DNA of 64,000 nt, from positions 328-64,327 of the forward strand of contig WRCC01000003.1 in NCBI GenBank assembly GCA_009784235.1. The letters are read 5' to 3'. Source of the stretch: Alphaproteobacteria bacterium (GTDB lineage: Bacteria > Pseudomonadota > Alphaproteobacteria > Rs-D84). Numbering within the stretch: position 1 is the stretch's first letter; every line of letters starts with the position of its first letter. The translations under genes and the position numbers were made by a program. Shown piece after piece: positions 1 through 64,000 of this stretch. Under the pieces are notes generated by a model. The model had not been told where the DNA came from, did not search any database, and worked only from the letters and a program-made list of their open reading frames with translations.

Positions 1-556
1 CTTAATTAAAAATCAGTTCGTCTTTACATATATGTATTCGCAAGATAGGAATATTCGAGGTTTATAAAAACGAATTTTTTGTAACCTACTACCTATCTTA
101 GTGATGTGCACAATGACAATTGTCAAAGTTTGGATTTTTCCACTTTAACTGTCTGCACATCCCTTCTTTTTATCATTGATATTCTGCATACACAAAAAAC
201 CAAATCAAAAAATTTGATGAGCTGCTTTATTCACAAAATTGGGATTTTATTCTGATTGTCCGAATCGTCGAAAAATCAAAAATCCGCTGAATTCCAGGGG
301 TTGACGCTGATATGCCAACTTGAAAGCCCGCTTAATATAAAGCGTTTCGAATAAAATGTCAAGTGCTTTTGTAAAAATAATCATAAAAAAGTTTTTGGTC
401 GCACCCAAAGGCCACCGCCATTTTGCACAAATTTTGACCCGTTTGCACCGTTATGTTCAAAACATTTTACAAAATCCACGCAATAAGAACAAAAACCGTA
501 TATTAAAAATAATTGCAACAAATGTTGTATTGGGATAAAATAGGCCAGATTATTTA

Positions 557-672
557 ACTGGATTGCTTCGTTCTTGTTTTTAACAATTATTAAATGTTAA
601 AAACAATTCAGTGCTCGCAATAACAAAATATAGTTGTCATTGCGAGGAGCGCAAGCGACGAAGCAATCCAGT
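557..672. repeat. Nested palindromic intergenic element (Rickettsia-palindromic-element-like)
   Basis: ACTGGATTGCTTCGT (557-571) pairs with ACGAAGCAATCCAGT (658-672). Two inner hairpins: TTGTTTTTAACA 574-585 / TGTTAAAAACAA 595-606, and CTCGCAAT 614-621 / ATTGCGAG 639-646. One arm recurs at 26032-26046. Confidence 0.7.
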
Positions 673-690
673 GACTTAAAAGGAACCATA

Positions 691-1890
691 ATGAACATCC
701 GCACCATAAACGAATTAACAGACATCGCCGGGAAATATATTTTGTTGCGCGATGATTTTAATGTGCAAATTGTTGATGGCAAAATCATGGATACTTTTCG
801 CATTGAACAATCTTTGCCGACGATTCGCAGGTTACAGGAAATGGGCGCGCGGATTGCGATTGTATCACATCTGGGTCGGCCGGATGGCGCGCCGGATTCA
901 AAATTTTCTTTGGCGCCCGTGGCATTTGCATTATCTGAATTATTGGGCGAACCAGTTCCATTAATATCGGACTGCATCGGCGAATCGGTGGCCGATGCAC
1001 GCCGTAATATGGAAAACGGCGACGTTGTGTTATTGGAAAACGTTCGGTTTCACGGTGGCGAAGAATCAAACGATTCGGAATTCGCGGCCGCATTGGCCCA
1101 TGGATTTAATATCTATATAAATGACGCATTTGCTGTATCGCATCGCGCACATGCATCAACCGTCGGTGTTACGAAATTTTTACCGGCATACGCGGGCGAA
1201 TTACTGGCGTCCGAAATTGCAGAATTATCACACGTTATGAATAATCCAACGCGGCCATTAATGGCCATTGTCAGCGGCGCGAAATTAAATACAAAAATCG
1301 ATGTGCTGGAATCAATGGTTACAAAGTGCGACACAGTTGCGGTATGCGGCGGAATCGGAACAACGTTCGCCATTGCATCCGGCAAATATAATTTTACCGA
1401 TATGTTGTATAAACCAGAATACAAAGAAATCGTATTACGCATTATGGCCGCGGCTGAAAAGCATGGATGCAAAATATTGTTGCCGATTGATAAAGGCGTC
1501 GGCCCGGAATGGGCCGCATCCGCGCCACGCACGGATAAAACTTTGTCCAATGTATTGGGCAGCGATGTGATAATGGACGAAGGCCCGGAATCAATTGCAC
1601 AAATCACAAATGCAATCGACGAATCGAAAACAATTATATGGAACGGTACGGTCGGAATGGCTGAATGGCCGCCGGTTTGGTCGGCGGGAACATTCGCGAT
1701 TGCAAAACACATCGCGTCGCGCACCCGCGCCGGCAAACTGGAATCCATTATCGGCGGCGGTGATACAGTCGCAGCATTGGAAGCAACGGACACAATGAAC
1801 GACATAACATACGTTTCAACCGGCGGCGGCGCATTTTTGGAATTTATCGAAGGCCGCGCCTTACCCGGCATTGTTGCATTGGAAAATTAA
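691..1890 (+). CDS. pgk: Phosphoglycerate kinase
   Basis: MNIRTINEL...FNVQIVDGKI..RI..SLPTI..L...GARIAIVSHLGRPDG and a C-terminal GGGDT..A...GGGAFLEF are typical Pgk. ATG at 691 follows an AAAAGGA SD. The TTG at 634 lies inside the repeat. Confidence 0.95.
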   Translation: MNIRTINELTDIAGKYILLRDDFNVQIVDGKIMDTFRIEQSLPTIRRLQEMGARIAIVSHLGRPDGAPDSKFSLAPVAFALSELLGEPVPLISDCIGESVADARRNMENGDVVLLENVRFHGGEESNDSEFAAALAHGFNIYINDAFAVSHRAHASTVGVTKFLPAYAGELLASEIAELSHVMNNPTRPLMAIVSGAKLNTKIDVLESMVTKCDTVAVCGGIGTTFAIASGKYNFTDMLYKPEYKEIVLRIMAAAEKHGCKILLPIDKGVGPEWAASAPRTDKTLSNVLGSDVIMDEGPESIAQITNAIDESKTIIWNGTVGMAEWPPVWSAGTFAIAKHIASRTRAGKLESIIGGGDTVAALEATDTMNDITYVSTGGGAFLEFIEGRALPGIVALEN

Positions 1891-1915
1891 AAAACGCGCA
1901 TAATGCGCGTTTTTT
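1889..1915. terminator. Bidirectional intrinsic terminator
   Basis: A-run, ACGCGCA-TAA-TGCGCGT, T-run. Lies between convergent pgk and the 1914-2555 gene. Confidence 0.7.
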
Positions 1916-2555
1916 AATTCACAATTTCTTGTCCGCGGCCAAACATCATGGCCATATTTTCTGTATTTGTTTTTTGATACTGCCGCCAGATTTTTTGTAA
2001 TTCTGTCGCCTGGTCTTCGGTTATAATACAGTTTGTGTCGTGACTGCCACCCATCACATTTCCAATCTCTGTTATAACTTTGCATGACGGGGAATTCGGA
2101 TTTACTTTTTTCGGGGCGCATTTTGGCTGCTCTATGCATTTGTCGCAGCTTATTTCAATGCGGTCAAAGAACAGCGTCGGCACAAGTTGTTGTATTACTT
2201 CTTTCTTATAGGCATCTGACAGCATACCCATTAATTTCGTTGCATCTTTTTCTGGAGCGTGCGCAAGAATTATTACCATAATAACTTCTGCTGCTATACC
2301 TCTGGCCAGCGCATAATCTTCTTCGCTGTTGATTACGTCTTTGTCCATCAGTTCTTCGATAAATTGCATCATTTTTGAAGCAAAATATTCCACGACCATG
2401 GACAATTTCATACGATGCGACATTTGCTGAAATTCGCGCATAGACAAAATGCGTTCCGATTTAACCGCAGCCTTGACCGCATTATACCAAGTTGGCACTG
2501 GCAAATCTTTTTTAATAAATTCTATAAACAATTTTTTGATTAAATTCGTGTTCAT
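1914..2555 (-). CDS. Hypothetical protein (213 aa)
   Basis: Long ORF 11 nt downstream of 2567-3352 on the same strand. No motif recognised. C-terminal half has several Cys (CDKCIEQPKC, SCK, NC). Confidence 0.55.
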   Translation of the reverse strand: MNTNLIKKLFIEFIKKDLPVPTWYNAVKAAVKSERILSMREFQQMSHRMKLSMVVEYFASKMMQFIEELMDKDVINSEEDYALARGIAAEVIMVIILAHAPEKDATKLMGMLSDAYKKEVIQQLVPTLFFDRIEISCDKCIEQPKCAPKKVNPNSPSCKVITEIGNVMGGSHDTNCIITEDQATELQKIWRQYQKTNTENMAMMFGRGQEIVN

Positions 2556-2566
2556 TTTTAAATTCC

Positions 2567-3352
2567 TTAATGTACTGGTTCACACCATTGAATAATGGCG
2601 TCCCAAAATCGGTGCAAGGCATCTGGGTTTTCGCCCCATGAAACTATTTCTACGCGATGCGCCAAATTTATTTTCTCTTTGATATTGTATGGTCGAACCG
2701 CCATTATTGCCGCATGTGTTGCATCACAATTTTCTGGGCGGTCTGGACATTTATTCAATACAAAATCTCTATCAAGCTGTAAATAATTCCGACATTCCCA
2801 GCACGCCATGCCATCCATTGTGTATCCGGGCATATTTATAAATACACCGGGAATTGATTTCATGTACGCTTCGTCTGCAGCGTCCCATTTGTCCGCAAAC
2901 TCAGATTGCCATTCACAAACACTATTCCACAAAGTCGCAAGTGTTTTCTTAGGCATTTTTATTTTATTTTTCGCCGCAATTTTATTCATCGTATTCCACA
3001 TAAAATCATCGGAATATAATGTCATATCTTCGTCCCAGTTTTCATCGCCCGCACAAAGCGACATCGCATCAAATTGTTTCATAAGATAAGTCAGCAAATA
3101 TAACATTTTTTGTCGAACGTTCATTTGCGGCAGTATTTGCTTTTTTTCATCCGCAACAACTTTTTTGGTTTTTTCGGAAAACAGTTTTGGATTTTCACAT
3201 TCTTGCAATATGCGTAAATTAACTTCGTCTGTCAGCATACTTTTTACCGCACGCGCAACCAAAGTATTGAACGAAGCACGCCCCAGAACTTCTTTTTTAA
3301 ATTTTGATATAACTGCATCTACTTCGGGAAATTGTGAATTTTTCTTTGGCAT
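2567..3352 (-). CDS. Hypothetical protein (261 aa)
   Basis: Long ORF forming a probable two-gene operon with 1914-2555. No motif recognised. Confidence 0.55.
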   Translation of the reverse strand: MPKKNSQFPEVDAVISKFKKEVLGRASFNTLVARAVKSMLTDEVNLRILQECENPKLFSEKTKKVVADEKKQILPQMNVRQKMLYLLTYLMKQFDAMSLCAGDENWDEDMTLYSDDFMWNTMNKIAAKNKIKMPKKTLATLWNSVCEWQSEFADKWDAADEAYMKSIPGVFINMPGYTMDGMACWECRNYLQLDRDFVLNKCPDRPENCDATHAAIMAVRPYNIKEKINLAHRVEIVSWGENPDALHRFWDAIIQWCEPVH

Positions 3353-3428
3353 CTTTTATCCATTTGACGAATATTATTTATTGCCATTTTAACCTTGTTA
3401 CAATTATTGTCAAGTTGTTTTACACGAC

Positions 3429-3456
3429 TTGATTTTATACAAAACAACGCTATAAT
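3429..3456 (+). promoter_or_regulatory. Candidate sigma70-type promoter for ftsY
   Basis: TTGATT (3429-3434), 16-nt spacer, TATAAT (3451-3456). The ATG at 3464 is 8 nt after the -10. Confidence 0.3.
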
Positions 3457-3463
3457 GACGCCT

Positions 3464-4342
3464 ATGGGCATATTTTCAAAAATTTCATCGATATTTACAG
3501 GCAAAAAAGAACTGGACGCGGCAAACGTCGAATTGTTGCGCGACGCATTGATTGGCGCAGACATTGCACCTGATTTGGCGGAACAATTGGTCGGCAAACT
3601 GCGCGCACGTGGTACGGTTACTGAATCAGAGGCCAAACAGATACTATTCGACGCCATGTTGCCGATTGTTGGCAAATTGGCCGGATGGCCGATTGCCAAC
3701 CATCTGCCCGTACCCGGAAAATCTGAATCCCCGATGGTAATTTTGATATCGGGTGTAAATGGCGCGGGAAAAACAACATCAATTGGCAAATTGGCTTCAT
3801 TTTGGAAAGACATGGGGCACAAAGTTGTAATCGGCGCAGCCGATACTTTCCGGGCAGCAGCATGCGAACAGCTGGCCGAATGGGCCGACCGCGCAGGTGC
3901 AGATTTAATCACCGGCACCGGCGACCCAGCGTCTGTGGCATACAAAGCCGTCGAACACGGCATCGCAGTCAAAGCTGATATTGTTATAATTGACACCGCC
4001 GGCCGGTTGCATAATCGTGCCGATTTGATGGACGAACTGGCCAAAATCACACGCGTAATACAAAAACTGGACCCTGGCGCGCCGCATGTATCCACGTTGG
4101 TGCTGGACGCGAATACCGGCCAAAATGCGCTGAACCAAATTGAATTTTTTAACAAAGCCGCGCCGCTGACCGGATTGATGGTCACAAAAATGGATTCAAC
4201 GGCCAAAGGTGGATTTTTGGTATCGTATGCAGCAAACAACAAGATTCCCCTGCCCGTCTATGGCATCGGCTATGGCGAAAAATTGCACGATTTGCGCCCA
4301 TTCAGTGCAGATGAATATCTGCATAAATTGTTGGGCATGTAA
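3464..4342 (+). CDS. ftsY: Signal recognition particle receptor FtsY
   Basis: GVNGAGKTTSIGKLA (P-loop), DTAGRLHN, TKMDSTAKGG are SRP-GTPase motifs. Start is uncertain (TTG 3395, ATG 3455 or ATG 3464). Confidence 0.9.
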   Translation: MGIFSKISSIFTGKKELDAANVELLRDALIGADIAPDLAEQLVGKLRARGTVTESEAKQILFDAMLPIVGKLAGWPIANHLPVPGKSESPMVILISGVNGAGKTTSIGKLASFWKDMGHKVVIGAADTFRAAACEQLAEWADRAGADLITGTGDPASVAYKAVEHGIAVKADIVIIDTAGRLHNRADLMDELAKITRVIQKLDPGAPHVSTLVLDANTGQNALNQIEFFNKAAPLTGLMVTKMDSTAKGGFLVSYAANNKIPLPVYGIGYGEKLHDLRPFSADEYLHKLLGM

Positions 4343-4399
4343 AATTCGCGAATCGGTTTTTTGAATGATATAATTACCAGTACACGAAAAGGATAAGAT

Positions 4400-4981
4400 A
4401 TGGCTTTAATTCCAATGGTTATCGAAGAAAGCGGACGTGGCGAACGCTCGTTCGACATATATTCCCGCCTGCTGCGCGACCGAATTGTGATGGTCCAGGG
4501 CGAATTCGGAATGCAGATGGCGAACATTATCATCGCGCAATTGCTGTTCCTGGAATCTGAAAATCCGAACGCAGATATCCAGCTATACATCCAATCCCCG
4601 GGCGGCAGCGCGGACGCATGCTATGCAATTCTGGATACCATGAATTACATCAAATCGCCGGTATCGACAATCGGCATGGGGCTGGTCGCATCGGCCGCAT
4701 CCGTGATATTGGCCGGTGGTGCACCGGGCAAACGATTTGCTTTGCCGAATGCGCATATTATGATTCATCAACCATTAACAGGTGCCGAGGGGCAAGTTAC
4801 AGACGTAGAAATCCGCCTGGCCGAGGCAATCAAATTAAAGAAAAAATTAATCGCCGATTATGCTGCGTGGACCGGAAAATCTGAAAAGATAATCGCGGAC
4901 GCCATCGAACGCGACAATTTCATGTCCGCGACCGAAGCGAAAGAATTTGGCTTGATTGATGAAATTTTGATAAAGAAATAA
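4400..4981 (+). CDS. clpP: ATP-dependent Clp protease proteolytic subunit
   Basis: [16 protein letters not shown]...[21 protein letters not shown]...AILDTM..I...V.T...G.AAS are ClpP hallmarks. Sits upstream of clpX. Confidence 0.95.
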
Positions 4982-4984
4982 TAA

Positions 4985-5098
4985 AAGTTCCCCTCTTTTG
5001 GAGGGGTGTCCCGAAGGGACGGGGTGGTTTACCCAGACTTCGGATACACTGTAAACCACCTCGGCGCTGCGCGCCACTCCTCCAAAGGAGGAGAACTT
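4985..5098. repeat. Structured palindromic repeat, copy 1 (AAGTTCCCCTC-TTTGGAGGGGTG family)
   Basis: Terminal inverted repeats AAGTTCCCCTCTTTTGGAGGGGTG / CACTCCTCCAAAGGAGGAGAACTT, with an inner pair GGGGTGGTTTAC / GTAAACCACC. Near-identical architecture at 9241-9365. Confidence 0.85.
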
Positions 5099-5121
5099 AG
5101 AGTATCCCTAGAGAGAACAAT

Positions 5122-6396
5122 ATGTCCGACAAAGATAAAGAAATAAAGTCTTCGACTACCGAACAAACTGACCACCAGGTCTGCTCTTTCTGTGGCAAGG
5201 CCGTATTCGAAGTAAAAAAATTGGTATCGGGGAAAAACGTCTGCATCTGCGATGAATGCATCGGGCTGTGCAATGATATCATGGCCGAAGACACATCGGT
5301 CAAAGTTTCGCACGATGCGACTAAATTACCCACACCATCAAAGATTTTCAAAACGCTGAACGAATATATAATCGGCCAAGAAGACGCAAAACGCACCCTT
5401 GCCGTCGCGGTTTATAATCATTACAAACGACACAACGCGTCCGCGAAATGCGATGTGGAAATTCAAAAATCAAATATCCTGATGGTCGGGCCAACCGGTA
5501 CCGGAAAAACTTTGTTCGCGCAAACTTTGGCGCGCGTGCTGGATGTTCCGTTTGCGATTGCAGACGCGACAACGTTGACCGAAGCGGGCTATGTCGGCGA
5601 AGACGTGGAAAGCGTTCTGACACGCTTGCTGCAAAATGCGAATTTTGATTTGGAACGCGCACAAAAGGGAATTATCTATATCGACGAAATCGATAAAATT
5701 TCACGTAAATCCGAAAATCCATCGTTGACGCGCGATGTATCGGGCGAAGGCGTACAACAAGCATTACTGAAATTAATCGAAGGCACGACTGCTAATGTTC
5801 CGTCCCACCCAACCGGCGGGCGCAAGCATCCGAATGAAACGACTGTGCAAATCAACACGTCTGGAATTTTATTTATCTGTGGCGGCGCGTTTGACGGCCT
5901 GAACAAAATAATCGGCGCGCGCACGAACGAACGTGCTGGCATTGGATTCGGCGCGAACGTGCAATCGAAAAAAGACCGCAGCGATACGTTCCGCCTGGGC
6001 GAACTATTACCATCTGACATTGTAAAATTCGGAATCATCCCGGAATTGGTTGGACGTTTGCCGATTATCACAACGCTGACCGAATTGGATAAAGACGCGC
6101 TGGTTAAAATCCTGACCGAACCAAAAAACGCCATTGCAAAACAATACGGCGCGATGTTCGAAATGGAAGGCGTCAAATTAACATTAAAACCAGACGCACT
6201 GGACGCCATTGCGACCAAGGCTTTGGAACGTAAAACCGGTGCACGCGGATTGCGTTCGATACTGGAAAAAATCCTGCTGCAACCGATGTTCGATGCCCCG
6301 GACCAGGAAGGACTGAAAGAAATCGTCATCGATGCTGACACCGTGAACGGCATCAAAGAACCAACACTGGTGTTCGAAAAGAAAAAAGCTGCATAA
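5122..6396 (+). CDS. clpX: ATP-dependent Clp protease ATP-binding subunit ClpX
   Basis: N-terminal zinc finger CSFCGK...CICDEC, Walker [29 protein letters not shown]. Confidence 0.97.
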
Positions 6397-6399
6397 AAA

Positions 6400-6425
6400 A
6401 TCACGCCAAATGGCGTGATTTTTTA
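6400..6425 (+). terminator. Intrinsic terminator after clpX
   Basis: ATCACGCCA-AA-TGGCGTGAT followed by a T-run. Confidence 0.75.
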
Positions 6426-6439
6426 TCAAATTTCCTTGC

Positions 6440-8275
6440 TTATAATTGACATTCAACCGCAACAATATTTATCGTTCTGCAACCCGGACTTGACTGTCCC
6501 GACTGGTCCGGACAACGCGATGCCCCTTCGCCAGATGACACCAGCCGTCCACGCAAATTTGGGTTTTGTGATTCAAAATATTCCATTACTTTCTGTGCGC
6601 GGCATTCGGACAAAGCTTGGTTGTTTGCCAAACAATTATCTGCTGATGCGCGAATGTTTTGACTGTCTGTATGGCCAATAATATCAAAACAAGCATTGGC
6701 CAGCTTTGCATCATTCATTATAGCCAGTGCGCGTGACAATTCATTTCGGGCCAAATCGCGGTCGGCAAGGTTGTACCGACCACTGTTAAACAAAGTATTG
6801 GCATTCAGCGAAAATGTGGCAAATAAATCTGACGCAGACACTTGGGGCGTTGTTACGGGTGTGGTTGTGGATGGTGGGATATTGCCGACCGGGATTGCAG
6901 CCATAGTTTCGCCGAATTCTTCATCACTCATGCTGAAATCGTGGTGTTCCAGCGCGACATCAGCGACATCCTCTATACATTCGCCATTGCGCAGCACAAG
7001 TCCATCTCTTTCGCAGTCTGCATTTGTTAATGCACGTGTTTGCGGCGTGGCTTTGTCCAATTCGGCCATAGTCTGATTTTTCGCCCTATCAACTTCACGT
7101 CTTGCTTTATTGGTTTCAAGTCCGCGGCCGACAACACCGGATGCCAATGCACCGGCAGCCATACCCAATCCTGCGCCGACCAGTTCCGCGCGCCGACCGG
7201 CTTGTTCGCGTGTGATTGCGGCCGCATGTTCACGGAAAGTTGTCACATCAACGCCGAACCAATCTTCACTGCATTGATAAGTCATACCCGCGCCAATATT
7301 GCGCGATGCAAATGGTGTCGTGGAACCGCCGACCATAAATTCAACACTGAACACGCATTCCAGTGAACGCGTATCCAGCGTTCCGCGCATCGCCCGGCAT
7401 TCATTCTGCATCTGTTCACGGATAGCATAAAGGCGTTGTTCCAATCGTGCAACATCGCGTTCCGCATCGACGCGAACGCTTGCAAACAATTCCATCGCGC
7501 GGGCGCGCAATCCGTTGTCCGCCGATTGACATCCGCGATATACCTGTTCGCAATCAGCAATCGCACGGTCACCGCCCGATTTAGAAAGGCATCGCGACAA
7601 TCCGCGCCCACCGCAAGCCCGAAATATGCATGCGCGATAATTATCGCCACATTCTTTGATTTCCGTGAAACGACCCAGCAATGCATTCATATCGCGGTCG
7701 GATTTTATTTCTGCGGCGAATATCGTTAATTCACGCCCGCTGCAATTTGCATTTCGTGCACAAATATCTATTTTCCGGCCCCAAACCTGGTCGCCGTCCA
7801 GCGCGCATTTTGTAAAATCATTTCCGCATTCCGCCGACATACATTCGCGCAAAGCATTATCACACGCATTTCCGCGTCCTGTGCCTGTCATTGCCGCAAT
7901 GTTCGCAGTCGCCGCACTTGACGCTTCACCCGCGGCAATTGCCGCGCGTTGTTCTTGTATCCGGCGCGCCATCGCGTCATCATTACCGGAACGGGTTGCC
8001 GCATTTGTATCGGACATCATGGCAGAAAAAGCCGCCGCGCGATTTTCCAAATCCGGCCCGGCCACCACTTCTTCGACAATAATTTCTTCTTCAATTACCA
8101 CGGCGACCGGCGTCGGGCTTTGTTGTACGGCCAAACTGGGCACGCGTGCAACCGGGGCGGCTTGGGCGCGCGATGGTGCCGATGCAGTCGGCCGCGCAAC
8201 GACAGCGGCATCTGCAAACCCAATGCTGAATGCAGCCATCGCAAAACAAATAAAATATTTTTTTACATTCATCAT
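6440..8275 (-). CDS. Exported cysteine-rich protein with C-terminal OmpA-like domain
   Basis: Signal peptide MMNVKKYFICFAMAAFSIGFADA. Has CDNALRECMSAECGNDFTKC and many further Cys, then a Gly-zipper-like GAGLGMAAGALASGVVG. The C-terminus IIGHTDSQ...N..LS..RA..V..Y matches the OmpA_C pattern. Confidence 0.8.
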   Translation of the reverse strand: MMNVKKYFICFAMAAFSIGFADAAVVARPTASAPSRAQAAPVARVPSLAVQQSPTPVAVVIEEEIIVEEVVAGPDLENRAAAFSAMMSDTNAATRSGNDDAMARRIQEQRAAIAAGEASSAATANIAAMTGTGRGNACDNALRECMSAECGNDFTKCALDGDQVWGRKIDICARNANCSGRELTIFAAEIKSDRDMNALLGRFTEIKECGDNYRACIFRACGGRGLSRCLSKSGGDRAIADCEQVYRGCQSADNGLRARAMELFASVRVDAERDVARLEQRLYAIREQMQNECRAMRGTLDTRSLECVFSVEFMVGGSTTPFASRNIGAGMTYQCSEDWFGVDVTTFREHAAAITREQAGRRAELVGAGLGMAAGALASGVVGRGLETNKARREVDRAKNQTMAELDKATPQTRALTNADCERDGLVLRNGECIEDVADVALEHHDFSMSDEEFGETMAAIPVGNIPPSTTTPVTTPQVSASDLFATFSLNANTLFNSGRYNLADRDLARNELSRALAIMNDAKLANACFDIIGHTDSQNIRASADNCLANNQALSECRAQKVMEYFESQNPNLRGRLVSSGEGASRCPDQSGQSSPGCRTINIVAVECQL

Positions 8276-9177
8276 TGTTTAATTCGTTCACACGCCAGAT
8301 CTATATATTTACAGAAATTCGTCGCATGCCCGCGTTCATGCGCAAAATCGTTGCCACAGCGATTAGGCATATAAGAACATACTTCGGCAATGCATGCATT
8401 TTTTGTGGCGCCGCTGGCACAATCGGCGCGTGCGCCGGCCAACCGTCGGTCGCGTGCATCACGCCGCGCCGCCGCAACATTTTCAATATTGGTTGTACGC
8501 GCGGCAAAATAATTATCGCGCGTTGCAATCGATGCGGTGCGCAGTGTATCAACCGCCAGATGACCACAATCTTTTTCCACGACGCATGCCGCGAACACTC
8601 GGTTGAAATCATTGTTTTCCGCGCATCCCGCCCAATCCGCACCGCACCCGGCATCCGCGACCAAACACAAATTAATATCAGATTCGCATGCACGTTCGGT
8701 TTTTTGCGGCTTGGCCACCATCACACGCGCCAATTCATCCGCGGTTATAACGGCTTCGCATGATTTATTGATAAGTGTATCGTAATTTCTTTCCGCATCC
8801 GTGTCACCGCATCCAGCAATTTTTTCAAAGCATAATTTTCGCGCCGCCGCATAACGCGCACCTGGATCAGTAGGCAATTCGCGCAATTGCGCATCGGTCA
8901 AAACATTCGACGCCGCACGCCCAAGTGCCAAAGATTGCATTTGTGCCGCCGGCCGCCCAAAATTATATTCGTTCGTCACAGCGCCGCGCGCCAAATCCGC
9001 CAATTCACGGCTGGCGCACGCAATACACCGCGCACCCGGATTGGTTTCGATATTCGCTGCGCACGCAGAATCCAGGCATTGTATTAAATTCGGAACGTGG
9101 CAAACGGCCGCCGCACTCGCAACCATCGGCGCAAAAATAACAGCAAACAACGAAAACAACAGTGCCCGTTTGAACAT
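8272..9177 (-). CDS. Exported cysteine-rich protein (301 aa), family member
   Basis: Signal peptide MFKRALLFSLFAVIFAPMVASA. Has CHVPNLIQCLDSAC...CIAC, GCGADWAGC and RCGNDF. Its stop overlaps the start of 6440-8275 (ATGA). Confidence 0.75.
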   Translation of the reverse strand: MFKRALLFSLFAVIFAPMVASAAAVCHVPNLIQCLDSACAANIETNPGARCIACASRELADLARGAVTNEYNFGRPAAQMQSLALGRAASNVLTDAQLRELPTDPGARYAAARKLCFEKIAGCGDTDAERNYDTLINKSCEAVITADELARVMVAKPQKTERACESDINLCLVADAGCGADWAGCAENNDFNRVFAACVVEKDCGHLAVDTLRTASIATRDNYFAARTTNIENVAAARRDARDRRLAGARADCASGATKNACIAEVCSYMPNRCGNDFAHERGHATNFCKYIDLACERIKQ

Positions 9178-9240
9178 AAATCTCTCTTAATTAAAGATTT
9201 TATCAGAAATCAGAAATTCGTTCAAGCGGCTATTGCAAAT

Positions 9241-9365
9241 AAGTTCCCCTCCTTTGGAGGGGTGGATTGTGGCGCAAGCCGCAAGACGGGGTGGTTTACC
9301 CAGCTTTCGGGTCCACCGTAAACCACCCCGCCGCTTCGCGGCACCCCTCCAAAGGAGGGGAACTT
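9241..9365. repeat. Structured palindromic repeat, copy 2
   Basis: AAGTTCCCCTCCTTTGGAGGGGTG ... GGGGTGGTTTACCCAG ... GTAAACCACCCC ... CACCCCTCCAAAGGAGGGGAACTT. Lies in the divergent region between 8272-9177 and priA. Confidence 0.85.
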
Positions 9366-9406
9366 CCAATATTGCATTAAACAAAATAATCCTTTAAACT
9401 TTTTGT

Positions 9407-11581
9407 ATGTTCCAACCTGGTGATACTGTTTGCGTGTTGATTCCGAATGCTGGTGGCGGCAATGGTTATGATTATCGTCTGACCACGGCGGCGGAATGCG
9501 GCCAATTCGTTCGTGTAACCGTTATGAACCGCCCGTACGTTGGCGTAATCATCGGCCCGGGTACATCCAACCTGGCCCCAGAAAAAATCAAACCAGTTTT
9601 GGAAATTTTGGATTATAAATTATCATCCAGTGATTTGATATGGATAAAAAAAATGTCCGAATGGACAATGATGCCGATGGGCGCAGTGTTAAAATTAATT
9701 ATAAATATTCCAGACGCATTCAATCCGCCCAAAACCGAACCATTATATATTTATACGCCCGACCCAAAATCACGAATGACCGCCGGGCGTCAATCAGTCG
9801 CGGATGCATTCGCTGAAAATCCGGGCGAAGCACTGTCCGCGAATGATATTTCCCAAATCGCCCGCGTATCCGATACCATCGTTCGAACGATGATAAAAAA
9901 TGGGATTTTGAAATTACATGATAAAAAAATCATAAATCATAAATCCGAAATCATAAATTATTTCGACACCGGCAATATCAAATTAAATACCGAACAGCAA
10001 TCCGCCGCTGACCAGATTTCAGCTCTCAGTTCTCAGTTCTCAGTTCACCTGTTGGATGGTATAACGGGCAGCGGAAAAACCCAAGTCTATTTCGATGCCG
10101 CAATGCGAGTCTATGAATCCGGGAAATCCGTCCTGCTGATGATGCCGGAAATCGCATTGACCGCACAATTCCGCGGCCGATTTACCGACCGATTTGGCGC
10201 GCCGCCAATCGTATGGCATTCGAATCTGACCGCCGCGCGTCGGCGCAAAATATGGCGCGGCGTCGCATCTGGCGACATACGAATTATCGTTGGAACGCGC
10301 AGCGCATTGTTTTTACCATGGCGCGATTTGGGATTGATTGTCGTCGATGAAGAACATGACACTTCGTACAAACAGGAAGATATGGGAAATTATCACGCGC
10401 GCGATATGGCGATTTTGCGCGCTCATGTGCAAGATTTTCCGGTCATCTTGGCATCCGCGACACCGTCGGCTGAAACGGTTAAAAAAGTTGCCGACGGCGC
10501 ATATCGGGCCAGCCGCCTTACCTCTCGTTTTGGCGGCGCCACCCTGCCCCGCATCGAAACCATCGATATGCGCGTCCGCGAAAATAGATGTGACGATTCG
10601 CTTTCTGTACCGACGGCAAATGCGATTACGGAAACGCTGACCATGGGCCAGCAAGCCATGCTGTTCATAAACCGCCGCGGATTTGCACCGATTACACAGT
10701 GTAAATCTTGCGGATGGGTCGCCGAATGTCCGGATTGTTCCACCGGCATGACACATCATAAAAAAATCGGAAAATTGTTGTGCCATATATGCGGCCGCAC
10801 TGCACCGGCAACTCACGATTGCCCGGAATGTAATTCTGGCGAATTATCATCATCCGGCGCAGGTGTTGAAAAAATAGAATCCGAAGTTCGTGCGCGATGG
10901 CCAAACGCACGCACAGCAATCGTGTCATCTGATACAATGCAGTCGCGACAATCGTTGGAAAGATTGGTCGCACAGATGGAATCCGGCGAAATCGACATCA
11001 TAATCGGCACGCAAATTTTGGCAAAGGGGCATCATTTTCCGAACCTGACGCTGGTCGGTGTAATTGATGCGGACATGGGATTGTTCGGCACGGATTTCCG
11101 TGCGGCTGAAAAAACTTTCCAGCAATTATTCCAAGTCGCGGGCCGCGCCGGCCGCGGCCAGCATCCCGGCCGCGTGTTACTGCAAACCTACCAATCCGAA
11201 CATCCGGTATTTCGTGCGATTGTCGCGGGCGACCGGGATGCAGCGATGAATATGGATTTGTCCGCGCGTGAAAAAGCAATGATGCCGCCGTACGGCCAGC
11301 TGATTGCAATTATTGTCGAAGGGAAAAAAGAATCAGAGTTGCAAAAATTCTGCACCGACTTGGCCGCATCCGCACCGAAAATTATGGGTGGTGGCGGAAA
11401 AATAATGGGCCCAATTCCAGCACAAATTTATCAGATAAGAAATTGGTATCGAATGCGGTTTTTGGTCGCCGGTCCCGCACGCGCAAGACTGCAACCCGTT
11501 GTTGAATCATGGGTTTCAAAAATAAAAATTCCTGCAAACATCAAAATTAAAATCGATGTAAATCCACAGAATTTTATTTAA
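9407..11581 (+). CDS. priA: Primosomal protein N' (replication restart helicase PriA)
   Basis: Walker A GITGSGKT, DEEHD box, Cys-rich zinc region C..C...ECPDCS....H......LCHICG......CPEC, and C-terminal helicase motifs IGTQILAKGHHFPN and QVAGRAGR. Confidence 0.93.
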   Translation: MFQPGDTVCVLIPNAGGGNGYDYRLTTAAECGQFVRVTVMNRPYVGVIIGPGTSNLAPEKIKPVLEILDYKLSSSDLIWIKKMSEWTMMPMGAVLKLIINIPDAFNPPKTEPLYIYTPDPKSRMTAGRQSVADAFAENPGEALSANDISQIARVSDTIVRTMIKNGILKLHDKKIINHKSEIINYFDTGNIKLNTEQQSAADQISALSSQFSVHLLDGITGSGKTQVYFDAAMRVYESGKSVLLMMPEIALTAQFRGRFTDRFGAPPIVWHSNLTAARRRKIWRGVASGDIRIIVGTRSALFLPWRDLGLIVVDEEHDTSYKQEDMGNYHARDMAILRAHVQDFPVILASATPSAETVKKVADGAYRASRLTSRFGGATLPRIETIDMRVRENRCDDSLSVPTANAITETLTMGQQAMLFINRRGFAPITQCKSCGWVAECPDCSTGMTHHKKIGKLLCHICGRTAPATHDCPECNSGELSSSGAGVEKIESEVRARWPNARTAIVSSDTMQSRQSLERLVAQMESGEIDIIIGTQILAKGHHFPNLTLVGVIDADMGLFGTDFRAAEKTFQQLFQVAGRAGRGQHPGRVLLQTYQSEHPVFRAIVAGDRDAAMNMDLSAREKAMMPPYGQLIAIIVEGKKESELQKFCTDLAASAPKIMGGGGKIMGPIPAQIYQIRNWYRMRFLVAGPARARLQPVVESWVSKIKIPANIKIKIDVNPQNFI
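9927..9961 (+). repeat. 35-bp five-heptad element (AAATCAT)n, copy in priA
   Basis: AAATCAT AAATCAT AAATCCG AAATCAT AAATTAT. Translated in frame as ..IINHKSEIINY.. Confidence 0.8.
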
Positions 11582-12896
11582 GCAAATCCCCTGCTTTAAT
11601 ATATTCCGGCGAATCTTTGGGCAATTTGCGTTGCGCACGTCGGGCGAATTCACGTGACTTTTTATCTTGGCGTGTAACTGCATAATATTCTGCCATTGCC
11701 CAATCGGCCACGCCGGCATTTCCACGAACATTTTCTGCGCGCGACAAAACCCAGAACGCCAGCGGCAGACGCGATTCCAATAATGCACGCTTTGCCGCCT
11801 CGACCGAGCGGTCCGCATCACCCGGCTTATTGCGTTCAATTAATGCCAACCCGATTGCCGTTTGAATCTGTGCCATGTTGCAAAAGCGGTTACAAATCGG
11901 TCGCAATAATTCCAAAGATTTTTCATACGCAGCAATTGAATCATCATAACGCCCAGATTGATATTCTATATCGCCCAGCAATTCATAAAAGAATGGATTT
12001 TCGGGCAAACGCTTTATCAGTGTCAGCGTTCCCGTTTTTGCAGATTCCAAATTACCGATGCGCATTGCTGCAATTGCGCGTGCATACAGCGCTGGATTCG
12101 ATGTATCTTTTTGCGGATAAATTGCAATGACTGTCGCGGATGGCGATAAATATCCAATTATTTTTGCGCGTATCATTGCGTATTCATTGACCAATTTTTT
12201 ACGCGATGTGGTGGCCGCTTTTTTATCGTAACTGGCGCCCGCAATTTTTTCGCGCGCGTTTTTAATACGTTCGTCCGTGAATGGATGCCGCGCGTTGTTT
12301 GGATTTGCGCGCGATTCCATCGCCGACATCATATCGTTCATTTGTTTTATGACTAACAAAAAGCCTTCTGGGTCTAGCCCTGCCTTTAGCATCAGATCAA
12401 TACCCAGCGCGTCTGCCATGCGTTCTTCATCCCGACTGAACGCCAATAGTGATTGCCGCGACATGCCGCCTGCACCGGCAACAACACCCATGCCCGCCAT
12501 CGGATTCGCCGCAACCAATGCAATGCCCAATGCTTGGACAATCAGCGACCGTTTCATTTCCGCCGCCATCCGCACCGACATTTGCGCGATATGCCCGCCA
12601 ACCATGTGCCCCATTTCGTGCGCGATAACGGCTTGGAACGCATGCGGCGATTCCACGCGTGCGATGAGTCCGGTGTTCACAAATACGTCTTCGCCACCGG
12701 CAACAAACGCATTAAAATCATCATCGCCGATGATGCGAATATGTAATCGCCCCTCGTCCATTCCGGCCGCCTGCGCCAGCGGGTTCACCAGTTCATACAA
12801 TACAGACTCTATTTCAGTATCGCGAATTTCAGTCATACCAAACATGGCATGTGGCATAAAAAGCAAAACAAAAAATAATGCAAATATTTTTTTCAC
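11574..12896 (-). CDS. M48-family periplasmic metalloprotease with TPR region (BepA-like)
   Basis: Signal peptide MKKIFALFFVLLFMPHAMF, HEMGHMVGGH zinc motif, and a C-terminal TPR-like helical repeat region. Confidence 0.85.
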   Translation of the reverse strand: MKKIFALFFVLLFMPHAMFGMTEIRDTEIESVLYELVNPLAQAAGMDEGRLHIRIIGDDDFNAFVAGGEDVFVNTGLIARVESPHAFQAVIAHEMGHMVGGHIAQMSVRMAAEMKRSLIVQALGIALVAANPMAGMGVVAGAGGMSRQSLLAFSRDEERMADALGIDLMLKAGLDPEGFLLVIKQMNDMMSAMESRANPNNARHPFTDERIKNAREKIAGASYDKKAATTSRKKLVNEYAMIRAKIIGYLSPSATVIAIYPQKDTSNPALYARAIAAMRIGNLESAKTGTLTLIKRLPENPFFYELLGDIEYQSGRYDDSIAAYEKSLELLRPICNRFCNMAQIQTAIGLALIERNKPGDADRSVEAAKRALLESRLPLAFWVLSRAENVRGNAGVADWAMAEYYAVTRQDKKSREFARRAQRKLPKDSPEYIKAGDLLK

Positions 12897-13020
12897 AATG
12901 TGATTATAAATTAAAAGTTAATAATTAAAAATCAAAAAATTGCACGATGCGCCCCTTAGACGATACATTATTTTTTTGCAAATTCCACCAGATTTCTGTC
13001 CTAGGCAAAGGTTCTTACAG

Positions 13021-13075
13021 CTATTCCTAGGAATAGTTTTATATTATGGAATCATAATCCTACACACAGGATTAT
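13021..13075 (+). promoter_or_regulatory. Two perfect palindromes upstream of the HTH gene (candidate operators)
   Basis: CTATTCCTAGGAATAG (13021-13036) and ATAATCCT-ACACAC-AGGATTAT (13054-13075), just before the AGGAGAG SD and the ATG at 13093. Confidence 0.35.
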
Positions 13076-13092
13076 AAACACAGGAGAGAGAA

Positions 13093-13332
13093 ATGACCCA
13101 TGACGACATATGGTTTGCCATAGAACAATTTGCGATGAACAACAAATTGTCCTGTTCGGGTCTTGCTAAATCCGGCGGTTTGGACCCGACTACTTTCAAC
13201 AAGAGTAAGCGTTGGTCCAAAGCCGGACAACCCAGATGGCCATCGACACAATCGTTGGCACGGGTGCTTGCCGCGACGGGTTCCAATTTTACGGAATTCG
13301 TCCAACTGCTGCCATCCGAACACAAAGATTGA
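13093..13332 (+). CDS. Small helix-turn-helix DNA-binding protein (phage-repressor-like N-terminal domain only)
   Basis: 79 aa. The segment LSCSGLAKSGGLDPTTFNKSKR...WPSTQSLARVL resembles the HTH part of alphaproteobacterial cI/S24-type repressors. No peptidase domain is present. Confidence 0.55.
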   Translation: MTHDDIWFAIEQFAMNNKLSCSGLAKSGGLDPTTFNKSKRWSKAGQPRWPSTQSLARVLAATGSNFTEFVQLLPSEHKD

Positions 13333-13371
13333 TGCCGCGCTGCTGGAAAAGTCTGATATAAAAGCAAACAG

Positions 13372-13396
13372 AATCCCGCCACTGCGGGATTTTTTT
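13372..13396. terminator. Bidirectional terminator between the HTH gene and rnc
   Basis: AATCCCGC-CACT-GCGGGATT followed by a T-run. Confidence 0.65.
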
Positions 13397-14024
13397 ATTG
13401 TAAAATCTCTAACAAATTCTTTGCCGCATCCGCGGTGGCGGATTTTTTTGATACGCCCGTGCCAGTGGCGGATTTTCCAACTGCGGTAACGCGAACATTG
13501 AAAACCGGACTGTGCGTTGGGCCCGCACCGTCCAAAAATTCATATTCGGGTAAATCGCCATCGCCGAAATGTTGCGCCAATTCTTGCAGCGCGGTCTTTG
13601 GGTCTTTTGGTGCGACCAAATCTGCGGCGGCCAGCGGATTCCAAATTTCAGCAATGACTTTGTATGCCGCATCCCATCCACCATCAATGAATATCGCACC
13701 CAATGTCGATTCCATTGCATCGGCCATGATATGTTTCAATCGGCCGCCGGTCATGTGTCCGCGTTTGATTTTTTTATCAAATCCAAATTCTGCCGCGACA
13801 TTCGACAAAGTATTCGACGATACCAGCATGGCATGACGACGCGCCAATTCACCCTCTGTTTCACCGGGAAACATTTTATACAATAAATCCGCAACAACCA
13901 GGCCAAGGACACGGTCACCCAAGAATTCCAAACGTTCGTTATTATTTACTGCATCCGCGCCAGACTGTGTCAGCGCCAACGATAATAATTTTTCATCATT
14001 AAATTTATAATTTATTTTTTTCAT
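13395..14024 (-). CDS. rnc: Ribonuclease III
   Basis: ERLEFLGDRVL signature, ...DAMESTLGAIFIDGG, and a C-terminal dsRBD (KDPKTALQE......P.Y......GP.H...F). Confidence 0.93.
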   Translation of the reverse strand: MKKINYKFNDEKLLSLALTQSGADAVNNNERLEFLGDRVLGLVVADLLYKMFPGETEGELARRHAMLVSSNTLSNVAAEFGFDKKIKRGHMTGGRLKHIMADAMESTLGAIFIDGGWDAAYKVIAEIWNPLAAADLVAPKDPKTALQELAQHFGDGDLPEYEFLDGAGPTHSPVFNVRVTAVGKSATGTGVSKKSATADAAKNLLEILQ

Positions 14025-14158
14025 ACTGTTTTCTCTTTCGAGAAATTAATTATAATGGAGCAGATAGAAGCAAAAATTGATTTTTTGCGATGGGAGTGTA
14101 CATGAAGTACATGACCGGAGCAAAAAATCAATTTATCGCGATTAGATGCCCATTATAA

Positions 14159-15052
14159 TTAATTTATCCCAAGTCCGAAACGCGACCAACGCATCTTATC
14201 CAACCAATTCCAAACCATTATCATCGGTGCGTAATAATTATGCGAATACCATACGAACCAGACACGACCCAATAAATTATCACGCGGAACAAATCCGACA
14301 TCCGGACTGCGCGAATCACGCGAATTATCGCGATTATCACCCATCATAAAATAGTGTCCATCCGGCACATGGAATACGGTCGTATTATCGTATTCTGCGG
14401 TATCGGTGATTTCGACAATATTGTGGCTGCGACCATTCGGCAAAGTTTCCGTCCATTCGGTTGCGAACATCGGCGTGCATTCCCACGGTGCTTGGCGACA
14501 TATCCAATCCGGACGATATTCAACGGTATAATTAAATGTCGCCGGGGCATTATCAATCCAAATTCGGCCGCCGCGGATAAGCATTATGCGACCACTGTCA
14601 TCAATATTTTGAAATCCAGCATTCCGCAAAGACCGCGGAAGATTCGCAATCACATACGGCCGCGGATTGCTGCGTTCAACAATATGCCCATTAATATATA
14701 AACGTCCGCCCAGCATCTGAATCGCATCACCCGGCACGCCAATCAGGCGTTTTACATAATCGATGGAATCGTTTGGTTTTCTGAATACAATCACATCACC
14801 AACAACGGGTTCACGTGCCATAACCCGGCCTGACCATAAATTCCAAGAACCGAACGGAAATGAATTTCGCGAATAACCATAAGACCATTTCGTAACAAAC
14901 AAATGGTCGCCGACATGCAGCGTCGGAATCATCGAACCGCTGGGGATATTAAAAGGTTCCAACAAAAGACTGCGAAATATAATCGCAATCAAACCGGCCC
15001 AAAATAAAGTTTTAATCCATTCGCGGATTGTGTCGGAGTGTTTTTTTTGCAT
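14159..15052 (-). CDS. lepB: Signal peptidase I
   Basis: PSGSMIPTL (catalytic Ser box), VKRLIGVPGD, GDNRDNSRDSR. ATG at 15052 (MQKKHSD..) precedes the TM segment. The longer ORF to 15142 overlaps the upstream gene. Confidence 0.9.
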   Translation of the reverse strand: MQKKHSDTIREWIKTLFWAGLIAIIFRSLLLEPFNIPSGSMIPTLHVGDHLFVTKWSYGYSRNSFPFGSWNLWSGRVMAREPVVGDVIVFRKPNDSIDYVKRLIGVPGDAIQMLGGRLYINGHIVERSNPRPYVIANLPRSLRNAGFQNIDDSGRIMLIRGGRIWIDNAPATFNYTVEYRPDWICRQAPWECTPMFATEWTETLPNGRSHNIVEITDTAEYDNTTVFHVPDGHYFMMGDNRDNSRDSRSPDVGFVPRDNLLGRVWFVWYSHNYYAPMIMVWNWLDKMRWSRFGLGIN

Positions 15053-15111
15053 GATATTCCCTTTGGCATACCGCGGTATTATAATCTTTGAAATATTAAA
15101 AGCAATGTTTT

Positions 15112-15516
15112 TTACTTTTGTTTTTCCTTGATTTTCGACCAAATTTTTTCAAATTCTTTATTTCGGGCAAGTCCGCGCAAATGCGGATATTTTGTAAATA
15201 TTGGGTCAGTGTCCCACAACATTGTCACAGATTTGCCCGCGCTGCGTTCCAATTTCGCCACGTCGCGTTTATTCCGCGCGTAATATTCATCCCCGCCCAA
15301 CACATGCAGCACAGTATCAAAATCCATCGGCGCAAATATTTCCATCAGCGCCCAATCCGCAATCTGTTCGCGCCCATCCGCACCAATTGTAATCCAGCCG
15401 GCATGCGCACGCGACCCGCGCATCATCAACATCCATGACCACAAAGTACGCGAAGTATCATGCGCATACGCCCATAAAATCATATAGCAAAAACAAGCAT
15501 GGCGGAATTTTTTCAT
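15112..15516 (-). CDS. Hypothetical protein (134 aa)
   Basis: ORF upstream of lepB on the same strand. No motif recognised. Confidence 0.4.
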   Translation of the reverse strand: MKKFRHACFCYMILWAYAHDTSRTLWSWMLMMRGSRAHAGWITIGADGREQIADWALMEIFAPMDFDTVLHVLGGDEYYARNKRDVAKLERSAGKSVTMLWDTDPIFTKYPHLRGLARNKEFEKIWSKIKEKQK

Positions 15517-15554
15517 GGGGAAAGGTTAGCAAAAAAGTCTGTCACCCGCAAGGA

Positions 15555-15580
15555 CAAGAAAAAACCGCCCGAATGGGCGG
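15555..15580 (-). terminator. Intrinsic terminator 3' of the orphan tRNA fragment
   Basis: The minus strand reads CCGCCC-ATTC-GGGCGG followed by TTTTTTCTT. Confidence 0.6.
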
Positions 15581-15590
15581 CTTGAATTTC

Positions 15591-15614
15591 TGGTCGGAGT
15601 GGCGGGATTCGAAC
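15591..15614 (-). pseudogene. Orphan tRNA 3' fragment (T-loop + acceptor 3' strand + CCA)
   Basis: The minus strand reads GTTCGAATCCCGCCACTCCGACCA. A G72/A73 end is typical of bacterial tRNA-Pro. Upstream sequence cannot form the T-stem or the other arms. Confidence 0.6.
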
Positions 15615-15741
15615 TTACGACTCTTTTGCTCAAAACGCAGCCTTTTCGCACGTGCGGGCAAGTTTTTTGGGCTTTGTAGCGATATTTTCAGGCACTATCT
15701 AGTATTTGACTTATTGTGCAAGATTAAATAGAATTGGAAGT

Positions 15742-16140
15742 ATGAAAAATGTGTTTGTTGTTTTTATTGCGATATTAGCATTTTGCGGATACGCTGTTGG
15801 GCAAGAACCTGTTCCTGAACAAAAATTATCGGGCTTGGTGTTAAAAACGGAAAAATTCATAATTCAGGTAGAGTCTTTAAACCGAGACAGCTATATATAT
15901 AGATCTTGGAATATTGATAATTGTTGCGTAACGCCCGATTTAGAATTAAAAAACGGAAAAGTCATTCATGACGGTTCTGGCGGAAATAGGCGTTTCAACT
16001 TTGAAAATGGGGAATATTCGTATGTTATAAACTATGTATACCTTGGAGGGGATGAAAATGTCACCCATAGGCTTACTGTTTATAAAAATGAAAAAGAAAT
16101 TTTAAACCAGCCAGCAGAAATAATTCGCTGGCTGGATTGA
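15742..16140 (+). CDS. Small exported hypothetical protein
   Basis: MKNVFVVFIAILAFCGYAVG signal peptide after a GGAAG SD. AT-rich. No motif recognised. Confidence 0.5.
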   Translation: MKNVFVVFIAILAFCGYAVGQEPVPEQKLSGLVLKTEKFIIQVESLNRDSYIYRSWNIDNCCVTPDLELKNGKVIHDGSGGNRRFNFENGEYSYVINYVYLGGDENVTHRLTVYKNEKEILNQPAEIIRWLD

Positions 16141-16153
16141 AAGCGCATAACTC

Positions 16154-17401
16154 CTAGTCGTTAGCAATAAAAAGATTCCATTCGTCATTTCTGCGATTTA
16201 TCAGTCCGTTCGATACTTTTCCTTGTGTCTTATTCCATGCTTTCCATGCAGACTCTGGGGTTGGATATGCATTGCTTTTAAAGTTCGGATTATTCACATA
16301 TTGTCGTATTGTAGACTCTTTTAAGCCGCCCGCGCCAATATTGTATGTTAGTGACACCAAGGCATCGAACTTATTCTGACTGATAGGAACATCTATATAA
16401 TTTCTAACAGCATTTTCAGCGGCACGAACATCTTGGTGAAATAAATCCATAGCTTCTTTCTCGGTCAAGCCTTTGCTGAAATCTTCCCCTGGTTTTATAA
16501 GGTGTCCATAGCCGATTGTTGCGCCAGGGGGCAATGGTTGACCTTCTGGCACAGGTTTCCCTGTAGCGTCATCGTATATCACATGTCTACCATCAACCAT
16601 TACTTTATTTTCATATCCCTTTAAAAATTCCATTCCTTTTTCGCTAAGCTGCATTTCGCGTACCTTTTCTTTTTCCTTCAGTTCTTTATACTTTTGCTGT
16701 TTTTTCGCGCTGGGCTTGCCGTATTTTTTCTTGTATTCAGAGCCAGGCATTCTAATCGCTTCGCAATTGCAATTGGGATGCGGCTTTGGAACATGATCAT
16801 CGTCAAGAATCGTTCCATCCATTTCTTCACAAACTTCACACGGATTATCACCATTGCAAGACCACACGTAGTAGAATTTTTCCGGATCTGGGTCTGGGAT
16901 TGGGTCGTCTCCATCTTCATCTGGTTCTATAATTTCAATATCGAAAATTTCTAAATTCCTTAAATCTATTATCTCGTTTTCTTCATCTAACAGAACTCTG
17001 ACCGGTATGATTTCGGATATAAAAACTCGGATTTCTACTTCTGGTTTATCTTTATCCTTTGCGTATGATTCACTATCCGCATCGCCACCTTCGCCGTCTC
17101 CACCATCTTCTGATTCCTCTTCATCATTGTCATCATCATCTTCCAACGAACGTCTAATTTCAGCAATCCGTTCTTCTAATTCTTCTTGAATTTTTCGCTG
17201 TAACTCCTCAAATTGTTCCAAAGTCATATCATAATCTGGCCCTTTCATCTTGCCAGTTGCGTCGAATTCCATGCTGCCGGGATAGAACATCTGTAAGTAT
17301 TCCGTCACTTTCTCATTAGTTTGTGCAAAATCTGGATTGCTTCTATTTGTGTAGGCATTTGATTGCATCATCTTTCTTAAAAATTTTGGTGTCTTCATCA
17401 T
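16154..17401 (-). CDS. Fusion protein: acidic N-terminal region + phage MuF/SPP1-gp7-type C-terminal motif + GH24 (T4-type) lysozyme domain
   Basis: YYVWSCNGDNPCEVCEEMDG.......PKPHPNCNCE matches the MuF-domain end motif. The C-terminus (FLKGYENKV...YDDATG...TIGYGHL......LTEKEAMDLFHQDV..A........F.ALVSLTYNIG) matches the T4-lysozyme fold pattern, including the catalytic E and D positions. Confidence 0.8.
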   Translation of the reverse strand: MMKTPKFLRKMMQSNAYTNRSNPDFAQTNEKVTEYLQMFYPGSMEFDATGKMKGPDYDMTLEQFEELQRKIQEELEERIAEIRRSLEDDDDNDEEESEDGGDGEGGDADSESYAKDKDKPEVEIRVFISEIIPVRVLLDEENEIIDLRNLEIFDIEIIEPDEDGDDPIPDPDPEKFYYVWSCNGDNPCEVCEEMDGTILDDDHVPKPHPNCNCEAIRMPGSEYKKKYGKPSAKKQQKYKELKEKEKVREMQLSEKGMEFLKGYENKVMVDGRHVIYDDATGKPVPEGQPLPPGATIGYGHLIKPGEDFSKGLTEKEAMDLFHQDVRAAENAVRNYIDVPISQNKFDALVSLTYNIGAGGLKESTIRQYVNNPNFKSNAYPTPESAWKAWNKTQGKVSNGLINRRNDEWNLFIAND

Positions 17402-17737
17402 TGGTTATCCTTTTATATTAAATAAAAAAAAAGCCCCAGCGAAGGCCAGGGCGAAATAAAAAACAGCGGAAAAATCCGTTTTTGCTTATGTTTTTATTAT
17501 ATCAGAAAATACCAAAAAAATCAATACAAATCTGGCGTCCGACCAGAAGTTTTGCTAACCGCTGGACTTCTTGCACCTGCTGAAAATGCCCCCACAAAGC
17601 CCGATTTTTGCGACCTGTGACTGAGTGAAAATGGGCATTGTATAGAAAGCGGTATAAGTGCTGCCAAATGAGCCATATTTACAGCTATACCACAGTCACA
17701 CATAACGCCAAAGCCCCGCAGAACGCGGGGCTTACAG

Positions 17738-17764
17738 GATAAAAATGGCGGTAAAAACCGCCAT
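17738..17764 (-). terminator. Intrinsic terminator after tRNA-Pro
   Basis: The minus strand reads ATGGCGG-TTTTTA-CCGCCAT followed by TTTTT. Confidence 0.65.
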
Positions 17765-17775
17765 ACATAAATCAC

Positions 17776-17852
17776 TGGTCGGGGTGAAAGGGTTCGAACC
17801 TTCGACCTCTACGTCCCGAACGTAGCACTCTACCAGGCTGAGCTACACCCCG
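17776..17852 (-). tRNA. tRNA-Pro (anticodon CGG)
   Basis: Reverse complement: CGGGGTG TA GCTC AGCCTGGTA GAGT G CTACG TTCGGGA CGTAG AGGTC GAAGG TTCGAAC CCTTT CACCCCG A CCA. Full cloverleaf, C1-G72, 77 nt. Confidence 0.9.
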
Positions 17853-17921
17853 ATTTGTCACCCAAAGCCTTGGCGACGGGTGATGCGGCCGATTATGCAA
17901 TGAGATGTGGCGAATTGCAAG

Positions 17922-20900
17922 TTAAAAGTTTGCCCGAATACCCATATTGGCGCCATAGTTCTTGAACTCTTTGTCGCCGTGCTGGTATGTGAATTCCCCG
18001 AACATGCCCATTCTGGCCGTGATTTCGCCGACCAAACCGATACCGTATTCATAACGGCTTTGCGGCAATTCGGAATTCAGCAGCACGCCGTCATAAGTAA
18101 TATTCGTCCGGCCATCGAATTCGCGCAGGTATGTAAATTTTGCATACGGCTGGACGGATTCAAAGTTATATCGCATCAGGAATCCGACTTGTCCGGATAA
18201 TGACGAACTGGCGTCATATTGGCCTGTGAATCCCGCGCTGTCTGTAAATTTATCGCCGTCGATATATGCATATACCAATTCTGCGCGCGGCTCCAGAATC
18301 AATCTGTCGGTCGCCTTGTATTGGTATCCCAGTTCCGCGCTGACCATAGCCACCAGCGATTTGGTCGTATAATCGATTTTATTGTCGGCGCCGTCGTAAT
18401 AGTATGCATAGCTGTCCAAAAATGCCATACGACCGATCAGGTCGATATAAACATTGCTGGGGAACAATGTCGTTAAATAAATATTCGCGTATGGAACAGT
18501 TGCACTGCCGCCGCCGTCGCGCGACGCCAATGCCGATGTTTTATGACTGGCCGAATTTATACCCGCGCCGCCGCCCAGAATCATGCGCGTTGTGGAACCG
18601 CCCAGCATATCGCGGTCGATGCCTGCTTCGGCGCCGAAATTATTGCCTTTGACTTTGGTCAAATCGTTGAATTCGGTCTGGTTTCCATAAGTACGCGCCC
18701 AAACACGGGTCTTGGACACAGGTCCAGCCAATCGCAAATCACCCAGACGTTTGTGCAACGCATTTTGAATATCGCGCACGGCATAATGGAACCGATGCGC
18801 ACCGTGCATTCCGATATTGGTCGCCGCATCAGACAGCGTCGGAACAAACACATCGCCGCCACCGCCGTTGCCATTTCCGTCATCCGGAATTTCGATACAA
18901 TTATCACCGACACAATTCAGCGACCATATACCGGCATTATTCGCCAGCACATAATTGCGCGCGCCGATACCAACATAGTCTGCACCGTTCGCCAGCGTGA
19001 AATTCATAATACCGGATTGGTCGTCGATTAATTCCAATCCTTGGATGACGCCGACATTCGCCGCACCCACGGCCAATTTATGGTCCACCACGCCCCAATC
19101 CAACACAGATAATATCGTCAGATGGTCGGCGATGCCCGCATCATAATCGGTATTCATCACGAATGTGATATCGCTGTGCGCGTCCAGCTGGGAAATGGTC
19201 GCAGTCTTGAAATCCGCGGTATAATGCGAAAACTCGATTCTTGCACCCGCTGCTTCATCACCGACCAATATCCGCGGCAATATCAGATTATTATCCGAAA
19301 TAATAATGCTGGAATTTTCGCCGGACATGGCGAATGTGATATTCGAATCGTAAGTATATTGCTTTAATTCCAATATTCCACCGCCCGCGCCTATATTCAC
19401 GTCGCGCGCGAATATATTATTTGCATCCGATGCGCCCAGCAATAAATACCCGCCTGGATTTAAATCCAAAGTTGACCCGCCCGATTCTACATTACCGATA
19501 ATAATCAGATTATCGATATTGCCCAAATCGGCATCGCGACCGATATTGTTCAAATATCCACCATGAAATGCATTAATAAACCCGCCGTTGAAATTATCAA
19601 TATACGCGCGGTCGGTCATCATGCCGATTGAGCCGCCAGTCATCAAGCCCATCCAGGACGACCCAGAAAAATCATGAATATAACCCGCCGTCATGCTGCC
19701 CACTGAACCTTGGTGAATGGTTCCAATATCGCCACCGGTCATTAATCCAATATACGCATCGTCATGAATATCATCGATGCGACCGCTGGTTATTGTTCCG
19801 ATACTGCTGCTGCGCAGATTACGAATATTGCCGCTGGTCATCATGTCGATATGGCTGCCCCCGCTGATATCCTGGATTTCGCCGCCCATCAGCAGACCGA
19901 TGTGTCCGCCGTTTTTAATGTTTCCAATCTGGCCATTAAACATCGCCACGATATTTCGTCCGTCCAAATTCTCTATACGGCCACCAAACATATTTTCAAT
20001 CGTGCCACCGGAAACAGTGCCGACATATCCGTCGAACAAATTGGTAATAACGCCACCGGTCATGGAATCAATACGAGTGTATCCTTCGTTATACATATTT
20101 CGAATTTCGCCGGCATTGTTATTTATGGTGCCATTGGTAAATCTGTTAATCGTGCCACCATTATGATATACGATTGTGCCGCCGCGCATATTTTCGATGT
20201 ATCCGTTGGACTTGTTTATAATCGTGCCAAAGTTCATATTGTTAATGCGCGCATCGCCGTTCATCGCGTATATTGTGCCGTCATACATATTATCGATACG
20301 CGCATTTCCGGACATCGACATAATCAAAGAATTATCATACATATTATATATGTGCCCGCCCGTCATAGACCGAATATTTCCGTAATTCCGCAGCGTGCCG
20401 ATATATCCGCCCTGCATATTGTTGATTTGTCCGCCGTGCAAGGTGTCGATATTACCGTTGATAAAATTCTGGACTTCGCCGCCGTACATGTTGCTGATGC
20501 GGCCATAGTTAATATTGGTGATTCGTCCGTTGTTCATGCTATAGACAGTTGCAGAATCATTCAGGTTATTTATAACGGCGCCCCATCCGTTCATGTTATC
20601 GATTCTGGCATAACTGATATTATTAATCGTCCCGCCGTACATATTGTAAATTATAGCATTTTCGTAATAATAATTGGTCCATCCGCCTGGATTCCAAACA
20701 CTGGCATATCCATTGACATTATCTATATATCCACCGTTCATATTATTTATGATGGTTGCGGTCGCATTACTGGAATTCATGTTGTACAGATAAGCACCAC
20801 TGTTCAGATTATTTATGGTGCCACCATACATATAGCCGCCCCACTGATTAAAAGAATCCCACCATTCGCCGTGGTTTATCGATACCGAATGCGATGGCAT

Positions 20901-20948
20901 TGCAGCAATAGAAAAAACAACCGCTGAAGTTAAAAATAATTTTTTCAT
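17922..20948 (-). CDS. Autotransporter (type Va) with highly repetitive passenger
   Basis: Signal peptide MKKLFLTSAVVFSIAAMPSHS after a GGGAGAGG SD. The passenger is dozens of GGxIxNM-like units. The C-terminal ~280 aa has an alternating beta-strand pattern ending ..GANMGIRANF, typical of an autotransporter barrel. Confidence 0.88.
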   Translation of the reverse strand: MKKLFLTSAVVFSIAAMPSHSVSINHGEWWDSFNQWGGYMYGGTINNLNSGAYLYNMNSSNATATIINNMNGGYIDNVNGYASVWNPGGWTNYYYENAIIYNMYGGTINNISYARIDNMNGWGAVINNLNDSATVYSMNNGRITNINYGRISNMYGGEVQNFINGNIDTLHGGQINNMQGGYIGTLRNYGNIRSMTGGHIYNMYDNSLIMSMSGNARIDNMYDGTIYAMNGDARINNMNFGTIINKSNGYIENMRGGTIVYHNGGTINRFTNGTINNNAGEIRNMYNEGYTRIDSMTGGVITNLFDGYVGTVSGGTIENMFGGRIENLDGRNIVAMFNGQIGNIKNGGHIGLLMGGEIQDISGGSHIDMMTSGNIRNLRSSSIGTITSGRIDDIHDDAYIGLMTGGDIGTIHQGSVGSMTAGYIHDFSGSSWMGLMTGGSIGMMTDRAYIDNFNGGFINAFHGGYLNNIGRDADLGNIDNLIIIGNVESGGSTLDLNPGGYLLLGASDANNIFARDVNIGAGGGILELKQYTYDSNITFAMSGENSSIIISDNNLILPRILVGDEAAGARIEFSHYTADFKTATISQLDAHSDITFVMNTDYDAGIADHLTILSVLDWGVVDHKLAVGAANVGVIQGLELIDDQSGIMNFTLANGADYVGIGARNYVLANNAGIWSLNCVGDNCIEIPDDGNGNGGGGDVFVPTLSDAATNIGMHGAHRFHYAVRDIQNALHKRLGDLRLAGPVSKTRVWARTYGNQTEFNDLTKVKGNNFGAEAGIDRDMLGGSTTRMILGGGAGINSASHKTSALASRDGGGSATVPYANIYLTTLFPSNVYIDLIGRMAFLDSYAYYYDGADNKIDYTTKSLVAMVSAELGYQYKATDRLILEPRAELVYAYIDGDKFTDSAGFTGQYDASSSLSGQVGFLMRYNFESVQPYAKFTYLREFDGRTNITYDGVLLNSELPQSRYEYGIGLVGEITARMGMFGEFTYQHGDKEFKNYGANMGIRANF

Positions 20949-21012
20949 GAATCCTCTCCCGTTATTATACAATAGGAATTCTATCACATAATCATGAAAT
21001 AAAAAAGGTGTT

Positions 21013-21040
21013 AAAAATCGCCGCGATTGCGGCGATTTTT
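21013..21040 (-). terminator. Intrinsic terminator after 21043-23763
   Basis: A-run, ATCGCCGC-GATT-GCGGCGAT, T-run. Confidence 0.65.
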
Positions 21041-21042
21041 AT

Positions 21043-23763
21043 TTACATGGCAATGTCACGACACTCCTCAACCGGTGGTTCAGATTCGCATTGGACGCCG
21101 CGGCTGTCCCACAGCCCCAGGAACCCGCGACTGCCCTTTGTCCGGCAATTCTTTATAATTGTCGAAGTACAGTAATGACAGTTGCGCGTATTCCGATCGA
21201 ACAGCGACCACATTTCGCGCGTACCACCATCAAATTCGACTGAATGCTTGGATGATGCCAAGACGCCAATGGCCTTGACCGCCGCATCCGCAATCGCGAC
21301 AACCGGAACTGTTTTTGCCATTGTTGACGCAAGGCCGGTCGCTGTTTCCGCGGCTTTCGATGCGGTCATCGCAACCGTTGCCGCCGCAGTCGTGCCAACG
21401 CCCATAACAATGGTTCCGCCTGTGCCCCCTGTACGTGCACCCGCCGCCGCACCAGTTGTGGTTTCCATCGTCGTCTGGCCCAATGTTCCGGATGTGCGCG
21501 TTCCGCCCGCGGCAATCGCGCTGTCCGCAACGCCCGCAAATTCCATGACTATGGCATACGGAGTAATAATATTATTATTCATTTCCGCAGCGGTCGTGCC
21601 CTGGGCCATGCCGTTTGAAAATGGCAATTTATTACACATCAAGTTTGCCATATCAACGGATGCATTACGCATTGCGTCCGCGACAATTTCATTGAATTTC
21701 CGGTTGTAATTATCCTGGGCCGCGCGCAATGCGGAAACCGATATTTGCATTTTAACCTGGTTCAGCAAATTCGGAAAACGCGCCGCCGTCCGGCCGGCCG
21801 TGCCCGTAATCTGCGACGTGTCGCGGCCATTTATGCAGTATTGAATCTGCGGGTCTAATTCAATCATTTCAATGACGCGGTTAATTGTGCCCTGGATATT
21901 TTGCAATTCGAAATAGATATTATCGACAACGCGGCCGTATTGTTCCGGCACACCCAATCGGCCCAAGCTTTCGAAATAATCACGCAAATCAATCATTCCG
22001 GCGCCCAGTGTGATTTCATTTCCGTCCAAATTGCGCACGCGCGTCTGACCATTTCCGACATTAATTTTTCCGAACGATATCATGCCGCTGATGCGATATA
22101 CTCCGCCGTCTTTTTGCGATGCCAACGAACCTGTACCCATCGTATCGTCCGCGGCGAACCGATTACAATCGGACGTCGAACCACATATTTCCATCATCTT
22201 GGTTTCGACCAAGTTCTGGCAATTTTCCAGTGCGGCATTATCAACGTTCAGCCAAAAGCCCAACAGCAGGCGGTCCAAATCTTCCATCTTGAATTCCTGG
22301 CCGCGTTCGGCGTAATTTCGGCGGCAAATCGGCAAAGAATCCAGTGGACACATTTGGTGCATGAAATTGTAATCCATACCGATACAGTTTGAAAAATCCG
22401 AACCGCATCCAATTGGCGCGGGCCGCGTAAAACAGGTACGCACTTCGTCAGTACAAGCATCAACCGCGATGGAACGCAGACGCGCGACGACGTATGTCCA
22501 GATTTCCGGTTCCATCCGTTCACACGGGTCGATTACATTTTTACATGTCGCGCGGGCGACGGCGCCGTTACGGTCCAGACATGCCGCGATATTTCCACCT
22601 TGGCCAATCATCGGATCGGCGCACGCTTTCTGAATACACGCCGAAATATCGCCCATGCAGGATTGACGCATTCCAGATTCCAAATTCAATTCAGCCAATC
22701 GCATTTCCGGTGCAATATCGCGCAAGAAATTTGGCCACACGGTATCGCGCACGGCCATACATTGGTCCAGAATTCGTTCGCACATAATCTTTTTGGAATC
22801 CAGCATTTCCAATGTCGATGGCGAAATCTGGAATTTTTGTGTTGTTGCAACAGTTGTGCGCGCTGTACTGATGGCGCGATTATTCTGCATATTTTCCGCC
22901 GCCACAAAAGATGCACATCGTGACCAATCGGCACCACATGCATCATCGCCGCGCATGCATTGTTTGAAATTTATCAGACATGTTCCGGCATCGAAACGGT
23001 TTGCTTCTTCGAAAGATGCGCGCAATGCGCCGCGGACTTCGCCACGTGCTTCGGCCAATTCGGATTCAGCGCGGCGTTTTTCATTTTGTGTAAAATTATC
23101 AAATGCGCGACAATCATTTCGAATTTGCGTCGAATACAATTGCGTAATCATTTGTTCATCACGTGCGCGGCATGACGCCGGCATTTGAGGAGCGCACATT
23201 TTATGCGCGGCAGTGCGTAAAGATTCACCCGTCTGGTTTGCAATTGAATCAAAAGTTTCCGCGAACGGATTGCCTAAATCGAAAGCATTATTATTATCCC
23301 ACAGCGACATCATTTCCGCGCGCCGTCGGTCACGCGCCGCGCGCGTGCTTTCAGGCGCAGTCGCTGCATTCAATCCAACAACATTGCCCGCCGCGTCATA
23401 CCGACGTTCGCCGGTGAATATAATATCGGCACGTGCGCCTGCTTCGATTTTTTCGACCTCGATTGTACGCAGATTGTTTGCTTCGGCCAGTTGTTTTTCA
23501 ACATCCGTCAAGACTGCTTGGAATTTATCGTTATCATCACTGCATAAACAAGAACCCGCGGCTTCGTTATCTGAAATACAAAATTGATCCATACATCCAA
23601 AATATGCGTTGTGACATTCCGGCGAATAAAGACCCGTTGCTTCGACACGCTGGCGCACAGCCGTACCGCCTGGCACAACCGCAGTGCGCGCCGCAACGGC
23701 GGCCGCAGCATCGCCAATCGCGATGCCAATTATTGCAAATGATATTAAGAATATTTTTTTCAT
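21043..23763 (-). CDS. Large exported cysteine-rich protein (906 aa), CMDQFC family
   Basis: Signal peptide MKKIFLISFAIIGIAIGDAAA. Has CHNAYFGCMDQFCISDNEAAGSCLCS, NDCRAFDNF, ACGADWSRC and GCGSDFSNC. About 36 Cys by hand count. Gly/Ala/Thr-rich C-terminal segment. Confidence 0.8.
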   Translation of the reverse strand: MKKIFLISFAIIGIAIGDAAAAVAARTAVVPGGTAVRQRVEATGLYSPECHNAYFGCMDQFCISDNEAAGSCLCSDDNDKFQAVLTDVEKQLAEANNLRTIEVEKIEAGARADIIFTGERRYDAAGNVVGLNAATAPESTRAARDRRRAEMMSLWDNNNAFDLGNPFAETFDSIANQTGESLRTAAHKMCAPQMPASCRARDEQMITQLYSTQIRNDCRAFDNFTQNEKRRAESELAEARGEVRGALRASFEEANRFDAGTCLINFKQCMRGDDACGADWSRCASFVAAENMQNNRAISTARTTVATTQKFQISPSTLEMLDSKKIMCERILDQCMAVRDTVWPNFLRDIAPEMRLAELNLESGMRQSCMGDISACIQKACADPMIGQGGNIAACLDRNGAVARATCKNVIDPCERMEPEIWTYVVARLRSIAVDACTDEVRTCFTRPAPIGCGSDFSNCIGMDYNFMHQMCPLDSLPICRRNYAERGQEFKMEDLDRLLLGFWLNVDNAALENCQNLVETKMMEICGSTSDCNRFAADDTMGTGSLASQKDGGVYRISGMISFGKINVGNGQTRVRNLDGNEITLGAGMIDLRDYFESLGRLGVPEQYGRVVDNIYFELQNIQGTINRVIEMIELDPQIQYCINGRDTSQITGTAGRTAARFPNLLNQVKMQISVSALRAAQDNYNRKFNEIVADAMRNASVDMANLMCNKLPFSNGMAQGTTAAEMNNNIITPYAIVMEFAGVADSAIAAGGTRTSGTLGQTTMETTTGAAAGARTGGTGGTIVMGVGTTAAATVAMTASKAAETATGLASTMAKTVPVVAIADAAVKAIGVLASSKHSVEFDGGTREMWSLFDRNTRNCHYCTSTIIKNCRTKGSRGFLGLWDSRGVQCESEPPVEECRDIAM

Positions 23764-23783
23764 TCTCTCTCCGTTGAATGAAA

Positions 23784-25946
23784 TTACATGTTGGTGTTAT
23801 CGCAACTTTCGATTTCTTGGCATACCATTTGTGCTTTGGATTTGCCGCCAATCAATCCGACAACGCCGCCGACCGCGCCACCAATCAGCGCGCCCCATGG
23901 CCCGGCAACCATACCCGCACCCGCACCGCCGGCCGCCATCGCACCCGCGCTGCCCAATCCGGAATTGTTTGTTCCGCCGCGCGCACATACTTTTTGAACC
24001 GTGCAGATTTTGCAATTGCGTAATGCTTCTTCGAACACGTGCGTTGTAACCCATGTGCCCGGTTTGTTTTCGCTTTGCGCGTGCGATGAATTTCCAGCGC
24101 GGCGTGCATTAAATACTTCGTCGCAATTTTTACGTGCATCCGCCACCGACATTGCACGCGACAATTCAGCCTTGCGCGCGGCCCATGCGCGTTTCAACCG
24201 GTCTTCGGCCTGGATAACCGCAATGCTTTTTGCGATGACATTTACATTTTTACCCGCATTGCCAACACATCGTTTAACCGTTGGGTCAGATTCCAATTGC
24301 TTGAATAATTGGTCTGATTCCGTACGGGCAAACATTCGTATCGGCGATACGCCGTCGCGTCCGGCGGTGATTAATCTGTTCAAATCATCCATCGTCAAAG
24401 CGGTTTCAATCGCCGGATTTATCGATATGCACGAAACCATGTCCGCGCCGCACGTACGGTTCAGCACGTCCGCGAAATAGTTGATACATCCATCGGTCAG
24501 CTGGGAATCAACCTGCCACAATGCGGACGCCAATATAGTATCGAAATCGTCATTGTTCGCGCATGATGGGAACATTTCCTGGGGGCACATTGCGGCGATG
24601 CCGACGGCTTGTTCACCGATACATGCTGGGTTCGAATAATCAATTCCGCATTTGTCTTGCAAACATTTCGTGACATCATTCTGGCAGAAACGCGAACGAA
24701 TAAAGCCCAAATTCCCAGAAACAATATTTTTCATCCCAGGCACAAGCGTTTCACATTCATTGATTATCGGACAAATTCCGGCGGCAACATTGATGTTGGA
24801 AAGGCAATCTGCACGCGTGCCAATGCGACATGAATCTTCCAAGCATGCATCAATGCGCAGCAAGCAGGACCCGCGTTTATCACGTTCTGCGAATGCTGCG
24901 GCTTCGCGCAGAATCGTGACTGTGCGTTCTTCCCATCTTTCTGTAACATACGAACGTGACGCCAAACATTGGTCCAGAATATTATCGCACGCACGCGCAC
25001 GCATAGACAGCAATCCAGCATCCAAACAGTTTTCGAAATTATCGCCGCATCCGCCCTTGTTCGAAACACAAGATTCAAACGCGACCAAGCATTCACCCGC
25101 ATTGAAACGATTCGTCACGTCGCGCATTTCCCATCGCGCGGCACGAACTTGCCTCTCGGCCAGTGCAAGATTTGATTCCGCGATTTTTTTCTGTTCACCC
25201 AAGAATGCATTAAACGCACGACAATCATTTGTGATTAAACGTTCATATAAAATTTCTTCCATTCGCGCATCCGGGCCGCATGCTTCCAACCTGCTCGCGC
25301 ATGATGCACGCGCCATCTGATATAAATTGCGCCCTATTTCTTCGTCCGCATCCAGCGCGGCTGACGACCCACCACCAATCCACGCCATAAAATCAATACC
25401 GCGACTTTTTGCTTTTTGTCCGGTTCCAAATGCCCAATCCGCGTGTGCGCCGTACCGTTCGCGTTCGACGCCTTCGTTCGCGGCGCGTGATGCACGCGTC
25501 ATAATATCGTTGATTTCTTTAATCAAAGGTTTGGATTGATTTATGTTATCGGAACAAGCGCACCGTTCGCCTTCGGTTGAATCCATCAAACAGAATTGGT
25601 CCATGCAATCACGAAATTCAGTGCGGCAATTGTTTGAACTGCCCGCTGCGGGGGTGGGTTCTGGTGTGCCGGCTGATATTGCAATTATTGCTTTTTCCAT
25701 TGGGGTTGCCGGCGCCGGTGCAACGGGAACAAATGGTTGAACAGATGGCCCGCCACCGCCACCGCCGCCCAATCCCGCAACCATGCTGGGCGCACGTTGA
25801 CGCGCCGCGGTCTGGGAAGCATTCGCACGAACCGCCGTCGCGCGCGTTGGTGCATGCGCGTCTTCGGATCGTTCTGCGCCATGTGCCACGCCGCATAATA
25901 AAATTACGGAAAATACCGGAATCAAACCGGAAATTATTTTCTTCAT
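23784..25946 (-). CDS. Large exported cysteine-rich protein (~720 aa), CMDQFC family
   Basis: ATG at 25946 after a GGGAAGAG SD gives MKKIISGLIPVFSVILLCGVAHG. Has CRTEFRDCMDQFCLMDSTEGERCACS, NDCRAFNAF and GCGDNFENC. C-terminal Gly-zipper AGGAGAGMVAGPWGALIGGAVGGVVGLIGG. Confidence 0.8.
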   Translation of the reverse strand: MKKIISGLIPVFSVILLCGVAHGAERSEDAHAPTRATAVRANASQTAARQRAPSMVAGLGGGGGGGPSVQPFVPVAPAPATPMEKAIIAISAGTPEPTPAAGSSNNCRTEFRDCMDQFCLMDSTEGERCACSDNINQSKPLIKEINDIMTRASRAANEGVERERYGAHADWAFGTGQKAKSRGIDFMAWIGGGSSAALDADEEIGRNLYQMARASCASRLEACGPDARMEEILYERLITNDCRAFNAFLGEQKKIAESNLALAERQVRAARWEMRDVTNRFNAGECLVAFESCVSNKGGCGDNFENCLDAGLLSMRARACDNILDQCLASRSYVTERWEERTVTILREAAAFAERDKRGSCLLRIDACLEDSCRIGTRADCLSNINVAAGICPIINECETLVPGMKNIVSGNLGFIRSRFCQNDVTKCLQDKCGIDYSNPACIGEQAVGIAAMCPQEMFPSCANNDDFDTILASALWQVDSQLTDGCINYFADVLNRTCGADMVSCISINPAIETALTMDDLNRLITAGRDGVSPIRMFARTESDQLFKQLESDPTVKRCVGNAGKNVNVIAKSIAVIQAEDRLKRAWAARKAELSRAMSVADARKNCDEVFNARRAGNSSHAQSENKPGTWVTTHVFEEALRNCKICTVQKVCARGGTNNSGLGSAGAMAAGGAGAGMVAGPWGALIGGAVGGVVGLIGGKSKAQMVCQEIESCDNTNM

Positions 25947-26031
25947 CTCTTCCCTTTTTATATCTCTTGTAAATTTTATCAGAAAAGGCCCGCAGGGGCA
26001 AATCATTATTTGTTCCCGTAATTATTATTTT

Positions 26032-26065
26032 ACTGGATTGCTTCGTGCATGCAATCAATGACAAC
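26032..26065. repeat. Half copy of the 557-672 palindromic element
   Basis: ACTGGATTGCTTCGT GCATGCAATCAATGACAAC. The first 15 nt are identical to 557-571, and the continuation resembles the reverse complement of 633-657. Confidence 0.55.
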
Positions 26066-26109
26066 TTTTTACTTGATTTTTAACCCAAATGAGTTAATAT
26101 GCACCGCAC

Positions 26110-26186
26110 GCGCGCATAGCTTAACTGGATAAAGCATCTGACTACGGATCAGAAGACTCAGGGTTCGAATCCTTGTGCGCGCGCCA
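26110..26186 (+). tRNA. tRNA-Arg (anticodon ACG)
   Basis: GCGCGCA TA GCTT AACTGGATAA AGCA T CTGAC TACGGAT... The anticodon stem TCTGA/TCAGA carries loop CTACGGA, the T-arm is CAGGG TTCGAAT CCTTG, and the acceptor TGCGCGC is followed by G CCA. 77 nt. Confidence 0.9.
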
Positions 26187-26206
26187 GATTTCCAAAGGTT
26201 TTAATA

Positions 26207-26527
26207 ATGTTTTCAATCCTTCTCACGCTCCTTATAATCGTCGCAATCATGATGATTGGCTTGATTTTGTTACAAAAATCCGAAGGTTCGGGCATGTCTG
26301 GGTCGTCCGCGGCATCTATGTTCGGCGGAATGATGACCGGCGCAGGCGCAGGAAACTTTATGACGCGCGCCACAGCAACACTGGCAACCATATTCTTTAT
26401 ATTGTGCGCATTGTTGGCGATTGTTGTATCGCGTTCCAATCATAACGCGGGTGAATCCGAATTGCGTATGGAATTAAATGCCCCGGCCGAATATGTGCCA
26501 ACCGTGCCAGAAATTCCAATGAATTAA
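26207..26527 (+). CDS. secG: Preprotein translocase subunit SecG
   Basis: Two TM helices flank LLQKSEGSGMSG....FGG, the SecG signature. Confidence 0.88.
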   Translation: MFSILLTLLIIVAIMMIGLILLQKSEGSGMSGSSAASMFGGMMTGAGAGNFMTRATATLATIFFILCALLAIVVSRSNHNAGESELRMELNAPAEYVPTVPEIPMN

Positions 26528-26551
26528 AAAATCCGCATTATGCGGATTTTT
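26526..26551 (+). terminator. Intrinsic terminator after secG
   Basis: ATCCGCA-TTA-TGCGGAT followed by a T-run. Confidence 0.75.
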
Positions 26552-26594
26552 ATTTTCTCTTTCTTTGCTGTCTTATTTTTGATAAAATTATAAT

Positions 26595-27095
26595 GTGAAA
26601 AAACACAAACTATTTTTGTCAATGGCTTTGTTTATCGCATTCATGATGCCTGCGTTTGCCGAACGGGTCTTGGAAACCAACTATTTCCCGGGGCTGGCTT
26701 TCAACGATGAATCCCGGACAGAATTCACATGGATATGGGATGTTTATACAGCAAAAAACACCAGACTTGCCGATTGCAATGCATGCGCTGCGAATAACAA
26801 CGGATGTATTGTCCGGGAAGAATCCGTTACCGCGACCGTAACGCGGGAACAAAAAGAATCTTTTGGTATCGCGAATTCCCCAACGGGCCGGGAAGTGGTC
26901 AGAACAAAATTCATAGCCGTCGGGTGCGCTGAACAGGCAGGCGATAATAATAATACAGCCACGGGCATGGCTGTAACTGGTCAGAATTTTGGTTCAAATA
27001 CAGCGAACAGTGTGGTCGCAAGTGCACAAAATAATCTGGTCGCAAACACACATTCCGCCAATTATGATGAAACCCGATTGATGATCAGGCGATAA
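26595..27095 (+). CDS. Exported hypothetical protein (166 aa, GTG start)
   Basis: Signal peptide MKKHKLFLSMALFIAFMMPAFA. The C-terminal ..NYDETRLMIRR resembles the mature N-terminus of 47491-48549. Confidence 0.5.
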   Translation: MKKHKLFLSMALFIAFMMPAFAERVLETNYFPGLAFNDESRTEFTWIWDVYTAKNTRLADCNACAANNNGCIVREESVTATVTREQKESFGIANSPTGREVVRTKFIAVGCAEQAGDNNNTATGMAVTGQNFGSNTANSVVASAQNNLVANTHSANYDETRLMIRR

Positions 27096-27155
27096 TCTAA
27101 ATTCCACTTTCCTTATTGTTGCGTTTTTGATAAAATAGTCATCAAAGAGAGAATT

Positions 27156-27989
27156 ATGCAAATTCGCAAATTATTTTTGCCATTGTTTTTGTTCAGCGCA
27201 TTCGCATCGCCATTGTTTGCAGAATCTGAAACGGCCACAGAACCCACCCAGGAAGTCACGGACGCAGAACAACGATTGGCCGAAGCAAGGGCACGACAAA
27301 ATTCTTTGGCAAATCGCGCCATCGGCGGCGTTGCAATTACCGGCGGCGGAATTGGCGGCGGCCAATTGGCCCAAGGGTTGGCCGAACGCCGCGCAGACCA
27401 AGCGGCCGCGGATGAAATGGAATCATATCGCGCAACAATTCGGTGCGGATTGACTGGCGGCCCGCATAATACGCCAATTGATGCAACCGGCGAAACGCCG
27501 GGATATTCACAACAATTTTTCACACTGATGTCAGATTATAATGATACCGCCACGCGACTGCGCGTTATCAAAGAAGCACTTTCATTGCCACCTGGCATTG
27601 AATCCGAAGCGCGAATAAATACAGACGTTCTGTACAGCAACGAAGCCATGGCCGAAATCGACCGCACGGGCGCATTTGGAAATACCGCCCAGCAAAGATT
27701 GGATGACGGTGATGCGCAAGCTCGAATTAATACCGGTACCACAGTTGCTGCGGTCGGTATTGGCGCCGGGTTGGTTGGCAATGTCCTGGTCAATCATATA
27801 CAGCCGGAATTGGGTGCAGGCAACATAGATAAAGAATTGGAAAAAATCCAAAACCAAGAACCGAAACAGGAACGTGCCGACGGCGAAAAAACCGGTGTTG
27901 GTAATGTTATTTCTGCGGTTGGCAGTGCAGTGGGCTCTGCCGGCAGCGCAGTTGGAAATGTTGTTGGAAACGTATTTTCAAGGAATTAA
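27156..27989 (+). CDS. Exported hypothetical protein with Gly-zipper-like segments (277 aa)
   Basis: Signal peptide MQIRKLFLPLFLFSAFASPLFA. Has GGVAITGGGIGGGQ, AAVGIGAGLVGNV and GNVISAVGSAVGSAGSAVGNVVGNV. Confidence 0.6.
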   Translation: MQIRKLFLPLFLFSAFASPLFAESETATEPTQEVTDAEQRLAEARARQNSLANRAIGGVAITGGGIGGGQLAQGLAERRADQAAADEMESYRATIRCGLTGGPHNTPIDATGETPGYSQQFFTLMSDYNDTATRLRVIKEALSLPPGIESEARINTDVLYSNEAMAEIDRTGAFGNTAQQRLDDGDAQARINTGTTVAAVGIGAGLVGNVLVNHIQPELGAGNIDKELEKIQNQEPKQERADGEKTGVGNVISAVGSAVGSAGSAVGNVVGNVFSRN

Positions 27990-28063
27990 TAATTAGAACA
28001 AAAACTCGTTATAAATTCCCCTTCGCTTGCGGGAATGACAGAACTGGTTTGAATGAATAGTAA

Positions 28064-28339
28064 TTATTCTGTCACAGCTTCCGTCGGTGCGGCCTGCTCT
28101 GTTCCTGGATTCGGCGTACGGTTGCGTTCGGCGCGGGATATGCGGCCTTTGTTCAAATCGTACGGTGTCATTTCTACTTGGACTTTTTCGCCAACATTAA
28201 CCCAAATGCGGTTTTTACGCATTTTGCCGCAAACCGTCGCGGTAATTTCATGCCCATTTTCCAATCGTACGCGAAACATGGTATTCGGCATTTTGTCCGT
28301 TACCACGCCGCTGAAAGTTATAACTTCGTCTTTTGCCAT
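28064..28339 (-). CDS. infA: Translation initiation factor IF-1 (with ~18-aa C-terminal extension)
   Basis: [42 protein letters not shown]....G.KV.VE.TPYDL.KGRI is near-canonical IF-1. Confidence 0.93.
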
Positions 28340-28491
28340 AAATAAATTCCTTTTGTGTTTTTCGGGATTCTATATGCGAAAGACAAGAAAATCAAGAGAT
28401 TATTAGAATAAAGATGACAATTGTTTTCATATCAAGCCTATTATTCTCTTGCCTGAAATTCACAATTAAGATAAAATGAACAGATAAGAAA

Positions 28492-30615
28492 ATGACGAAA
28501 ATATTCACCGTTTTTGTTGCGGCTTTGTTTTGCGTACCTGCGTTTGCGACGCCACCACAGAACACGCGCGCCGTGGGCGGTACAACGAATGTTCGCACCG
28601 CTGCGACGCCTGTGACTACCACGACCACACCACGTGCCGCCGCGACACCAGAAATTGTCGGGCGCGCTGCGGCAACACTGCCTGCCCGTGCGGGCACAAC
28701 CGTGCCAACAATTGCGTCGCGAACTGCATCCCCGGAAATCACGACGCGCAGTGCGACAACGCAGCCACGCGCAATAATTGCCCAAACGCCGACCACTGCA
28801 CGCAGTGCGACCACGCCATCTGTCGCGCGTTCATCCATCGGATTGGCGCCGGCGGGCGCATCGATGGGCGGCGATTATAATTCTTGCCGCGATGCATATT
28901 TCACATGCATGGATCAATTTTGCGGCAATGCAAATGATAATTATCGCAGATGCACTTGTTCCGCACGACTGGACGATATCCAAGCACTGGAACGCCAAGT
29001 TCGCCAAACCGGCCAACAATTACAAGACTTTCATGATTTGAATATAGATGTGATATCCATGTCTTCGGCCGAAGTTGCGGCAATGTTAAAAGGAACCGCC
29101 GGCGAATATGCAGGCGCGTCTGCGCGTCGCACGGATGACAGCGCCGCCGCACAAACACTGGCCGGCATATCGGCGGTATTGGCTGGCACACGGGGCGCAG
29201 CATTGGCCACTGCGGGAAAATTGGATATCGGCGGTGATATAAATGAAATCTGGGCGGCATCCGCACTTATCGGCGGCGCGGATATACAAAATTTAACGGG
29301 CCGAAAATTATATGACCAAGTCCACGCGCAATGCGTCGTTATGGCGGAACCTTATTGCGGCCGCCAAGCAACCGTGAACATGGTCGTTGCTGCATACGGT
29401 ATGTATATCGAACAAGATTGCAATGTTGTCAAAGCCCAATTGGAAGGTCGCAGAATCCAAGCCGCGGCCGCAATCCGCGCGACGGAACGCGAAATGGGCG
29501 CCGCGCGTCTGGACAATTACAACGTCCATAATTCCGCCGAAATCAACGAATGCATCGCCCAAGTACGCCGTGATATCACGTCCCCCGACGCGTGCGGCCC
29601 GGAATACGTGCGATGTATGGATACAACCGGAATGTATTTGGATTTTGTCACGGGTGAACCTCTGTACACACCGCAGTTGTTTCATTTGGAAAATCTGTTG
29701 TCATTGGATGGCGATGTATTGGTCAATCCACAAAACCGATTGTTTGTATCTTTGCTAAACAACAAGAAACCATTTGCCGCACGCGGATTGGACACTTGTC
29801 GCGATATATCCGGCCATGTATGGGATGAATTTTTGCGCACCGCGATTGTCGAAATTTACCAGGGCCAGCAAAAGCGGGTACGCACCGCCAAAGACGATTG
29901 CGTCAATGTTTTAAACCAATGCTTTGACCAAAGTTTGACCCAGTTGAAAGATTTTTCCCACCAAGCCGCTGAAATGCTGGCCGGATATCGCATTGAATTG
30001 TCCGAAGAACTTTGTCGATCGCGACTGGATACTTGTGCGAACCTGTATGGCGGGGGCGAACCGGGATTGGCCGAACTGCGCGCGCTGATGCACAATATTG
30101 GAAATGCGATGCTGTATGATAATTGTCCGACTTTGATGAATGATTTTGCAAGAACGATTTGCACACCATTATCGCATGATACTGTGAACGTGTTCCCGTA
30201 TGATTGTCGTTCTTTTGAACCCGGCGGCATTGTCGAATGCGGCAGCAATGATAAACTGCAAGACTGCACAGACACATTATTTTACCGCTTTGTAAATTAT
30301 GCCAAAGATTATTGCGTACGTCCGGGCGAAAGAGAAGAAATATTCAAAGACCAAAAAATAATGGGCTTTATAAATTCAACGCTGGATGATTTGAAATTCA
30401 GCATGCGGAAAATGCTACGCGAACGATGCGAAAGTTTCGACGGTCTGTGGAAAGATTCAAATGATTGTACAGCACACACATCCGCAGGTATATGCAACGC
30501 TTCTGGCACTGGATGTGAATGGTACACAGCATGGAATATATGTATTATAAAACCAAATGAAAAGTATAAAGAAATCGGCGCAAATAATGTCTGGGGATTC
30601 TGCACAGAAAAATAA
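28492..30615 (+). CDS. Large exported cysteine-rich protein (707 aa), CMDQFC family
   Basis: Signal peptide MTKIFTVFVAALFCVPAFA, then a Thr/Ala/Arg/Pro-rich ~110-aa linker, then CRDAYFTCMDQFCGNANDNYRRCTCS, ACGPEYVRC and many further Cys. Confidence 0.8.
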   Translation: MTKIFTVFVAALFCVPAFATPPQNTRAVGGTTNVRTAATPVTTTTTPRAAATPEIVGRAAATLPARAGTTVPTIASRTASPEITTRSATTQPRAIIAQTPTTARSATTPSVARSSIGLAPAGASMGGDYNSCRDAYFTCMDQFCGNANDNYRRCTCSARLDDIQALERQVRQTGQQLQDFHDLNIDVISMSSAEVAAMLKGTAGEYAGASARRTDDSAAAQTLAGISAVLAGTRGAALATAGKLDIGGDINEIWAASALIGGADIQNLTGRKLYDQVHAQCVVMAEPYCGRQATVNMVVAAYGMYIEQDCNVVKAQLEGRRIQAAAAIRATEREMGAARLDNYNVHNSAEINECIAQVRRDITSPDACGPEYVRCMDTTGMYLDFVTGEPLYTPQLFHLENLLSLDGDVLVNPQNRLFVSLLNNKKPFAARGLDTCRDISGHVWDEFLRTAIVEIYQGQQKRVRTAKDDCVNVLNQCFDQSLTQLKDFSHQAAEMLAGYRIELSEELCRSRLDTCANLYGGGEPGLAELRALMHNIGNAMLYDNCPTLMNDFARTICTPLSHDTVNVFPYDCRSFEPGGIVECGSNDKLQDCTDTLFYRFVNYAKDYCVRPGEREEIFKDQKIMGFINSTLDDLKFSMRKMLRERCESFDGLWKDSNDCTAHTSAGICNASGTGCEWYTAWNICIIKPNEKYKEIGANNVWGFCTEK

Positions 30616-30635
30616 AATAGCCACGGAGATGGAAA

Positions 30636-31331
30636 ATGAAAAAATATTTAATTTTTGCACTTTGTTTGTTGGTCACGCCGGCGGTTGCTGACTGGTGGAA
30701 AATGCCAACGATTTGCAAACCATCTGCGAACCGATGCTGGCCATCGATGGGCGTGGGATTTGACGGTGGACTGTGGGATGCGGAATCTGCATGCTGGGGC
30801 ATGAAATTAATTTGTCCGGGCGCGCTGACCGCCAATGCACATGAACCAGAACCGATTTCCAAAGTGGCGCTGGGTAAAAATACCGGAATCAATACAGACT
30901 TTGATACGAATGCATTGAATTCGCGTGAACGATGTTTTGGTCTGCGCAAGACAACAGCAAATGGTGCAATGGCAACTGTGAACGGGCAAAGCGTTCGCGT
31001 ATGGTGCCGCGGCGTTTTGGATAATCCGGATGAAGAATTGGCAAACGGCGAAATTACGTATGGCACGCAACCAACATGTGCGCAATTGGCTGCGAATGGT
31101 TTTGTCGCGACGCTGAACGGAAATTGTTATGGTACAAAGTATGCAACGAACGATTACTTTATTGAATGCGGAACTGCGCTGTTGCCAACACGTATCGTTC
31201 AATTACGCGGTGCAACTGGCTGGACGTCTGGTGCGGCGGCGGGCGGCACGGGATTGGCAAATACAAATTCAATATTTGACGCAATGCAGCAAACATCAAC
31301 GACACAAAGAAACGAACATTTTAATAGGTAA
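30636..31331 (+). CDS. Exported cysteine-containing hypothetical protein (231 aa)
   Basis: Signal peptide MKKYLIFALCLLVTPAVA. Starts 20 nt downstream of 28492-30615, so probably co-transcribed. Confidence 0.6.
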   Translation: MKKYLIFALCLLVTPAVADWWKMPTICKPSANRCWPSMGVGFDGGLWDAESACWGMKLICPGALTANAHEPEPISKVALGKNTGINTDFDTNALNSRERCFGLRKTTANGAMATVNGQSVRVWCRGVLDNPDEELANGEITYGTQPTCAQLAANGFVATLNGNCYGTKYATNDYFIECGTALLPTRIVQLRGATGWTSGAAAGGTGLANTNSIFDAMQQTSTTQRNEHFNR

Positions 31332-31370
31332 AAGGTGGCTCGTGCTGGTGGTTGGTAACTAGTATCGAAC

Positions 31371-31408
31371 AAATAAACACTGTCTAATATATTAGACAGT
31401 GTTTATTT
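31371..31408. terminator. Perfect 38-bp palindrome (bidirectional terminator)
   Basis: AAATAAACACTGTCTAATA / TATTAGACAGTGTTTATTT. Lies between convergent 30636-31331 and prmC and overlaps the prmC stop. Confidence 0.65.
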
Positions 31409-32185
31409 GAACACCAAGACCCTTTCTATTTCTGATAAATCGTCATACGAACCAACAAACTGCCATTCGTTGCGCGTAAATACTTCCCGTACGGCATCGC
31501 CCTGGCCCGCACCGATTTCCAAAAATATTTTGCCACCAGGTGCCAAATGTTCACGCGCGGATTTTGCAATCGCGCGATACGCATCCAATCCATCTGCACC
31601 CGCATAAAGCGCAATTTTCGGGTCGTGCATCGCACCTGCATCCACGCGCAGGTCACCAATTGCGATGTATGGTGGATTTGAAATAATAATATCGAATTTC
31701 TGATTTATGATTTCTGATTTATGATTTAAGTTATTAAAATTTCCGCGCAAAATTTTAACCCTATCTTCCAATCCGTGTCGTTTTACATTCCGACGCGCAA
31801 TACGAATTACGGCGCGCGAAATATCGATACCGACACCTGTCGCACCCGGAATGTTTTTTACAATTGAACAAATTAAACATCCAGTACCGGTTCCCAGGTC
31901 GAGGATTTTCATGTTTTTATTATTTTTATTTTCCAGCACTGCTTCGACCAACGTTTCGCTATCCGGCCTTGGGTCCAATGTATGTCGGCTTGTTTCAAAC
32001 TCCATACCGTAAAACCATTTTTTGCCGACAATTTTCGCCACCGGCACACCGCGTCGTAATTTCCGCGCAGCAAAATGAATGCGAAATCGCAAAAACGATT
32101 TGCCTTGAATACTATTCAACACAACCTTTGCGTCGCGTGGGTTGCTGGCCCGGGCCAATATCTGGAATGCTTGATTTAATGTCAT
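31403..32185 (-). CDS. prmC: Release factor glutamine methyltransferase (PrmC/HemK)
   Basis: ILDLGTGTGC (SAM motif I) and IISNPPYI (NPPY catalytic motif). Confidence 0.88.
   Translation of the reverse strand: MTLNQAFQILARASNPRDAKVVLNSIQGKSFLRFRIHFAARKLRRGVPVAKIVGKKWFYGMEFETSRHTLDPRPDSETLVEAVLENKNNKNMKILDLGTGTGCLICSIVKNIPGATGVGIDISRAVIRIARRNVKRHGLEDRVKILRGNFNNLNHKSEIINQKFDIIISNPPYIAIGDLRVDAGAMHDPKIALYAGADGLDAYRAIAKSAREHLAPGGKIFLEIGAGQGDAVREVFTRNEWQFVGSYDDLSEIERVLVFK
31693..31727 (-). repeat. 35-bp five-heptad element, copy in prmC
   Basis: The minus strand reads AAATCAT AAATCAG AAATCAT AAATCAG AAATTCG. Translated in frame as ..LNHKSEIINQKF.., just before the NPPY motif. Confidence 0.8.
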
Positions 32186-32206
32186 AAAACGATTATAATC
32201 ACTGCC

Positions 32207-33457
32207 ATGATAAAATCAATTCTAAATATAAATGCGCATGCGTTCGCCAAAATCGCGCTTGGGTTCGGTTTGGTCCTGTTGGCCGTGGCCGCGATTCTGT
32301 TGGCCACGTCTGGCGGCCGCCGCATGGTCGGGATTACACTCGCCCCGTCCGATGTTGTTGTCGAGGTTAAATCTGGCGATACATTATCAACGATACTTAT
32401 CCAACATAATTTAACCGGCCGTGATATCAACGAAATCGACCGGGAATTGCGCAAATGCGATGTGCGGTCTTTGCGCGCCGGGTCTGACCAATTGGTAATT
32501 TCGCGACCCGACGAAGAAACCGCACCGAATTCAATCACATTAATATGCGGCCCGTGGAAACGCGTCGAAATCACACGCGACGATGGCGGATGGTCCGCGC
32601 ATACAATCGAAGTTGAGCGCGACATCCGTATGGTGCACCGCACTGGGCGAATTCGCGATGGCGATTCATTCTATAACGCCGCCCGCCGCGCCGGAATGCC
32701 GTCCGGAATAATTATCGATGTTTATGATTTGCTGTCATTCGAAATCGACTTTGAACGTGATGTCCGCGCCGGCCAAGAATTTTCGGTATTGTACGAAGAA
32801 CATTTTGCCGATGGTGTCAAGGCTGGCAACGGCGCCGTTGTCGCATTGTCTTTCGATTCACTGCGCGGTAATGTGAAAATGTATCGGTTCCGAAAGAATG
32901 ACGGAACATTCGGATATTATGACGAAAACGGAAATGGCGCGGTCAAGGCACTCAAACGCACGCCGATTAATAATGCCCGTGTGTCCAGCGGATTTGGTAA
33001 TCGCCGACACCCGGTATTGGGCTTCACACGTCAGCACAAGGGTGTTGATTTCCGCGCGGCGCATGGCACGCCGATTCCGTCTGCCGGTGCCGGCCGCGTT
33101 GTGGAACGTAAAAATGCGCCGAATGGATACGGCCTGTATATTCGCATCCGACATAATAATACCTTTGATACTTTGTACGCGCACATGTCGCGTTTTGCGA
33201 ACGGAGTAAATGTCGGAACGAATGTCAAACAAGGCCAAATTATCGGATACGTCGGTTCAACCGGATTGTCCACCGGCCCACATTTGCATTATGAAATTAT
33301 TAAAAACGGTGTGCATGTAAATCCGCTGACCGTGAAATTCCCATCGATTGACAACCTGGACGCAAAATCCAAAGAACGCTTTTTCCCGCTGCGCGACAAT
33401 ATCGACCGCGCGATTGAAACATTGCGAAATCATCCCGATATGTTTGTTCAGATGTGA
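32207..33457 (+). CDS. M23-family peptidoglycan metalloendopeptidase
   Basis: N-terminal TM segment. HKGVDFRAAHGTPI and GSTGLSTGPHLHYEI are the M23 zinc motifs. Confidence 0.88.
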   Translation: MIKSILNINAHAFAKIALGFGLVLLAVAAILLATSGGRRMVGITLAPSDVVVEVKSGDTLSTILIQHNLTGRDINEIDRELRKCDVRSLRAGSDQLVISRPDEETAPNSITLICGPWKRVEITRDDGGWSAHTIEVERDIRMVHRTGRIRDGDSFYNAARRAGMPSGIIIDVYDLLSFEIDFERDVRAGQEFSVLYEEHFADGVKAGNGAVVALSFDSLRGNVKMYRFRKNDGTFGYYDENGNGAVKALKRTPINNARVSSGFGNRRHPVLGFTRQHKGVDFRAAHGTPIPSAGAGRVVERKNAPNGYGLYIRIRHNNTFDTLYAHMSRFANGVNVGTNVKQGQIIGYVGSTGLSTGPHLHYEIIKNGVHVNPLTVKFPSIDNLDAKSKERFFPLRDNIDRAIETLRNHPDMFVQM

Positions 33458-33578
33458 AAAATCGATTCTGATGGACGCCTGCTTGCGTTTGATTCCGGTC
33501 ATGTATGTCCACAATACACTCCCTTTATCAAACGCGGCGCAATCGCCGCATTATAATCGATTTTTATTTTTTGATTTT

Positions 33579-35837
33579 TTATTTACCGAATTTTCCACTG
33601 CGTGGGAACCCGACCGGAATCGTGTGCCCCTGGGTTGCGCGTTTGCCCAGGTACGGCGTCCAATCTTCCAATTTCGTCGTTCCGCGTCCGGTTGTCCAGC
33701 TGAATCCGTCATTACGCGCAAAGAACATTGCATCCATTACGTATGTGCGTTCGGCATTGTATTTTTGTAATATCACGCCTTTGCCACGTGCCATTTCCGG
33801 AATATCGGATGCAGGGAATATCAACAATTTGTCGTTGCTGCCCACGATTGCACAGAAACATTCTTGCAGGGGCGTATTGCATACGCCCATATCGATACAC
33901 AGCTCTGCCGGATTTTTCGCATCAACCGTCATGACTTGTTTGCCGTTTTTGGTTTGCGCCAAACAATTTTCACCGGCAACAATAAAGCCAGTTCCGCGGC
34001 GCGCAACCAATAAATATTTACCCGACTGATTCAAGACAAACGCACGAATAATTGTTTCGTCCGCTGCGATATCCGCCATCATCCGAACCGATTCGCCGAA
34101 TCCGCGCGCCGACGGCAATGTGTTCGCCGCAAGGGTGTACATTTTACCGCCACTTGTGAATAGATTGATTTTATCAGTCGATTGCGCATGAAATGCGGTC
34201 TGCAATTCATCGCCTTCTTTGAATTTCATATCCAGCGCGCCGATATCCAAATGACCCTTGGCCGCGCGAATCCATCCCATCGTTGATAAAATAATTGTCA
34301 GCGGTTCTTTTTCAATAAAATCATCCGGATTGATTACAATTTCATCGGATGCATCCGCTGCCGCCCAAACCGTTTTACGCCGGCCGATTGCGGTATTTTT
34401 TGCATAAGATTTCTTAACATCCGCAAACCATGCTTTCAATTGGTCGTTCTGCATTTCGTCGGACGCCATCAACGCCATCAGTTGTTTTTGTTCCGCACGT
34501 AATTCGGCATCTTCGCGCCGAATTTCCATTTCTTCCAATTTGCGCAAAGAACGCAACCGAGTGTTCAATATTGCTTCGACTTGCAGTTCAGTCAATCTGA
34601 ATTCAGCCATCATGACGGATTTCGCATCGTCTTCATTCCGAATAATTTCAATCACGCGGTCCAGATTTAAATATACGACCAATAACCCGCCCAAGATTTC
34701 CAAGCGTCGCGCGATATTCGCCAAACGCCAATTCGTACGGCGGCCCAGGACGATTTTTTGATGCGCGATAAATTCATTTAATACTTCGCCGATTTTCATC
34801 ACACGCGGTGCACCGACGGAATCAATCACGTTGAAATTCATATTGAAACGTGTTTCCAGCCCCGTCATCGCGAATAAATGCGCCATTAATTTTTCAGGCT
34901 CTATATTGCGGGTTTTCGGCGTAATTACCACGCGGATATCGGTCGTGGATTCATCCACAATATCGTCGCACAATGGCAATTTTTTCGCATCAATCAATCC
35001 GGCAATTTGTTCAACCAGCGCAGATTTCGTCGGCCCATACGGAATTTCAGTGATTACAATCTGGTACTGGCCGCCTGGTAATTTTTCAATATCCCATTTT
35101 GCGCGCACGCGGAATGCGCCGCGCCCCGTATCATAATTTTTTACAATCGTATCAAAATCGTCAATCAGAATGCCACCAGTCGGAAAATCCGGACCGACCA
35201 TTTTCTTCATAATTTGCGCGGTCGTCGCATCCGGCCGGTCAATCATCATGGTCAATGCATCGCAGACTTCGGATACATTATGCGTTGGAATATTTGTGGC
35301 CATACCGACCGCGATACCCATGGAACCATTCGCCAACAGGTTTGGAAATGCACCCGGCATAACCGCCGGTTCGACCGTCGTGCCATCGAAATTCGGATTC
35401 ATATCGACGGAATCTTCGTCAATGCCGTCCATAATCATCATGGCGGCATCGGTCATTTTGGATTCAGTGTAACGATATGCAGCCTGGCCATCACCGTCGA
35501 TATTGCCAAAATTTCCCTGGCCGTCAATCAACGGATATCGCACGCTGAAATCTTGTGCCAATCGCACCATCGCATCATAAACAGAAGAATCACCATGCGG
35601 ATGATAAGACCCAAGCACGTCACCAACCACCGTCGCGCATTTGCGATGCGCCGCAGATGGCGTCAATTTTTTACGCAGCATGGAATACAAGATGCGCCGC
35701 TGGACCGGCTTTAACCCATCACGAACATCCGGCAAAGCGCGTGCGACAATGACGGATACGGAATACGACAAGTACCGCTGCGACAATGCGTCGGATAATG
35801 CTTGTGTATCAATATGCTGAATTATCTCTTTTACCAT
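33579..35837 (-). CDS. parC: DNA topoisomerase IV subunit A
   Basis: [26 protein letters not shown] and AYRYTE (catalytic Tyr). At 752 aa it fits ParC rather than the ~900-aa GyrA. Confidence 0.85.
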
Positions 35838-35942
35838 AACGGGCGTAATTTATTTCATTTAAGGGAAAATTGCAATAAAAAGATTTTTAATTGAAATATC
35901 AAGGCCGTGTGGTAACATTATACAGAATACAGGAGAACCCGC

Positions 35943-36362
35943 ATGAGCCGAACTTTCGACCTGGCCGACCGCTTGGTTTATTATGCTTTGACATATTTAG
36001 ACAAACATGGGCCGACGTCAACAGCGGAACTGTTCAGCGCAATAAAACGAGATATGACATTCAATGAATGGGAAAGCGTGGTTTATCCGAAAACCGGATT
36101 TATTCGCTGGGAACGTATGTTGTATTCATTTTCGGTCGATTTGACCAAAGCAGAATGGATTACAAAAAAACGCAAAGTCTGGACATTGACACCGGCCGGA
36201 AAACATGCGCTGGAAACACTGAAAACACCCGCAGCATTGCGTGCCGAAGCAATACGGTTATGGAAAATATGGTTTGCAACACCGGCCGATGAATTAAAAC
36301 GCCGCAAAGCAGCAGCCAGAGCCGAAAAAGAAGCCGCCGAAGCAAAAACGCATAAAAAATAA
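35943..36362 (+). CDS. Winged-helix protein resembling the Mrr N-terminal domain, with a basic K/A/E tail
   Basis: LTYLDKHGPTSTAELFSAI........W.......TGFIRWERML.....DLTKAEWI.K.RKVWTLTPAGKHAL parallels the Mrr_N wHTH pattern. No nuclease domain. Confidence 0.55.
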   Translation: MSRTFDLADRLVYYALTYLDKHGPTSTAELFSAIKRDMTFNEWESVVYPKTGFIRWERMLYSFSVDLTKAEWITKKRKVWTLTPAGKHALETLKTPAALRAEAIRLWKIWFATPADELKRRKAAARAEKEAAEAKTHKK

Positions 36363-36382
36363 ATCTTGGATGGCACATTGCC

Positions 36383-37696
36383 ATGAAAATCTATCTGAAT
36401 CAAAATGTCTTGGATGCCGCGCTATCGCGCATAAAATACTGTTTCGATAATTTCGATAATGTTCTGGTTGCTTTTTCCGGTGGTAAAGACAGCGGCGTTT
36501 TAATCGAATTGTGCCACGATTACGCCCGCCAACACGGCCTGGTCCACAAAATGGCTATGTATCACGTGGATTACGAAGCTCAATATGAAAAAACCACTGA
36601 ATACGTCACAGAAACTTTCGACCGTATGGATGATATTCGGCGGTTCTGGCTGTGTTTGCCCATATCTGCGCAATGTGCAGTGAATATGCGAAATCCGGGC
36701 ATCTGGTATCCTTGGAATCCGGATGAACAAAGTATTTGGGTGCGTCCCCTGCCCCAACGCGATTTTGTCGTGCATGAAAAAAATGTACCGTTTAAATTCA
36801 ATCCCGGCGTTTCAGATTACGAAATGCAAGAAGCATTTTGCAAATGGTTTTCAAAGACGTATGGCAAAACCGCAGTCTTAATCGGCATCCGCACAGATGA
36901 AAGTTTAAATAGATTTCGCGTAATCGCCAGCAGCCGCCGAGTTAATGTATATAAAGACAAACCATGGATTTTGGGCGTCGGCGATGGATTAACATTCAAA
37001 GCATACCCAATTTACGATTGGTCAAGCGAAGACATATGGGTCGCAAACGCAAAATTCGGATATAAATATAATCGGCTTTATGACTTGATGTACCAAGCCG
37101 GCGTAAAATTGGAAAATATGCGCGTGGCCAGTCCATTCAACGATTGTGCAATAACTGCCTTGAAACTTTACAAAACAATCGAACCCGATACTTGGGCACG
37201 ATTGGTCGGGCGTGTTAATGGTGTAAATTTCGCCGGGATTTACGGCGGAACAACCGCAATGGGATGGCGTAATATAAAGCTGCCGCGTGGATATACTTGG
37301 AAACAATATTGTTCTTTTTTATTGGATACTTTGGATAAACCGTTACGCCAAAATTATGAAAAAAAATTACAAACCAGCATTCGGTTTTGGCAATACAAGG
37401 GTGGTGCGCTGTCCGATAAAACCATCGCGGAATTAAAAAAATCAAAGCATGCACATGGTAACAAAGGCAAGGTCAGCCGGACATCCAACAAAGACGTGAT
37501 AACATTTCCGGAATATCCGGATGACTTGGACATCACGGATTTCAAAAGCGTTCCAACATATAAACGCATGTGTATATGTATATTAAAGAACGACTATTTT
37601 TGCAAATATATGGGATTCGCCGCGACCAAGGAAGAAACGCTGCGCAAGCGTATCGCGCTGGATATATATAAATGTTTATGGGGGGACATAAAATGA
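36383..37696 (+). CDS. PP-loop ATP-pyrophosphatase / PAPS-reductase-like protein (IbrA-like)
   Basis: VLVAFSGGKDSGV PP-loop near the N-terminus and a long C-terminal extension. Overlaps the downstream ParB-like gene by ATGA, the arrangement known for E. coli IbrA-IbrB. Confidence 0.75.
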   Translation: MKIYLNQNVLDAALSRIKYCFDNFDNVLVAFSGGKDSGVLIELCHDYARQHGLVHKMAMYHVDYEAQYEKTTEYVTETFDRMDDIRRFWLCLPISAQCAVNMRNPGIWYPWNPDEQSIWVRPLPQRDFVVHEKNVPFKFNPGVSDYEMQEAFCKWFSKTYGKTAVLIGIRTDESLNRFRVIASSRRVNVYKDKPWILGVGDGLTFKAYPIYDWSSEDIWVANAKFGYKYNRLYDLMYQAGVKLENMRVASPFNDCAITALKLYKTIEPDTWARLVGRVNGVNFAGIYGGTTAMGWRNIKLPRGYTWKQYCSFLLDTLDKPLRQNYEKKLQTSIRFWQYKGGALSDKTIAELKKSKHAHGNKGKVSRTSNKDVITFPEYPDDLDITDFKSVPTYKRMCICILKNDYFCKYMGFAATKEETLRKRIALDIYKCLWGDIK

Positions 37697-38229
37697 CAAA
37701 ATCAAAATCGACAAGTCCGGTTTATAATGTAATTGGTGTGCCAATTGACCAAATAAATGCAAATGCGTATAACCCGAATATGGTCGCGCCGCCGGAAATG
37801 GAATTGCTATATAAATCCATTCTGGAAGACGGATACACGATGCCAATTGTATGCTATAAAATGAATGACGGACGATATGAAATCGTCGATGGATTTCACC
37901 GATATATGGTGATGAAAACACATCCAGATATTTATGAACGCGAAGATGGCTGTATGCCGGTCGTTGTTATAAACAAAGATATTTCAAACCGCATGGCATC
38001 AACGATAAGGCATAACAGAGCCCGCGGCAGCCATAGCATCGAATTAATGGTTAACATAGTTCGCGATTTAGTTGCGGCCGGAATGTCGGATGCCTGGATA
38101 CTAAAAAATATAGGAATGGATACGGATGAATTATTACGTCTGAAACAAATCAGCGGGTTGCAAGCACTGTTCGCTGACAAAGAATTCAGCACGGCATGGA
38201 CAATTGACAGCACAAGAAAATATGCATAA
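37693..38229 (+). CDS. ParB/sulfiredoxin-like nuclease-domain protein (IbrB-like)
   Basis: PIDQINANAYNPN, VDGFHRY (DGxHR) and TIRHNRARG motifs. Its start overlaps the IbrA-like stop. Confidence 0.75.
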   Translation: MTKSKSTSPVYNVIGVPIDQINANAYNPNMVAPPEMELLYKSILEDGYTMPIVCYKMNDGRYEIVDGFHRYMVMKTHPDIYEREDGCMPVVVINKDISNRMASTIRHNRARGSHSIELMVNIVRDLVAAGMSDAWILKNIGMDTDELLRLKQISGLQALFADKEFSTAWTIDSTRKYA

Positions 38230-38258
38230 AAAAATCCCGCTTTCGCGGGATTTTTTTT
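38228..38258. terminator. Bidirectional terminator (IbrB-like gene / rpsU)
   Basis: A-run, ATCCCGC-TTTC-GCGGGAT, T8. Confidence 0.75.
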
Positions 38259-38463
38259 AGAATCCAAACACCATACGCTGTTTGCTCTGACGTTTCTTTT
38301 CTTTGCGCACAGCTTCTTCTTTCAAGCGCTTGCGTGCGGCCGTCGGCTTTTCAAACCGTTGACGTTCCTTCATTTCGCGGTACAATCCTTCTTTTTGGGA
38401 TTTACGTTTCGCAACGCGCAATGCCTGTTCCACGTTATTATCGCGAACTAAAACTTTAACCAT
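38257..38463 (-). CDS. rpsU: 30S ribosomal protein S21
   Basis: MVKVLVRDNNVEQALR..KRK.QKEGL..E.K....FEKP...RK. Confidence 0.92.
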   Translation of the reverse strand: MVKVLVRDNNVEQALRVAKRKSQKEGLYREMKERQRFEKPTAARKRLKEEAVRKEKKRQSKQRMVFGF

Positions 38464-38562
38464 ATGTAATCACCCCCTTCTTGGGACTCTTTGTATTAAT
38501 CCGGCCGATTATGCCAGCGCACAACCCAAAAATCAAGCAAAAATAAAAAACATATAAATGTA

Positions 38563-38590
38563 TTGACAAGAATTCAAAAATCGTTATATT
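38563..38590 (+). promoter_or_regulatory. Candidate sigma70-type promoter
   Basis: TTGACA (38563-38568), 16-nt spacer, TATATT (38585-38590). About 45 nt upstream of the ATG at 38637. Confidence 0.4.
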
Positions 38591-38636
38591 CATCTAGCTT
38601 TGAATGTATAGACACAAATTGACAGGAAAGAAAGAA

Positions 38637-39638
38637 ATGCAGACCGATATTGACAGTCCCGACCGAGAGAGTTTTATAAACAAGGCCAAAGGCCTTTTTA
38701 ATACACCGACAACACCAATTCATACGCACTTTTATTGCAATGGCGAAGACCTTTGCAAATACGGCGATTATCGTCACCTGGCGAACCTGCACGTAAATTA
38801 TGCTGATAATGCGGTCGGCACGATTTATTACATTCACGGATACCACGGAAGCCCGATTGAAGAACCGTTAAGTCCGCTGGGCATAGCGGCCGAACTGGGA
38901 TATAATTGCGCGTTCATCGAAAGCGTCACGCATTCACTGACTGCAAAGCCCAATGGCGACAATTATAAATATGACCAATATCGACATCTGCCGGAACTGC
39001 GGCTGGCCATTGACCGTGCTTTGGCAATGGCGCGTAAAGACAAAAAACTTGGTCGCGGACGTCAGGTCGTACTTGCGCATTCTATGGGATGCCGCGGATT
39101 GACCGATTTGATTGTTTCCAACAAAAAAGTCCGCGCTATGTTTGAAAAAATCATTCTTGCCGATATGTATATGCTGACTGATCCTAGATTACTGGAAAAG
39201 ACGAGCCATATGAATGATGATGAGCTAAATGAATTCAAAGCGGTATCAAGAAATAGAAAATCCAATATTAATGGCGAAGACATACAGTTCAAAGCAACAA
39301 TTGGCGACCTGTTCTTGGATGACCCGTGCAAATTCGACGGCAAAAAAGTATACAATGGCGAATATACCCAAGAATATATAGATGCGTTGTTCGAAGTCTA
39401 TAATTTCGCGCAAATCCTGGGCGGCCATCAAGAGGTTTTTCTATTGGCCGCCGGCGCCAGCAGACAAGTCAGCATGAAAATGCATAACTTGATATACGAA
39501 ACCATTGACTATCCGTTGGTAACCCGGACGATTATCCCAGGGGCTGATCATTATTTTAAAAAAACACCAAAGTTATACAAGGAAGCTCTGCGGAATCAAC
39601 TGTTGGATTTTATAGCCCCAAGCACACTTATACGATAG
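38637..39638 (+). CDS. Alpha/beta-hydrolase-fold protein
   Basis: YYIHGYHGS (oxyanion region) and VVLAHSMGCRG (GxSxG nucleophile elbow). ATG at 38637 follows an AGGAAAG SD. Confidence 0.65.
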   Translation: MQTDIDSPDRESFINKAKGLFNTPTTPIHTHFYCNGEDLCKYGDYRHLANLHVNYADNAVGTIYYIHGYHGSPIEEPLSPLGIAAELGYNCAFIESVTHSLTAKPNGDNYKYDQYRHLPELRLAIDRALAMARKDKKLGRGRQVVLAHSMGCRGLTDLIVSNKKVRAMFEKIILADMYMLTDPRLLEKTSHMNDDELNEFKAVSRNRKSNINGEDIQFKATIGDLFLDDPCKFDGKKVYNGEYTQEYIDALFEVYNFAQILGGHQEVFLLAAGASRQVSMKMHNLIYETIDYPLVTRTIIPGADHYFKKTPKLYKEALRNQLLDFIAPSTLIR

Positions 39639-39673
39639 CTGTTGACGCCGGAGTTTTTTAGTTGTAGCATGGC

Positions 39674-39937
39674 CGGGTCGGTTAAAGTAATTATTACGCG
39701 ATTTGTGCGAAGATAAAATCGCACAGGGCGCGGCAAACCGGCGAAGATGTATAATATACATCAAGACGGTTTAACAAAGCGATGTGGGATTTTAGCCGCA
39801 TCGCAAAGCGACGGCGATAATTTGAATCAATAACTGCGAATTTTGTTTGAATGTATATTATAAATCCTGCACAAAATTCTTGTTCTTGTTTAAAATTCTC
39901 TGCCGCAAATCGCACAATAATTACTTTAACCGACCCG
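39674..39937. repeat. Inverted-repeat-bounded 264-bp element (MITE-like)
   Basis: Left end CGGGTCGGTTAAAGTAATTATT (39674-39695) is the exact reverse complement of 39916-39937. Pairing extends to ~34 bp with 3 mismatches. The interior has no credible ORF. Confidence 0.65.
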
Positions 39938-39939
39938 CT

Positions 39940-41766
39940 ATGAAAAAATTAATATCAAAATGTAAATCATTTATCAAAAACGATGATAAAGAAGCCCAGA
40001 TAAAATGGTCTTTGTACGGTCGCGTTTGGCGCGAAATCGGCAAACCGCAATGGAAATGGCTGTTGGGTGGTATCCTGGCCACAATCGTTGCCGCCGCTGC
40101 CGAAGCTTATACGATTGTACTAATCCGCCAAGTTATTGACCAAGGATTTATCGAAAAAAGCATGTCCGTGATGTATATCGTCGGATTGCAGGTTATTGCT
40201 GCATTCGGCGCGAAAAGTATTTTCGGATATGCAAAAACTCTGTTAATGGCCAAAGCTGGCCTTATGGCTGCAACCGGATTGCGCCAACGTATTTACCGGC
40301 ACATGGTGCGATTGAACATCGCAAACTTTTCTGCATCACGCACCGGCGAATTGATGAATTATTATACTGTCCAGGCGGGCGCCGTCTTGACACTGGTCAC
40401 CGAAACAATCATCAGCATGGTTCACAACAGCGCGACTATATTAATGATGGTAATATTGATGTTCTGGTTCGCGCCGCAAATGGCCGCGGTATTGTTGTTC
40501 TTGGTGCCGGCAATTATCGTGCCGCTGATTATTATCATGCGTAAAAAACGGAAATTATCACGCAAATCATTCGGCATTGCCGCAGATTCCAGCAACCATG
40601 TAAACCAAACAATCCAAGGCATCAAGACCATCCAGTCATTTGGCACCGAAACGGATGAAATCGGCAAATTCCGCGATATAGAACGCGCAAGTATCAGCAA
40701 TGCGTATAAACAAACCCAGCTGGCCGGCATACAATCGCCGCTGCTGGAAATTATGATATCCGTCGGATTGTGTTTGTCGTTGATTGTCGGCGGGCATTTT
40801 GTAACATCAGGCGCGATTTCAACTGGTGATTTTGCGGCGTTTATTCTGGCGCTGACGGCCGCGTACCAGCCGGTTAAAAAAATTACCGGTATTAACGGCG
40901 GTATACAAACCGGCCTGATTGCGTCGGAAAATCTGTTCCGGTTTTTGGATGCAAAATCACAAATCACAAATTCGCGTGGCGCAGTGCCGATTAAATCCAA
41001 AAAATTGCGCGTGGCGCTGGAAGATGTTCATTTCGCATATAATGTCGCAGATGGCGAAGTATTGCGCGGCATATCGTTGGATGTGCGACCTGGCCAAGTA
41101 TGCGCATTGGTCGGTCCATCTGGCGGCGGAAAATCGACTGTATTCAATTTGATTGAGCGGTTTTATGACCCGCAAAGCGGCCGCGTCTTGATTGATAACA
41201 AAGACCTGCGAAATTATACCCTGGAATCATTGCGCAAAAATATCGCGATTGTTTCCCAAGACGTATTCTTGTTCCACGGGTCAATTGCCGACAATATTAA
41301 ATACGGCATGCCATGCGCAACAATGGAACAAATCGTGGCCGCCGCAACGGCCGCAAACGCGGATGAATTTATCAAAGAATTACCGCACGGGTACGATACA
41401 AATGTTGGTGAACGCGGCACATTATTGTCCGGCGGCCAGAAACAACGCATTGCGATTGCACGCGCAATACTGAAAGACGCGCCGATATTATTGTTGGACG
41501 AAGCGACCAGCGCACTGGACACACAAAGCGAAAAATTAATCCAATCCGCACTTCGCGGATTGATGCGTGGCCGCACAACATTCGTAATTGCACACCGCCT
41601 GTCCACTATATTGGACGCGGATATAATTTGCGTTATCAAAGGCGGACTGATTGTCGAACGCGGCACAGACAAAGAATTGGTCAAAATGAATGGTGAATAT
41701 AAAAAATTAAAAGATATACAATTCAAAGAAGACAAGAAAAAGAGCCCGAAAAAATCATCCAAATAA
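39940..41766 (+). CDS. ABC transporter, fused permease/ATPase (MsbA/ABCB-type exporter)
   Basis: Six-TM N-terminal half. Walker A GPSGGGKST, signature LSGGQKQRIAIARA, Walker B ILLLDEATSALD. Confidence 0.9.
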   Translation: MKKLISKCKSFIKNDDKEAQIKWSLYGRVWREIGKPQWKWLLGGILATIVAAAAEAYTIVLIRQVIDQGFIEKSMSVMYIVGLQVIAAFGAKSIFGYAKTLLMAKAGLMAATGLRQRIYRHMVRLNIANFSASRTGELMNYYTVQAGAVLTLVTETIISMVHNSATILMMVILMFWFAPQMAAVLLFLVPAIIVPLIIIMRKKRKLSRKSFGIAADSSNHVNQTIQGIKTIQSFGTETDEIGKFRDIERASISNAYKQTQLAGIQSPLLEIMISVGLCLSLIVGGHFVTSGAISTGDFAAFILALTAAYQPVKKITGINGGIQTGLIASENLFRFLDAKSQITNSRGAVPIKSKKLRVALEDVHFAYNVADGEVLRGISLDVRPGQVCALVGPSGGGKSTVFNLIERFYDPQSGRVLIDNKDLRNYTLESLRKNIAIVSQDVFLFHGSIADNIKYGMPCATMEQIVAAATAANADEFIKELPHGYDTNVGERGTLLSGGQKQRIAIARAILKDAPILLLDEATSALDTQSEKLIQSALRGLMRGRTTFVIAHRLSTILDADIICVIKGGLIVERGTDKELVKMNGEYKKLKDIQFKEDKKKSPKKSSK

Positions 41767-41791
41767 AAATCCGCCATCCGGCGGATTTTTT
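41765..41791 (+). terminator. Intrinsic terminator after the ABC transporter
   Basis: ATCCGCC-ATCC-GGCGGAT followed by a T-run. Confidence 0.75.
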
Positions 41792-41865
41792 ATACTTTCA
41801 TTACAAACCGCATAAATAACCACTTTCTTTTTTATTGTTGACAAATACCATTGTTGCTATACAAT

Positions 41866-43296
41866 ATGACCGAGAGAAACAGCAAACGGGTCCCGCAGAT
41901 AATGTTCGATGAAATTAAAAATTCCCATGAATTCCAAGATATTCTGGCCGCCAGTCATGCGGACACGAGCCAACCTGGCTTTTGGGACCGGGTGGAATTT
42001 TTTGTATCTATGAACAAAAAAGAGTTGCACAATAAATATCGCAGTACCAAAGTATCAAACGGGCCGACGTGGCCGAAAAAAATTCCTGAACTGTGGATTG
42101 CATGCGCCATGCGCCCAAATTTCAACCGTGAAAAAAATATTTTCATCCGCCAGCCATTGGCAAATTCCAAAAACATTGACTATATGTCGATGGAATACGA
42201 CGAACTGTATTCAAAATACTGCGCCGCGAAAAATACTTACGGCAAAGAATGGCCGTACAAAAAGACTGAACTGTATGCGGCCATCGTCGCGATATGTCCA
42301 AATTTCGATACCAAAACAAATACATTCCGGCCACGAAAGCCCAGCGAATTAAAATTCCAACTTATTGATTATTCCCGCAAAACTGAAAAACAATTAATGA
42401 CATCTTTTTATTATTTTAGGGATAAAGGTGGCGCCGACGCCGTACGCGCCCAGACCAGCTTGATGAAAAATTTAATCGAAAGAACCGAAAATTTCGACCA
42501 AGAAAACCTATGCTGGCCGCGCAAACGGTTAAACACCAAAGATTATTCAGTAATCGACAAAGAAAAGCTTCGCCTTGCGCTGAATAATTGGAAAGCATAT
42601 AATAAAATTCTGGAATCACAAAACAAATCGCCCTTGCCAATTGACCCGGTACTTGACGGCGCGCTGCGCAAAGAATTCGGCGATGATTACAACAAGACAA
42701 GAAATAAAAATAGTACAATGCGAAAAGTTAAACGTGCCATGATTATAAAGCCACCAAAGCCAGTAAAAATTAAGAAAACCGAGAAACGGGGTCGGCCGAA
42801 AAAGCCAGAGCCACCAAAGCAACGCATTATCACATCAGCAATACTGGTAACCAGGACTGCGCGCGACGTACGTCAGGCCGAAATAACAGCGCGCAAACCA
42901 CGTATCGCAGACGAACCAACAGCACCCATCGAAATCCCAGTTGAAATAATCCGTGACGGTAAATCAACAACCATCAAAGCATCCGGAAATACTTTACTGG
43001 GCTATGCAACTGTGATTGGATATGATTTATATCTGGGCAATACGGTTCTGGGTATCAAAGTGATGAACAACGATGAACAAATAACGCATCATATATTTCA
43101 AACCAAAGATTTTTCGACCGATAATATTGCAATGCCGTATAAACGCGCAATTGATAATCCGGTGATACGCATCGCCAAAGACGGTGACAATTCGCTGCGC
43201 TTGAATCACAGCTTTTTTGGCACCATAAATTATCTGAACGCAGAACAACAGAAAAGAAATATCACCTGGAAAATAACAGAACGCGTACACGGATAA
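41866..43296 (+). CDS. Hypothetical basic protein with AT-hook-like motif
   Basis: Duplicated block (GPTWPKKIPELWIACAMRPNFNREKNIFIRQP / GKEWPYKKTELYAAIVAICPNFDTKTNTFRPRKP) and a Lys/Pro-rich stretch containing KRGRPKK (R-G-R-P core). Start is uncertain (TTG 41851, ATG 41866 or ATG 41902). Confidence 0.55.
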   Translation: MTERNSKRVPQIMFDEIKNSHEFQDILAASHADTSQPGFWDRVEFFVSMNKKELHNKYRSTKVSNGPTWPKKIPELWIACAMRPNFNREKNIFIRQPLANSKNIDYMSMEYDELYSKYCAAKNTYGKEWPYKKTELYAAIVAICPNFDTKTNTFRPRKPSELKFQLIDYSRKTEKQLMTSFYYFRDKGGADAVRAQTSLMKNLIERTENFDQENLCWPRKRLNTKDYSVIDKEKLRLALNNWKAYNKILESQNKSPLPIDPVLDGALRKEFGDDYNKTRNKNSTMRKVKRAMIIKPPKPVKIKKTEKRGRPKKPEPPKQRIITSAILVTRTARDVRQAEITARKPRIADEPTAPIEIPVEIIRDGKSTTIKASGNTLLGYATVIGYDLYLGNTVLGIKVMNNDEQITHHIFQTKDFSTDNIAMPYKRAIDNPVIRIAKDGDNSLRLNHSFFGTINYLNAEQQKRNITWKITERVHG

Positions 43297-43298
43297 TT

Positions 43299-44396
43299 TT
43301 ACGCCGCCGCCTGCATACCACGTTTTGATTCGCGAACGTGCGCGCGCAAATTATCAATTGGAACCAATGTTCCATCGTCTTTTTCTGCCGACCAATAATC
43401 CCATCCGTTAAAAGACACTGCGCCTTGGATTTTTGCCGCCATAATATGAATTGAATGCTTGCCCAATAATGTATGCTGCAATTGCGCGTCCTTTGTGACC
43501 ATCACTCGGTCGCCGCGCCGACCAACCAAAGTCTGGCCGACATACAGCAATCCGGCCGATATCAATTCCACAAATGCAACGCGTGCTTCTTCGCGTTTTG
43601 CGGCAACTTCGATTGATGATAAATCAATCGGCCGTACGTCGGCAATGCGCGTACGCGCGCCGGCAATATAAGATTCTTCGCGTTCAATTCCAATCCAGTT
43701 GCGTCCCAGCTCTTTTGCCACCGCGCCCGTCGTTCCCGAACCAAAAAACGGGTCCAGGATTATATCGCCCTGCTTGGTCGATGCCAATATTACGCGGCGC
43801 AATAAATCCATAGGTTTTTGCGTATTGTGCAAAGATTTTCCGTCCGTGCCCTTTAACCGTTCGCCGCCCAGACATATATTTATATCCCAGTCCGACCGCA
43901 TCTGTTTGCCACCGGCAAATTTCTTCATGGTGTCGTAATTGAAAGTATAAGCGCCCGTTTTGGACGGCGTCGCCCATATTAATGTTTCATGCGCGTTCGT
44001 GAACCGCGTGCCGCGAAAATTCGGCATCGGATTGGTTTTGATCCAAATGATATCGTTCAGAATCCAGAATCCCAAATCTTGCATCGCAGCGCCAACACGG
44101 AAAATATTGTGATAGCTGCCGATGACCCACATGGACCCGTTCGGTTTTAAAACGCGACGACATTCGGCCAGCCATTCGCGTGTAAAAGCATCATATTCGG
44201 CGGCCGACGCAAATTGGTCCCAATCGTCGCGCACGGCACGCGCGGCCGTTTGGTCTTCGGGCCGGTACAGTGTTTTCACACCCAACTGCAAATTGAACGG
44301 TGGGTCGGCAAAGACCGCATCAATGGACGCATCCGGCAATTCGCGCATACGCGCGATACAGTCGCCCTGTAAAATGGTGTTAATCCACTCTCTCAT
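43299..44396 (-). CDS. ccrM: Cell-cycle-regulated DNA adenine methyltransferase CcrM (GANTC-type)
   Basis: Collinear by eye with Caulobacter CcrM: GDCI..M..LP..S.D..FADPPFNLQLG, WVIGSYHNIFRVG...QDLGFWILNDI.W.K.NPMPNF.GTRF.NAHETLIWA, ILDPFFG.GTTGA.AK.LGR..IGIERE. Motif IV is DPPF rather than DPPY. Confidence 0.92.
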   Translation of the reverse strand: MREWINTILQGDCIARMRELPDASIDAVFADPPFNLQLGVKTLYRPEDQTAARAVRDDWDQFASAAEYDAFTREWLAECRRVLKPNGSMWVIGSYHNIFRVGAAMQDLGFWILNDIIWIKTNPMPNFRGTRFTNAHETLIWATPSKTGAYTFNYDTMKKFAGGKQMRSDWDINICLGGERLKGTDGKSLHNTQKPMDLLRRVILASTKQGDIILDPFFGSGTTGAVAKELGRNWIGIEREESYIAGARTRIADVRPIDLSSIEVAAKREEARVAFVELISAGLLYVGQTLVGRRGDRVMVTKDAQLQHTLLGKHSIHIMAAKIQGAVSFNGWDYWSAEKDDGTLVPIDNLRAHVRESKRGMQAAA

Positions 44397-44494
44397 CCAT
44401 GCATTTTACCATAAATCGCGCGACCAAAAAAGCACCCTGCCCCGTGCCATATGAAAATAAATCGCTTGATTTTTCCCCAAAAAGCACTTTTTCC

Positions 44495-44529
44495 AAATCA
44501 TAAATCATATATCATAAATCATAAATTTT
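44495..44529 (+). repeat. 35-bp five-heptad element, intergenic copy upstream of nrdR
   Basis: AAATCAT AAATCAT ATATCAT AAATCAT AAATTTT. Lies 39 nt upstream of the nrdR ATG, in the ccrM/nrdR divergent region. Confidence 0.8.
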
Positions 44530-44567
44530 CCTTTACAGATGCCCATTTTTTTACTAAATTCCTATGC

Positions 44568-45077
44568 ATGAGATGCCCATACTGCGCCAGTATAGATTCC
44601 CAGGTCAAAGATTCGCGTCCGAACGAAGAAGACGCGACAATCCGCCGTCGCCGCGTGTGTTCTGAATGCGGTGCAAAATTCACGACCATTGAACGCGTCC
44701 AGATTCGCGATTTGTCTGTTCGGAAAAACAACGGCTCGCTGGAATCTTTTGACCGTGAAAAGATGAAACGCTCTATCAAGGTCGCATGTCGCAAGCGTGA
44801 TATTTCCGAAGACCAGATTGAAAAACTGGTGACCAGTATCCACCGCCGACTGGAAACCGAAACGCCGGACGATATTGTGCCATCCGATACGATTGGCCAG
44901 ACAATCGCAGATTCCCTGATTTCGCTGGACCCGATTGCATTTATCCGATTTGTGTCTGTATATCGTAAATTTACAAAAATCACGGATTTCAAAAAAATTA
45001 TCGCCCAGATTCCGGAACCAGACGATACGGCCGATGTGTGCGAATTACCAAAAAAATACCGCAGTTCGCTGTTTTAA
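44568..45077 (+). CDS. nrdR: Transcriptional repressor NrdR
   Basis: MRCPYC....QVKDSRP........RRRR.C..CG.KFTT.ER (zinc ribbon) followed by an ATP-cone. Confidence 0.92.
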   Translation: MRCPYCASIDSQVKDSRPNEEDATIRRRRVCSECGAKFTTIERVQIRDLSVRKNNGSLESFDREKMKRSIKVACRKRDISEDQIEKLVTSIHRRLETETPDDIVPSDTIGQTIADSLISLDPIAFIRFVSVYRKFTKITDFKKIIAQIPEPDDTADVCELPKKYRSSLF

Positions 45078-45083
45078 TTAATC

Positions 45084-46799
45084 ATGAAAAAAATTCTTAC
45101 TTTTTGCCTTTTGGCAATTACATTTATATCACCGGTTTTCGCCGCCGATATCTTGTCTGATTCCGACGCTGAAATTTACACCAAGATTTTTGCGCTGACC
45201 CGCACGGAAAAGCATAATGATGCAAAAAATCTGGAATCCGAAATCAAAGACAATCTGTTGATGTCTGATGTTTTGCACACCCGATATATGTCGAAAACTT
45301 ATCGGACATCCGGTGCCGAGCTGGCCGCATGGCTGACCGCGCATAATACAAAACCGGGTGCAGATAATATGCATAAAATGGCACTTAAACGAAATGTAAA
45401 ATCAACCGGCGCAAAATTACCAAGAACGATTCATGGCAGCGCGCCTGAAAACGCCCAGAATGAAGCATGGACCACGAAAAAATATACTGGGGACGCCGCT
45501 GCGAATATTACGAAATTCCGAAATGCATTGCGCCGCGGCAATACGAAAAACGCACGCGAATTGCTGGAGTCCGCGGCATTCAAACGACAAATCAGCACCG
45601 AAGATTACGGTCGTCTGGCCGGACGTCTTGGATTCATATATTACACAAATGCCGAATTTGAATTGGCGCGCCGATTTGCGCAAATCGGCGCAGATGCAAA
45701 ATCAGAATACGGACATTGGACGCTTGGTCTGATGTCTTTCAAGGATGGAAATTTTCGCACCGCTGAAAAACATTTTATGGCAATCGTTGATTTGCCACAA
45801 ATTAATCAGCAACGAAAAACCGAAGTAACATTTTGGGCGGGGCGCAGCGCGCTGTTCGCAGACGATTTGTTATCCGCACGGCGACATTGGATGGTGGCAT
45901 CGGCGCATCCATCGAATTTTTATGGCGCCTTGGCGAATGCCGCGCTGGGTACCGCGCCGCGATATGAATTCTTTGCAACTGAAATGACTGATTCAGATAT
46001 ACGCGAATTATCGGCGACTGATTATGGTCGTTCGGCATTGGCACTGCTTCAAATAAATGAACCCGTTTTGGCGGAACAACATTTGCGTTTGCTGATTACA
46101 TCGTCTGCATCGGACCGATTGCTGCACGCGGTGCATGCGTTGGCAAATTCCGCCGAATTGCCGCGCACTGCGATGCAGGTTTCTGGCGTTGTTCGTGACC
46201 GCGGAATTTTGGAAATCGATTCGTCGATTATTACGGCCGCGCAATATCCAATGCCAGATTGGGAACCCATGGGCGGATGGTCGATTGACCGCGCTTTGTT
46301 GTTCGCCATAACACGCCAAGAATCTGGATTCCGGCCGAATGCCCAATCAAACAAAGGCGCCACCGGCGTCATGCAATTAATGCCGCGCACAGCGCGCAGC
46401 GTGGCCGCATCACAAAATGTAAAAATGTCAGACATCGATATGAAGAACCCAGAACATAATATGTTTTTGGGCCAACAGTATATCGTCGATATTTTAAACC
46501 TGCCCGCAGTTGATGGCAGCATAATAAAAATGCTGGTCGCATATAATGCCGGCCAAGGCGCAATGGCACGATGGGAACGACAGTTTCAAACGGACGACCC
46601 GTTGTTGTTTATAGAAAGTTTTCCAGCCAAAGAATCGCGCGATTACGTCCGCCGCGTGATGGCGAATTTATGGTTATACCGCGCACGATTGGGCCAACCG
46701 AACCCCAGTATGCGTGAATTGGCAAACGGCCAATGGCCACGTTATGAAACATCCGACAAATTCGTAATCGACCAAATTGCCGAACGAAATATTATCTGA
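45084..46799 (+). CDS. slt: Soluble lytic murein transglycosylase (Slt70-like)
   Basis: Signal peptide, a superhelical N-terminal region, and the SLT catalytic region TRQESGFRPNAQSNKGATGVMQLMPRTA...YNAG. Confidence 0.88.
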   Translation: MKKILTFCLLAITFISPVFAADILSDSDAEIYTKIFALTRTEKHNDAKNLESEIKDNLLMSDVLHTRYMSKTYRTSGAELAAWLTAHNTKPGADNMHKMALKRNVKSTGAKLPRTIHGSAPENAQNEAWTTKKYTGDAAANITKFRNALRRGNTKNARELLESAAFKRQISTEDYGRLAGRLGFIYYTNAEFELARRFAQIGADAKSEYGHWTLGLMSFKDGNFRTAEKHFMAIVDLPQINQQRKTEVTFWAGRSALFADDLLSARRHWMVASAHPSNFYGALANAALGTAPRYEFFATEMTDSDIRELSATDYGRSALALLQINEPVLAEQHLRLLITSSASDRLLHAVHALANSAELPRTAMQVSGVVRDRGILEIDSSIITAAQYPMPDWEPMGGWSIDRALLFAITRQESGFRPNAQSNKGATGVMQLMPRTARSVAASQNVKMSDIDMKNPEHNMFLGQQYIVDILNLPAVDGSIIKMLVAYNAGQGAMARWERQFQTDDPLLFIESFPAKESRDYVRRVMANLWLYRARLGQPNPSMRELANGQWPRYETSDKFVIDQIAERNII

Positions 46800-46805
46800 C
46801 ACGTT

Positions 46806-47408
46806 ATGCCGAACTTTGAAATCGAAAATTCTTGTGCTCGTGAATTAATCGCTGGTGTTGACGAAGCCGGCCGCGGCCCGCTGTGCGGACCGGTTGTCGC
46901 GGCGGCTGTAATATTTTTAAATCACAATGATGTAAATATTTTTATCAATGATTCCAAAAAAATGACCGCCGCTGCGCGCAATGCTGCGTACGAATTCCTG
47001 ACGACCAATCCAAATATAATATGGGCAATTGGACAATGCAGTCCGACTGAAATTGATGAATTAAATATACTGCACGCCAGCATGTTGGCCATGAAACGCG
47101 CGGTCGATAATTTATCCACCACACCGAAATTCGTATTGGTTGATGGCAATCGCATGCCGCCCGATTTACACGGTCGCGCGATTATACAGGGCGATTCAAA
47201 ATCATTATCCATCGCCGCGGCATCAATTATTGCAAAGGTTACCCGCGACAGAATTATGCAAAAACTGGCCGCAGAATTCCCCGAATATGGATGGGACAGA
47301 AATGCTGGGTATCCCACTGTTGCACATATGGCCGCCATTCAAAAATTTGGAATTAATGAACATTACCGTAAAACTTTCGCACCAGTTAAAAAAATAATAT
47401 GTGCATAA
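46806..47408 (+). CDS. rnhB: Ribonuclease HII
   Basis: GVDEAGRGPLCGPVVAAAV, DSK.....R and SIAAASIIAKVTRD. Confidence 0.92.
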   Translation: MPNFEIENSCARELIAGVDEAGRGPLCGPVVAAAVIFLNHNDVNIFINDSKKMTAAARNAAYEFLTTNPNIIWAIGQCSPTEIDELNILHASMLAMKRAVDNLSTTPKFVLVDGNRMPPDLHGRAIIQGDSKSLSIAAASIIAKVTRDRIMQKLAAEFPEYGWDRNAGYPTVAHMAAIQKFGINEHYRKTFAPVKKIICA

Positions 47409-47490
47409 AAATATAACTACATTCGTTTATTGTTTGTTTTGTTTGTCCAACAATGATATAATCTATGATAGCAGAGAGAGGAATGTTATC

Positions 47491-48549
47491 ATGAAAAAAA
47501 CCATCATTTGTTCACTGTTTATTGCGATTGCGTCCGTTGCGGCGGCTTTTGCAGCACCAAATCACGACGAATCCCGACTGATGATTGGGCCAGGCGCCGG
47601 ACGTGGAGTGGTGGCCGTCTGCACCGAAGGAGCAACGGATACATCATGCCCGACAGGTCGGACAGGCATCAGAGTATGCCGCGGCGGACAATGGGACACC
47701 AGCGGATGCACGGCGACTACGCCGGCGGCACGAACCGGCAGAGTGACGGACTTCACAGCGGCAGAGTGCTATTGGCAAAAACCGGAATGCGAAGCAGCAA
47801 GACAACGGTCAGCCAATGCAGCTGGCGAACAATGTGAAGATACGCCGCATGGAGCGGGAGTGACCATTTACTGTATAACAACCATAGGCGCAAACAGCGG
47901 ATTGGGCGCATTGGTTGCGGGCGGCGGCGGTTCGGGTACCGGAACAACGACGCCAACAACGCTAACTGCACCACCTGTTGCATCGGTGGTCACAACATCC
48001 GAAATAGCAGCGCCGGCGCCTGAAACCGTGCGAACAGAAACTCTATTACTACCTTTGCAGCCTGGTCACTTCCGGACCGAACAAGAATGCAGAAATGCAA
48101 TTATTGGTCAAGCTGGTAAAACTTGTTTGTTCTCATCACCCACAGACTCTTGGAGGATTGCAGACCAATCTGAAACCGACACAATAAACCAAAGGAATGC
48201 TGATGACAGGTCCGCAGAACAACAGCGCCTGGAAAGAGCAGCAGCGGCACAAGGCGTGCATGTAAATACTATAATTCAACGAGAACAAAGACAACAAGAC
48301 CTAGACGCTGCTGCCGCAGAAAGAGAACTTAGCGCTCAAAGACCGGGTGCTGTCGTTGCTGAATCTGCTTGCACTGCTTTACCAAATGGCAGATTTACAC
48401 AAAATCGCAATGGCAACTATAATTGCACTTTTTCGCATGGTCCTGCGCATCCATGTGTGGCAACAGCCATACCAAGCAACAATCTCTTCAATGTTACAAG
48501 GGCCAACAGTACCATGGTGGCATGTACGCTGGCAATTGAAATTAATTAA
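47491..48549 (+). CDS. Exported cysteine-containing hypothetical protein (352 aa)
   Basis: ATG after a GAGAGAGG SD gives MKKTIICSLFIAIASVAAAFA. The mature N-terminus is APNHDESRLMIGPG. Has a Cys-rich N-terminal third, a G/T/P linker and a Q/R/E-rich helical stretch. Confidence 0.6.
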   Translation: MKKTIICSLFIAIASVAAAFAAPNHDESRLMIGPGAGRGVVAVCTEGATDTSCPTGRTGIRVCRGGQWDTSGCTATTPAARTGRVTDFTAAECYWQKPECEAARQRSANAAGEQCEDTPHGAGVTIYCITTIGANSGLGALVAGGGGSGTGTTTPTTLTAPPVASVVTTSEIAAPAPETVRTETLLLPLQPGHFRTEQECRNAIIGQAGKTCLFSSPTDSWRIADQSETDTINQRNADDRSAEQQRLERAAAAQGVHVNTIIQREQRQQDLDAAAAERELSAQRPGAVVAESACTALPNGRFTQNRNGNYNCTFSHGPAHPCVATAIPSNNLFNVTRANSTMVACTLAIEIN

Positions 48550-48590
48550 GATTAAGTGAATTAAAAATGTCCGCCGCAGGTGGGCATTTT

Positions 48591-49577
48591 TTATATCCTG
48601 ATTACAATCGCGGCCCACATGTACAGAACCAGCAAACTCATGTACAACACCGCCGTCCAGCGCGATATCTTTTTCCATACGAATAGATTTAACGAAAGCA
48701 TGACCAATGCCGCACACATCACCCAGACATCGAAATACGAAATATGCTTACTGGTTGGCAAATCGATGACCAATGCGCCAATCGGCACGACCAATGCGAT
48801 GTTCATCAGATTGCTGCCGATAATATTTCCAACCGCGATTTGCGGCCGGCGGCGTATCGCGGCCAAAATCGTAACAATCAATTCTGGCATGGATGTACCC
48901 GGCCCAACTATTAATAATCCGGCCAAAGTCTGGTCCAGATGATTTACCCGCGCAACAATTTGCAGTGCATCCATAAACCGTTCCGAACCAATATAGATAA
49001 GGCCGATACCAAACAAGACCAGCATGACTAATCCCATCATCGTGTTTTGGAAAAAATATAATACTCCGGCAATGGTTCCGGGCGGTGGCGCGGATTTGGT
49101 ATCTGTGGTGGATGTTGCATCCGGCTCTCTCTCCTTGGCCGCGCGGATTGCATAAAATAGATATGCGGCGAATATTCCAAACAGCACAATTGCTTCCATC
49201 CAGCCGATTACACGGAACAAACACATCACGGTAAATATTGCGGTCGCAATCCACAGGAATGCAAAATCAACAATATGCTTGCGCCCATCTAATATAATAG
49301 GCGTCAGGAAAGCACCAACGCCAATAACACCCCAGATGTCAACAATGTTCGATGAAATATTATTGCTGATGACCAGTGTACCCAAATCGCGATGACCAGA
49401 TATCAGCGATACAAATATTTCCGGCATTGATGTGCCGATTCCGATGACAATGACTGATATAATAAATTCAGACAATCCACGTTTGCGCGATATGCCAACG
49501 GTACCACGCACCAGCCAATCGCCACCGACCAGCATCAGTCCACCACCAATAAACAAGTGAAGCCATTCCATAAACAT
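48591..49577 (-). CDS. Ca2+/cation antiporter (CaCA family, YrbG-like)
   Basis: Two homologous halves, each with an alpha-repeat GTSMPE motif (IGIGTSMPEIFVS and VGPGTSMPELIVT). Polytopic membrane protein. Confidence 0.85.
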   Translation of the reverse strand: MFMEWLHLFIGGGLMLVGGDWLVRGTVGISRKRGLSEFIISVIVIGIGTSMPEIFVSLISGHRDLGTLVISNNISSNIVDIWGVIGVGAFLTPIILDGRKHIVDFAFLWIATAIFTVMCLFRVIGWMEAIVLFGIFAAYLFYAIRAAKEREPDATSTTDTKSAPPPGTIAGVLYFFQNTMMGLVMLVLFGIGLIYIGSERFMDALQIVARVNHLDQTLAGLLIVGPGTSMPELIVTILAAIRRRPQIAVGNIIGSNLMNIALVVPIGALVIDLPTSKHISYFDVWVMCAALVMLSLNLFVWKKISRWTAVLYMSLLVLYMWAAIVIRI

Positions 49578-49620
49578 AACGATGGCATTTTATAAAAAAA
49601 TAATTGATTTTGGGATAAGA

Positions 49621-52600
49621 TTAAATACCGATTTTATGATTTAATTTCAGCATAAATATCGATTCGTTTCCAAAGCGGTCTGTATGATTTGGATTGTCAC
49701 GGTATATAAATCCAAATGCACCGTTCGTTGCGGGGCCAAGCGGCGTGCGATATGCCATTGAAAATCTTGTTTCGCGATTACGCGCCGCCATGTTCAAATT
49801 CGCAATGTATGATTCGCCCACAACATCATATCCAGCATCCGTTTCAACCAGTTCATAGTCACCGGTTACGTATTGCATCATGCCGCGCGTCACGCCCAAC
49901 GGCCGCGCGATATTAAACGACCAACCGCCATATTCCATTCCGACAGAATAAGCATCCGACCGCAGGTCCGACAATCCCAAAATAAATTCGCCATTCGGAT
50001 TACCGCGTGTTTGTGCATGGGTTGCGCGCATATTGAATCGCAATCTTTCACCCGCACGCACAACTGCAACATTATCAATATAAATCGTACCGCCGCCGCC
50101 CAAATTCAAAAGCCCATCTGAATAAGCGCCCAAAACTGTATCCGATTCATTTACAAATCCAATGTTCGCACCAAATGCAAATACACCCATATCGTACATC
50201 GCACCAGATTCAATACCATGCACACCGCCCAGTCGTGCATGTTGTATGCGTCCGGAAATCGACGGGTCGTTTTCAAGCAGGCCTTCGTCTGTCACACTGC
50301 CCGCAAAGCCACGTGCACCGAATGACCAGCGTCCAAATTTATATTGCGCGTCACTTGACACCGCGTGCGATGCCAATCCAAGAATCGGATTTTCGCCATC
50401 ACCGCGCAATATTTTTGCATCACCCGCATGGCGTTCGTATTTCGCACCGAATGACCAATCACCAAATGATTGGCGTAATGATAGTTTATCCAGATTTCCA
50501 TATTCATCGCGACCGGAATTCAAACTTTCACGAAAAGACATTTTGAAATCAAGTCCGCCCGCCGATGATTCATGTTCATCCAATGTCGTTTTGAAATCAC
50601 CCAATACATCACCCATGGAAACAGCGCGTCGACCAGCCGATAAATCAAAAGAATTTTCAAATATACGCGCCATTGACATAGTGCCATCCGCGGATTCAAC
50701 ATAATCAAATACTGGTGCAGATACAGTGCCCAGGTCCAACCCGAATACGCCGGACGATGCAAAACCGGTTGCCGCCGCCGATGCACCGGATACACTTGCC
50801 GTACGCCATACTGCATTACCGGCGGATGAATTTATCCGGTCACCCGTAAAGAAAAATACCCGTGTTCCCGGACGCGTTGCGCGTTCCAGATTGACCAATC
50901 CGTATCCAAATACTTCGGCGAATATGTCGGCGTAATTGCTGCCGTCTGCCAGAACCTGACTTTGATATTGGCCCGGTAATGTATAAAGATTTTGTAATTG
51001 TGCCGCGGTCAAAGCACGTCCATCAGACGTCACAGCCAACAACGTAAATATCTGTTGATTCGTCATGTATGAAAATGCGCCTTGGACTGAACCAACCGCA
51101 CCGGCCATTGCGGCAACGGCTTGCTCTGTTGTTGCGCCCGCGGCTGCAAAGCACCATGGATCAACGGTTGATGTCCCGCGGCCCGCCATGCCGCATGCAC
51201 GCGCCGCGTACGTATTTGTGCCATCAGACCACGCAGACAATCCAATTGTTCCGCGGCCGCCCGTGCCATCGTATCCGGCCACAGTACCAACGTTCGCGGT
51301 ACCAGTTCCGCCACCAAATTGCACCGCAACAACCGACATAAACAAATGACGCAAGTTTGCATACAAAGCGGGCGCATAGTTTTCCAACGTCGCATCCAAA
51401 ATCGAAATTGTTGAATCCGGCCCGATACCAAATTTATATTCGCCAGTTCCAAAAATTAACATTTGATTTGACAGTGTCGAAAACGCTTGGTTCGCAATCA
51501 GCCCCTGCTTTTCTGTATCGGTTGCATCGGCCCACGCGCTGCGGTCATAATATTGATGTATTAATTGAAAATATGCACCCAGGTTAGATGAAGTCAGTCC
51601 CAAATTCTGCATCGATGATACAGTCAGTGTATTTGTATTCCGCATTTCTGGCACCACTGCCGCATTCGCAATGATGGATGTTCCAGACCCGCGGCCATAC
51701 CCGCTGATTGCGTCCAATATAGCGCCGAAATTTTGATAATCTTGGTCGGCCAATGTTCCGGCCAGAATAATATCCGTGCCATTAATTTCAAACACATTTT
51801 GCGACGCACCACCGACATTATCATACGCCAAACCATTACGTCCAATGAACCATACTATGTTGGATTCGCCCGGTGCCGTCAAAGTCAATAACCCGGTCGT
51901 CGCATCAAAAGATGCAGTATAAGTAACACCACCGATATCAATGGATGTAACGGTTGCGAATGTTGTGCCGCCAACAACGTTATCGCCTTCGACAGTTCCA
52001 GATGTGTCCGCAGTCCATAATTTCCCACCGCCGGTGCGATACAGCAATAATTGGCCATTGGGCAAGAATCCGTAAAAATCGCCGACGTCCGGTGTTATGT
52101 CGCCTTCCCATCCTGCAACAATTTTCGCCAATGACGATTCGTAATCGGACGCGTACGGGTTAAATACACTGCCATGGCCGGAATAATCAAACCATGGAAA
52201 TTCATTCAATATATTTACATCAATATTTGCATATTTGCGCGTGACATTTGCTTCGTACCGAATGCATACGCCGCCCGCCATCTGCAAACAATTATTCAAA
52301 TTAGTAAATCCGATAAATCCGTCCGCCGCACTGCCCGTTGGATTGATACCATGCGCGGTAATCAAAGCAACCGGAATCGGCCGACCACCGCCAACAGTGA
52401 CGCTGGTCAGCGGTTCGCTGCCTGTATATCCGCGGAATTCAAATGTAAAATTGGCCAAATTTTGCGGTGTGCGCGTTGCATTATTCAAACGCAAGGTTGA
52501 TTGACCAAGATATCCACGCGCGAACGGCGCATATCCATGCATCATCAATAAATAATTCTGGCGATTGGCGACCAAGCTGCCCGTCAATGGGTCGCGCCCG

Positions 52601-53262
52601 GACATAAATGCGAATGTCCAATCTCTTACATTCTGGCTGCCCACTGGGTTATTCGGACTGTATAAATTTAATTCATCAGTAAAATCGTATCCCGGTTGCA
52701 ATGTCGCCGGTCCAACGGGCAAAGCGCCCACCGACCATTCAGTTCCGGTGCCATTATTATTTCCACCACCACCCGGCGGATTGGTTGTCGGACGGTCACC
52801 GCCACCACCAGTAGAATTATTATTACCACTGCCGTTCAGTGCGTTCGCAACAAAATACACCCCACCTGCGACAATGGCCGCCCCTGCGGCGGCCAAAGCT
52901 ATACTTTGGGCTGTGGACAATCCGCTGAACAGCCCGCCGGATTCTTCACGCGGCAATCGTTGTCGATATTGTCGGATCTGTCGGTCGCATCCGGATGAAT
53001 CCGCACCATGCAATTGCAATATTTGAGCCGCACGCACATCGTTATTCATCAATGCCGTGCAAACAATCGATAATCCAGTTGAATCAATAAAGTTAACGTT
53101 TGCGCCCGCAGCAATCAATCTTTGAACCTGGGCCACATCGCCAGCGCGTGCGGACGACAATAATTGCGCCGCCATTTGGAATTCAGTCGCAGCAGACGCA
53201 CCCGCACCAAAAGCGCAGAAACCAAGTAACACAGCAAAAATTTTAATACGTTTCAGAAACAT
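49621..53262 (-). CDS. Very large exported protein: N-terminal ankyrin-like repeats, degenerate subtilase-like segment, beta-rich C-terminal region
   Basis: Signal peptide. ARAGDVAQVQRLIAAGANVNFIDSTGLS...ALMNNDVRAAQILQLHGAD is ankyrin-like. AAGATTEQAVAAMAGAVGSV......FGYGLVNLERA resembles the S8 Ser-box region with no Ser at the expected place. The last ~330 aa have an alternating beta pattern. Confidence 0.7.
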   Translation of the reverse strand: MFLKRIKIFAVLLGFCAFGAGASAATEFQMAAQLLSSARAGDVAQVQRLIAAGANVNFIDSTGLSIVCTALMNNDVRAAQILQLHGADSSGCDRQIRQYRQRLPREESGGLFSGLSTAQSIALAAAGAAIVAGGVYFVANALNGSGNNNSTGGGGDRPTTNPPGGGGNNNGTGTEWSVGALPVGPATLQPGYDFTDELNLYSPNNPVGSQNVRDWTFAFMSGRDPLTGSLVANRQNYLLMMHGYAPFARGYLGQSTLRLNNATRTPQNLANFTFEFRGYTGSEPLTSVTVGGGRPIPVALITAHGINPTGSAADGFIGFTNLNNCLQMAGGVCIRYEANVTRKYANIDVNILNEFPWFDYSGHGSVFNPYASDYESSLAKIVAGWEGDITPDVGDFYGFLPNGQLLLYRTGGGKLWTADTSGTVEGDNVVGGTTFATVTSIDIGGVTYTASFDATTGLLTLTAPGESNIVWFIGRNGLAYDNVGGASQNVFEINGTDIILAGTLADQDYQNFGAILDAISGYGRGSGTSIIANAAVVPEMRNTNTLTVSSMQNLGLTSSNLGAYFQLIHQYYDRSAWADATDTEKQGLIANQAFSTLSNQMLIFGTGEYKFGIGPDSTISILDATLENYAPALYANLRHLFMSVVAVQFGGGTGTANVGTVAGYDGTGGRGTIGLSAWSDGTNTYAARACGMAGRGTSTVDPWCFAAAGATTEQAVAAMAGAVGSVQGAFSYMTNQQIFTLLAVTSDGRALTAAQLQNLYTLPGQYQSQVLADGSNYADIFAEVFGYGLVNLERATRPGTRVFFFTGDRINSSAGNAVWRTASVSGASAAATGFASSGVFGLDLGTVSAPVFDYVESADGTMSMARIFENSFDLSAGRRAVSMGDVLGDFKTTLDEHESSAGGLDFKMSFRESLNSGRDEYGNLDKLSLRQSFGDWSFGAKYERHAGDAKILRGDGENPILGLASHAVSSDAQYKFGRWSFGARGFAGSVTDEGLLENDPSISGRIQHARLGGVHGIESGAMYDMGVFAFGANIGFVNESDTVLGAYSDGLLNLGGGGTIYIDNVAVVRAGERLRFNMRATHAQTRGNPNGEFILGLSDLRSDAYSVGMEYGGWSFNIARPLGVTRGMMQYVTGDYELVETDAGYDVVGESYIANLNMAARNRETRFSMAYRTPLGPATNGAFGFIYRDNPNHTDRFGNESIFMLKLNHKIGI

Positions 53263-53344
53263 AATTCTCTCTGAAACTTATTATAGTATAAATTGAATTT
53301 TTTTCGCAAGGGAAAAAAGCACACAAACAAAATTAAAAATCAAA

Positions 53345-53824
53345 TCATTTTGCTGTTATTACCATTGCAGTGCGTAGAACAGAATCACCAAACATAAATC
53401 CGCCTTGGAATTCTTTGATAATTGTATCCGCGGGCGCATCAGATTCTTCGGTATTAATCGCATTATGAAATGCTGGATTTAATTTCTGACCGATTGTCTC
53501 AATGCGCGTGATGCCAACGCGTGCCAAAGCATTTTCCGCCGCAGCCGCCAATGTGCGCAATCCGTCATCCCCCGAATTATGCGCGATTGCCGCATCAATT
53601 GCATCAATCAGCGGTATAAAGTTTTCCGCAACCGACATTGCACGGATGCGCGCACGTGATTCAATATCAATCGCTGCACGTCGTTTTACATTTTCCATTT
53701 CTGCCCGCGCCCGCAAATATTTATCAGACAATTCTGCAATCATAACCTGCAAATCAGCATTATCGTCTGCGCATTCTGTGGCCGCAACATTGCATTCGTT
53801 TAATTCTTTATTTTCATCTGTCAT
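53345..53824 (-). CDS. grpE: Nucleotide exchange factor GrpE
   Basis: KYLRARAEMENVKRR, GI..IE..GQKLNP..H.A and V...Q.G. are the GrpE pattern. Short form (159 aa). Confidence 0.88.
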   Translation of the reverse strand: MTDENKELNECNVAATECADDNADLQVMIAELSDKYLRARAEMENVKRRAAIDIESRARIRAMSVAENFIPLIDAIDAAIAHNSGDDGLRTLAAAAENALARVGITRIETIGQKLNPAFHNAINTEESDAPADTIIKEFQGGFMFGDSVLRTAMVITAK

Positions 53825-54519
53825 TATATTGCCTTTACTATCGGTAAAAAATCCGCGGGTGTTAACGAAGCACCGCCGACCAAAACGCCGCCGACGTGCG
53901 CGATGCCCATAATTTCCGCCGCATTTGAACCTTTGACCGAACCGCCGTATAAAATCGGCACGCTTTCACCTACGATGTTCGCAATATGCGCATGCATTTC
54001 GCGGATGTCATCCATGGTTGGGACCAATCCAGTTCCAATCGCCCATACTGGCTCGTATGCTATCACTATTTCGCCCGATGCGTCACCGGGAATTGATTCC
54101 CGAATTTGCGCGCCAACAATGTCGAACGCCCTGCCCGCTTCTTTTTCACCCTTTGTTTCACCAACACATATAATTGGAATCAAGTTATTTTCAAGTGCCC
54201 GGGCTGCCTTGGCCGCCACAATTGCATTTGTTTCGCCGTGGTATTGCCGACGTTCGGAATGCCCGACGATAACGTATTTCGCACCGGTTTCCGCAATCAT
54301 TTTTGCCGACACTTCGCCGGTATATGCACCCGATGCGTGCGTGCTGACATCTTGTGCGCCGATTGCCACACTTGCGCTGGACGCGACCACCAGATACGGA
54401 AACGGGGGACATATTATAATGGTCGCATCTGTCTTGACATCGCCCAGCGCACCAATCATGATATCCAGCGCCGCGGCCGACCCGTTCATTTTCCAATTTC
54501 CTGCGATTATTTTTTGCAT
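53824..54519 (-). CDS. tpiA: Triosephosphate isomerase
   Basis: MQKIIAGNWKMNG, VGHSERR, ICVGE, AYEPVWAIGTG and LYGGSV. ATG at 54519. The stop overlaps the grpE start (TAATG). Confidence 0.93.
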   Translation of the reverse strand: MQKIIAGNWKMNGSAAALDIMIGALGDVKTDATIIICPPFPYLVVASSASVAIGAQDVSTHASGAYTGEVSAKMIAETGAKYVIVGHSERRQYHGETNAIVAAKAARALENNLIPIICVGETKGEKEAGRAFDIVGAQIRESIPGDASGEIVIAYEPVWAIGTGLVPTMDDIREMHAHIANIVGESVPILYGGSVKGSNAAEIMGIAHVGGVLVGGASLTPADFLPIVKAI

Positions 54520-54622
54520 AATTTTGCCTTTATTTTGTAACCAGTAAAATTTACCATTTTCCGCTTGCAGGGGCAAGCATAACTTTGTAAAGTCCAGAAA
54601 CATAGGAATAAAGGATAAAATC

Positions 54623-56056
54623 ATGTTGGAATATTTTCGTAATGCTTCGGATAAACCTGTTACAAAAATACTGATGGGCGTTTTGATATTTTCGTTCGTC
54701 GGATGGGGCGTTGCCGAATGGGTCTTGGGCGGCGGTTCCACGGACGATGCGATTATTCGCGTTGGCGGCCGACCAGTAACAATGCAACATTTCGAACAAG
54801 AGCGTGGCCGCCAATTATCCATGATGGACCGGGCCCAGCAACGGCAACTGTACGCTGACCGCCAATTGCAAATTGCGTTCAGCCAACAGATTCTGCAACA
54901 ATTGTCATCGCAAATGATGCTGGACGCGCGTGCGTATGATTTGGGATTCACGGTGACGAATGCAGCCGTTGCCGCGGCAATTCGCAGCGAACCTGCATTT
55001 ATGGAAAACGGCCGCTTTTCGCCCGCGAAATTCGATTCGGTTTTGTTTGCAAATGGCTTGACTGAAACCGGCTTTGCCGCACATCTGCGCGGACAAATAT
55101 TGCGTGATATGGTTGTGTCATCCGTTGCATCCGCACCCACAGTTCCGGATTTTATGGTGACAGCAATGCATATCGCACGCGGCCGTGCACGTGATATTGA
55201 ATTTCAAACCATAAAATTCGCGGACTTCAAAGCACCAACAAATCCGACCGATGATAATTTGCGCGAAACGTACGCAAAAAATCCAAAAACAATTCCAGAA
55301 TTTCGCACAGTTTCGTATGTATTGGTCACGGCAAAAATGGAACAACCGGATGAACACGACCGCGCGTATGTTGCGGCGCAAAGACTGGAAGATTCTTTGA
55401 TTGGCGGCGAAACGATGGCCGCAGCTGCAAAAAGACATAATGCGAAACATGTTGCATTGGCACCGATTAATGCCGCGCGCGCGCACAAAGATGGCAAAAC
55501 AACAACCGATGCCTTCATTGATAATTCTGTTATTGCCGTGATATTTGCATTGGACGAAGGTATGGAATCCGAAATCATCGAAACCAAATCTGGATTTGCA
55601 ATTTTACGCGTTGAAAAAATCGCGCCAGCGCATATCGCCGATATGGAATCAATGCGCAAAGAATTGGTTACGGAATGGCAACGCGATGAACAGCGCAAAC
55701 AAGCATATCTGCGCGCGAATGAAATTCTGGTCGCCGCGAATACAGCCGGAAAATCGATTGGAAAACCCGTGCGCGTGACGCGTGCATCTGGCGCACCGCT
55801 GGAAGTATTATATGCCGCATTCGCAAATCCAGTTGGCGCAAAAACGATAATCCAGGGCCGCGATGCATTTTATGTTTTATATGTAAAAACATCAATTGCA
55901 CCGCCGAAATTGGATGATAAGAAACGCGCAGAATTAACCAAAGACGCCGCGACATCGTTGGGACGCGTTATGTTGGATGATTATTCTGCATTCCTGTCGC
56001 GCAAATATCCGGTGAAAATAAATAATAAACTTTTCCGCCGGTTATTCGGGGAATAA
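54623..56056 (+). CDS. Periplasmic chaperone, PpiD-like (SurA N-terminal-domain protein)
   Basis: N-terminal MLEYFRNASDKPVTKILMGVLIFSFVGWGV signal-anchor and overall PpiD-like layout. No clear parvulin catalytic motif seen. Confidence 0.7.
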   Translation: MLEYFRNASDKPVTKILMGVLIFSFVGWGVAEWVLGGGSTDDAIIRVGGRPVTMQHFEQERGRQLSMMDRAQQRQLYADRQLQIAFSQQILQQLSSQMMLDARAYDLGFTVTNAAVAAAIRSEPAFMENGRFSPAKFDSVLFANGLTETGFAAHLRGQILRDMVVSSVASAPTVPDFMVTAMHIARGRARDIEFQTIKFADFKAPTNPTDDNLRETYAKNPKTIPEFRTVSYVLVTAKMEQPDEHDRAYVAAQRLEDSLIGGETMAAAAKRHNAKHVALAPINAARAHKDGKTTTDAFIDNSVIAVIFALDEGMESEIIETKSGFAILRVEKIAPAHIADMESMRKELVTEWQRDEQRKQAYLRANEILVAANTAGKSIGKPVRVTRASGAPLEVLYAAFANPVGAKTIIQGRDAFYVLYVKTSIAPPKLDDKKRAELTKDAATSLGRVMLDDYSAFLSRKYPVKINNKLFRRLFGE

Positions 56057-56108
56057 AAAAACAAACAACAAATAAAAAAAGTTGTCCATTATAATGGACA
56101 ACTTTTTT

Positions 56109-57119
56109 TTATGGTTGCAATGGGACGAAGAAACCAGTGCGTACATCTGTAAATCTTATAACGCCGGCGCGGGCAACGCCGTTATAATGCGTAACCGGAA
56201 TATCGCATGGATATTCAATACAGTCCGGCATCGGTATCTGAACATTTTCCAGCGCGGCGCGGCCGTAATGCCATTCGCCGGTGATTGGGTCTTGTGCGCG
56301 GGCCCAGCATGCTTTTTGAACACCAGACATCGGGTCAGCACCAAAATTCGCCATATTGCACGGCACGCCCGCACCGCGCCCCATTACATCTGCAAAGTTT
56401 CCGCGCGCATCGAATGGGTCCGTCTGATGTGTAAATTTAAAATGCAGCGGCAGATAGGTATTCTTTGAAATTATCCCTTGCCGATGCCCAACCAAAGTCA
56501 CGGTCGTATCCAGCACGCTATTATCGCCGTTAATCCCACGAACATTAAAAGAACACGGATATTCGGTACATTTCGGCATTGTGAAAACTGTATTTTCGCT
56601 GGACAATAATCCATATGTTTCTGTGCCCGTATGGTCATAGAAGTATACTTGGCATGCTTTCAACACGCCGCTCATCGGGTCGCCGCCCAGCGCCGTCGAA
56701 TTACACGTAACCGTCTGTCCGTCGGGTGAATAGTCAAAAATCCGACCGCGTGCATCGAACGGATTTAGATTGCCTGTATATTTGAACGTTAATATCGGGG
56801 CCAGACCACGCGATGGCAATACTATTAATCTGGCCGCATCGCGCACCGCGATATTATTCGCCCAATCATTTGTTGCAAATGCGCCATCGCCATAAGACGT
56901 CGGCGCGATACCAACACGTTCGTTGCATATATCAACCGTTTTCAAAACATATTCCATGTTCGCAGCCGTTCCGCCATGCGCATTGTTTGAAATCAAGCAT
57001 CCGGCCAGCGCAAAATACCGCCGCACAAATTCAATATTCGCCGCCGGCGCCATCGCATTAACCGATGCGGGCAGTGCCATGCAAAAAGAAAATAAAGTTG
57101 CGCGAAAAAAATTCATCAT
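56109..57119 (-). CDS. Exported hypothetical protein with internal ~110-aa tandem duplication
   Basis: Signal peptide MMNFFRATLFSFCMALPASVNA. Repeats are F[KT]..N.[ND]PFDARG...C......G.DPMSGV.KAC..........P.C.EYPC. Confidence 0.6.
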   Translation of the reverse strand: MMNFFRATLFSFCMALPASVNAMAPAANIEFVRRYFALAGCLISNNAHGGTAANMEYVLKTVDICNERVGIAPTSYGDGAFATNDWANNIAVRDAARLIVLPSRGLAPILTFKYTGNLNPFDARGRIFDYSPDGQTVTCNSTALGGDPMSGVLKACQVYFYDHTGTETYGLLSSENTVFTMPKCTEYPCSFNVRGINGDNSVLDTTVTLVGHRQGIISKNTYLPLHFKFTHQTDPFDARGNFADVMGRGAGVPCNMANFGADPMSGVQKACWARAQDPITGEWHYGRAALENVQIPMPDCIEYPCDIPVTHYNGVARAGVIRFTDVRTGFFVPLQP

Positions 57120-57490
57120 TGTATCGGCGTTGGCAATGGCGCGGTTGGAATTATCGGAATGCTGGTGAATGTCTTGACACTGCCGATTGTTTCAACGCCC
57201 ATTCGCTGGACTGCATTATCTGCCTTGACACCTTGGGCTGCGGTTGCGAAATCAGAGGCATTCGCGGCAGCGGCCGTACCCAATGTCGGCCGACCAGATA
57301 AATCATTATAAGAACCAGATGTTGCAACCGGCGCCAAATCTGCGGTATTTGCTTTGCTGGCCAGCCCATCATCAACGTATGCTTTGGCCGCAATCATATC
57401 CACAGATGCGTGCGAACCCGATGCGCCAACCAAGGCGGCAATAAAAACAGCCAGCAAAAAATGTGCTTTTCTATAAAACATTCTCTGCAA
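57116..57490 (-). CDS. Small exported protein with phage-tail-fibre-like motif
   Basis: Signal peptide, then KANTADLAPVATSGSYNDLSGRPTLGTAAAANASDFATAAQG.KAD. Its stop overlaps the start of 56109-57119 by 4 nt. Confidence 0.55.
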   Translation of the reverse strand: MQRMFYRKAHFLLAVFIAALVGASGSHASVDMIAAKAYVDDGLASKANTADLAPVATSGSYNDLSGRPTLGTAAAANASDFATAAQGVKADNAVQRMGVETIGSVKTFTSIPIIPTAPLPTPIQ

Positions 57491-57527
57491 TCATTTTATC
57501 GGAAATTAGGATTTTTTCCAAAGCTTT

Positions 57528-58241
57528 TTAATACGAATTTTGCCGAATTAATTTTAAGTAATTTAAAAATAAATATTGATGACCACCAAAATATTCTTGG
57601 ATAAATGCGGCTGTCTGTCGGCCAACGTACAGATAATGCCATGGTTCGGGCATGATGCCAGTTTGTGATTCTGATTCACGTGTATATGAAACGACAAAAC
57701 CAAACCGCCACACATTGTGTTCCAACCATTGAATTTCTGGACGCATGCGCGCACGCGCACTGATTTCTATAAAATCTAGCCCATACCCCAATTGGTGTTG
57801 GGATGTACCTGGCGCAGCGCGACTGTGTGCACGACCACCATCACCATATATTATTGTCTGTTCATAATATGAACGATATCCAGATATCACAATCAATGGG
57901 CGACCGATTTCGGTATACATTGCCATCCCCATTTCATTCAGTGCTTGGATTACATTCGCATGAATATACATGATTTTATCCGCAATCAAAAACTGTGAAC
58001 CACGAATCCGCATCAAAGAATCCGGCCGAAAAAACCGTGACAGAGTATCACCCGGAACCTGGACATTTTTATAAAAATGATGTTCATGACCCAAATTATA
58101 AAAAGCATGCAATTTCGACGACGCAGGACTTTGATATTTCGTCCGCGTTGATTGATTATGTTCATGGTCGCGAAAATCTTTGGCCGCAGCGCCCGCGCCC
58201 AAAAGATTCAATAAAGCAAATAAATATAATTTCCGATACAT
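57528..58241 (-). CDS. M15B (VanY-like) D-alanyl-D-alanine carboxypeptidase family protein
   Basis: SGYRSYYEQ, PGTSQHQLGYGLDF and EPWHY are the three VanY-type zinc/catalytic motifs. Start is taken at MYRKLYLFALLNLLGAGAAA; the ATG at 58259 or TTG at 58277 are also possible. Confidence 0.8.
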   Translation of the reverse strand: MYRKLYLFALLNLLGAGAAAKDFRDHEHNQSTRTKYQSPASSKLHAFYNLGHEHHFYKNVQVPGDTLSRFFRPDSLMRIRGSQFLIADKIMYIHANVIQALNEMGMAMYTEIGRPLIVISGYRSYYEQTIIYGDGGRAHSRAAPGTSQHQLGYGLDFIEISARARMRPEIQWLEHNVWRFGFVVSYTRESESQTGIMPEPWHYLYVGRQTAAFIQEYFGGHQYLFLNYLKLIRQNSY

Positions 58242-58300
58242 CAGTATGATGTAACACATAAAAACCAATTTCGTCAAACTATTAATAAACTTGACAAATC

Positions 58301-59224
58301 TTGTTTATGCATTACAATTCCATTATGTTAAACAAAATCAAGAATTTTGCAAAAACAAACCGTGTTCTGATTCTTTGGACGATTGGTTATTTCGTCATGC
58401 TGTACTTGATATTTATAATGATATTTGGGTTTGATATGCTATCTGGCCGACATTTGAGCGCTTTGCCGAATGTTCGCCTGCGCGGCCTGGGCGGATTTGC
58501 ATTTGGCGCTTTGATTTTATCTGCGTTGCCTATTTATATTTCAATGGCAATATTCGCGATTAAAAACAAAAAAATTCCAAATCCATTTGCCGCGAATAAA
58601 AAAGATGAAAAAAAGAAAGACGATACGACACCGACCACTGATAACGTCGAACCAGTCGAATCAGACATAAAAATTCCAGATAACCTGCCCCGTGAAATTC
58701 GCGAACCATATATACGCGCAGCGCGAAATGCGGCACTGGACCCAAAATCTGCATTTGCTTTGCCGATAAAAGACGCAGCGGCGGAATTACCAATCGCGAC
58801 ACCGACCACAATGGCAATACCGGAATCATTTGATACGGCACCGGATAATAATTCTGCATTACCGTTACCAACCGATTTTGATTTCGATGCGCCAATGGAT
58901 AAACCAGCGCCAATGTTCAAAGAAATTAATTTTGGTTCGCCAACTAAAACCGATGACGAAATCATAGTCATGGAAAAAAATGGCAAAAAATTCGCCATCG
59001 CAACACACGATGATTCGGATTTCTGGACCGCCGACGGCGATGAATGGTTTGCAACCGGCAAACAAAAACCATCACCTGTGAATGCAGTAATCGACGCGGC
59101 CACCGCAAATGATGCCGAACCTGTCCTGTGTCTGGTCACCACCAACATCATGGATATTGATGGGCGTCGCACCGAATGGTCCGCGCACGGAATTAAAATA
59201 ATCAACGATATATCGGAATTATAA
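58301..59224 (+). CDS. Hypothetical membrane protein (about 300 aa)
   Basis: Three predicted TM helices in the first ~90 aa, then a K/D/P-rich linker. Start is uncertain (TTG 58301, ATG 58307 or ATG 58325). Confidence 0.5.
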   Translation: MFMHYNSIMLNKIKNFAKTNRVLILWTIGYFVMLYLIFIMIFGFDMLSGRHLSALPNVRLRGLGGFAFGALILSALPIYISMAIFAIKNKKIPNPFAANKKDEKKKDDTTPTTDNVEPVESDIKIPDNLPREIREPYIRAARNAALDPKSAFALPIKDAAAELPIATPTTMAIPESFDTAPDNNSALPLPTDFDFDAPMDKPAPMFKEINFGSPTKTDDEIIVMEKNGKKFAIATHDDSDFWTADGDEWFATGKQKPSPVNAVIDAATANDAEPVLCLVTTNIMDIDGRRTEWSAHGIKIINDISEL

Positions 59225-59225
59225 A

Positions 59226-60254
59226 ATGAATAATAAATATGAAAAAATATTTGATGAAGAAACAAACGACACAAATGAAAAACTGGACTTGGCGTTAATG
59301 CTTCATTATAAAACATATATCGATACTTATTTTTTGGATGATGATGGCGAATCATATAATATGGATTCCATAAAAACTCGTCGCCTGGACCCGCGTAAAA
59401 AAGATAAAGATGGCAGACTTCAAAAATATAATTTGTTCGATATATTAAACCGTTCTGGCGCAACATATTTCAGAATTAGAACACCTGAAACATTGTACAT
59501 CAGACTGACCGACCGCGACAACCGGGCAAATACCAGTGGTTTGTTTCAAACCAACTTTGTAAATTTGAAAACACGCATAGTATATGACCTTTATATTGCA
59601 CCAAAAATTATCGATAATGACAACAAAATTCTGGTGGACAGAAATGGCAAAATGGTGAAAAAAACTGAAACCGTATGGGGAATCCAAGACCAAGAACAGC
59701 TGGATAACGTTCTGATATCTATTGATAAGTGTATTTACAAAAAAGCATGTCGATTTTTCCAACAACGCAAAGCTGGGGAAATAATAAGACAAGGCGTAAA
59801 GCCCACAGCAGATGCAGAACACAAATATACGACCCAGTTTTACGCACTTGATTCTGATAAAAATACATTGCGCGAAATCATATCATCTGAACCGAACAGA
59901 CGTTATGAAACAAAGCAACTTATCTGGGATACAATCAAAGCAAATCGACAAATTGTTGCATATACTGTTACACCAGCCAATGATTTATCAATATCAACCG
60001 TTATGCCCGGTTTTACAGTTTATAACGGAAACATGCAAATGGATTTATCCGGATTTATTCCGCGCATAAATTGGATAGATGGAACACCTGCGCACATACA
60101 TATTGATTTCGGGACCAGCAAACCACGATTGATGGCCGAACGCAATATACCAATTCGCCAACATGACCAGGTCGAAAAAGCAATTGTCGAAGCCCAAGAT
60201 TTTTCAATGCGACAAATATTGTCCTATATGAAACGAAATAATATATTGGAATAA
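59226..60254 (+). CDS. Hypothetical protein (342 aa)
   Basis: The ATG is 1 nt after the stop of 58301-59224. AT-rich. No motif recognised. Confidence 0.5.
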   Translation: MNNKYEKIFDEETNDTNEKLDLALMLHYKTYIDTYFLDDDGESYNMDSIKTRRLDPRKKDKDGRLQKYNLFDILNRSGATYFRIRTPETLYIRLTDRDNRANTSGLFQTNFVNLKTRIVYDLYIAPKIIDNDNKILVDRNGKMVKKTETVWGIQDQEQLDNVLISIDKCIYKKACRFFQQRKAGEIIRQGVKPTADAEHKYTTQFYALDSDKNTLREIISSEPNRRYETKQLIWDTIKANRQIVAYTVTPANDLSISTVMPGFTVYNGNMQMDLSGFIPRINWIDGTPAHIHIDFGTSKPRLMAERNIPIRQHDQVEKAIVEAQDFSMRQILSYMKRNNILE

Positions 60255-60298
60255 ATATAAAAAAATCCCGCATTTGCTGGATTTTTTTATCTTATTTA

Positions 60299-60847
60299 TT
60301 AACCAGCATTGGTCCGACGACGTACCGTCGCGGTTGCCTTTGCACCGCCTGCTTTGGCCGCTGGGGCTTTGGCCGGGGTGGCGACTTTGGCTTTCGGCGC
60401 AGCTGCTTTTGGCGTCGCAGTTCTTGCTTCCGCTTTCACAGCTTCTGTTTTCGTGGTTTCCGTTTTCGGTTTGCCTTTGGCGGCCGGGTCGCGGTCAACG
60501 AATTCAATAATCGCCATCGGCGCAGCGTCGCCATAACGGAATCCGGCTTTCAATACGCGGGTGTATCCGCCCGGACGCCCTGCATAACGCGGTCCCAAAA
60601 CCGTGAATAATTTTTTCACAGCCGCGGTGTCATTGCCCAGTTCAGCGGCAACCAAGCGACGATTCGCGACGCTGTCGGTTTTTGCACGTGTAACCAGTTT
60701 TTCAACAATGCTGCGCAGCGTCTTGGCTTTGGGCAAAGTTGTTTTGATTTGTTCGCGTTCAATCAAAGATTTCGATTGATTCAAGAACAATGCTTTGCGT
60801 GCACTGTGATCGCGGTTGAATTTTTTTGTTGCTTTCATATGTCTCAT
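60299..60847 (-). CDS. rplQ: 50S ribosomal protein L17 with Ala/Lys/Pro-rich C-terminal extension
   Basis: [22 protein letters not shown]......E...I.TTLPKAK..R..VEKL.T.AK, then GGYTR..K...R.GD.A.MA.IE.V. ATG at 60847 follows an AGGAG SD. Confidence 0.92.
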
Positions 60848-60985
60848 AAGACGCTCCTGTGTTTGTTGTTGCCCCTTTGGGGATTGATTTGCAATATATC
60901 CTGAAAAAAATTCCCAGTAATACATTTTTCATAGGGGCGTATCGCATACGCCCCTACATTCTACAAATAATTTTGCGATGCAAAA

Positions 60986-62017
60986 TTATTTGTAAGGATC
61001 TTCATACTTTTTTGCCAGCTCGGCAATATTTTCCGGCGGCCAACCTGGGACTTCCATACCCAACGATAATCCCATTGCTTCCAACTGCGCTTTGATTTCG
61101 TTCAGCGATTTGCGGCCAAAGTTTGGCGTTTTCAGCATGTCGTTTTCGGTCTTTTGAACCAATTCGCCCAGCCAGTTAATTTTATCATTCTTCAAGCAAT
61201 TATTCGCACGAACCGACAATTCCAATTCATCAACGTGTTTCAGCAATTTCGGATCAAACGGCAATGCTTCTTTTTTCTTTTCTTCTTCGGTCGGCAGATT
61301 GATTTGTGCCGGGTCTTCGAAATTAATAAAGACAACCAATTGGTCGGTCAGAATGCGCGCTGCCAATGCGATTGCATCTTCTGGCGATACCGCACCATTG
61401 GTTTTCACGGTCATTTCCAATTTGTCATAATCCATGCTTTGACCAACGCGGGTCTCAGAAACATTTGTCGCGACGTTCAAAATTGGGGAATAAATCGAAT
61501 CGATTGGAATCACGCCCAGTGCCGTATGTTCACCGCGATTAACATGCGCCGGCACATATCCACGGCCCGTGTTCAGTGTGATTTCCATATCAAGTGATGC
61601 ACCTTTGTCCAAGTTGCAAATTTCCGCATCTTTGTTCATAACGTGCAAATTTGCACCTGTTTCAATCATCCCGGCGGTAACAACAGCCGGACCTTTGACA
61701 CGCAGGTGTGCTTTTTGTTGGCCTTCGACATCGGCTTTGAAATAAATACCTTTGATGTTCAATGCGATATCGGTAACGTCTTCGCGAACACCCGGAATGG
61801 ATGAAAATTCATGTCCGACACCGTCGATTTTAATATGTGTCGGCGCGCAACCTTGTAACGAAGACAACAATACGCGACGTAATGCAGTACCCATAGTCAA
61901 ACCGAATCCGCGTTCCAGCGGTTCTGCGACCAATGTTGCAATGTTTGGATTTTTTTCAGATACTTTGACGTGTAATTTTTTTGGTTTAATTAACGTCATC
62001 CAGTTTTTTTCAATCAT
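60986..62017 (-). CDS. rpoA: DNA-directed RNA polymerase subunit alpha
   Basis: [21 protein letters not shown] and a C-terminal domain ..[20 protein letters not shown]...E.DML...NFG.KSL.EIK. Confidence 0.96.
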
Positions 62018-62100
62018 GATATATCCCTTTGGCTTAGTTTATCATTTTCACCGTGAAGGCATGCGATTTTATACTGGAATTCAGCAGAAGTCAAATGTTT

Positions 62101-62718
62101 TTATCCTGCGCGCCCGCGGTCAAATCCATATTTCTGGCGCAGCGCATCTGTGAACCTACGCCCAACTTTGCGGCCGGTTTTAAATGCTTCGATTTCAATC
62201 GGATTTTTCAGATAATATTCCATATTTTCATGCGGTTGGATATAATTTTGGGTACTGGCCGCCACAATATCCGGCGTCAATGCGGTTTCTGTATTTCTGA
62301 TTTGATAAACATGTTGTGATTCATGCGCGATGGATTCAATGATTTCATCATGGTCATCGGAATCCAATAATTTATCATAAAAAGACATCTCGCGCCCATT
62401 GGTTGATGCCAACGCGCCGTGATAACTGCCCGGAAATTTTACAGTGACATCCCTCGTAATTTTGCCGAATTTCAATACATACGGAACCAATTTTTCGATA
62501 TATTTAATACGCGCCAAACGGTCCAGATTTTTCCAATCAAACACCCGACCGACATATTTTGGGAATTTTTTATAAAAAGAATTGAAATGGTTACGGAATG
62601 AAATTGAGTAATTTTCTATACTGCTGAAACTGACGGCTGCATTTGCGCGGTCTATTTGTTTTTTGCGATAATCAAGCCAAGCTTTTTTAAGAACCCAAGC
62701 ACACCTCTGTACGTACAT
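62101..62718 (-). CDS. Hypothetical protein with HExxH motif
   Basis: 205 aa, no signal peptide, AHESQHVYQ motif. AT-rich. Lies between rpsK and rpoA. Confidence 0.5.
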   Translation of the reverse strand: MYVQRCAWVLKKAWLDYRKKQIDRANAAVSFSSIENYSISFRNHFNSFYKKFPKYVGRVFDWKNLDRLARIKYIEKLVPYVLKFGKITRDVTVKFPGSYHGALASTNGREMSFYDKLLDSDDHDEIIESIAHESQHVYQIRNTETALTPDIVAASTQNYIQPHENMEYYLKNPIEIEAFKTGRKVGRRFTDALRQKYGFDRGRAG

Positions 62719-62863
62719 ATTACAGGATAAATTTTATCGATTTCAATGGGGAAAAGAGCACGGAACAAAAATAATAACCATGAACACATCACAAAACAAT
62801 TCTTGACAAACATATAAAAACATGCAATTAATGATAACGAATAGATAAAAAAGGACTTATCAT

Positions 62864-63259
62864 ATGACAAATCTCAAAAACAAAACCATATACGGAGCAA
62901 AAAAAGTTATTATTAGCACTGCTATCGCTGGAATTATGTTGTGTGCAAGTACAACGCTTACCGGTTGTAAAAAAGAATCTGCCCCTGTTGGGTATGTCAA
63001 TTATGCCGATTATAATACATTGGACAAATTGATGGCAATGGATTTGAATATATTAAAATTAACACAACAACAATTTACAACTGAAATTGACCCATACCTA
63101 GAAAATTCGAATAAAAAATTTTATTCGCAAACCTTCGGAAAAACTTTCACAAACTATGAAGCGCGGAGATTTAATGAATTAATGATATCTGTCATTGAAC
63201 AAAGAGAAAAAGGATTAGCCCTCTCCTATTCGGATTTCGTAAAAAACAACGTAAGATAA
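62864..63259 (+). CDS. Putative lipoprotein (131 aa)
   Basis: Signal peptide with an LTGC lipobox (..MLCASTTLTGCKKE). Confidence 0.55.
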   Translation: MTNLKNKTIYGAKKVIISTAIAGIMLCASTTLTGCKKESAPVGYVNYADYNTLDKLMAMDLNILKLTQQQFTTEIDPYLENSNKKFYSQTFGKTFTNYEARRFNELMISVIEQREKGLALSYSDFVKNNVR

Positions 63260-63291
63260 CTATCTTTCTCGCTCTCTCATTCTTTTAAAAT

Positions 63292-63320
63292 AAAAAATCC
63301 GCCAAATGGCGGATTTAATT
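63292..63320. terminator. Bidirectional terminator between the lipoprotein gene and rpsK
   Basis: A-run, ATCCGCC-AAAT-GGCGGAT, TTTAATTTT. Confidence 0.65.
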
Positions 63321-63704
63321 TTACACTCGGCGAACTTTCTTCGGTCTGCAGCCATTGTGCGGAATGCGGGTCGTGTCGGTAATCGATTGGACAATCAATC
63401 CGCCGGATGTCAGTCCGCGGACCGCCGGCTCACGCCCCTGGCCGATACCGCGCATCAAAACGTCGACGGTTTTCATTCCATGTTCGGCTGCTTTTTTCGC
63501 AACGCTGTCCGCAACGATTGTCGCGGCGTACGGCGTCGATTTTTTCGCACCTTTGAAATTATTCGCGCCGGATGTTGCCCAGCAAAGCACCGCGCCCGAC
63601 GCATCCGTAATCGTGATACGCGTATTGTTCATGGTCGCCAGAATATGCGCCACGCCATGCGATACTTTTTTGGTAATTTTCTTTTTTGTGTTCTTTACAG
63701 CCAT
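63321..63704 (-). CDS. rpsK: 30S ribosomal protein S11
   Basis: GVAHI.AT.NNT.ITITD..G......S.G...FKG.KKSTP.AA and a C-terminal ITDTTRIPHNGCRPKK.RRV. Confidence 0.95.
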   Translation of the reverse strand: MAVKNTKKKITKKVSHGVAHILATMNNTRITITDASGAVLCWATSGANNFKGAKKSTPYAATIVADSVAKKAAEHGMKTVDVLMRGIGQGREPAVRGLTSGGLIVQSITDTTRIPHNGCRPKKVRRV

Positions 63705-63721
63705 TTTATAAACCTTATTTA

Positions 63722-64000
63722 TTATTTACCTTTCGATGCCGAACCAGCCACGACAACGCGTTTGCCTTTGCGTGTGCGGGCATTTGTTTGTGTACGTTGT
63801 CCGCGCACTGGCAAACGATTGCGATGACGGATTCCGCGATATGCTTTGGCATCTTGCAGACGTTTGATATTCATCTGGACTTCGCGGCGCACGTCACCTT
63901 CGACTTTGAAATTTTCTTCGATATAGTTCGAAATATTGATAACGTCCGCATCGGTCAAATCTTTGGCACGCAACGAATCTTTGAATTTCAGCGCCTTGCA
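63722..64000 (-). CDS. rpsM: 30S ribosomal protein S13 (5' end beyond the window)
   Basis: VEGD.RREV.MNIKRL.D...[22 protein letters not shown]. The ORF stays open to the window edge. Confidence 0.9.

Follow-up and report, generated by a model that had tools for sequence, protein, structure and literature searches.

Why would a 35-nt run of five AAATCAT-like heptads occur three times within 64 kb, twice in frame inside essential genes and once ahead of a third gene? In the window, i.e. the whole 64,000-nt stretch of DNA that was analysed, direct reading confirmed the three arrays with their sequences and coordinates: AAATCAT AAATCAT AAATCCG AAATCAT AAATTAT at 9927..9961 (+ strand) in priA, AAATCAT AAATCAG AAATCAT AAATCAG AAATTCG at 31693..31727 (- strand) in prmC, and AAATCAT AAATCAT ATATCAT AAATCAT AAATTTT at 44495..44529 (+ strand) between ccrM and nrdR. 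TRF reported a period of 7 with 4.6-4.7 copies at all three loci, and resolved the prmC array further into a perfect 14-nt super-repeat, (AAATCAT AAATCAG)2, followed by AAATTCG (period 14, 100% match). Allowing up to three mismatches, the 21-mer (AAATCAT)3 matches these three places only and had no match in 100 shuffles, ruling out chance or base composition as the source of the arrays. A structured RNA or a known RNA family is likewise ruled out, as the Rfam search returned two tRNAs only, with no family matching the arrays, and folding left the arrays unpaired, without secondary structure (z-scores -0.48, -0.16 and +1.52). The reading that we favour, with a probability of roughly 60%, is that the AAATCAT runs are lineage-wide heptanucleotide microsatellites (4-5 units, 28-35 nt), self-homogenising and filtered by selection, and that no mobile element is involved.

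The two coding copies encode IINHKSEIINY (PriA residues about 174-185, within ..KKIINHKSEIINYF..) and NHKSEIINQKF (PrmC, within ..NNLNHKSEIINQKFD..), and the shared NHKSEIIN had been singled out in the sequence-only reading as worthy of note. However, 7 and 3 are coprime, so that a given strand yields one and the same cyclic 7-residue peptide in whichever frame it is read, and the coincidence loses its significance. Of the claim that both copies have the same orientation and frame relative to their genes, the orientation holds, since the AAATCAT strand is the sense strand in both, whereas the phase differs: the first base of the array falls on codon position 2 in priA and on codon position 3 both in prmC and upstream of nrdR, and NHKSEIIN begins in the second unit in priA and in the first in prmC. 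Each copy contains one odd unit (giving TCC GAA in priA, TCA GAA in prmC and TCA TAT upstream of nrdR) that sits exactly at the sole in-frame TAA and removes it, and the degenerate last unit corresponds to the adjoining conserved codons, N-Y in PriA and K-F-D in PrmC. Lag-7 periodicity is also enriched at the protein level in both loops, but conserved residues inflate other lags there (lag 10 in PrmC), and it was used as support only.

Alignments and structure models agree that the coding copies occupy variable surface segments, as had been supposed. In PriA, the replication restart helicase (9407..11581, + strand; TIGR00595, 607 bits), the array segment aligns to the linker that leads from the winged-helix domain to helicase lobe 1 in E. 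coli PriA, with residues 171-180 modelled as coil at a pLDDT of 69. In PrmC, the release-factor glutamine methyltransferase (31403..32185, - strand; TIGR03534, 218.8 bits against a cutoff of 199.1), its single array lies in the loop that connects the strand 'KILRG' to motif IV 'FDIIISNPPY', where the pLDDT dips to 75 at residues 151-160. The proposal that these segments are lineage-specific in-frame insertions fared differently in the two proteins: the PriA linker measures about 17 residues in about 80 orthologues, array or not, which speaks against an insertion, while in PrmC the loop exceeds that of relatives or E. coli by 1-5 residues, which falls short of the full 11 residues. priA hosts a second array, (TCAGTTC)4, at 10019..10046 (+ strand), which encodes SALSSQFS directly ahead of the Walker A strand; the relative L002 has a homologous array, (GTTCYCG)4, at this site, and L001, L006, L010 and L023, without this array, are 2 residues shorter there.

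At all three loci, sister genomes carry four-unit heptad arrays at the same site whose units differ, and every array inspected at the three sites comprises four units plus a partial unit. In the priA linker, the unit is AAATCAT in the window, L006 and L002, AAATCAG in L001, AAAYCCG in L242, CACRCCG in L010, AAAGCAG in L238 and GAGCGRA in L003. The prmC loop has AAATCAK in the window, AAATCAY in L247, AAATCAG in L248, AAATCTC in L081, TCTTACC in L085 and CATCATC in L249, and upstream of nrdR we found AAATCAT (window), AATTCAT (L230) and TCAGYTY (L231). Units turn over in concert, with an identity of 0.75 within an array; orthologous units compared across species reach 0.39, and relatives without an array 0.31. 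The notion of one dispersed element is not supported, given other units at the same sites in sisters and 26 units among 37 arrays in the clade.

Conservation at the DNA level is nevertheless strong between some species. Both priA arrays are common, nearly unchanged, to species with PriA only about 68-70% identical (the closest other PriA relative reaches 73% identity at most), and the linker array is identical between the window and L006 in 35/35 nt, the identity stopping at the array edges. Among codons for identical residues, 11/11 are the same in the array of this pair, compared with 49% in the rest of priA (P about 4e-4), and 9/9 are the same in the comparison of the window with L002. Recent recombination was considered for the window and L006 and rejected for that pair, as the identity ends at the array edges. 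It is possible in another clade (clade B), where PriAs with AAATCAN arrays (P0013, P0009 and P0011) branch among relatives that have the ancestral linker, a distribution that needs patch transfer or re-creation; P0013 and P0009 have a 57-60-nt patch including the array in place of the ancestral linker. The four assemblies of the source organism, which may share one community, are 100% identical in DNA where they cover the arrays and have an identical PriA protein. Two scans of metagenome contigs for unit-number variants, with flank-gap-flank patterns that fit the window, had no hit, not even to the known contig, in a collection that evidently does not contain the source sample. To our knowledge, such persistence at orthologous sites with concerted unit turnover and preserved synonymous sites is undescribed for bacterial heptamer repeats.

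The arrays are not confined to these three loci. A short AAATCAG array (ATCAG AAATCAG AAATTCG, 9202..9220, + strand) lies in sense orientation in the intergenic DNA some 185 nt ahead of priA, and AAATCAC AAATCAC AAATTCG (40954..40974, + strand) is in frame in an MsbA-type ABC exporter gene (39847-41766), encoding KSQITNS. In addition, a weak degenerate array (about TTCGGTT x4 on the + strand, 70% matches) covers 60443..60472 (- strand) in the gene for ribosomal protein L17 (60299-60925, - strand), where it falls in the C-terminal tail, and a degenerate AT-rich array of about five ATTAAAA-like units at 12903..12938 is intergenic and adjoins the start of an M48 protease gene (11574-12896, - strand). 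Thus five of the eight window arrays are inside genes (priA twice, prmC, msbA and rplQ), and AAATCAN is the commonest unit. The window contains 4 strong arrays at lag 7 and none at the other lags from 4 to 13, or, over all counts, 4-5 arrays against 0-1, and shuffles have none; 614 kb of relatives yielded 12 arrays at lag 7 and at most one at any other lag. In loci of the termite-gut alphaproteobacterial clade we counted 37 heptad arrays with 26 units in 248 kb, a density biased upward by the choice of loci around known arrays, with at most 11 arrays for each other period. The Enterousia-type clade has 2 heptad arrays in 612 kb, so that the two sister clades differ ~50-fold in array density, again with termite-clade loci chosen around known arrays. 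Period 7 is essentially the sole tandem-repeat period in the termite-gut clade.

According to the microsatellite reading, misaligned synthesis in a 7-nt register, by slippage or by conversion of short patches between adjacent units, would create the arrays and even them out. A 7-nt loop exceeds the size normally corrected by mismatch repair. Arrays would stay long at one site with their unit sequence drifting in concert, and selection would set their survival: coding arrays would persist only in unconstrained surface linkers, with a total length divisible by 3, no in-frame stop and a hydrophilic peptide, the last of which would favour the A-rich strand as sense, and they would end where conserved codons begin. 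The copies in PriA and PrmC would then be tolerated spacers without a function of their own, and the one upstream of nrdR would be an A-rich, unstructured leader, or a tract ahead of the promoter, with perhaps a modest effect on expression. We infer that slippage or conversion is the mechanism and that the coding copies are neutral. Since a slip by 7 nt would shift the frame of an essential gene and species showed no length differences of 21 nt, simple slippage cannot homogenise coding arrays, and a length-preserving patch conversion is assumed to be the homogenising step there. The microsatellite reading gives no reason for period 7 or for the limit of 4-5 units, and the perfect array conservation between species about 67% identical could equally fit selection on a DNA or RNA function.

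The gene nrdR (44568..45077, + strand; TIGR00244, aligned from residue 40 of a long ORF) is separated by the array from ccrM (43299-44396, - strand). The array was rightly placed upstream of nrdR, although its end lies 38 nt, and not 39 nt, before the ATG at 44568. A promoter-like TTTACA-17-TAAATT (44532-44560), a consensus match only, starts 3 nt past the array, and the nrdR leader RNA is predicted to be fully unstructured (MFE 0). Read in the nrdR frame, the array likewise lacks stops, the frame being open from an ATG at 44451, and the change of TAA to TAT fits this extended frame. Against an N-terminal extension of NrdR through the array, the L230 array contains in-frame stops and NrdR models start at MRCPYC; the open frame is probably a coincidence.

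The alternative that survives best, possible although we do not consider it likely, is that the arrays are functional cis-elements kept by nucleotide selection, either as binding arrays for a DNA or RNA factor or as unstructured A-rich leaders, with the coding copies acting as internal sites. All five AAATCAN arrays in the 64 kb are in sense orientation, and the identity with L006 at the nucleotide and codon level and the wholly unstructured nrdR leader would fit this. AAATCAN arrays were found in many phyla, mostly directly upstream of start codons, and those near an ATG are 25 sense versus 3 antisense, commonly 2-7 nt away; among all arrays found across phyla, 101/109 have 3-5 units, in a search whose pattern itself demanded more than 3. 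Further support comes from V. cholerae, where TTTTGAT heptads at ctxAB recruit regulators (bioRxiv 10.1101/2021.05.14.444153), and from Nostoc, where heptamers near starts influence expression (bioRxiv 10.1101/2022.06.06.494920). However, quite different units at the same sites in sisters make a conserved sequence-specific reader unlikely, the priA and prmC positions are protein-tolerant loops in which the arrays end at conserved codons, the sense bias of the coding copies is explained by peptide hydropathy together with stops on the other strand, and Rfam holds no matching family.

Somewhat more doubtful still, a lineage-specific property of DNA synthesis might rewrite unconstrained stretches of ~30 nt as 4-5 heptads, with length kept, units held uniform even within essential genes, and linkers continually re-coded. 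The same process would then lie behind the heptamer excess across phyla, and (AAATCAN)n would have been co-opted as leaders replacing Shine-Dalgarno sequences directly ahead of start codons.

A dispersed mobile element that inserts in frame into permissive loops, resembling Rickettsia palindromic elements (RPEs), is largely refuted and very improbable. RPEs are palindromic elements of about 100-150 bp and true insertions, and like the arrays described here they are repetitive DNA borne in frame in surface loops of essential alphaproteobacterial proteins; the arrays differ as tandem heptads of 28-35 nt that lack secondary structure and add zero length in PriA. The longer PrmC loop, the 2 residues added by the second priA array, an in-frame addition of roughly 30 residues in the priA of L238 that consists of two inverted heptad arrays, and the clade-B patch that replaces the linker would all suit an inserting element. 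On the other hand, the PriA linker is constant in length, 35 nt is no multiple of 3, the three copies have unrelated flanks, with neither a terminal inverted repeat nor a target duplication, and neither the unpaired arrays nor the 26 unit types among clade relatives, with other units at the same sites, are what one element would leave. Protein-level selection for NHKSEIIN or a periodic motif of 7 residues in PriA and PrmC, as the same octapeptide in two unrelated essential enzymes and the retention of K-S-E-[IV]-x-N-Y in the decayed priA arrays of L239-L241 might suggest, is hardly credible, because the identical peptide is a matter of arithmetic, sisters have unrelated peptides at the same place (HTARRTPHT, PLTSYLLPLT, HHPSSIIHYP), synonymous sites are conserved, contrary to prediction, and the same DNA recurs in the non-coding copy upstream of nrdR.

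The microsatellite reading replaces an attractive but wrong one, in which a mobile element inserts in frame and its peptide is conserved, by one that is testable. The question why bacteria accumulate 7-nt repeats becomes more tractable, as the replication and repair genes of two sister clades can be compared; heptad arrays also account for unusual low-complexity peptides seen in MAG proteins, and could be used to mark strains.

Among known systems, the bacterial heptamer SSRs (the long-unit class of Mrazek et al. 2007, as cited in PMC4692102, the STRR of Calothrix and Nostoc, and GGGAATC of Xanthomonas) are likewise dispersed tandem 7-nt units, with period 7 favoured, a mode of about 4 units and occasional inverted pairs. 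For these, a heptamer excess in bacteria and a hypothesis of polymerase-footprint slippage have been described (PMC4692102). The described SSRs are mainly intergenic and scarce in coding DNA, whereas half or more of the arrays here are in frame in essential genes, and a G-quadruplex cannot account for the four-unit preference here, as the units consist of A, T and C. The contingency loci of Haemophilus and Neisseria share the non-triplet coding repeat and the frameshift that follows a change in unit number; here, by contrast, the tracts are short and interrupted, the hosts priA and prmC are essential housekeeping genes, L006 and L002 retain the priA array, and the four assemblies are identical, unlike a phase-variable locus. 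The ctxAB heptad TTTTGAT reads AAATCAA on the opposite strand, a single-base difference from AAATCAT, and its 3-8 copies right upstream of the promoter are comparable to the nrdR-upstream array with its promoter-like site; the ctxAB repeats, for their part, bind regulators and vary in copy number by strain (bioRxiv 10.1101/2021.05.14.444153). The TAACTGA repeats of Beggiatoaceae, cyanobacteria and Bacteroidetes (MacGregor 2015, PMC4679880) are, as here, heptamers that lie mostly upstream of starts in distant phyla, with 2-6 copies per set and a proposed role as translation leader. Their few ORF copies are at protein peripheries with an orientation dictated by stops, as seen here; in contrast, one unit dominates each genome there and related heptamers are rare (PMC4679880), and here many units occur, with copies in internal loops of housekeeping enzymes. 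The (TCAGTTC)4 array of the window is one base off the reverse complement of TAACTGA, which may be a coincidence.

The three AAATCAT arrays, tandem runs of 7-nt units, were confirmed with the sequences described by the sequence-only reading at 9927-9961 (+) in priA, 31693-31727 (-) in prmC and 44495-44529 (+) upstream of nrdR, and Tandem Repeats Finder gave period 7 with 4.6-4.7 copies for each. Within the window, the 21-mer (AAATCAT)3 with up to three mismatches allowed matched only these three places, while 0 of 100 shuffles contained a match at that threshold, so that the arrays exceed what base composition predicts. The names proposed for the host genes were right: PriA (9407-11581), PrmC (31403-32185, minus strand, score above the curated cutoff) and NrdR, whose model starts at residue 40 of a long ORF and thus places the nrdR ATG at 44568; the divergent neighbour of nrdR encodes a CcrM-type methyltransferase. 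The prmC array is also a perfect 14-nt super-repeat. An ENA contig of 498 kb from an uncultured gut alphaproteobacterium includes the window; the closest relatives of this organism are termite-gut MAGs (about 70% PriA identity), Candidatus Enterousia being more distant.

Period 7 is essentially the sole tandem-repeat period in the window and its relatives, the window having four strong arrays of lag 7 and no others over lags 4-13; 614 kb from relatives gave 12 arrays of lag 7 and no more than one for any other lag, and the lag scan was also done with relaxed thresholds. Further arrays in the window comprise short AAATCAN arrays at 9202-9220 (intergenic) and 40954-40974 (within the MsbA gene), (TCAGTTC)4 at 10019-10046 in priA, and degenerate arrays in the tail of L17 and adjoining an M48 protease gene. 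Loci of the termite-gut clade contained 37 heptad arrays with 26 different units in 248 kb, about a third of AAATCAN type, versus two arrays in 612 kb of Enterousia-type loci, the former count being biased upward because these loci were picked around known arrays.

The claim of one dispersed element was not supported: sister genomes (loci given as L-numbers) carry differing units at the same sites. In the priA linker, L006 shares the identical AAATCAT-type 35-mer with the window and L002 has a near copy, while (AAATCAG)4 is found in L001, (AAAYCCG)5 in L242, (CACRCCG)4 in L010, (AAAGCAG)3 in L238, (GAGCGRA)3 in L003, (CAAAGAG)3 in L068, and decayed arrays in L239-L241 and L023. The prmC loop carries (AAATCAY)4 in L247, (AAATCAG)4 in L248, (AAATCTC)4 in L081, (TCTTACC)4 in L085 and (CATCATC)4 in L249, all between a conserved F and F-D. 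Upstream of nrdR, (AATTCAT)4 in L230 and (TCAGYTY)4 in L231 each follow a AAATAAAnnCTTGATTTTT box, L233 and L218 have 8-mers, and Enterousia-type relatives have no array at this position. Sites thus persist while units turn over. Units of one array share 0.75 identity, as against 0.39 for orthologous units across species and 0.31 in non-array relatives, which is the hallmark of concerted evolution. The AAATAAAnnCTTGATTTTT box itself is at 44455-44480 in the window and recurs among loci L215-L234 some 100 nt before nrdR; most relatives of both clades with this gene arrangement have it in the ccrM-nrdR interval, and it is probably a promoter or operator that they share. A second array hot-spot of PrmC precedes motif I, again with units differing between two species ((AAAGAGC)5 in L248 461-499, a GGGTAT-type unit in L249 10253-10281), where the window PrmC reads low-complexity ENKNNKNMK.

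We favour, with a probability of roughly 0.6, the reading that the arrays are heptanucleotide microsatellites homogenised by misaligned synthesis and filtered by selection. Misaligned synthesis in a 7-nt register would create and homogenise the arrays, each staying at its site while its unit sequence drifts in concert, and in genes selection would spare them only in unconstrained, surface-exposed linkers. Coding arrays would need a total length divisible by three, no in-frame stop and the hydrophilic A-rich strand as sense, and would end at conserved codons. We infer a slippage or conversion step in homogenisation; since slipping by 7 nt shifts the reading frame and length variants of 21 nt were not seen, length-preserving conversion must be assumed. 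The mechanism does not account for period 7 or the ceiling of four to five units. The arrays presumably have no protein-level function.

Because 7 and 3 share no common factor, all frames on a given strand of heptad DNA encode one cyclic seven-residue peptide, for AAATCAT K-S-stop-I-I-N-H, and NHKSEIIN common to PriA and PrmC needs nothing more than a shared strand. The two copies indeed share the strand, but not the frame claimed for them, priA starting at codon position 2 and prmC at position 3. Uninterrupted (AAATCAT)n has an in-frame TAA every 21 nt, and the odd unit falls exactly at this site in all three arrays (TCC GAA in priA, TCA GAA in prmC, TCA TAT upstream of nrdR), i.e., the substitutions avoid stops. 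A degenerate last unit is present, but in priA and prmC it is the onset of conserved codons: AAT TAT (N-Y, the Tyr conserved family-wide) and AAA TTC GAT (K-F-D, with F-D invariant ahead of NPPY). Upstream of nrdR, an ORF (44451-45077) is open from the ATG at 44451 through the array into the nrdR frame, kept open by the array's sole deviation (TAA to TAT); the L230 array has in-frame stops, which makes an N-terminal NrdR extension doubtful.

Conservation extends to synonymous sites. Between the window and L006, priA is 67.5% identical overall and the array 35/35, and codons for identical residues are themselves identical in 11/11 cases in the array and 49% in the rest of priA (P about 4e-4). 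With L002, the array value is 9/9. For the L006 pair, identity stops at the array edges, making a recent recombination tract unlikely.

Such perfect DNA conservation would also suit a functional cis-element (a binding array or else a leader without structure), as would the AAATCAN unit at five window loci, all sense, the promoter-like site directly 3' of the nrdR-upstream array, the unstructured nrdR leader (folding predicted no RNA structure for the arrays) and, across phyla, the position just ahead of start codons. Species genomes from many phyla contain at least 119 stretches that fit the degenerate AAATCAN pattern. Among the matches listed, 101 of 109 arrays have 3-5 units, those upstream of a long-ORF ATG number 25 sense versus 3 antisense, the sense ones commonly 2-7 nt from the ATG, and co-occurring arrays have period 7 (97), period 14 (29) or any other period (at most 20 each), some heptad arrays forming inverted pairs. 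The sense (AAATCAN)3-5 arrays among L096-L214 (e.g., L096 869-900, L134, L140, L205) thereby commonly end at the position expected for a Shine-Dalgarno sequence. Since sister genomes differ in unit at one and the same site, a cis-element is nevertheless rather unlikely.

Less probable still is a mobile element resembling Rickettsia palindromic elements, the interpretation of the sequence-only reading, whose observation stands while its interpretation is only partly supported. The PriA copy does lie in a linker, aligning to the E. coli PriA linker that joins the winged-helix domain to helicase lobe 1 (coil with lowered confidence in the structure model), and the PrmC copy in a loop between strand KILRG and FDIIISNPPY, where pLDDT falls to 75. 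In-frame insertion is contradicted by length: across 80 orthologues the PriA segment measures about 17 residues whether or not it contains an array, and 35 is not divisible by three. The PrmC loop exceeds that of non-array relatives by 3-4 residues and that of E. coli HemK by 5. Structure, unit diversity and flanks also speak against it: no flanking sequence is common to the three arrays, and an Rfam search matched nothing but two tRNAs. A form of it gains some plausibility from an in-frame pair of inverted arrays in L238 priA and from array-bearing PriA linkers of the Enterousia clade nested among non-array relatives. The former, (AGTGTGG)5 and its inverted complement (2645-2766, gene 1482-3752), lengthens PriA by about 30 residues, and L241 has a further array at this site (4172-4203). 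The latter are P0013, P0009 and P0011 (L235, L236, L240), with AAATCAN-array linkers in a swapped 57-60-nt patch including DTG for DMG, whereas their closest relatives keep the ancestral RAIENENRFIYEYRDMG linker. Inverted pairs also form long hairpins in L001 (3787-3857), L118 (1843-1982, 7169-7295), L143 and L146 (300-400), and one directly follows the priA stop in a sister MAG, terminator-like. Selection for the peptide fails because the site encodes unrelated peptides in sister species and synonymous sites are conserved.

Heptamer simple-sequence repeats are a known, poorly understood class; distinctive here are their in-frame position in essential genes and their concerted evolution. A heptamer-repeat excess in bacteria is already on record, as reported in PMC4692102, and characterised cases include GGGNATC in Xanthomonas (PMC4692102) and Nostoc, Nostoc heptamers close to recF and recO (bioRxiv 10.1101/2022.06.06.494920), and TAACTGA in Beggiatoaceae (PMC4679880). 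The window unit TCAGTTC (10019-10046) is one base off the reverse complement of this Beggiatoaceae/cyanobacterial heptamer, and the V. cholerae ctxAB promoter repeat TTTTGAT (bioRxiv 10.1101/2021.05.14.444153) is the reverse complement of AAATCAA. Elsewhere in the window, a pertactin-type autotransporter gene (17922-20987, minus strand) and a phage-lysozyme-domain gene (16154-17401, minus strand) adjoin a tRNA-Pro gene (17776-17852).

Follow-up and report, generated by a model that had tools for sequence, protein, structure and literature searches.

The chlamydial proteins OmcB and OmcA are exported, Cys-rich proteins with conserved Cys that are encoded by adjacent genes in a small-genome, partner-dependent bacterium, and they are proposed to stiffen the envelope via disulfides. 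The Hcp proteins of Helicobacter, which carry Sel1-like repeats, are likewise exported and consist of alpha-helical repeats in which Cys pairs spaced about seven residues apart staple neighbouring helices. In the CHCH proteins of the mitochondrial intermembrane space, which form twin-Cx9C or twin-Cx3C hairpins, two Cys on one helix face pair with two on the next segment.

Here, two adjacent genes, A906 and B720, were analysed in the window, i.e. the whole stretch of 64,000 nucleotides from an uncultured alphaproteobacterium of the order Rs-D84. Rs-D84 / Candidatus Enterousia-like bacteria are widespread gut inhabitants of humans, ruminants, horses, birds and termites, have genomes of less than 1 Mb and are uncultured; they are described as strictly fermentative and devoid of a respiratory chain, their genomes are reported to be without standard uptake transporters, and they are proposed to depend on partners, with 'hypothetical membrane-bound proteins' used for cell-cell interactions (PMC12306168). 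A906 and B720 are the two largest members of a superfamily that is specific to this lineage.

21043 to 23763, minus strand: A906, open reading frame for a predicted exported protein of 906 aa with 36 Cys
23784 to 25946, minus strand: B720, open reading frame for a predicted exported paralog of 720 aa with 36 mature Cys

Like OmcB and OmcA, the two proteins are predicted to be exported, contain about 4-5% conserved Cys, are encoded by adjacent genes and are proposed to have a stiffening role. However, they are predicted to be alpha-helical, measure 720-906 aa and are without an OmcA-type lipobox; their even Cys parity points to intramolecular pairs, whereas the chlamydial complex needs an intermolecular network; and this organism, unlike the chlamydial system, has peptidoglycan enzymes and OmpA-type anchors. 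The chlamydial likeness drawn in the earlier note is an analogy only, without a sequence relationship: when A906, B720 and the further window proteins C707, D611 and E301 (see below) were compared with Pfam-A by hmmscan, no chlamydial family came up at E<=0.1, and none did for 40 orthologues of A906. A resemblance to Hcp, beyond predicted export and a helical build, may lie in the enrichment of C-x6-C (9 versus about 1.2 expected), but A906, B720 and C707 have neither a Sel1/TPR match in Pfam nor a regular 36-residue repeat, and the 4-Cys unit C-x6-C...CG-x-D-[FW]-x-x-C as well as the 5-Cys CMDQFC signature are unique to the A/B/C-type family. With the CHCH proteins they would share the principle of Cys pairs at fixed spacing in an oxidising extracytoplasmic compartment; in contrast to these, the spacing is x6 and not x9 or x3, the AF2 model places the second pair in a loop and not in a helix, the proteins are bacterial and about ten times larger, and no Pfam CHCH match was obtained. 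Moreover, the Gly/Ala-rich segments of GxxxG type in A906, B720, D611 and J277 recall SlyB/Pcp, the Rickettsia 17-kDa antigen and YiaD, the last also because D611 and J orthologues join the zipper with an OmpA-like domain (NCBIfam YiaD_Gzip_OmpA matched below its cut-off). Unlike the glycine-zipper lipoproteins, these four proteins are without a lipobox and match none of the glycine-zipper Pfam families at thresholds, and in A906 and B720, both very large, Cys-rich and helical, the zipper would make up only a minor portion of the chain.

Gene structure of the A906/B720 operon

A906 and B720 form a two-gene operon on the minus strand with B720 as the first and A906 as the second gene. The spacer between the B720 stop and the A906 start has a length of 20 nt and, by direct reading of the sequence, carries a GGAGAG ribosome binding site (RBS). 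The start of B720 was assigned to the MKK at position 25946, which is preceded by a AAGGGAAGAG RBS within a longer open reading frame extending to 26006; the public gene call P0270, whose 720 aa are 100% identical to B720, also starts at 25946. A strong terminator, namely a hairpin whose 13-bp stem leads into a T-run (21041-21012), was detected only 3' of A906, and no comparable site was found between the two genes.

23764 to 23783, minus strand: intergenic spacer with the RBS of A906
21012 to 21041, minus strand: intrinsic-terminator-like hairpin directly after the A906 stop
25973 to 26001, minus strand: sigma-70-like promoter candidate upstream of the B720 start, TTGCCC-17-TAAAAT with extended TG, by consensus match

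The open reading frames and the hairpin search thus agree with the earlier note, which had described two minus-strand genes separated by 20 nt and a terminator following the second one alone. The two genes are paralogs and are predicted to be transcribed together.

Paralogy and family membership

The paralogy of A906 and B720, claimed previously from aligned blocks, lies far above chance in BLASTP (4e-35), in searches with the A-family HMM, which matches B720 at 8e-56 and C707 at 2e-25, and in hhalign comparisons (A-B 100%, A-C 99.6%, B-C 98.6%). All blocks quoted at that time were found verbatim in A906 and B720, respectively: CHNAYFGCMDQFCISDNEAAGSCLC and CRTEFRDCMDQFCLMDSTEGERCAC, NDCRAFDNF and NDCRAFNAF, ACGADWSRC and GCGDNFENC, and CERILDQCMA and CDNILDQCLA.

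23542 to 23616, minus strand: N-terminal 5-Cys signature of A906, residues 50-74, CHNAYFGCMDQFCISDNEAAGSCLC, with invariant Cys columns
25554 to 25628, minus strand: N-terminal 5-Cys signature of B720, residues 107-131, CRTEFRDCMDQFCLMDSTEGERCAC, with invariant Cys columns
28492 to 30615, plus strand: C707, third clear paralog, with a long Thr/Arg/Ala-rich linker
8272 to 9177, minus strand: E301, predicted exported protein with 20 Cys, a 7-Cys core module and the motif CESDINLCLVADAGCGADWAGC
6440 to 8275, minus strand: D611, predicted exported protein that has 23 Cys in the mature chain, Cys modules, a putative glycine zipper and an OmpA-like peptidoglycan-binding C-terminus (Pfam, hhalign)

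Proteins of the A/B/C type are characterised by a signal peptide, the 5-Cys signature C-x6-C[ML]DQFC-x9-C-x-C, a 7-Cys core and a helical body, all of which were found in A906, B720 and C707. The core reads C-x6-7-C, C, then C-x6-C-x6-C-x6-C in A906 and B720, and C-x13-C-x6-C in C707. The exact form of the signature, C-x6-CMDQFC-x9-C-x-C, occurs in C707 as had been reported, and the HMM and hhalign results place this protein as a paralog of both others. D611 and E301, whose genes overlap by 4 nt, had also been counted as members. They have short Cys modules in common with A906, B720 and C707, including the motif C-x6-C-x4-8-CG-x-[DN]-[FWY]-x2-3-C, which is absent from every other open reading frame of the window, but full-length paralogy could not be demonstrated, and BLASTP and HMM searches linking either protein to the family were not significant. 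Profile-profile comparison gave 78.6% for A-E over one 7-Cys module (E=1.7e-5), 86.5% for D-E and a weak 28% for A-D; E301 combines the 7-Cys core with a degenerate N-terminal signature (C-x7-CLDSAC-x11-C-x2-C). As judged from these comparisons, A, B and C are secure members of the superfamily, and E and D appear to be related at the module level only. The five open reading frames total 9.75 kb and the three secure members 7.0 kb, less than the span of more than 10 kb of the window initially ascribed to the family.

Cysteine conservation, spacing and parity

A906 contains 36 Cys, none of them in the signal peptide, and B720 contains 37, one of which lies in the signal peptide, leaving 36 in the mature chain; the hand count of about 36, an even number, was therefore exact. 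The Cys content amounts to 4.1% in A906 and 5.2% in B720. All 36 Cys of A906 are 100% conserved in 80 orthologues of only 42-53% identity, and each of the 36 mature Cys of B720 is conserved to at least 95% in its orthologues. The dominant spacing is x6 or x7, with one C-x2-C per protein. Between neighbouring Cys, C-x6-C occurs nine times in A906 and nine times in B720, compared to about 1.1-1.3 expected, and none of 20,000 simulations reached nine. The C-terminal domains additionally show a C-x2-C-x5-7-C arrangement, with CHYC in A906 and CKIC in B720.

Dutton and coworkers reportedly used, in a 2008 PNAS paper, the bias towards even Cys numbers in exported proteins as a signature of disulfide formation. 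Parity was even in 82/82 orthologues of A, 70/71 of B and 54/55 of E, and odd in 46/58 of C, 53/56 (52-53) of D, 51/51 of F and 25/33 of J (F and J being neighbouring genes, see below). Cys counts span 11 to 49 in D orthologues and 1 to 42 in J orthologues, and since parity is kept despite this wide range, Cys are acquired and lost two at a time. The odd-parity rule is not without exceptions: C707 of the window carries an even 28 Cys in its mature chain. The conservation of parity by family is an argument for disulfides, which in the odd families would include intermolecular links, and C, D, F and J are candidates for such links. The even parity of the A906 and B720 orthologues fits complete intramolecular pairing and would argue against unpaired Cys there; the suggestion that A906 and B720 themselves act as cross-linkers is accordingly not supported in that form by their nearly invariant even counts.

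Export signals, domains and predicted structure

Signal peptides were assessed by n-, h- and c-region rules and by their conservation in orthologues, and both agree with the Sec signal peptides previously predicted for A906 and B720. Canonical signal peptides with a basic n-region, a hydrophobic core and an AxA-type site are present in all window copies, and signal peptides were found in 77/80 orthologues of A, 64/66 of B and 57/58 of C. The AF2 models of both proteins have a mean pLDDT of 66, with pTM values of 0.41 and 0.34, i.e. moderate confidence. A906 is modelled as helical from residue 48 to 712, followed by a low-confidence segment (754-836) and a beta domain (839-905); B720 is modelled with a low-confidence linker (16-103), helices (104-617) and beta strands (630-657 and 706-719). 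The Gly/Ala/Thr-rich ends and short Cys-containing tails pointed out before are present in both proteins.

21256 to 21504, minus strand: Gly/Ala/Thr-rich low-confidence segment of A906, residues 754-836 (AF2 model, sequence)
21046 to 21249, minus strand: C-terminal 5-Cys beta domain of A906, residues 839-906, ending in CRDIAM (AF2 model, sequence)
23832 to 23975, minus strand: putative glycine zipper of B720, residues 658-705, inserted into a C-terminal beta-domain loop, pLDDT below 50

The family consensus of the C-terminus is CEDIxM-COOH and is common to B720 as well. The putative glycine zipper of B720 is flanked by strands 644-657 and 706-719 of the model, and a Pfam match to PF20721 / C19orf12 covers residues 636-708 with 19.9 bits, below the 30-bit cut-off; the glycine-zipper reading of both proteins rests on composition and on this one sub-threshold match. 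No recognisable membrane- or peptidoglycan-binding domain and no lipobox were found in A906 or B720, no autotransporter beta-barrel translocator or TPS domain was detected in them with Pfam and NCBIfam, and no OmpA C-terminal domain scored above the Pfam gathering threshold in A906, B720 or C707. Internal repeats are barely detectable (34% in hhalign self-comparison, no significant repeat).

The two proteins had been proposed to define an unrecognised family, and the searches bear this out. A906, B720 and C707 had no match in Pfam, NCBIfam and PHROGs, sequence and profile searches of the PDB gave no match at E<=1, and Foldseek searches of both models against PDB and viral structures gave none at E<0.05, the closest non-significant matches being helical proteins of rod-like shape, among them spectrin, alpha-actinin and the Munc13 MUN domain. 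A match of the conserved blocks to a characterised family, named beforehand as a finding that would speak against novelty, was thus not found in any of these resources. Among the matches listed, all public relatives with a source name are called 'hypothetical protein', and the motif string CMDQFC did not occur in any paper of the literature library searched.

Gene cluster, distribution and conservation

Related genomes carry a cluster of eight genes, arranged in the groups X1213, E-D-J, A-B and C-F. In the long loci, B and A are always direct neighbours (52/52); C is found close by, divergent and upstream of B, in 46/52, and F in 40/52. X1213 and E-D-J are kept together in metagenome loci, and A adjoins them in some.

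30636 to 31331, plus strand: F231, predicted exported protein of 231 aa with nine conserved Cys, downstream partner of C707 by synteny
27156 to 27989, plus strand: J277, short predicted exported protein with a putative glycine zipper and a single Cys, assigned by synteny
49621 to 53262, minus strand: X1213, predicted exported protein of 1213 aa with an N-terminal ankyrin repeat, assigned by synteny and located divergently beside E-D-J in other genomes

F231 showed no homology to A, B or C. J orthologues in other genomes adjoin D and have an OmpA-like domain in 20/33 cases; D611 itself matches Pfam OmpA with 28.2 bits, above the cut-off of 27.2, and the D protein of the related locus L114 also carries an OmpA peptidoglycan-binding domain. 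Residues 28-94 of X1213 match ankyrin/DARPin, and no Pfam or NCBIfam match was obtained for this protein. The window also encodes envelope enzymes of the SurA-like, M23, SLT and VanY types. The gene adjoining A906 downstream (17922-20987) encodes an Autotransporter domain (91 bits); it has no orthologue in the 52 related loci and therefore stands outside the conserved system.

At least 346 species-level genomes contain orthologues; they belong to uncultured Alphaproteobacteria of the gut, namely Candidatus Enterousia and relatives of the order Rs-D84 with genomes under 1 Mb, and the family was found only in this group of uncultured tiny-genome gut bacteria. The identity of A906 among related loci (42-53%) compares with 50-55% for PrmC, M23 and M48 in the same loci, and A906 is conserved to the same degree as housekeeping enzymes. 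Decaying or frameshifted orthologues had been named as evidence that would count against the family; instead, the A906 orthologues are intact and of full and constant length, with 811-907 aa for nearly all.

A proposed envelope scaffold and its alternatives

At about an even chance in our judgement, A906 and B720 represent a new, lineage-specific, disulfide-stapled envelope scaffold in small-genome gut bacteria. The disulfide-rich envelope location suggested in the earlier note gains indirect support from the conserved signal peptides, the invariant even Cys, the putative glycine zippers and the OmpA-like cluster partners D and J. Each protein would be exported by Sec with subsequent removal of the signal peptide, and would fold in the periplasm into a body made of long alpha-helices, which 18 intramolecular disulfides hold in place. 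Numerous Cys would occur in C-x6-C pairs, whose two residues face the same side of a helix at a distance of one heptad and precede a CG-x-D-[FW]-x-x-C segment, and the C-terminus would form a small Cys-knotted beta domain closing with the invariant CEDIxM carboxy-terminus. In B the glycine-zipper segment lies within the beta domain, in A directly ahead of it; this segment may drive oligomerisation or help the protein associate with the outer membrane at its inner face, while the OmpA-like domain on J or D would bind peptidoglycan. C, F, D and J would each retain one unpaired Cys available for intermolecular disulfides, most simply between C and F and between D and J.

A different role, possible although rather improbable, would be that of surface-exposed or secreted adhesins or effectors which attach to, or draw nutrients from, a partner or host cell, with disulfides that only toughen them in the gut lumen. 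The proposed partner dependence via membrane-bound proteins (PMC12306168), the very large size and predicted long helices of A906 and B720, the autotransporter directly downstream, the synteny of the ankyrin protein X1213 in relatives and the stalk-like, long low-complexity linkers of B, C and D are in line with this role. However, A906 and B720 lack a domain for translocation across the outer membrane as well as a barrel, a lipobox and any known sorting signal, the autotransporter is without orthologue in the related loci, sequence and length are conserved at a housekeeping level without hypervariable regions, and the OmpA domains of D611, of L114's D and of most orthologues of the non-homologous neighbour J act in the periplasm. 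The housekeeping-level conservation, constant lengths and missing secretion or barrel domains also weaken the host-interaction or surface-antigen alternative that had been offered beforehand. We consider it quite unlikely that the cluster is an undescribed envelope-spanning machine for transport, secretion or a cell-cell conduit, with A and B as periplasm-spanning rods and not as a passive scaffold. Such a machine would agree with the retention of a multigene cluster across hundreds of species, the long-helical bodies of A and B in the AF2 models, the peptidoglycan-anchoring partners and the invariant C-terminal CEDIxM tag, which could be a docking signal; standard uptake transporters are moreover reported absent, so that an alternative uptake route would be needed (PMC12306168). 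On the other hand, the conserved cluster contains no ATPase, inner-membrane platform or channel-forming protein, no similarity to known secretion, pilus or Tol/Lpt/Mla components was found with Pfam, NCBIfam and Foldseek, and the genes of the cluster are dispersed over separate sites of this window, so they need not be tightly co-regulated.

Disulfide formation itself has to be weighed against the physiology of the lineage. Due to the lack of a respiratory chain the usual DsbB-quinone route may be missing, and neither the window nor 148 related loci, a sample that covers only a small part of any genome, showed a Dsb-like gene. The anoxic, reducing habitat, the absence of a respiratory chain to drive DsbB, the lack of Dsb genes in the sampled sequences and the C-terminal C-x2-C-x5-7-C arrangement would all suit mostly reduced Cys that bind metal (Zn, Fe, Cu or Fe-S) or serve as a periplasmic thiol buffer or sink in a strict anaerobe. 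This reading is nevertheless very improbable: parity across varying Cys counts is predicted by pairing and not by metal sites, which usually have three or four ligands with His mixed in, each protein has one C-x2-C, the dominant helical C-x6-C is no known cluster-binding motif, and neither a Pfam metal-binding or cytochrome match nor CxxCH was found. The envelope scaffold may, in a speculative and doubtful extension, be part of a covalent disulfide-linked lattice that the order Rs-D84 builds from a private superfamily, with the even-parity rods A, B and E stapled internally, and with C-F and D-J joined by single disulfides and tied to peptidoglycan via the OmpA domain on either partner. Because no respiratory quinone pathway drives DsbB, this lattice would need an unconventional oxidation route, or it could form only upon exposure to oxidants, e.g. 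during transmission between hosts.

Significance for the lineage

The family is conserved in all 52 long related loci, was detected in no fewer than 346 species-level genomes, has no known match and, counted with its cluster partners, accounts for one percent or more of so small a genome. It is therefore likely to play a central part in how these cells are constructed or attach to a partner. The parity pattern yields testable predictions of which proteins are covalently linked, and the 18 predicted disulfides in a strict fermenter raise the question of how oxidative protein folding runs without a respiratory chain. Moreover, the family offers a marker specific to the lineage, as well as candidate antigens, with which the lineage could be detected, labelled or enriched.

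A two-gene operon encoding cysteine-rich proteins

Two adjacent minus-strand open reading frames, which an earlier note had described as genes for tandem cysteine-rich exported paralogs, were found to be genuine and to have the boundaries proposed there:

21043-23763, minus strand: A906, 906 aa
23784-25946, minus strand: B720, 720 aa

For B720 (B; A906 is A, the letters also serving for the orthologue families) a longer reading frame with a start at 26006 is possible, but the MKK start at 25946 was preferred because it is preceded by AAGGGAAGAG, because the public gene call P0270, an identical protein of 720 aa, starts there and because the sole promoter-like site of the upstream region lies upstream of it. 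The B720 stop and the A906 start are separated by 20 nt containing GGAGAG, and a hairpin (13-bp stem, then a T-run; 21041-21012) is located immediately 3' of the A906 stop. Therefore, the two genes were assigned to one operon in the order B then A. A906 contains 36 Cys, all outside the signal peptide; B720 contains 37, and since its signal peptide accounts for one, the mature chain has 36 as well. Both values agree with the earlier hand count, and all sequence blocks cited with it were recovered from the two proteins.

Between the B720 promoter region and secG a tRNA-Arg(ACG) gene was noted (26110-26186, plus strand). Directly downstream of A906 lies an autotransporter gene (17922-20987, minus strand; 1021 aa with a pertactin-like passenger, N/G/I-rich repeats and a beta-barrel), with a tRNA-Pro(CGG) gene just downstream of it (17776-17852, minus strand). 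No orthologue of the autotransporter was present in 52 related loci, and it is therefore regarded as a lineage-specific addition outside the conserved cluster.

Paralogs and module-sharing relatives in the window

Three further genes had been placed in the same family:

28492-30615, plus strand: C707 (C)
6440-8275, minus strand: D611 (D)
8272-9177, minus strand: E301 (E)

By BLASTP, A and B were 26.5% identical over 486 aa (E=4e-35), and C707 was matched by A at E=2.5e-16 and by B at E=3e-12. An A-family HMM, made like the other family HMMs from orthologues taken out of related loci, matched B at 8e-56 and C707 at 2e-25 (hmmsearch), and profile-profile comparison with hhalign gave probabilities of 100% for A-B, 99.6% for A-C and 98.6% for B-C, the A-B alignment spanning nearly the whole length of either protein. 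On this similarity A, B and C are considered secure paralogs, together covering 7.0 kb.

BLASTP and HMM searches of D611 and E301 against A, B and C were non-significant with one exception, a match of the C-family HMM to D611 (2.7e-4) on its signal peptide and low-complexity linker. With hhalign, A and E were aligned at 78.6% (E=1.7e-5) over a single module whose Cys follow the pattern C-x6/7-C ... C ... C-x6-C-x6-C-x6-C, D and E at 86.5% and A and D at 28%. The motif C-x6-C-x4-8-CG-x-[DN]-[FWY]-x2-3-C occurs twice each in A and B, once each in D and E and in none of the other ORFs of the window. D611 and E301 are thus distant, module-sharing relatives; as full-length homologues of A, B and C they were rejected, the similarity being at module level only. 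Of the five-member family claimed earlier, A, B and C were borne out, D611 and E301 as full-length paralogs were not, and its extent of 'more than 10 kb' was too high, the five ORFs totalling 9.75 kb. F231, J277 and X1213, three neighbouring genes treated below, were rejected as homologues at hhalign probabilities below 12%.

A motif [SA]R[AMVI]P[NST][ML] (e.g. ARAPNM, SRMPTM) was also noted in the low-complexity linkers that follow the signal peptides of B (25800-25880 in B720) and D (8120-8200 in D611). It is carried by 13 of 71 orthologues of B and by 22 of 56 of D, vs 9 of 1337 background ORFs.

Searches for known families and folds

Pfam, NCBIfam and PHROGs were scanned with A, B, C, D, E, F and J and assigned no family to A, B or C, whose only matches were low-complexity ones on the Gly-rich segment (C19orf12, tape-measure PHROGs, Baculo_PEP_C). 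In the PDB, neither the single proteins nor profiles of 40 orthologues matched any sequence at E<=1. The AlphaFold2 models of both proteins were compared with the PDB by Foldseek, and that of A with viral structures as well, and nothing was found at E<0.05; the best E-values were 0.78-1.2 (PDB) and 0.055 (viral), and the nearest, non-significant matches were the generic helical rods of spectrin, alpha-actinin and the Munc13 MUN domain. Weak matches of about 75 residues between the C-terminal beta domain and levivirus coat proteins were rejected as not significant. A multi-haem or Fe-S protein was rejected on the absence of CxxCH and the presence of one CxxC per protein, and a phage or mobile origin on the order-wide synteny and on PHROG matches (B, J) confined to Gly-rich low-complexity segments.

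No significant match to a characterised family turned up, and the earlier proposal of an unrecognised family stands: the family is so far undescribed, neither a relative nor a fold match having been detected, while the kind of protein it most resembles is known. The chlamydial OmcA/OmcB complex and the Helicobacter Hcp proteins are exported, Cys-rich, disulfide-stabilised envelope proteins, which the family resembles in kind, although it does not qualify as a member of either. Orphan families restricted to one lineage are no rarity among uncultured bacteria.

Distribution and sequence constraint

Among 5.8 billion proteins, A906 had more than 1000 matches and B720 had 515, none of them with a precomputed Pfam domain; among the matches listed, every one with a named source was annotated 'hypothetical protein' and came from a MAG carrying the label Alphaproteobacteria or Rickettsiales. 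When 1.84 billion representatives, clustered at 50% identity, were searched exhaustively with a profile, 872 clusters were recovered at E<=1e-3, the best 150 of which were inspected; the superfamily is therefore narrow. In GTDB contigs with one genome per species, 346 stretches encode an A orthologue, and the 80 listed came from guts of ruminants, horses, humans, birds and termites, many of them from Candidatus Enterousia. B720 itself is present on a contig of JGI metagenome 3300010882. Candidatus Enterousia is a genus of the GTDB order Rs-D84, whose Enterousia members have genomes of about 0.75-1.0 Mb, lack a respiratory chain, possess an incomplete glycolysis and are proposed to rely on a partner organism (PMC12306168). 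The word 'cysteine' occurs 0 times in that paper, papers on Enterousia and Rs-D84 leave these proteins unmentioned, and the literature searched held nothing on the CMDQFC motif.

All 36 Cys of A were invariant in 80 orthologues, each just 42-53% identical to A906, and the 36 mature Cys of B were at least 95% conserved in 66 orthologues. Orthologue lengths were steady (811-907 aa for A, about 690-770 aa for B) and all copies intact, so the decay of orthologues raised earlier as a possible objection showed no sign. Compared with other proteins encoded in the same loci, A is therefore constrained about like an ordinary housekeeping enzyme.

Table. Identity to the window proteins of proteins encoded in the same loci
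ClpX: 70-75%
PriA: about 67%
PrmC, M23 and M48 peptidases: 50-55%
A: 42-53%
B: 38-46%
C: 38-53%
F: 34-49%

Predicted architecture and cysteine spacing

The AlphaFold2 models of A and B were computed from 40-sequence alignments (mean pLDDT 66 each; pTM 0.41 for A and 0.34 for B). For A they predict a short linker, a helical region at residues 48-712 with several helices of 35-55 residues, a Gly/Ala/Thr-rich low-confidence segment (754-836) and a five-stranded beta domain (839-905). For B an 88-residue low-confidence linker, helices at 104-617 and beta strands at 630-657 and 706-719 are predicted, with the glycine zipper (658-705) as an insertion between the strands.

Adjacent Cys exactly six residues apart (C-x6-C) occur nine times in A and nine times in B, where random placement expects 1.1-1.3, and nine such pairs were reached in 0 of 20,000 simulations; C, D, E and F show this enrichment too. 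Each 4-Cys unit of the A model opens with a C-x6-C on a helix, and its CG-x-D-[FW]-x-x-C falls in the next loop. The orthologues of A and B also have an invariant extreme C-terminus in common, ...C[EQ]DIxM in A (consensus CEDIxM-COOH) and ...CQEIESCEDINM in B; the window copies end in CRDIAM and CDNTNM, respectively. It is a possible docking or recognition tag, e.g. a PDZ ligand, encoded at:

21046-21063, minus strand: C-terminal codons of A906
23787-23822, minus strand: C-terminal codons of B720

Cysteine parity

Parity was assessed in the families of loci L001-L148. For families A-F, Cys were tallied from the first conserved Cys on, which makes the tally insensitive to start-codon errors; for J and X1213 they were tallied after a heuristic signal-peptide cut.

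Table. Cys parity in the orthologue families (tallied from related sequences, so that binomial p-values overstate significance)
A: even in 82/82; counts 36 or 38
B: even in 70/71
E: even in 54/55; mostly 20
X1213: even in 40/46
C: odd in 46/58; counts 22-43
D: odd in 53/56; counts 11-49
F: odd in 51/51; always 9
J: odd in 25/33; counts 1-42, with a single Cys in six orthologues

Parity was held while absolute Cys numbers shifted many times, and Cys were therefore gained and lost in pairs, as disulfide bonding would predict. Dutton et al. (PNAS 2008) reportedly took even parity as their criterion when inferring oxidative folding from genomes. The odd-parity families, four in number, are encoded pairwise by neighbouring genes (C with F, D with J); most simply, each pair would be joined by a single intermolecular disulfide, or a homodimer would be formed. 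The window copy C707 is a parity exception with 28 Cys and has a divergent C-terminal region.

A conserved cluster of putative envelope genes

B is followed by A in all 52 long genome loci; 46 of these have C upstream in divergent orientation, and in 40 F comes after C. In a second block, conserved in metagenome loci, E, D and a J277-type gene lie on the strand opposite to X1213, and A converges on this block in several loci (L082, L087, L113, L129, L072/L073). From these linkages one supercluster, X1213, E-D-J, A-B and C-F, was therefore derived for related genomes (loci L072, L073 and L081-L143), which in the window is split among four separate places. Its further members in the window, and a part of D611 treated below, are:

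30636-31331, plus strand: F231, predicted to be exported, 9 Cys
27156-27989, plus strand: J277, predicted exported glycine-zipper protein
49621-53262, minus strand: X1213, predicted to be exported, 1213 aa
6440-7177, minus strand: D611 residues 367-611

An OmpA-like peptidoglycan-binding domain forms the C-terminal end of 20 of 33 J orthologues. On D it occurs in two of 56 orthologues, those of the window and of L114 (L114:2924-5959), where J is short or absent; J277 of the window is short and has no such domain, and residues 367-606 of D611 match the J-family HMM (5e-10). The anchor domain was apparently transferred or fused between the neighbouring genes D and J, which suggests that the two work together. 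X1213, kept beside E-D in relatives, belongs to no Pfam or NCBIfam family; its sole recognisable domain is an N-terminal ankyrin repeat (residues 28-94), which matches designed ankyrin proteins at 7e-15. By eye, alternating hydrophobic residues make its C-terminal region look barrel-like. SecG, SurA-like, M23, SLT and VanY proteins are also encoded in the window, and the source organism is, from its gene content, a diderm with peptidoglycan.

Other genes of the window

An island-like block (36383-44396) contains an IbrA/IbrB-like gene pair with PAPS-reductase/DUF3440 and ParB_N domains, two family-less ORFs, an ABC exporter and an N6/N4 DNA methylase with a RAMA domain, and may be a DNA-modification or defence module. 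Three further hypothetical proteins with signal-peptide-like N-termini (47401-48549, plus strand, 17 Cys; 56109-57119, minus strand, 11 Cys; 26595-27095, plus strand, 4 Cys) matched no family and were unrelated to A, B and C; the 336-aa one has an internal duplication, DPFDARG...GADPMSGV.KAC, present twice. A 415-aa protein (16154-17401, minus strand) combines a C-terminal phage-lysozyme domain (98 bits) with an N-terminal region matching no family.

Proposed role

We give about an even chance to the reading that A and B, with C/F and E/D/J, constitute a disulfide-stabilised envelope scaffold tied to peptidoglycan. After Sec export, A and B would each adopt a long-helical fold held together by 18 disulfides within the chain, and would associate through the Gly-rich and beta parts at their C-termini; C/F and E/D/J would join them in the scaffold, with the OmpA domain on J or D as its tie to peptidoglycan. 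Of this picture, the gene structure, the paralogy, the conservation and parity of the Cys, the synteny and the lack of known domains are established, whereas export, disulfide bonds, location and role are inferred.

Surface or secreted proteins that interact with a partner would match the proposed lifestyle of the lineage, but A is conserved at housekeeping level and no feature for outer-membrane translocation was found, which makes such a function rather unlikely. That the proteins are parts of an undescribed envelope-spanning machine is quite improbable. Reduced-thiol or metal-binding proteins gain some weight from a lineage without respiration (PMC12306168), whereas the parity and the spacing of the Cys speak against them, and this is the least probable of the readings. 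Neither a motif search nor phmmer with approximate E. coli DsbA and DsbB queries turned up proteins of the DsbA/DsbB or thioredoxin-like CxxC type in the window and 148 related loci, a sample much too small for a conclusion.

The family stands out by the strictness of its Cys conservation, its parity code and an order-wide multigene cluster in a sub-megabase genome; if the scaffold reading holds, 18 cystines per protein would have to be oxidised by an anaerobe that does not respire.

Follow-up and report, generated by a model that had tools for sequence, protein, structure and literature searches.

The locus described here lies in a window of 64,000 nucleotides, the whole stretch of DNA that was analysed, and comprises two adjacent genes, D and E, located between infA and a PrmC/HemK-like gene as a first, sequence-only reading had placed them. 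Both open reading frames that it had delimited are present, as are all peptide strings it quoted, including CKPSANRCW and ACWGMKLICPG in E. Two further genes for Cys-rich exported proteins, B and C, are located upstream. The features discussed are:

17922-20987, autotransporter gene, adjoining B
21043-23763, minus strand, paralogue B, Cys-rich exported protein
23784-26006, minus strand, paralogue C, Cys-rich exported protein
28064-28339, minus strand, infA, neighbour of D
28492-30615, plus strand, gene D, exported Cys-rich protein of 707 aa (ORF list)
28492-28551, plus strand, putative signal peptide of D, residues 1-20, MTKIFTVFVAALFCVPAFA followed by T (sequence inspection)
28552-28866, plus strand, Thr/Ala/Ser/Arg/Pro spacer of D, polycationic and predicted to be disordered, residues 21 to ~125 (composition, AF2)
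28885-28962, plus strand, family signature C-x6-C-M-D-Q-F-C-x9-C-x-C-S, residues 132-157, CRDAYFTCMDQFCGNANDNYRRCTCS (alignment)
28885-29925, plus strand, alpha-helical Cys-rich core common to B and C, residues 132-478 (hhalign, AF2)
29590-29616, plus strand, ACGxx[YF]xxC motif within the core, ACGPEYVRC in D, residues 367-375
29926-30231, plus strand, D-specific conserved helical region, residues 479-580, outside the B and C profiles
30232-30612, plus strand, variable C-terminal region of D, residues 581-707, identity 4-35%
30625-30628, plus strand, Shine-Dalgarno-like GGAG for E, 7 nt 5' of its ATG
30636-31331, plus strand, gene E, exported Cys protein of 231 aa (ORF list)
31371-31408, no strand, perfect 38-bp palindrome between the convergent genes E and prmC, overlapping the prmC stop codon
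31403-32185, minus strand, PrmC/HemK-like gene with NPPY, convergent with E

D contains 29 Cys, 28 of them past the signal peptide (sequence count). As had been proposed for both proteins, D and E have export-type N-termini; that of D is a cleavable-looking Sec-type signal peptide with an AxA-type cleavage site (sequence inspection), and the D homologues share this N-terminal layout. No lipobox of the form [LVI][ASTVI][GAS]C was found in D by inspection (AALFCVPAFA precedes TPP, and Phe occupies position -1 of C14), and the hydropathy scan gave no hydrophobic segment besides the signal peptide. The sequence-only reading had regarded the spacer as a stalk that displays the Cys-rich module at a distance from its anchor, but no such anchor was identified in D, and the spacer would be a free N-terminal tail. 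Neither a beta-barrel nor any signal for secretion or sorting, T5SS and T9SS included, was found in D, and an autotransporter-type C-terminal beta-barrel is absent from the all-alpha model. NCBIfam and Pfam searches returned nothing for D, while the neighbouring autotransporter was detected (TIGR01414, 1e-33, NCBIfam).

The database gene calls disagree on the start of D. NCBI and ENA annotate 707 aa, whereas the JGI product has 583 aa and begins at M125. No clear Shine-Dalgarno sequence precedes the ATG at 28492, and a promoter scan 5' of D gave no more matches than shuffled sequence. The JGI call and the missing Shine-Dalgarno sequence would fit a spacer that arose from an assembly error, a frameshift or an over-extended open reading frame, with M125 as the true start. 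We regard this as scarcely credible because essentially all full-length homologues possess a signal peptide followed by an in-frame spacer of the same kind, and because a start at M125 would leave a Cys-rich protein without an export signal. Judged by its recurrence among homologues, the spacer is genuine and conserved in character.

This spacer is ~105 aa long in D, and its length ranges from 77 to 154 aa across the family. In D (residues 21 to ~125) it consists of T (23%), A (21%), R (9%), P (9%), S (8%) and G (8%), has a net charge of +7 (+7 to +19 across homologues) and contains about ten units resembling [AS]-R-[TSA]-[AT]-T. The loose periodicity noticed in the letters proved to be a property of the family: in the spacers of 75 homologues, the Arg-Arg distance has a standard deviation of 3.5, compared with 7.2 in shuffled sequences, and a mode of 9, and distances of 1-2 account for 1% as opposed to 22% in the shuffles. 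Acidic residues (Asp and Glu) are nearly absent from the same spacers (2%), and R58, R86 and R113 are nearly invariant in the D-family alignment. Sequence identity is low (~20%), whereas composition, charge and Arg spacing are kept. The AF2 confidence of ~30 (pLDDT) predicts disorder. The DNA encoding the spacer has a GC content of 63%; tandem repeats in the DNA were considered as its source, and none were detected in D.

After the spacer, D continues with a module of ~580 aa that is predicted to be all-alpha and contains 28 Cys, 22 of which are invariant. The signature positions C132, C139, M140-C144, C154, C156 and S157 do not vary among 44 D-family sequences, and the signature aligns to the same motif in B (profile alignment). 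The exact form that had been taken as the signature of the whole family is present in D only; the paralogues carry the variants CHNAYFGCMDQFC... and CRTEFRDCMDQFC... instead. ACGPEYVRC had been described as a variant unit of this signature. It belongs to a second motif, ACGxx[YF]xxC, that is conserved in B, C and D, but an internal duplication in D was not supported by profile-profile comparison. In the AF2 model the core is composed of long helices with a pLDDT of 80-93, the whole-model pTM being only 0.45, and the D-specific region (residues 479-580) is predicted mostly at 82-93. The identity of D homologues is 40-70% in the core; block identity to the window residue drops from ~0.6 to 0.24 within residues 501-580. 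An insertion hot spot follows residues 586-587 (mean ~58 aa, in 54/83 homologues), and 61 of the 83 homologues have C-terminal extensions of up to 349 aa. These inserts and extensions are Cys-rich, and Cys 659, 668, 675 and 684 are nearly unique to the window's own lineage according to the Cys frequencies. The C-terminal end carries a conserved W-G-x-C.

That D belongs to the family of the main-locus Cys-rich proteins, as had been claimed, is evident far beyond the signature. A profile HMM made from 135 orthologues of B and C matched D with E=6.6e-39 over residues 67-518, and hhalign gave probabilities of 99.8% for D versus B (D 132-478 to B 50-377) and 99.5% for D versus C, with Cys positions conserved in the D-B alignment. 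As this profile homology extends over ~350-450 residues and is not confined to the signature, D is a true paralogue of B and C, and the outcome that the sequence-only reading had named as refuting its claim, a profile match limited to the short signature, did not occur. All three proteins share a signal peptide, the signature, the ACGxx[YF]xxC motif, ~350 aligned residues and the same gene cluster. D differs in its much longer, polycationic spacer, in a C-terminal half of its own that ends in a variable tip, and in its Cys number, which varies from 20 to 56 while that of B and C is fixed at 36. It also lacks the C-terminal hydrophobic or Gly-zipper segment that the hydropathy scan located at residues 817-838 of B and 700-719 of C.

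A search with D without its low-complexity spacer yielded more than 620 homologues, every one of them unnamed or annotated as hypothetical protein. D and E had no match in Pfam, NCBIfam, PHROGs or PADLOC, and for the homologues (44 of D, 11 of E) Pfam reported none at the curated cut-off and only scattered weak sub-threshold matches. A profile search of PDB sequences returned nothing, and when the D model was compared with PDB and BFVD by Foldseek, no match reached E<0.2, the best one in PDB having E=0.57 and TM<0.15.

At least 365 species genomes contain relatives of D. All are gut alphaproteobacterial MAGs, namely Ca. Enterousia and bins from termite, ruminant and human gut of the order Rs-D84. 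Rs-D84 genomes are smaller than 1 Mb. According to a published description, the lineage relies on other cells for its metabolism, has many hypothetical membrane proteins and still possesses peptidoglycan machinery (PMC12306168). The gene order B(-) C(-) infA D(+) E(+) is the usual one in most of 80 loci; infA lies directly upstream of D in 63/71 loci, and C is upstream and divergent in 56/64. Since most relatives have B, C, infA, D and E in one uninterrupted run, the D-E locus is one arm of a single cluster and not the independent third locus it had appeared to be. The window is an exception, as secG and two small exported-protein genes lie between C and infA.

In 58 of 74 related loci the gene after D is E; the gap between them measures 20 nt in the window and has a median of 58 nt across loci. 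No terminator-like site was seen between the two genes in a scan of the window, and the ribosome-binding-site candidate lies within the gap. D and E form a unit of two genes that is conserved in most relatives and is probably an operon, and the co-transcription suggested earlier is plausible on these grounds as well as from the strong hairpin that follows E. The palindrome, which had been taken as the end of the locus at 31331, is indeed perfect and 38 bp long but lies beyond that position. In a fold of 31332-31420 with -38 kcal/mol (z = -7.5), the palindrome gave an 18-bp hairpin. Its T-run sits inside the stem, and the consensus terminator scan made no call there; the palindrome is probably a bidirectional terminator hairpin. 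In the 16 loci without E, the E-family HMM found no divergent copy, and E is therefore not an obligatory partner.

An exported gene pair of this kind could also encode a released effector or toxin directed against competitor or partner cells, with E as accessory or immunity protein. Besides the pairing itself, the variable C-terminal end of D and the abundance of cell-wall hydrolases in the window, which encodes M23, SLT and VanY enzymes, would agree with such a function. We nevertheless consider it very improbable: the pair is chromosomal and syntenic beside infA across the whole order and is not found on mobile elements, a phage or plasmid origin was discarded after tblastn had found no such relatives, and PADLOC and PHROGs gave no matches. 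Moreover, three ancient paralogues are kept in every genome, and a protein giving immunity to a self-made toxin would not usually be exported by a signal peptide of its own, as E is predicted to be.

The signal peptide of E comprises residues 1-18 with a likely cleavage between AVA and D (...FALCLLVTPAVA followed by D; sequence inspection). E has no lipobox (TPAVA precedes DWW, and the first mature Cys is residue 27), and its homologues are alike in this respect. The homologue search gave 11 relatives of E, and exhaustive HMMER searching detected 72 representative clusters among 1.84 billion proteins. With one exception, these represent members of the E family or fragments of them, up to ~310 aa in length; the exception is a 1882-aa protein whose repeated domains contain Cys, and its match (E=2e-6), weak and repetitive, was judged compositional. 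Homology of E, or of ORF J, to B, C or D was rejected (hhalign probability ≤41%), which agrees with the initial impression that E is unrelated to its neighbours. By these searches, E is an orphan family confined to the lineage of D. Its AF2 model was unusable (pLDDT 43).

The numbers of Cys differ in kind between the four proteins. B and C have 36 each, and the count is even in 66/67 and 67/68 homologues, respectively; these even, invariant numbers fit full disulfide pairing. E has ten Cys, nine past the signal peptide, and the mature count is nine in 63/65 family members and odd in all 65, which fits one free or intermolecular thiol. In the D family parity is mixed (48 odd versus 36 even), and D of the window has an even number (28) although E is present. 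The tally of odd to even D proteins is ~42:18 where E is present and 5:11 where it is absent, phylogeny not being corrected for. Correlated gain and loss of Cys was uninformative with regard to disulfide pairs in D, as whole modules appear or vanish together.

A different use of the Cys would be as metal or redox ligands, D and E then being periplasmic metal-sequestering, Fe-S or thiol-buffer proteins. Cys make up ~4% of D, B and C. Rs-D84 organisms are strict fermenters of anoxic habitats (PMC12306168), and no Dsb-like gene is located within the 64-kb window, two points that favour such a role and count against a disulfide-based envelope model. However, neither CxxC or CxxCH motifs nor metallothionein-like clusters occur in D; its Cys stand one by one along the ~580-aa helical fold, many of them at i/i+7 on helices. 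Together with the exactly even counts in B and C, which fit pairing, and the lack of a match to any metal-binding family, this makes a ligand function improbable.

We infer that D and E are most likely part of a disulfide-stabilised envelope or attachment assembly. In the specific form to which we assign a probability of roughly 45%, D would be a soluble subunit of an envelope assembly of B, C and D, with E as a possible further member. D would be exported by Sec and its signal peptide cleaved, after which the many conserved Cys would staple the long helices, assuming that disulfides form. D is viewed as soluble because it lacks a membrane anchor of its own, unlike B and C with their C-terminal segments. 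Its basic N-terminal tail could bind anionic envelope polymers such as peptidoglycan, LPS or phospholipid, and protein contacts or disulfide bonds to B, C and E may hold D as well. A structural role would fall to the conserved helical core, and the variable Cys-rich C-terminal tip might point outward and contact a partner cell, the host or phage; surface exposure of the tip, for which D would have to cross the outer membrane, is speculative. An envelope context is indicated by another, unrelated Cys-rich protein of the window, which carries an OmpA-like peptidoglycan-binding domain, and by the autotransporter gene adjoining B.

D could instead be a surface adhesin that is tethered by its N-terminus, with the spacer as stalk and the Cys-rich module binding a partner or host. 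The long, disordered spacer of conserved length, the hypervariable C-terminus, whose Cys-rich modules recall surface proteins subject to diversifying selection, and the partner-dependent lifestyle predicted for the lineage (PMC12306168) are in line with this possibility. We consider it somewhat unlikely, given the AxA site in place of a visible anchor, the missing barrel and sorting signals, and a core identity that is more like that of a structural component.

In function, the envelope assembly proposed here may be comparable to the Cys-rich envelope complex of Chlamydia, which is cross-linked by disulfides, but the fold is unrelated. Like D and E, the chlamydial OmcB (60 kDa) and OmcA (9 kDa) are exported Cys-rich proteins, one large and one small, with adjacent genes; Chlamydia is likewise host-dependent with a reduced genome, its complex having a proposed cross-linked envelope role. 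OmcB has a basic N-terminal region, through which it binds heparan-sulfate-like glycans. By analogy, D may be oriented the other way round, with the module in the envelope and the exposed basic tail binding anionic glycans such as mucin, glycosaminoglycans or wall polymers of a partner. The strongly basic tail, its scarcity of acidic residues, the regular Arg spacing and the three nearly invariant Arg would suit this arrangement. It appears rather improbable to us, since D is not homologous to OmcB, the tail sequence is poorly conserved and no known route would carry it across the outer membrane. D and 44 homologues show no sequence or domain similarity to OmcB at the Pfam and NCBIfam cut-offs, and OmcB is beta-rich whereas D is all-alpha in the AF2 model. 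Furthermore, OmcA is a lipoprotein while E lacks a lipobox, and the lineage of D keeps its peptidoglycan machinery, a further difference from the chlamydial system.

The Hcp proteins of Helicobacter are Sel1-like repeat proteins that are secreted and all-alpha, with paired Cys, and form a paralogous family in host-associated bacteria. D, in contrast, is far larger, has long helices and not helix-turn-helix units, and shows no internal repeat; domain searches of D and of 44 homologues revealed no Sel1 or TPR-like repeat. DBL domains and VSG on the surface of eukaryotic parasites offer no more than an analogy to the structure proposed for D, as helical bundles that many Cys staple together and that have a variable exposed region, but the Foldseek search gave no structural match, and organism and export route differ.

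In its widest form, the envelope reading would have B, C, D and E build an undescribed disulfide-cross-linked, helical structure with a new fold, a hallmark of Rs-D84 that underlies its presumed attached or dependent life, the D tail binding an anionic polymer of the cell's own wall or of a partner. This is tentative, and we think it unlikely to hold as a whole. In hundreds of species, a genome of ~900 genes retains, at one and the same position, three large paralogous exported Cys-rich proteins together with a small partner. The cluster is a prime candidate for a structure that defines the envelope or the contact with partners. Rs-D84 bacteria are widespread in the guts of humans, livestock, birds and termites; all are uncultured, and they presumably live at the expense of other cells. 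None of the domain libraries searched covers the D family, and its predicted fold matched no structure. Solving it would add a new fold. Its members offer concrete handles, through antibodies or tagged proteins, for finding the attachment targets, and the cluster could serve as a specific genomic marker for Rs-D84.

Family comparison establishes D, the gene for a large Cys-rich protein, and E, the gene for a small one, as real and conserved, their products being of predicted exported type. The two genes lie between infA and prmC:

28492-30615, forward strand: D, ORF of 707 aa
30636-31331, forward strand: E, ORF of 231 aa
28064-28339, opposite strand to D: infA, upstream of D
31403-32185, convergent with E: prmC, encoding a PrmC/HemK-type methyltransferase with NPPY motif, downstream of E
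31371-31408: perfect 38-bp palindrome between E and prmC, overlapping the prmC stop codon

Both ORFs match the description in the sequence-only reading, whose quoted peptide strings were all found in the sequence; the observation was genuine and accurately made. The gap of 20 nt between D and E contains GGAG 7 nt 5' of the E ATG, and a consensus scan of this gap revealed no terminator-like site. The palindrome forms an 18-bp hairpin (fold of 31332-31420: -38 kcal/mol, z = -7.5, equalled by no shuffle) and is a probable bidirectional terminator, which the consensus scan did not call because its T-run belongs to the stem.

D is a paralogue of B (21043-23763, reverse strand) and C (23784-26006, reverse strand), two genes of the main Cys-rich locus. 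BLASTP within the window related D to B (E=1e-16 over about 350 aa) and to C (E=3e-13). Using profiles built from orthologues of B, C, D, E and J (another Cys-rich protein) taken from 86 related loci, hhalign paired D 132-478 with B 50-377 at 99.8% probability and D with C at 99.5%. The aligned Cys positions of D are 132, 139, 144, 154, 156, 281, 289, 310, 354, 368, 375, 436, 470 and 477. A combined B+C HMM matched D residues 67-518 (E=6.6e-39), far past the short signature, and the assignment of D to this family therefore holds. The motif ACGPEYVRC, previously taken for a variant unit, is a second motif common to B, C and D, and a profile-profile test for internal duplication in D was negative. 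Neither E nor J showed homology to B, C or D by hhalign, in line with the earlier remark that E is not obviously homologous to D. For C, the longest ORF begins with MICPCG, farther upstream than the probable genuine start, MKKIISGL near 25946.

Neither D nor E matched Pfam or NCBIfam at the curated cut-off, or PHROGs or PADLOC, and 44 D and 11 E homologues gave no Pfam match at the curated cut-off. Profiles of both families retrieved nothing from the PDB sequences. Searches of PDB and BFVD with the AF2 model of D (44 input sequences; mean pLDDT 67.5, pTM 0.45) yielded no structural counterpart (lowest E=0.57 and 0.2, respectively; TM below 0.2), and the predicted fold of D is thus unmatched in these two structure libraries. 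Given that no match was obtained in the domain, sequence or structure libraries searched, we regard the family as undescribed.

Significant relatives of the Cys-rich region of D number more than 620 (43-63% identity), all unnamed and none with a Pfam domain, and a scan with one genome per species placed D relatives in 365 genomes. Nearly all record titles designate MAGs of Alphaproteobacteria, 'Rickettsiales bacterium' or Candidatus Enterousia, with the guts of termites, ruminants, horses, yaks and humans (Hadza) as sources; one D-bearing genome is circular and 958 kb in size. The housekeeping genes of the window are closest to termite-gut MAGs (parC 82%, infA 88%). Ca. Enterousia falls within the GTDB order Rs-D84; its members, with genomes of about 0.75-1.0 Mb, lack most biosynthetic pathways and respiration and have been proposed to depend on other cells and to encode many hypothetical membrane proteins (PMC12306168). 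The window itself probably stems from this lineage. A few cluster-bearing records are labelled Muribaculaceae or Lachnospiraceae (L010, L011, L012, L034, L072; P0010); these contigs show the alphaproteobacterial B-C-infA-D-E synteny and are therefore probably mislabelled or mis-binned. No relatives were found by tblastn in phage or plasmid collections. The family is confined to a single lineage, and no relatives of it are known.

As demonstrated by tblastn of the window proteins against the related loci, the order B(-) C(-) infA D(+) E(+) is near-universal. Among 80 loci found via D, infA lay directly upstream of D in 63 of 71, C was divergent within 4 kb of D in 56 of 64, and E came after D in 58 of 74. 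The adjacency of D and E is conserved, with a median gap of 58 nt that stayed below 100 nt in 54 of 57 cases. The genes had been counted as a third locus; since the order is contiguous in most relatives, they form instead one arm of a single conserved cluster, best described as a lineage-specific cluster encoding exported, Cys-rich proteins from a family not described before. Most relatives have C directly beside infA; the window departs from this by an insertion:

26207-27989, forward strand: secG and two genes for small exported (signal-peptide) proteins, 26595-27095 (166 aa) and 27156-27989 (277 aa, Gly-rich C-terminus), between C and infA

In 16 loci E was absent near D, the E HMM search included. 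One clade has clpX-clpP-pgk after D instead of E: clpX follows on the opposite strand, directly or past one intervening gene (L040, L042), in these two and in L017, L019, L046, L057, L058, L069 and L083, and clpP and pgk come next in six of them. In the window the three genes are 22-28 kb off, next to J. In L007 the position of E is occupied by an oppositely oriented 623-aa gene, in L005 an IS1595-type transposase (6922-7581) separates D from E, and in L087 a DDE_Tnp_1 transposase (1767-3269) cuts the D homologue to 487 aa. Such E-less, replaced and interrupted loci point to E as a frequent but dispensable partner. That D and E constitute a toxin and its accessory protein, for which their adjacency might speak, is less likely.

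Residues 1-20 of D have the layout of a typical export signal: MTK, then a hydrophobic core, then AFA/T. The spacer that follows, up to residue ~125, consists of T 23%, A 21%, R 9%, P 9%, S 8% and G 8% with a net charge of +7; its DNA reaches 63% GC because of the Thr, Ala, Arg and Pro codons, and no tandem repeat was found in it. Every full-length D homologue carries a signal peptide and then a region of the same type. In 75 D-family sequences the spacer measures 77-154 aa (median 104) and contains T 22%, A 16%, S 13%, R 11.5% and N 8%, with Asp plus Glu at merely 2%; the net charge of the N-terminal region ranges from +7 to +19 in the 44-sequence alignment. Arginines are spaced far more evenly than by chance (sd 3.5 vs 7.2; 75 sequences), distances of 1-2 being nearly absent and the mode being 9, within the local motif [AS]-R-[TSA]-[AT]-T. 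Identity is only about 20% in the spacer vs 40-70% in the core. The linker perceived earlier is thus real and kept across the family, and with a pLDDT of about 30 at residues 13-125 (AF2) it is predicted to be disordered: a conserved polycationic tail. Public gene calls place the start of D differently (NCBI and ENA, 707 aa from 28492; JGI, 583 aa from M125 at 28864). The M125 start, with which the export signal and the spacer are lost, is contradicted by the homologues, which carry both, and an artefact is among the less likely readings of the spacer.

The sequence-only reading had suggested that the spacer, as a stalk, displays the Cys-rich module at some distance from where it is anchored. 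Such a display is possible, but D has no lipobox, and a hydropathy scan detected no hydrophobic segment beyond the signal peptide, leaving the stalk without an anchor point. In both B and C a C-terminal hydrophobic/Gly-zipper segment (residues 817-838 of B, 700-719 of C) precedes a short tail with Cys; D lacks this segment. By analogy with OmcB, the orientation might be reversed and the basic tail be the adhesive part, which we consider improbable.

Residues 126 to about 650 are predicted to form an all-helical module with helices of up to 55 residues (AF2; pLDDT 80-93 across most of 270-650). Of the 28 Cys in mature D, 22 occupy alignment columns with a Cys frequency of at least 98% among 84 family members. 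Beyond residue ~560 identity drops to 4-40%. An insertion hot spot lies after residues 586-587, with inserts averaging about 58 aa in 54 of 83 homologues; in 61 of 83 the protein continues past the conserved terminal W-G-x-C with a Cys-rich extension of up to 349 aa. The window D is a short form of the family, whose Cys 659, 668, 675 and 684 are almost unique to its lineage.

E has a signal peptide of the AxA type (AVA/D) and nine conserved Cys. Searched exhaustively with HMMER, 1.84 billion representatives yielded only 72 clusters; except for one weak match, an 1882-aa protein with repeated Cys-containing domains, these comprise E-family proteins or fragments no longer than about 310 aa. The AF2 model of E was unusable (pLDDT 43), hinting at mostly strands and a C-terminal helix.

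Even, invariant Cys counts are the pattern of fully disulfide-paired exported proteins; where the count is odd, one thiol is left over that can bond to another molecule. B and C each contain 36 Cys, and their counts are even in 66/67 and 67/68 homologues, respectively; the count is odd in all 65 E and all 14 J homologues, and mixed in D (48 odd vs 36 even). In a tally ignoring kinship, the odd:even ratio of D was about 42:18 with E vs 5:11 without, a hint that odd parity is commoner where E is present; the window D is even despite its E. We hypothesize, at slightly less than even odds (about 0.45), that B, C, D and usually E assemble in the envelope as a disulfide-stabilised structure. D would be its anchor-less subunit, retained by the basic tail and partner contacts, and the variable C-terminal tip would provide an interaction surface. 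A metal or redox role of D and E, which their many Cys could also serve, appears less likely. Judged from sequence, the cluster is a strong candidate for envelope or attachment biology in an uncultured, widespread gut lineage.

Further genes of the window concern the envelope:

6440-8275, reverse strand: J, 611 aa, exported, Cys-rich, with OmpA-like peptidoglycan-binding C-terminus
17922-20987, reverse strand: autotransporter, 1021 aa, pertactin-like passenger and beta-barrel (TIGR01414, 1e-33), adjoining B

Together with a SurA-like chaperone, signal peptidase I and several peptidoglycan hydrolases, these indicate a diderm cell with a wall; no Dsb-like protein is encoded within the 64 kb. The autotransporter is outside the conserved cluster in other genomes. 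In many Enterousia loci J is located some 6 kb downstream of E, and a relative of 27156-27989 often comes next. Four genes of the cell-wall hydrolase type (16154-17401, 32207-33457, 45084-46799 and 57528-58277) occur within these 64 kb, in a genome that is very small; they encode a phage-lysozyme-domain protein whose N-terminal half is acidic, an M23 peptidase, an SLT transglycosylase and a VanY carboxypeptidase. A 1213-aa protein with signal-peptide-like N-terminus and no Pfam match (49621-53262, reverse strand) is similar in size to the 1235-aa product of a gene that comes directly after the E homologue in L004. At 36383-38229 (forward strand) genes for a PAPS-reductase/DUF3440 protein and, after it, a ParB_N protein presumably form an IbrA/IbrB pair, and an N6/N4 DNA methylase with RAMA domain is encoded nearby (43299-44396, reverse strand).
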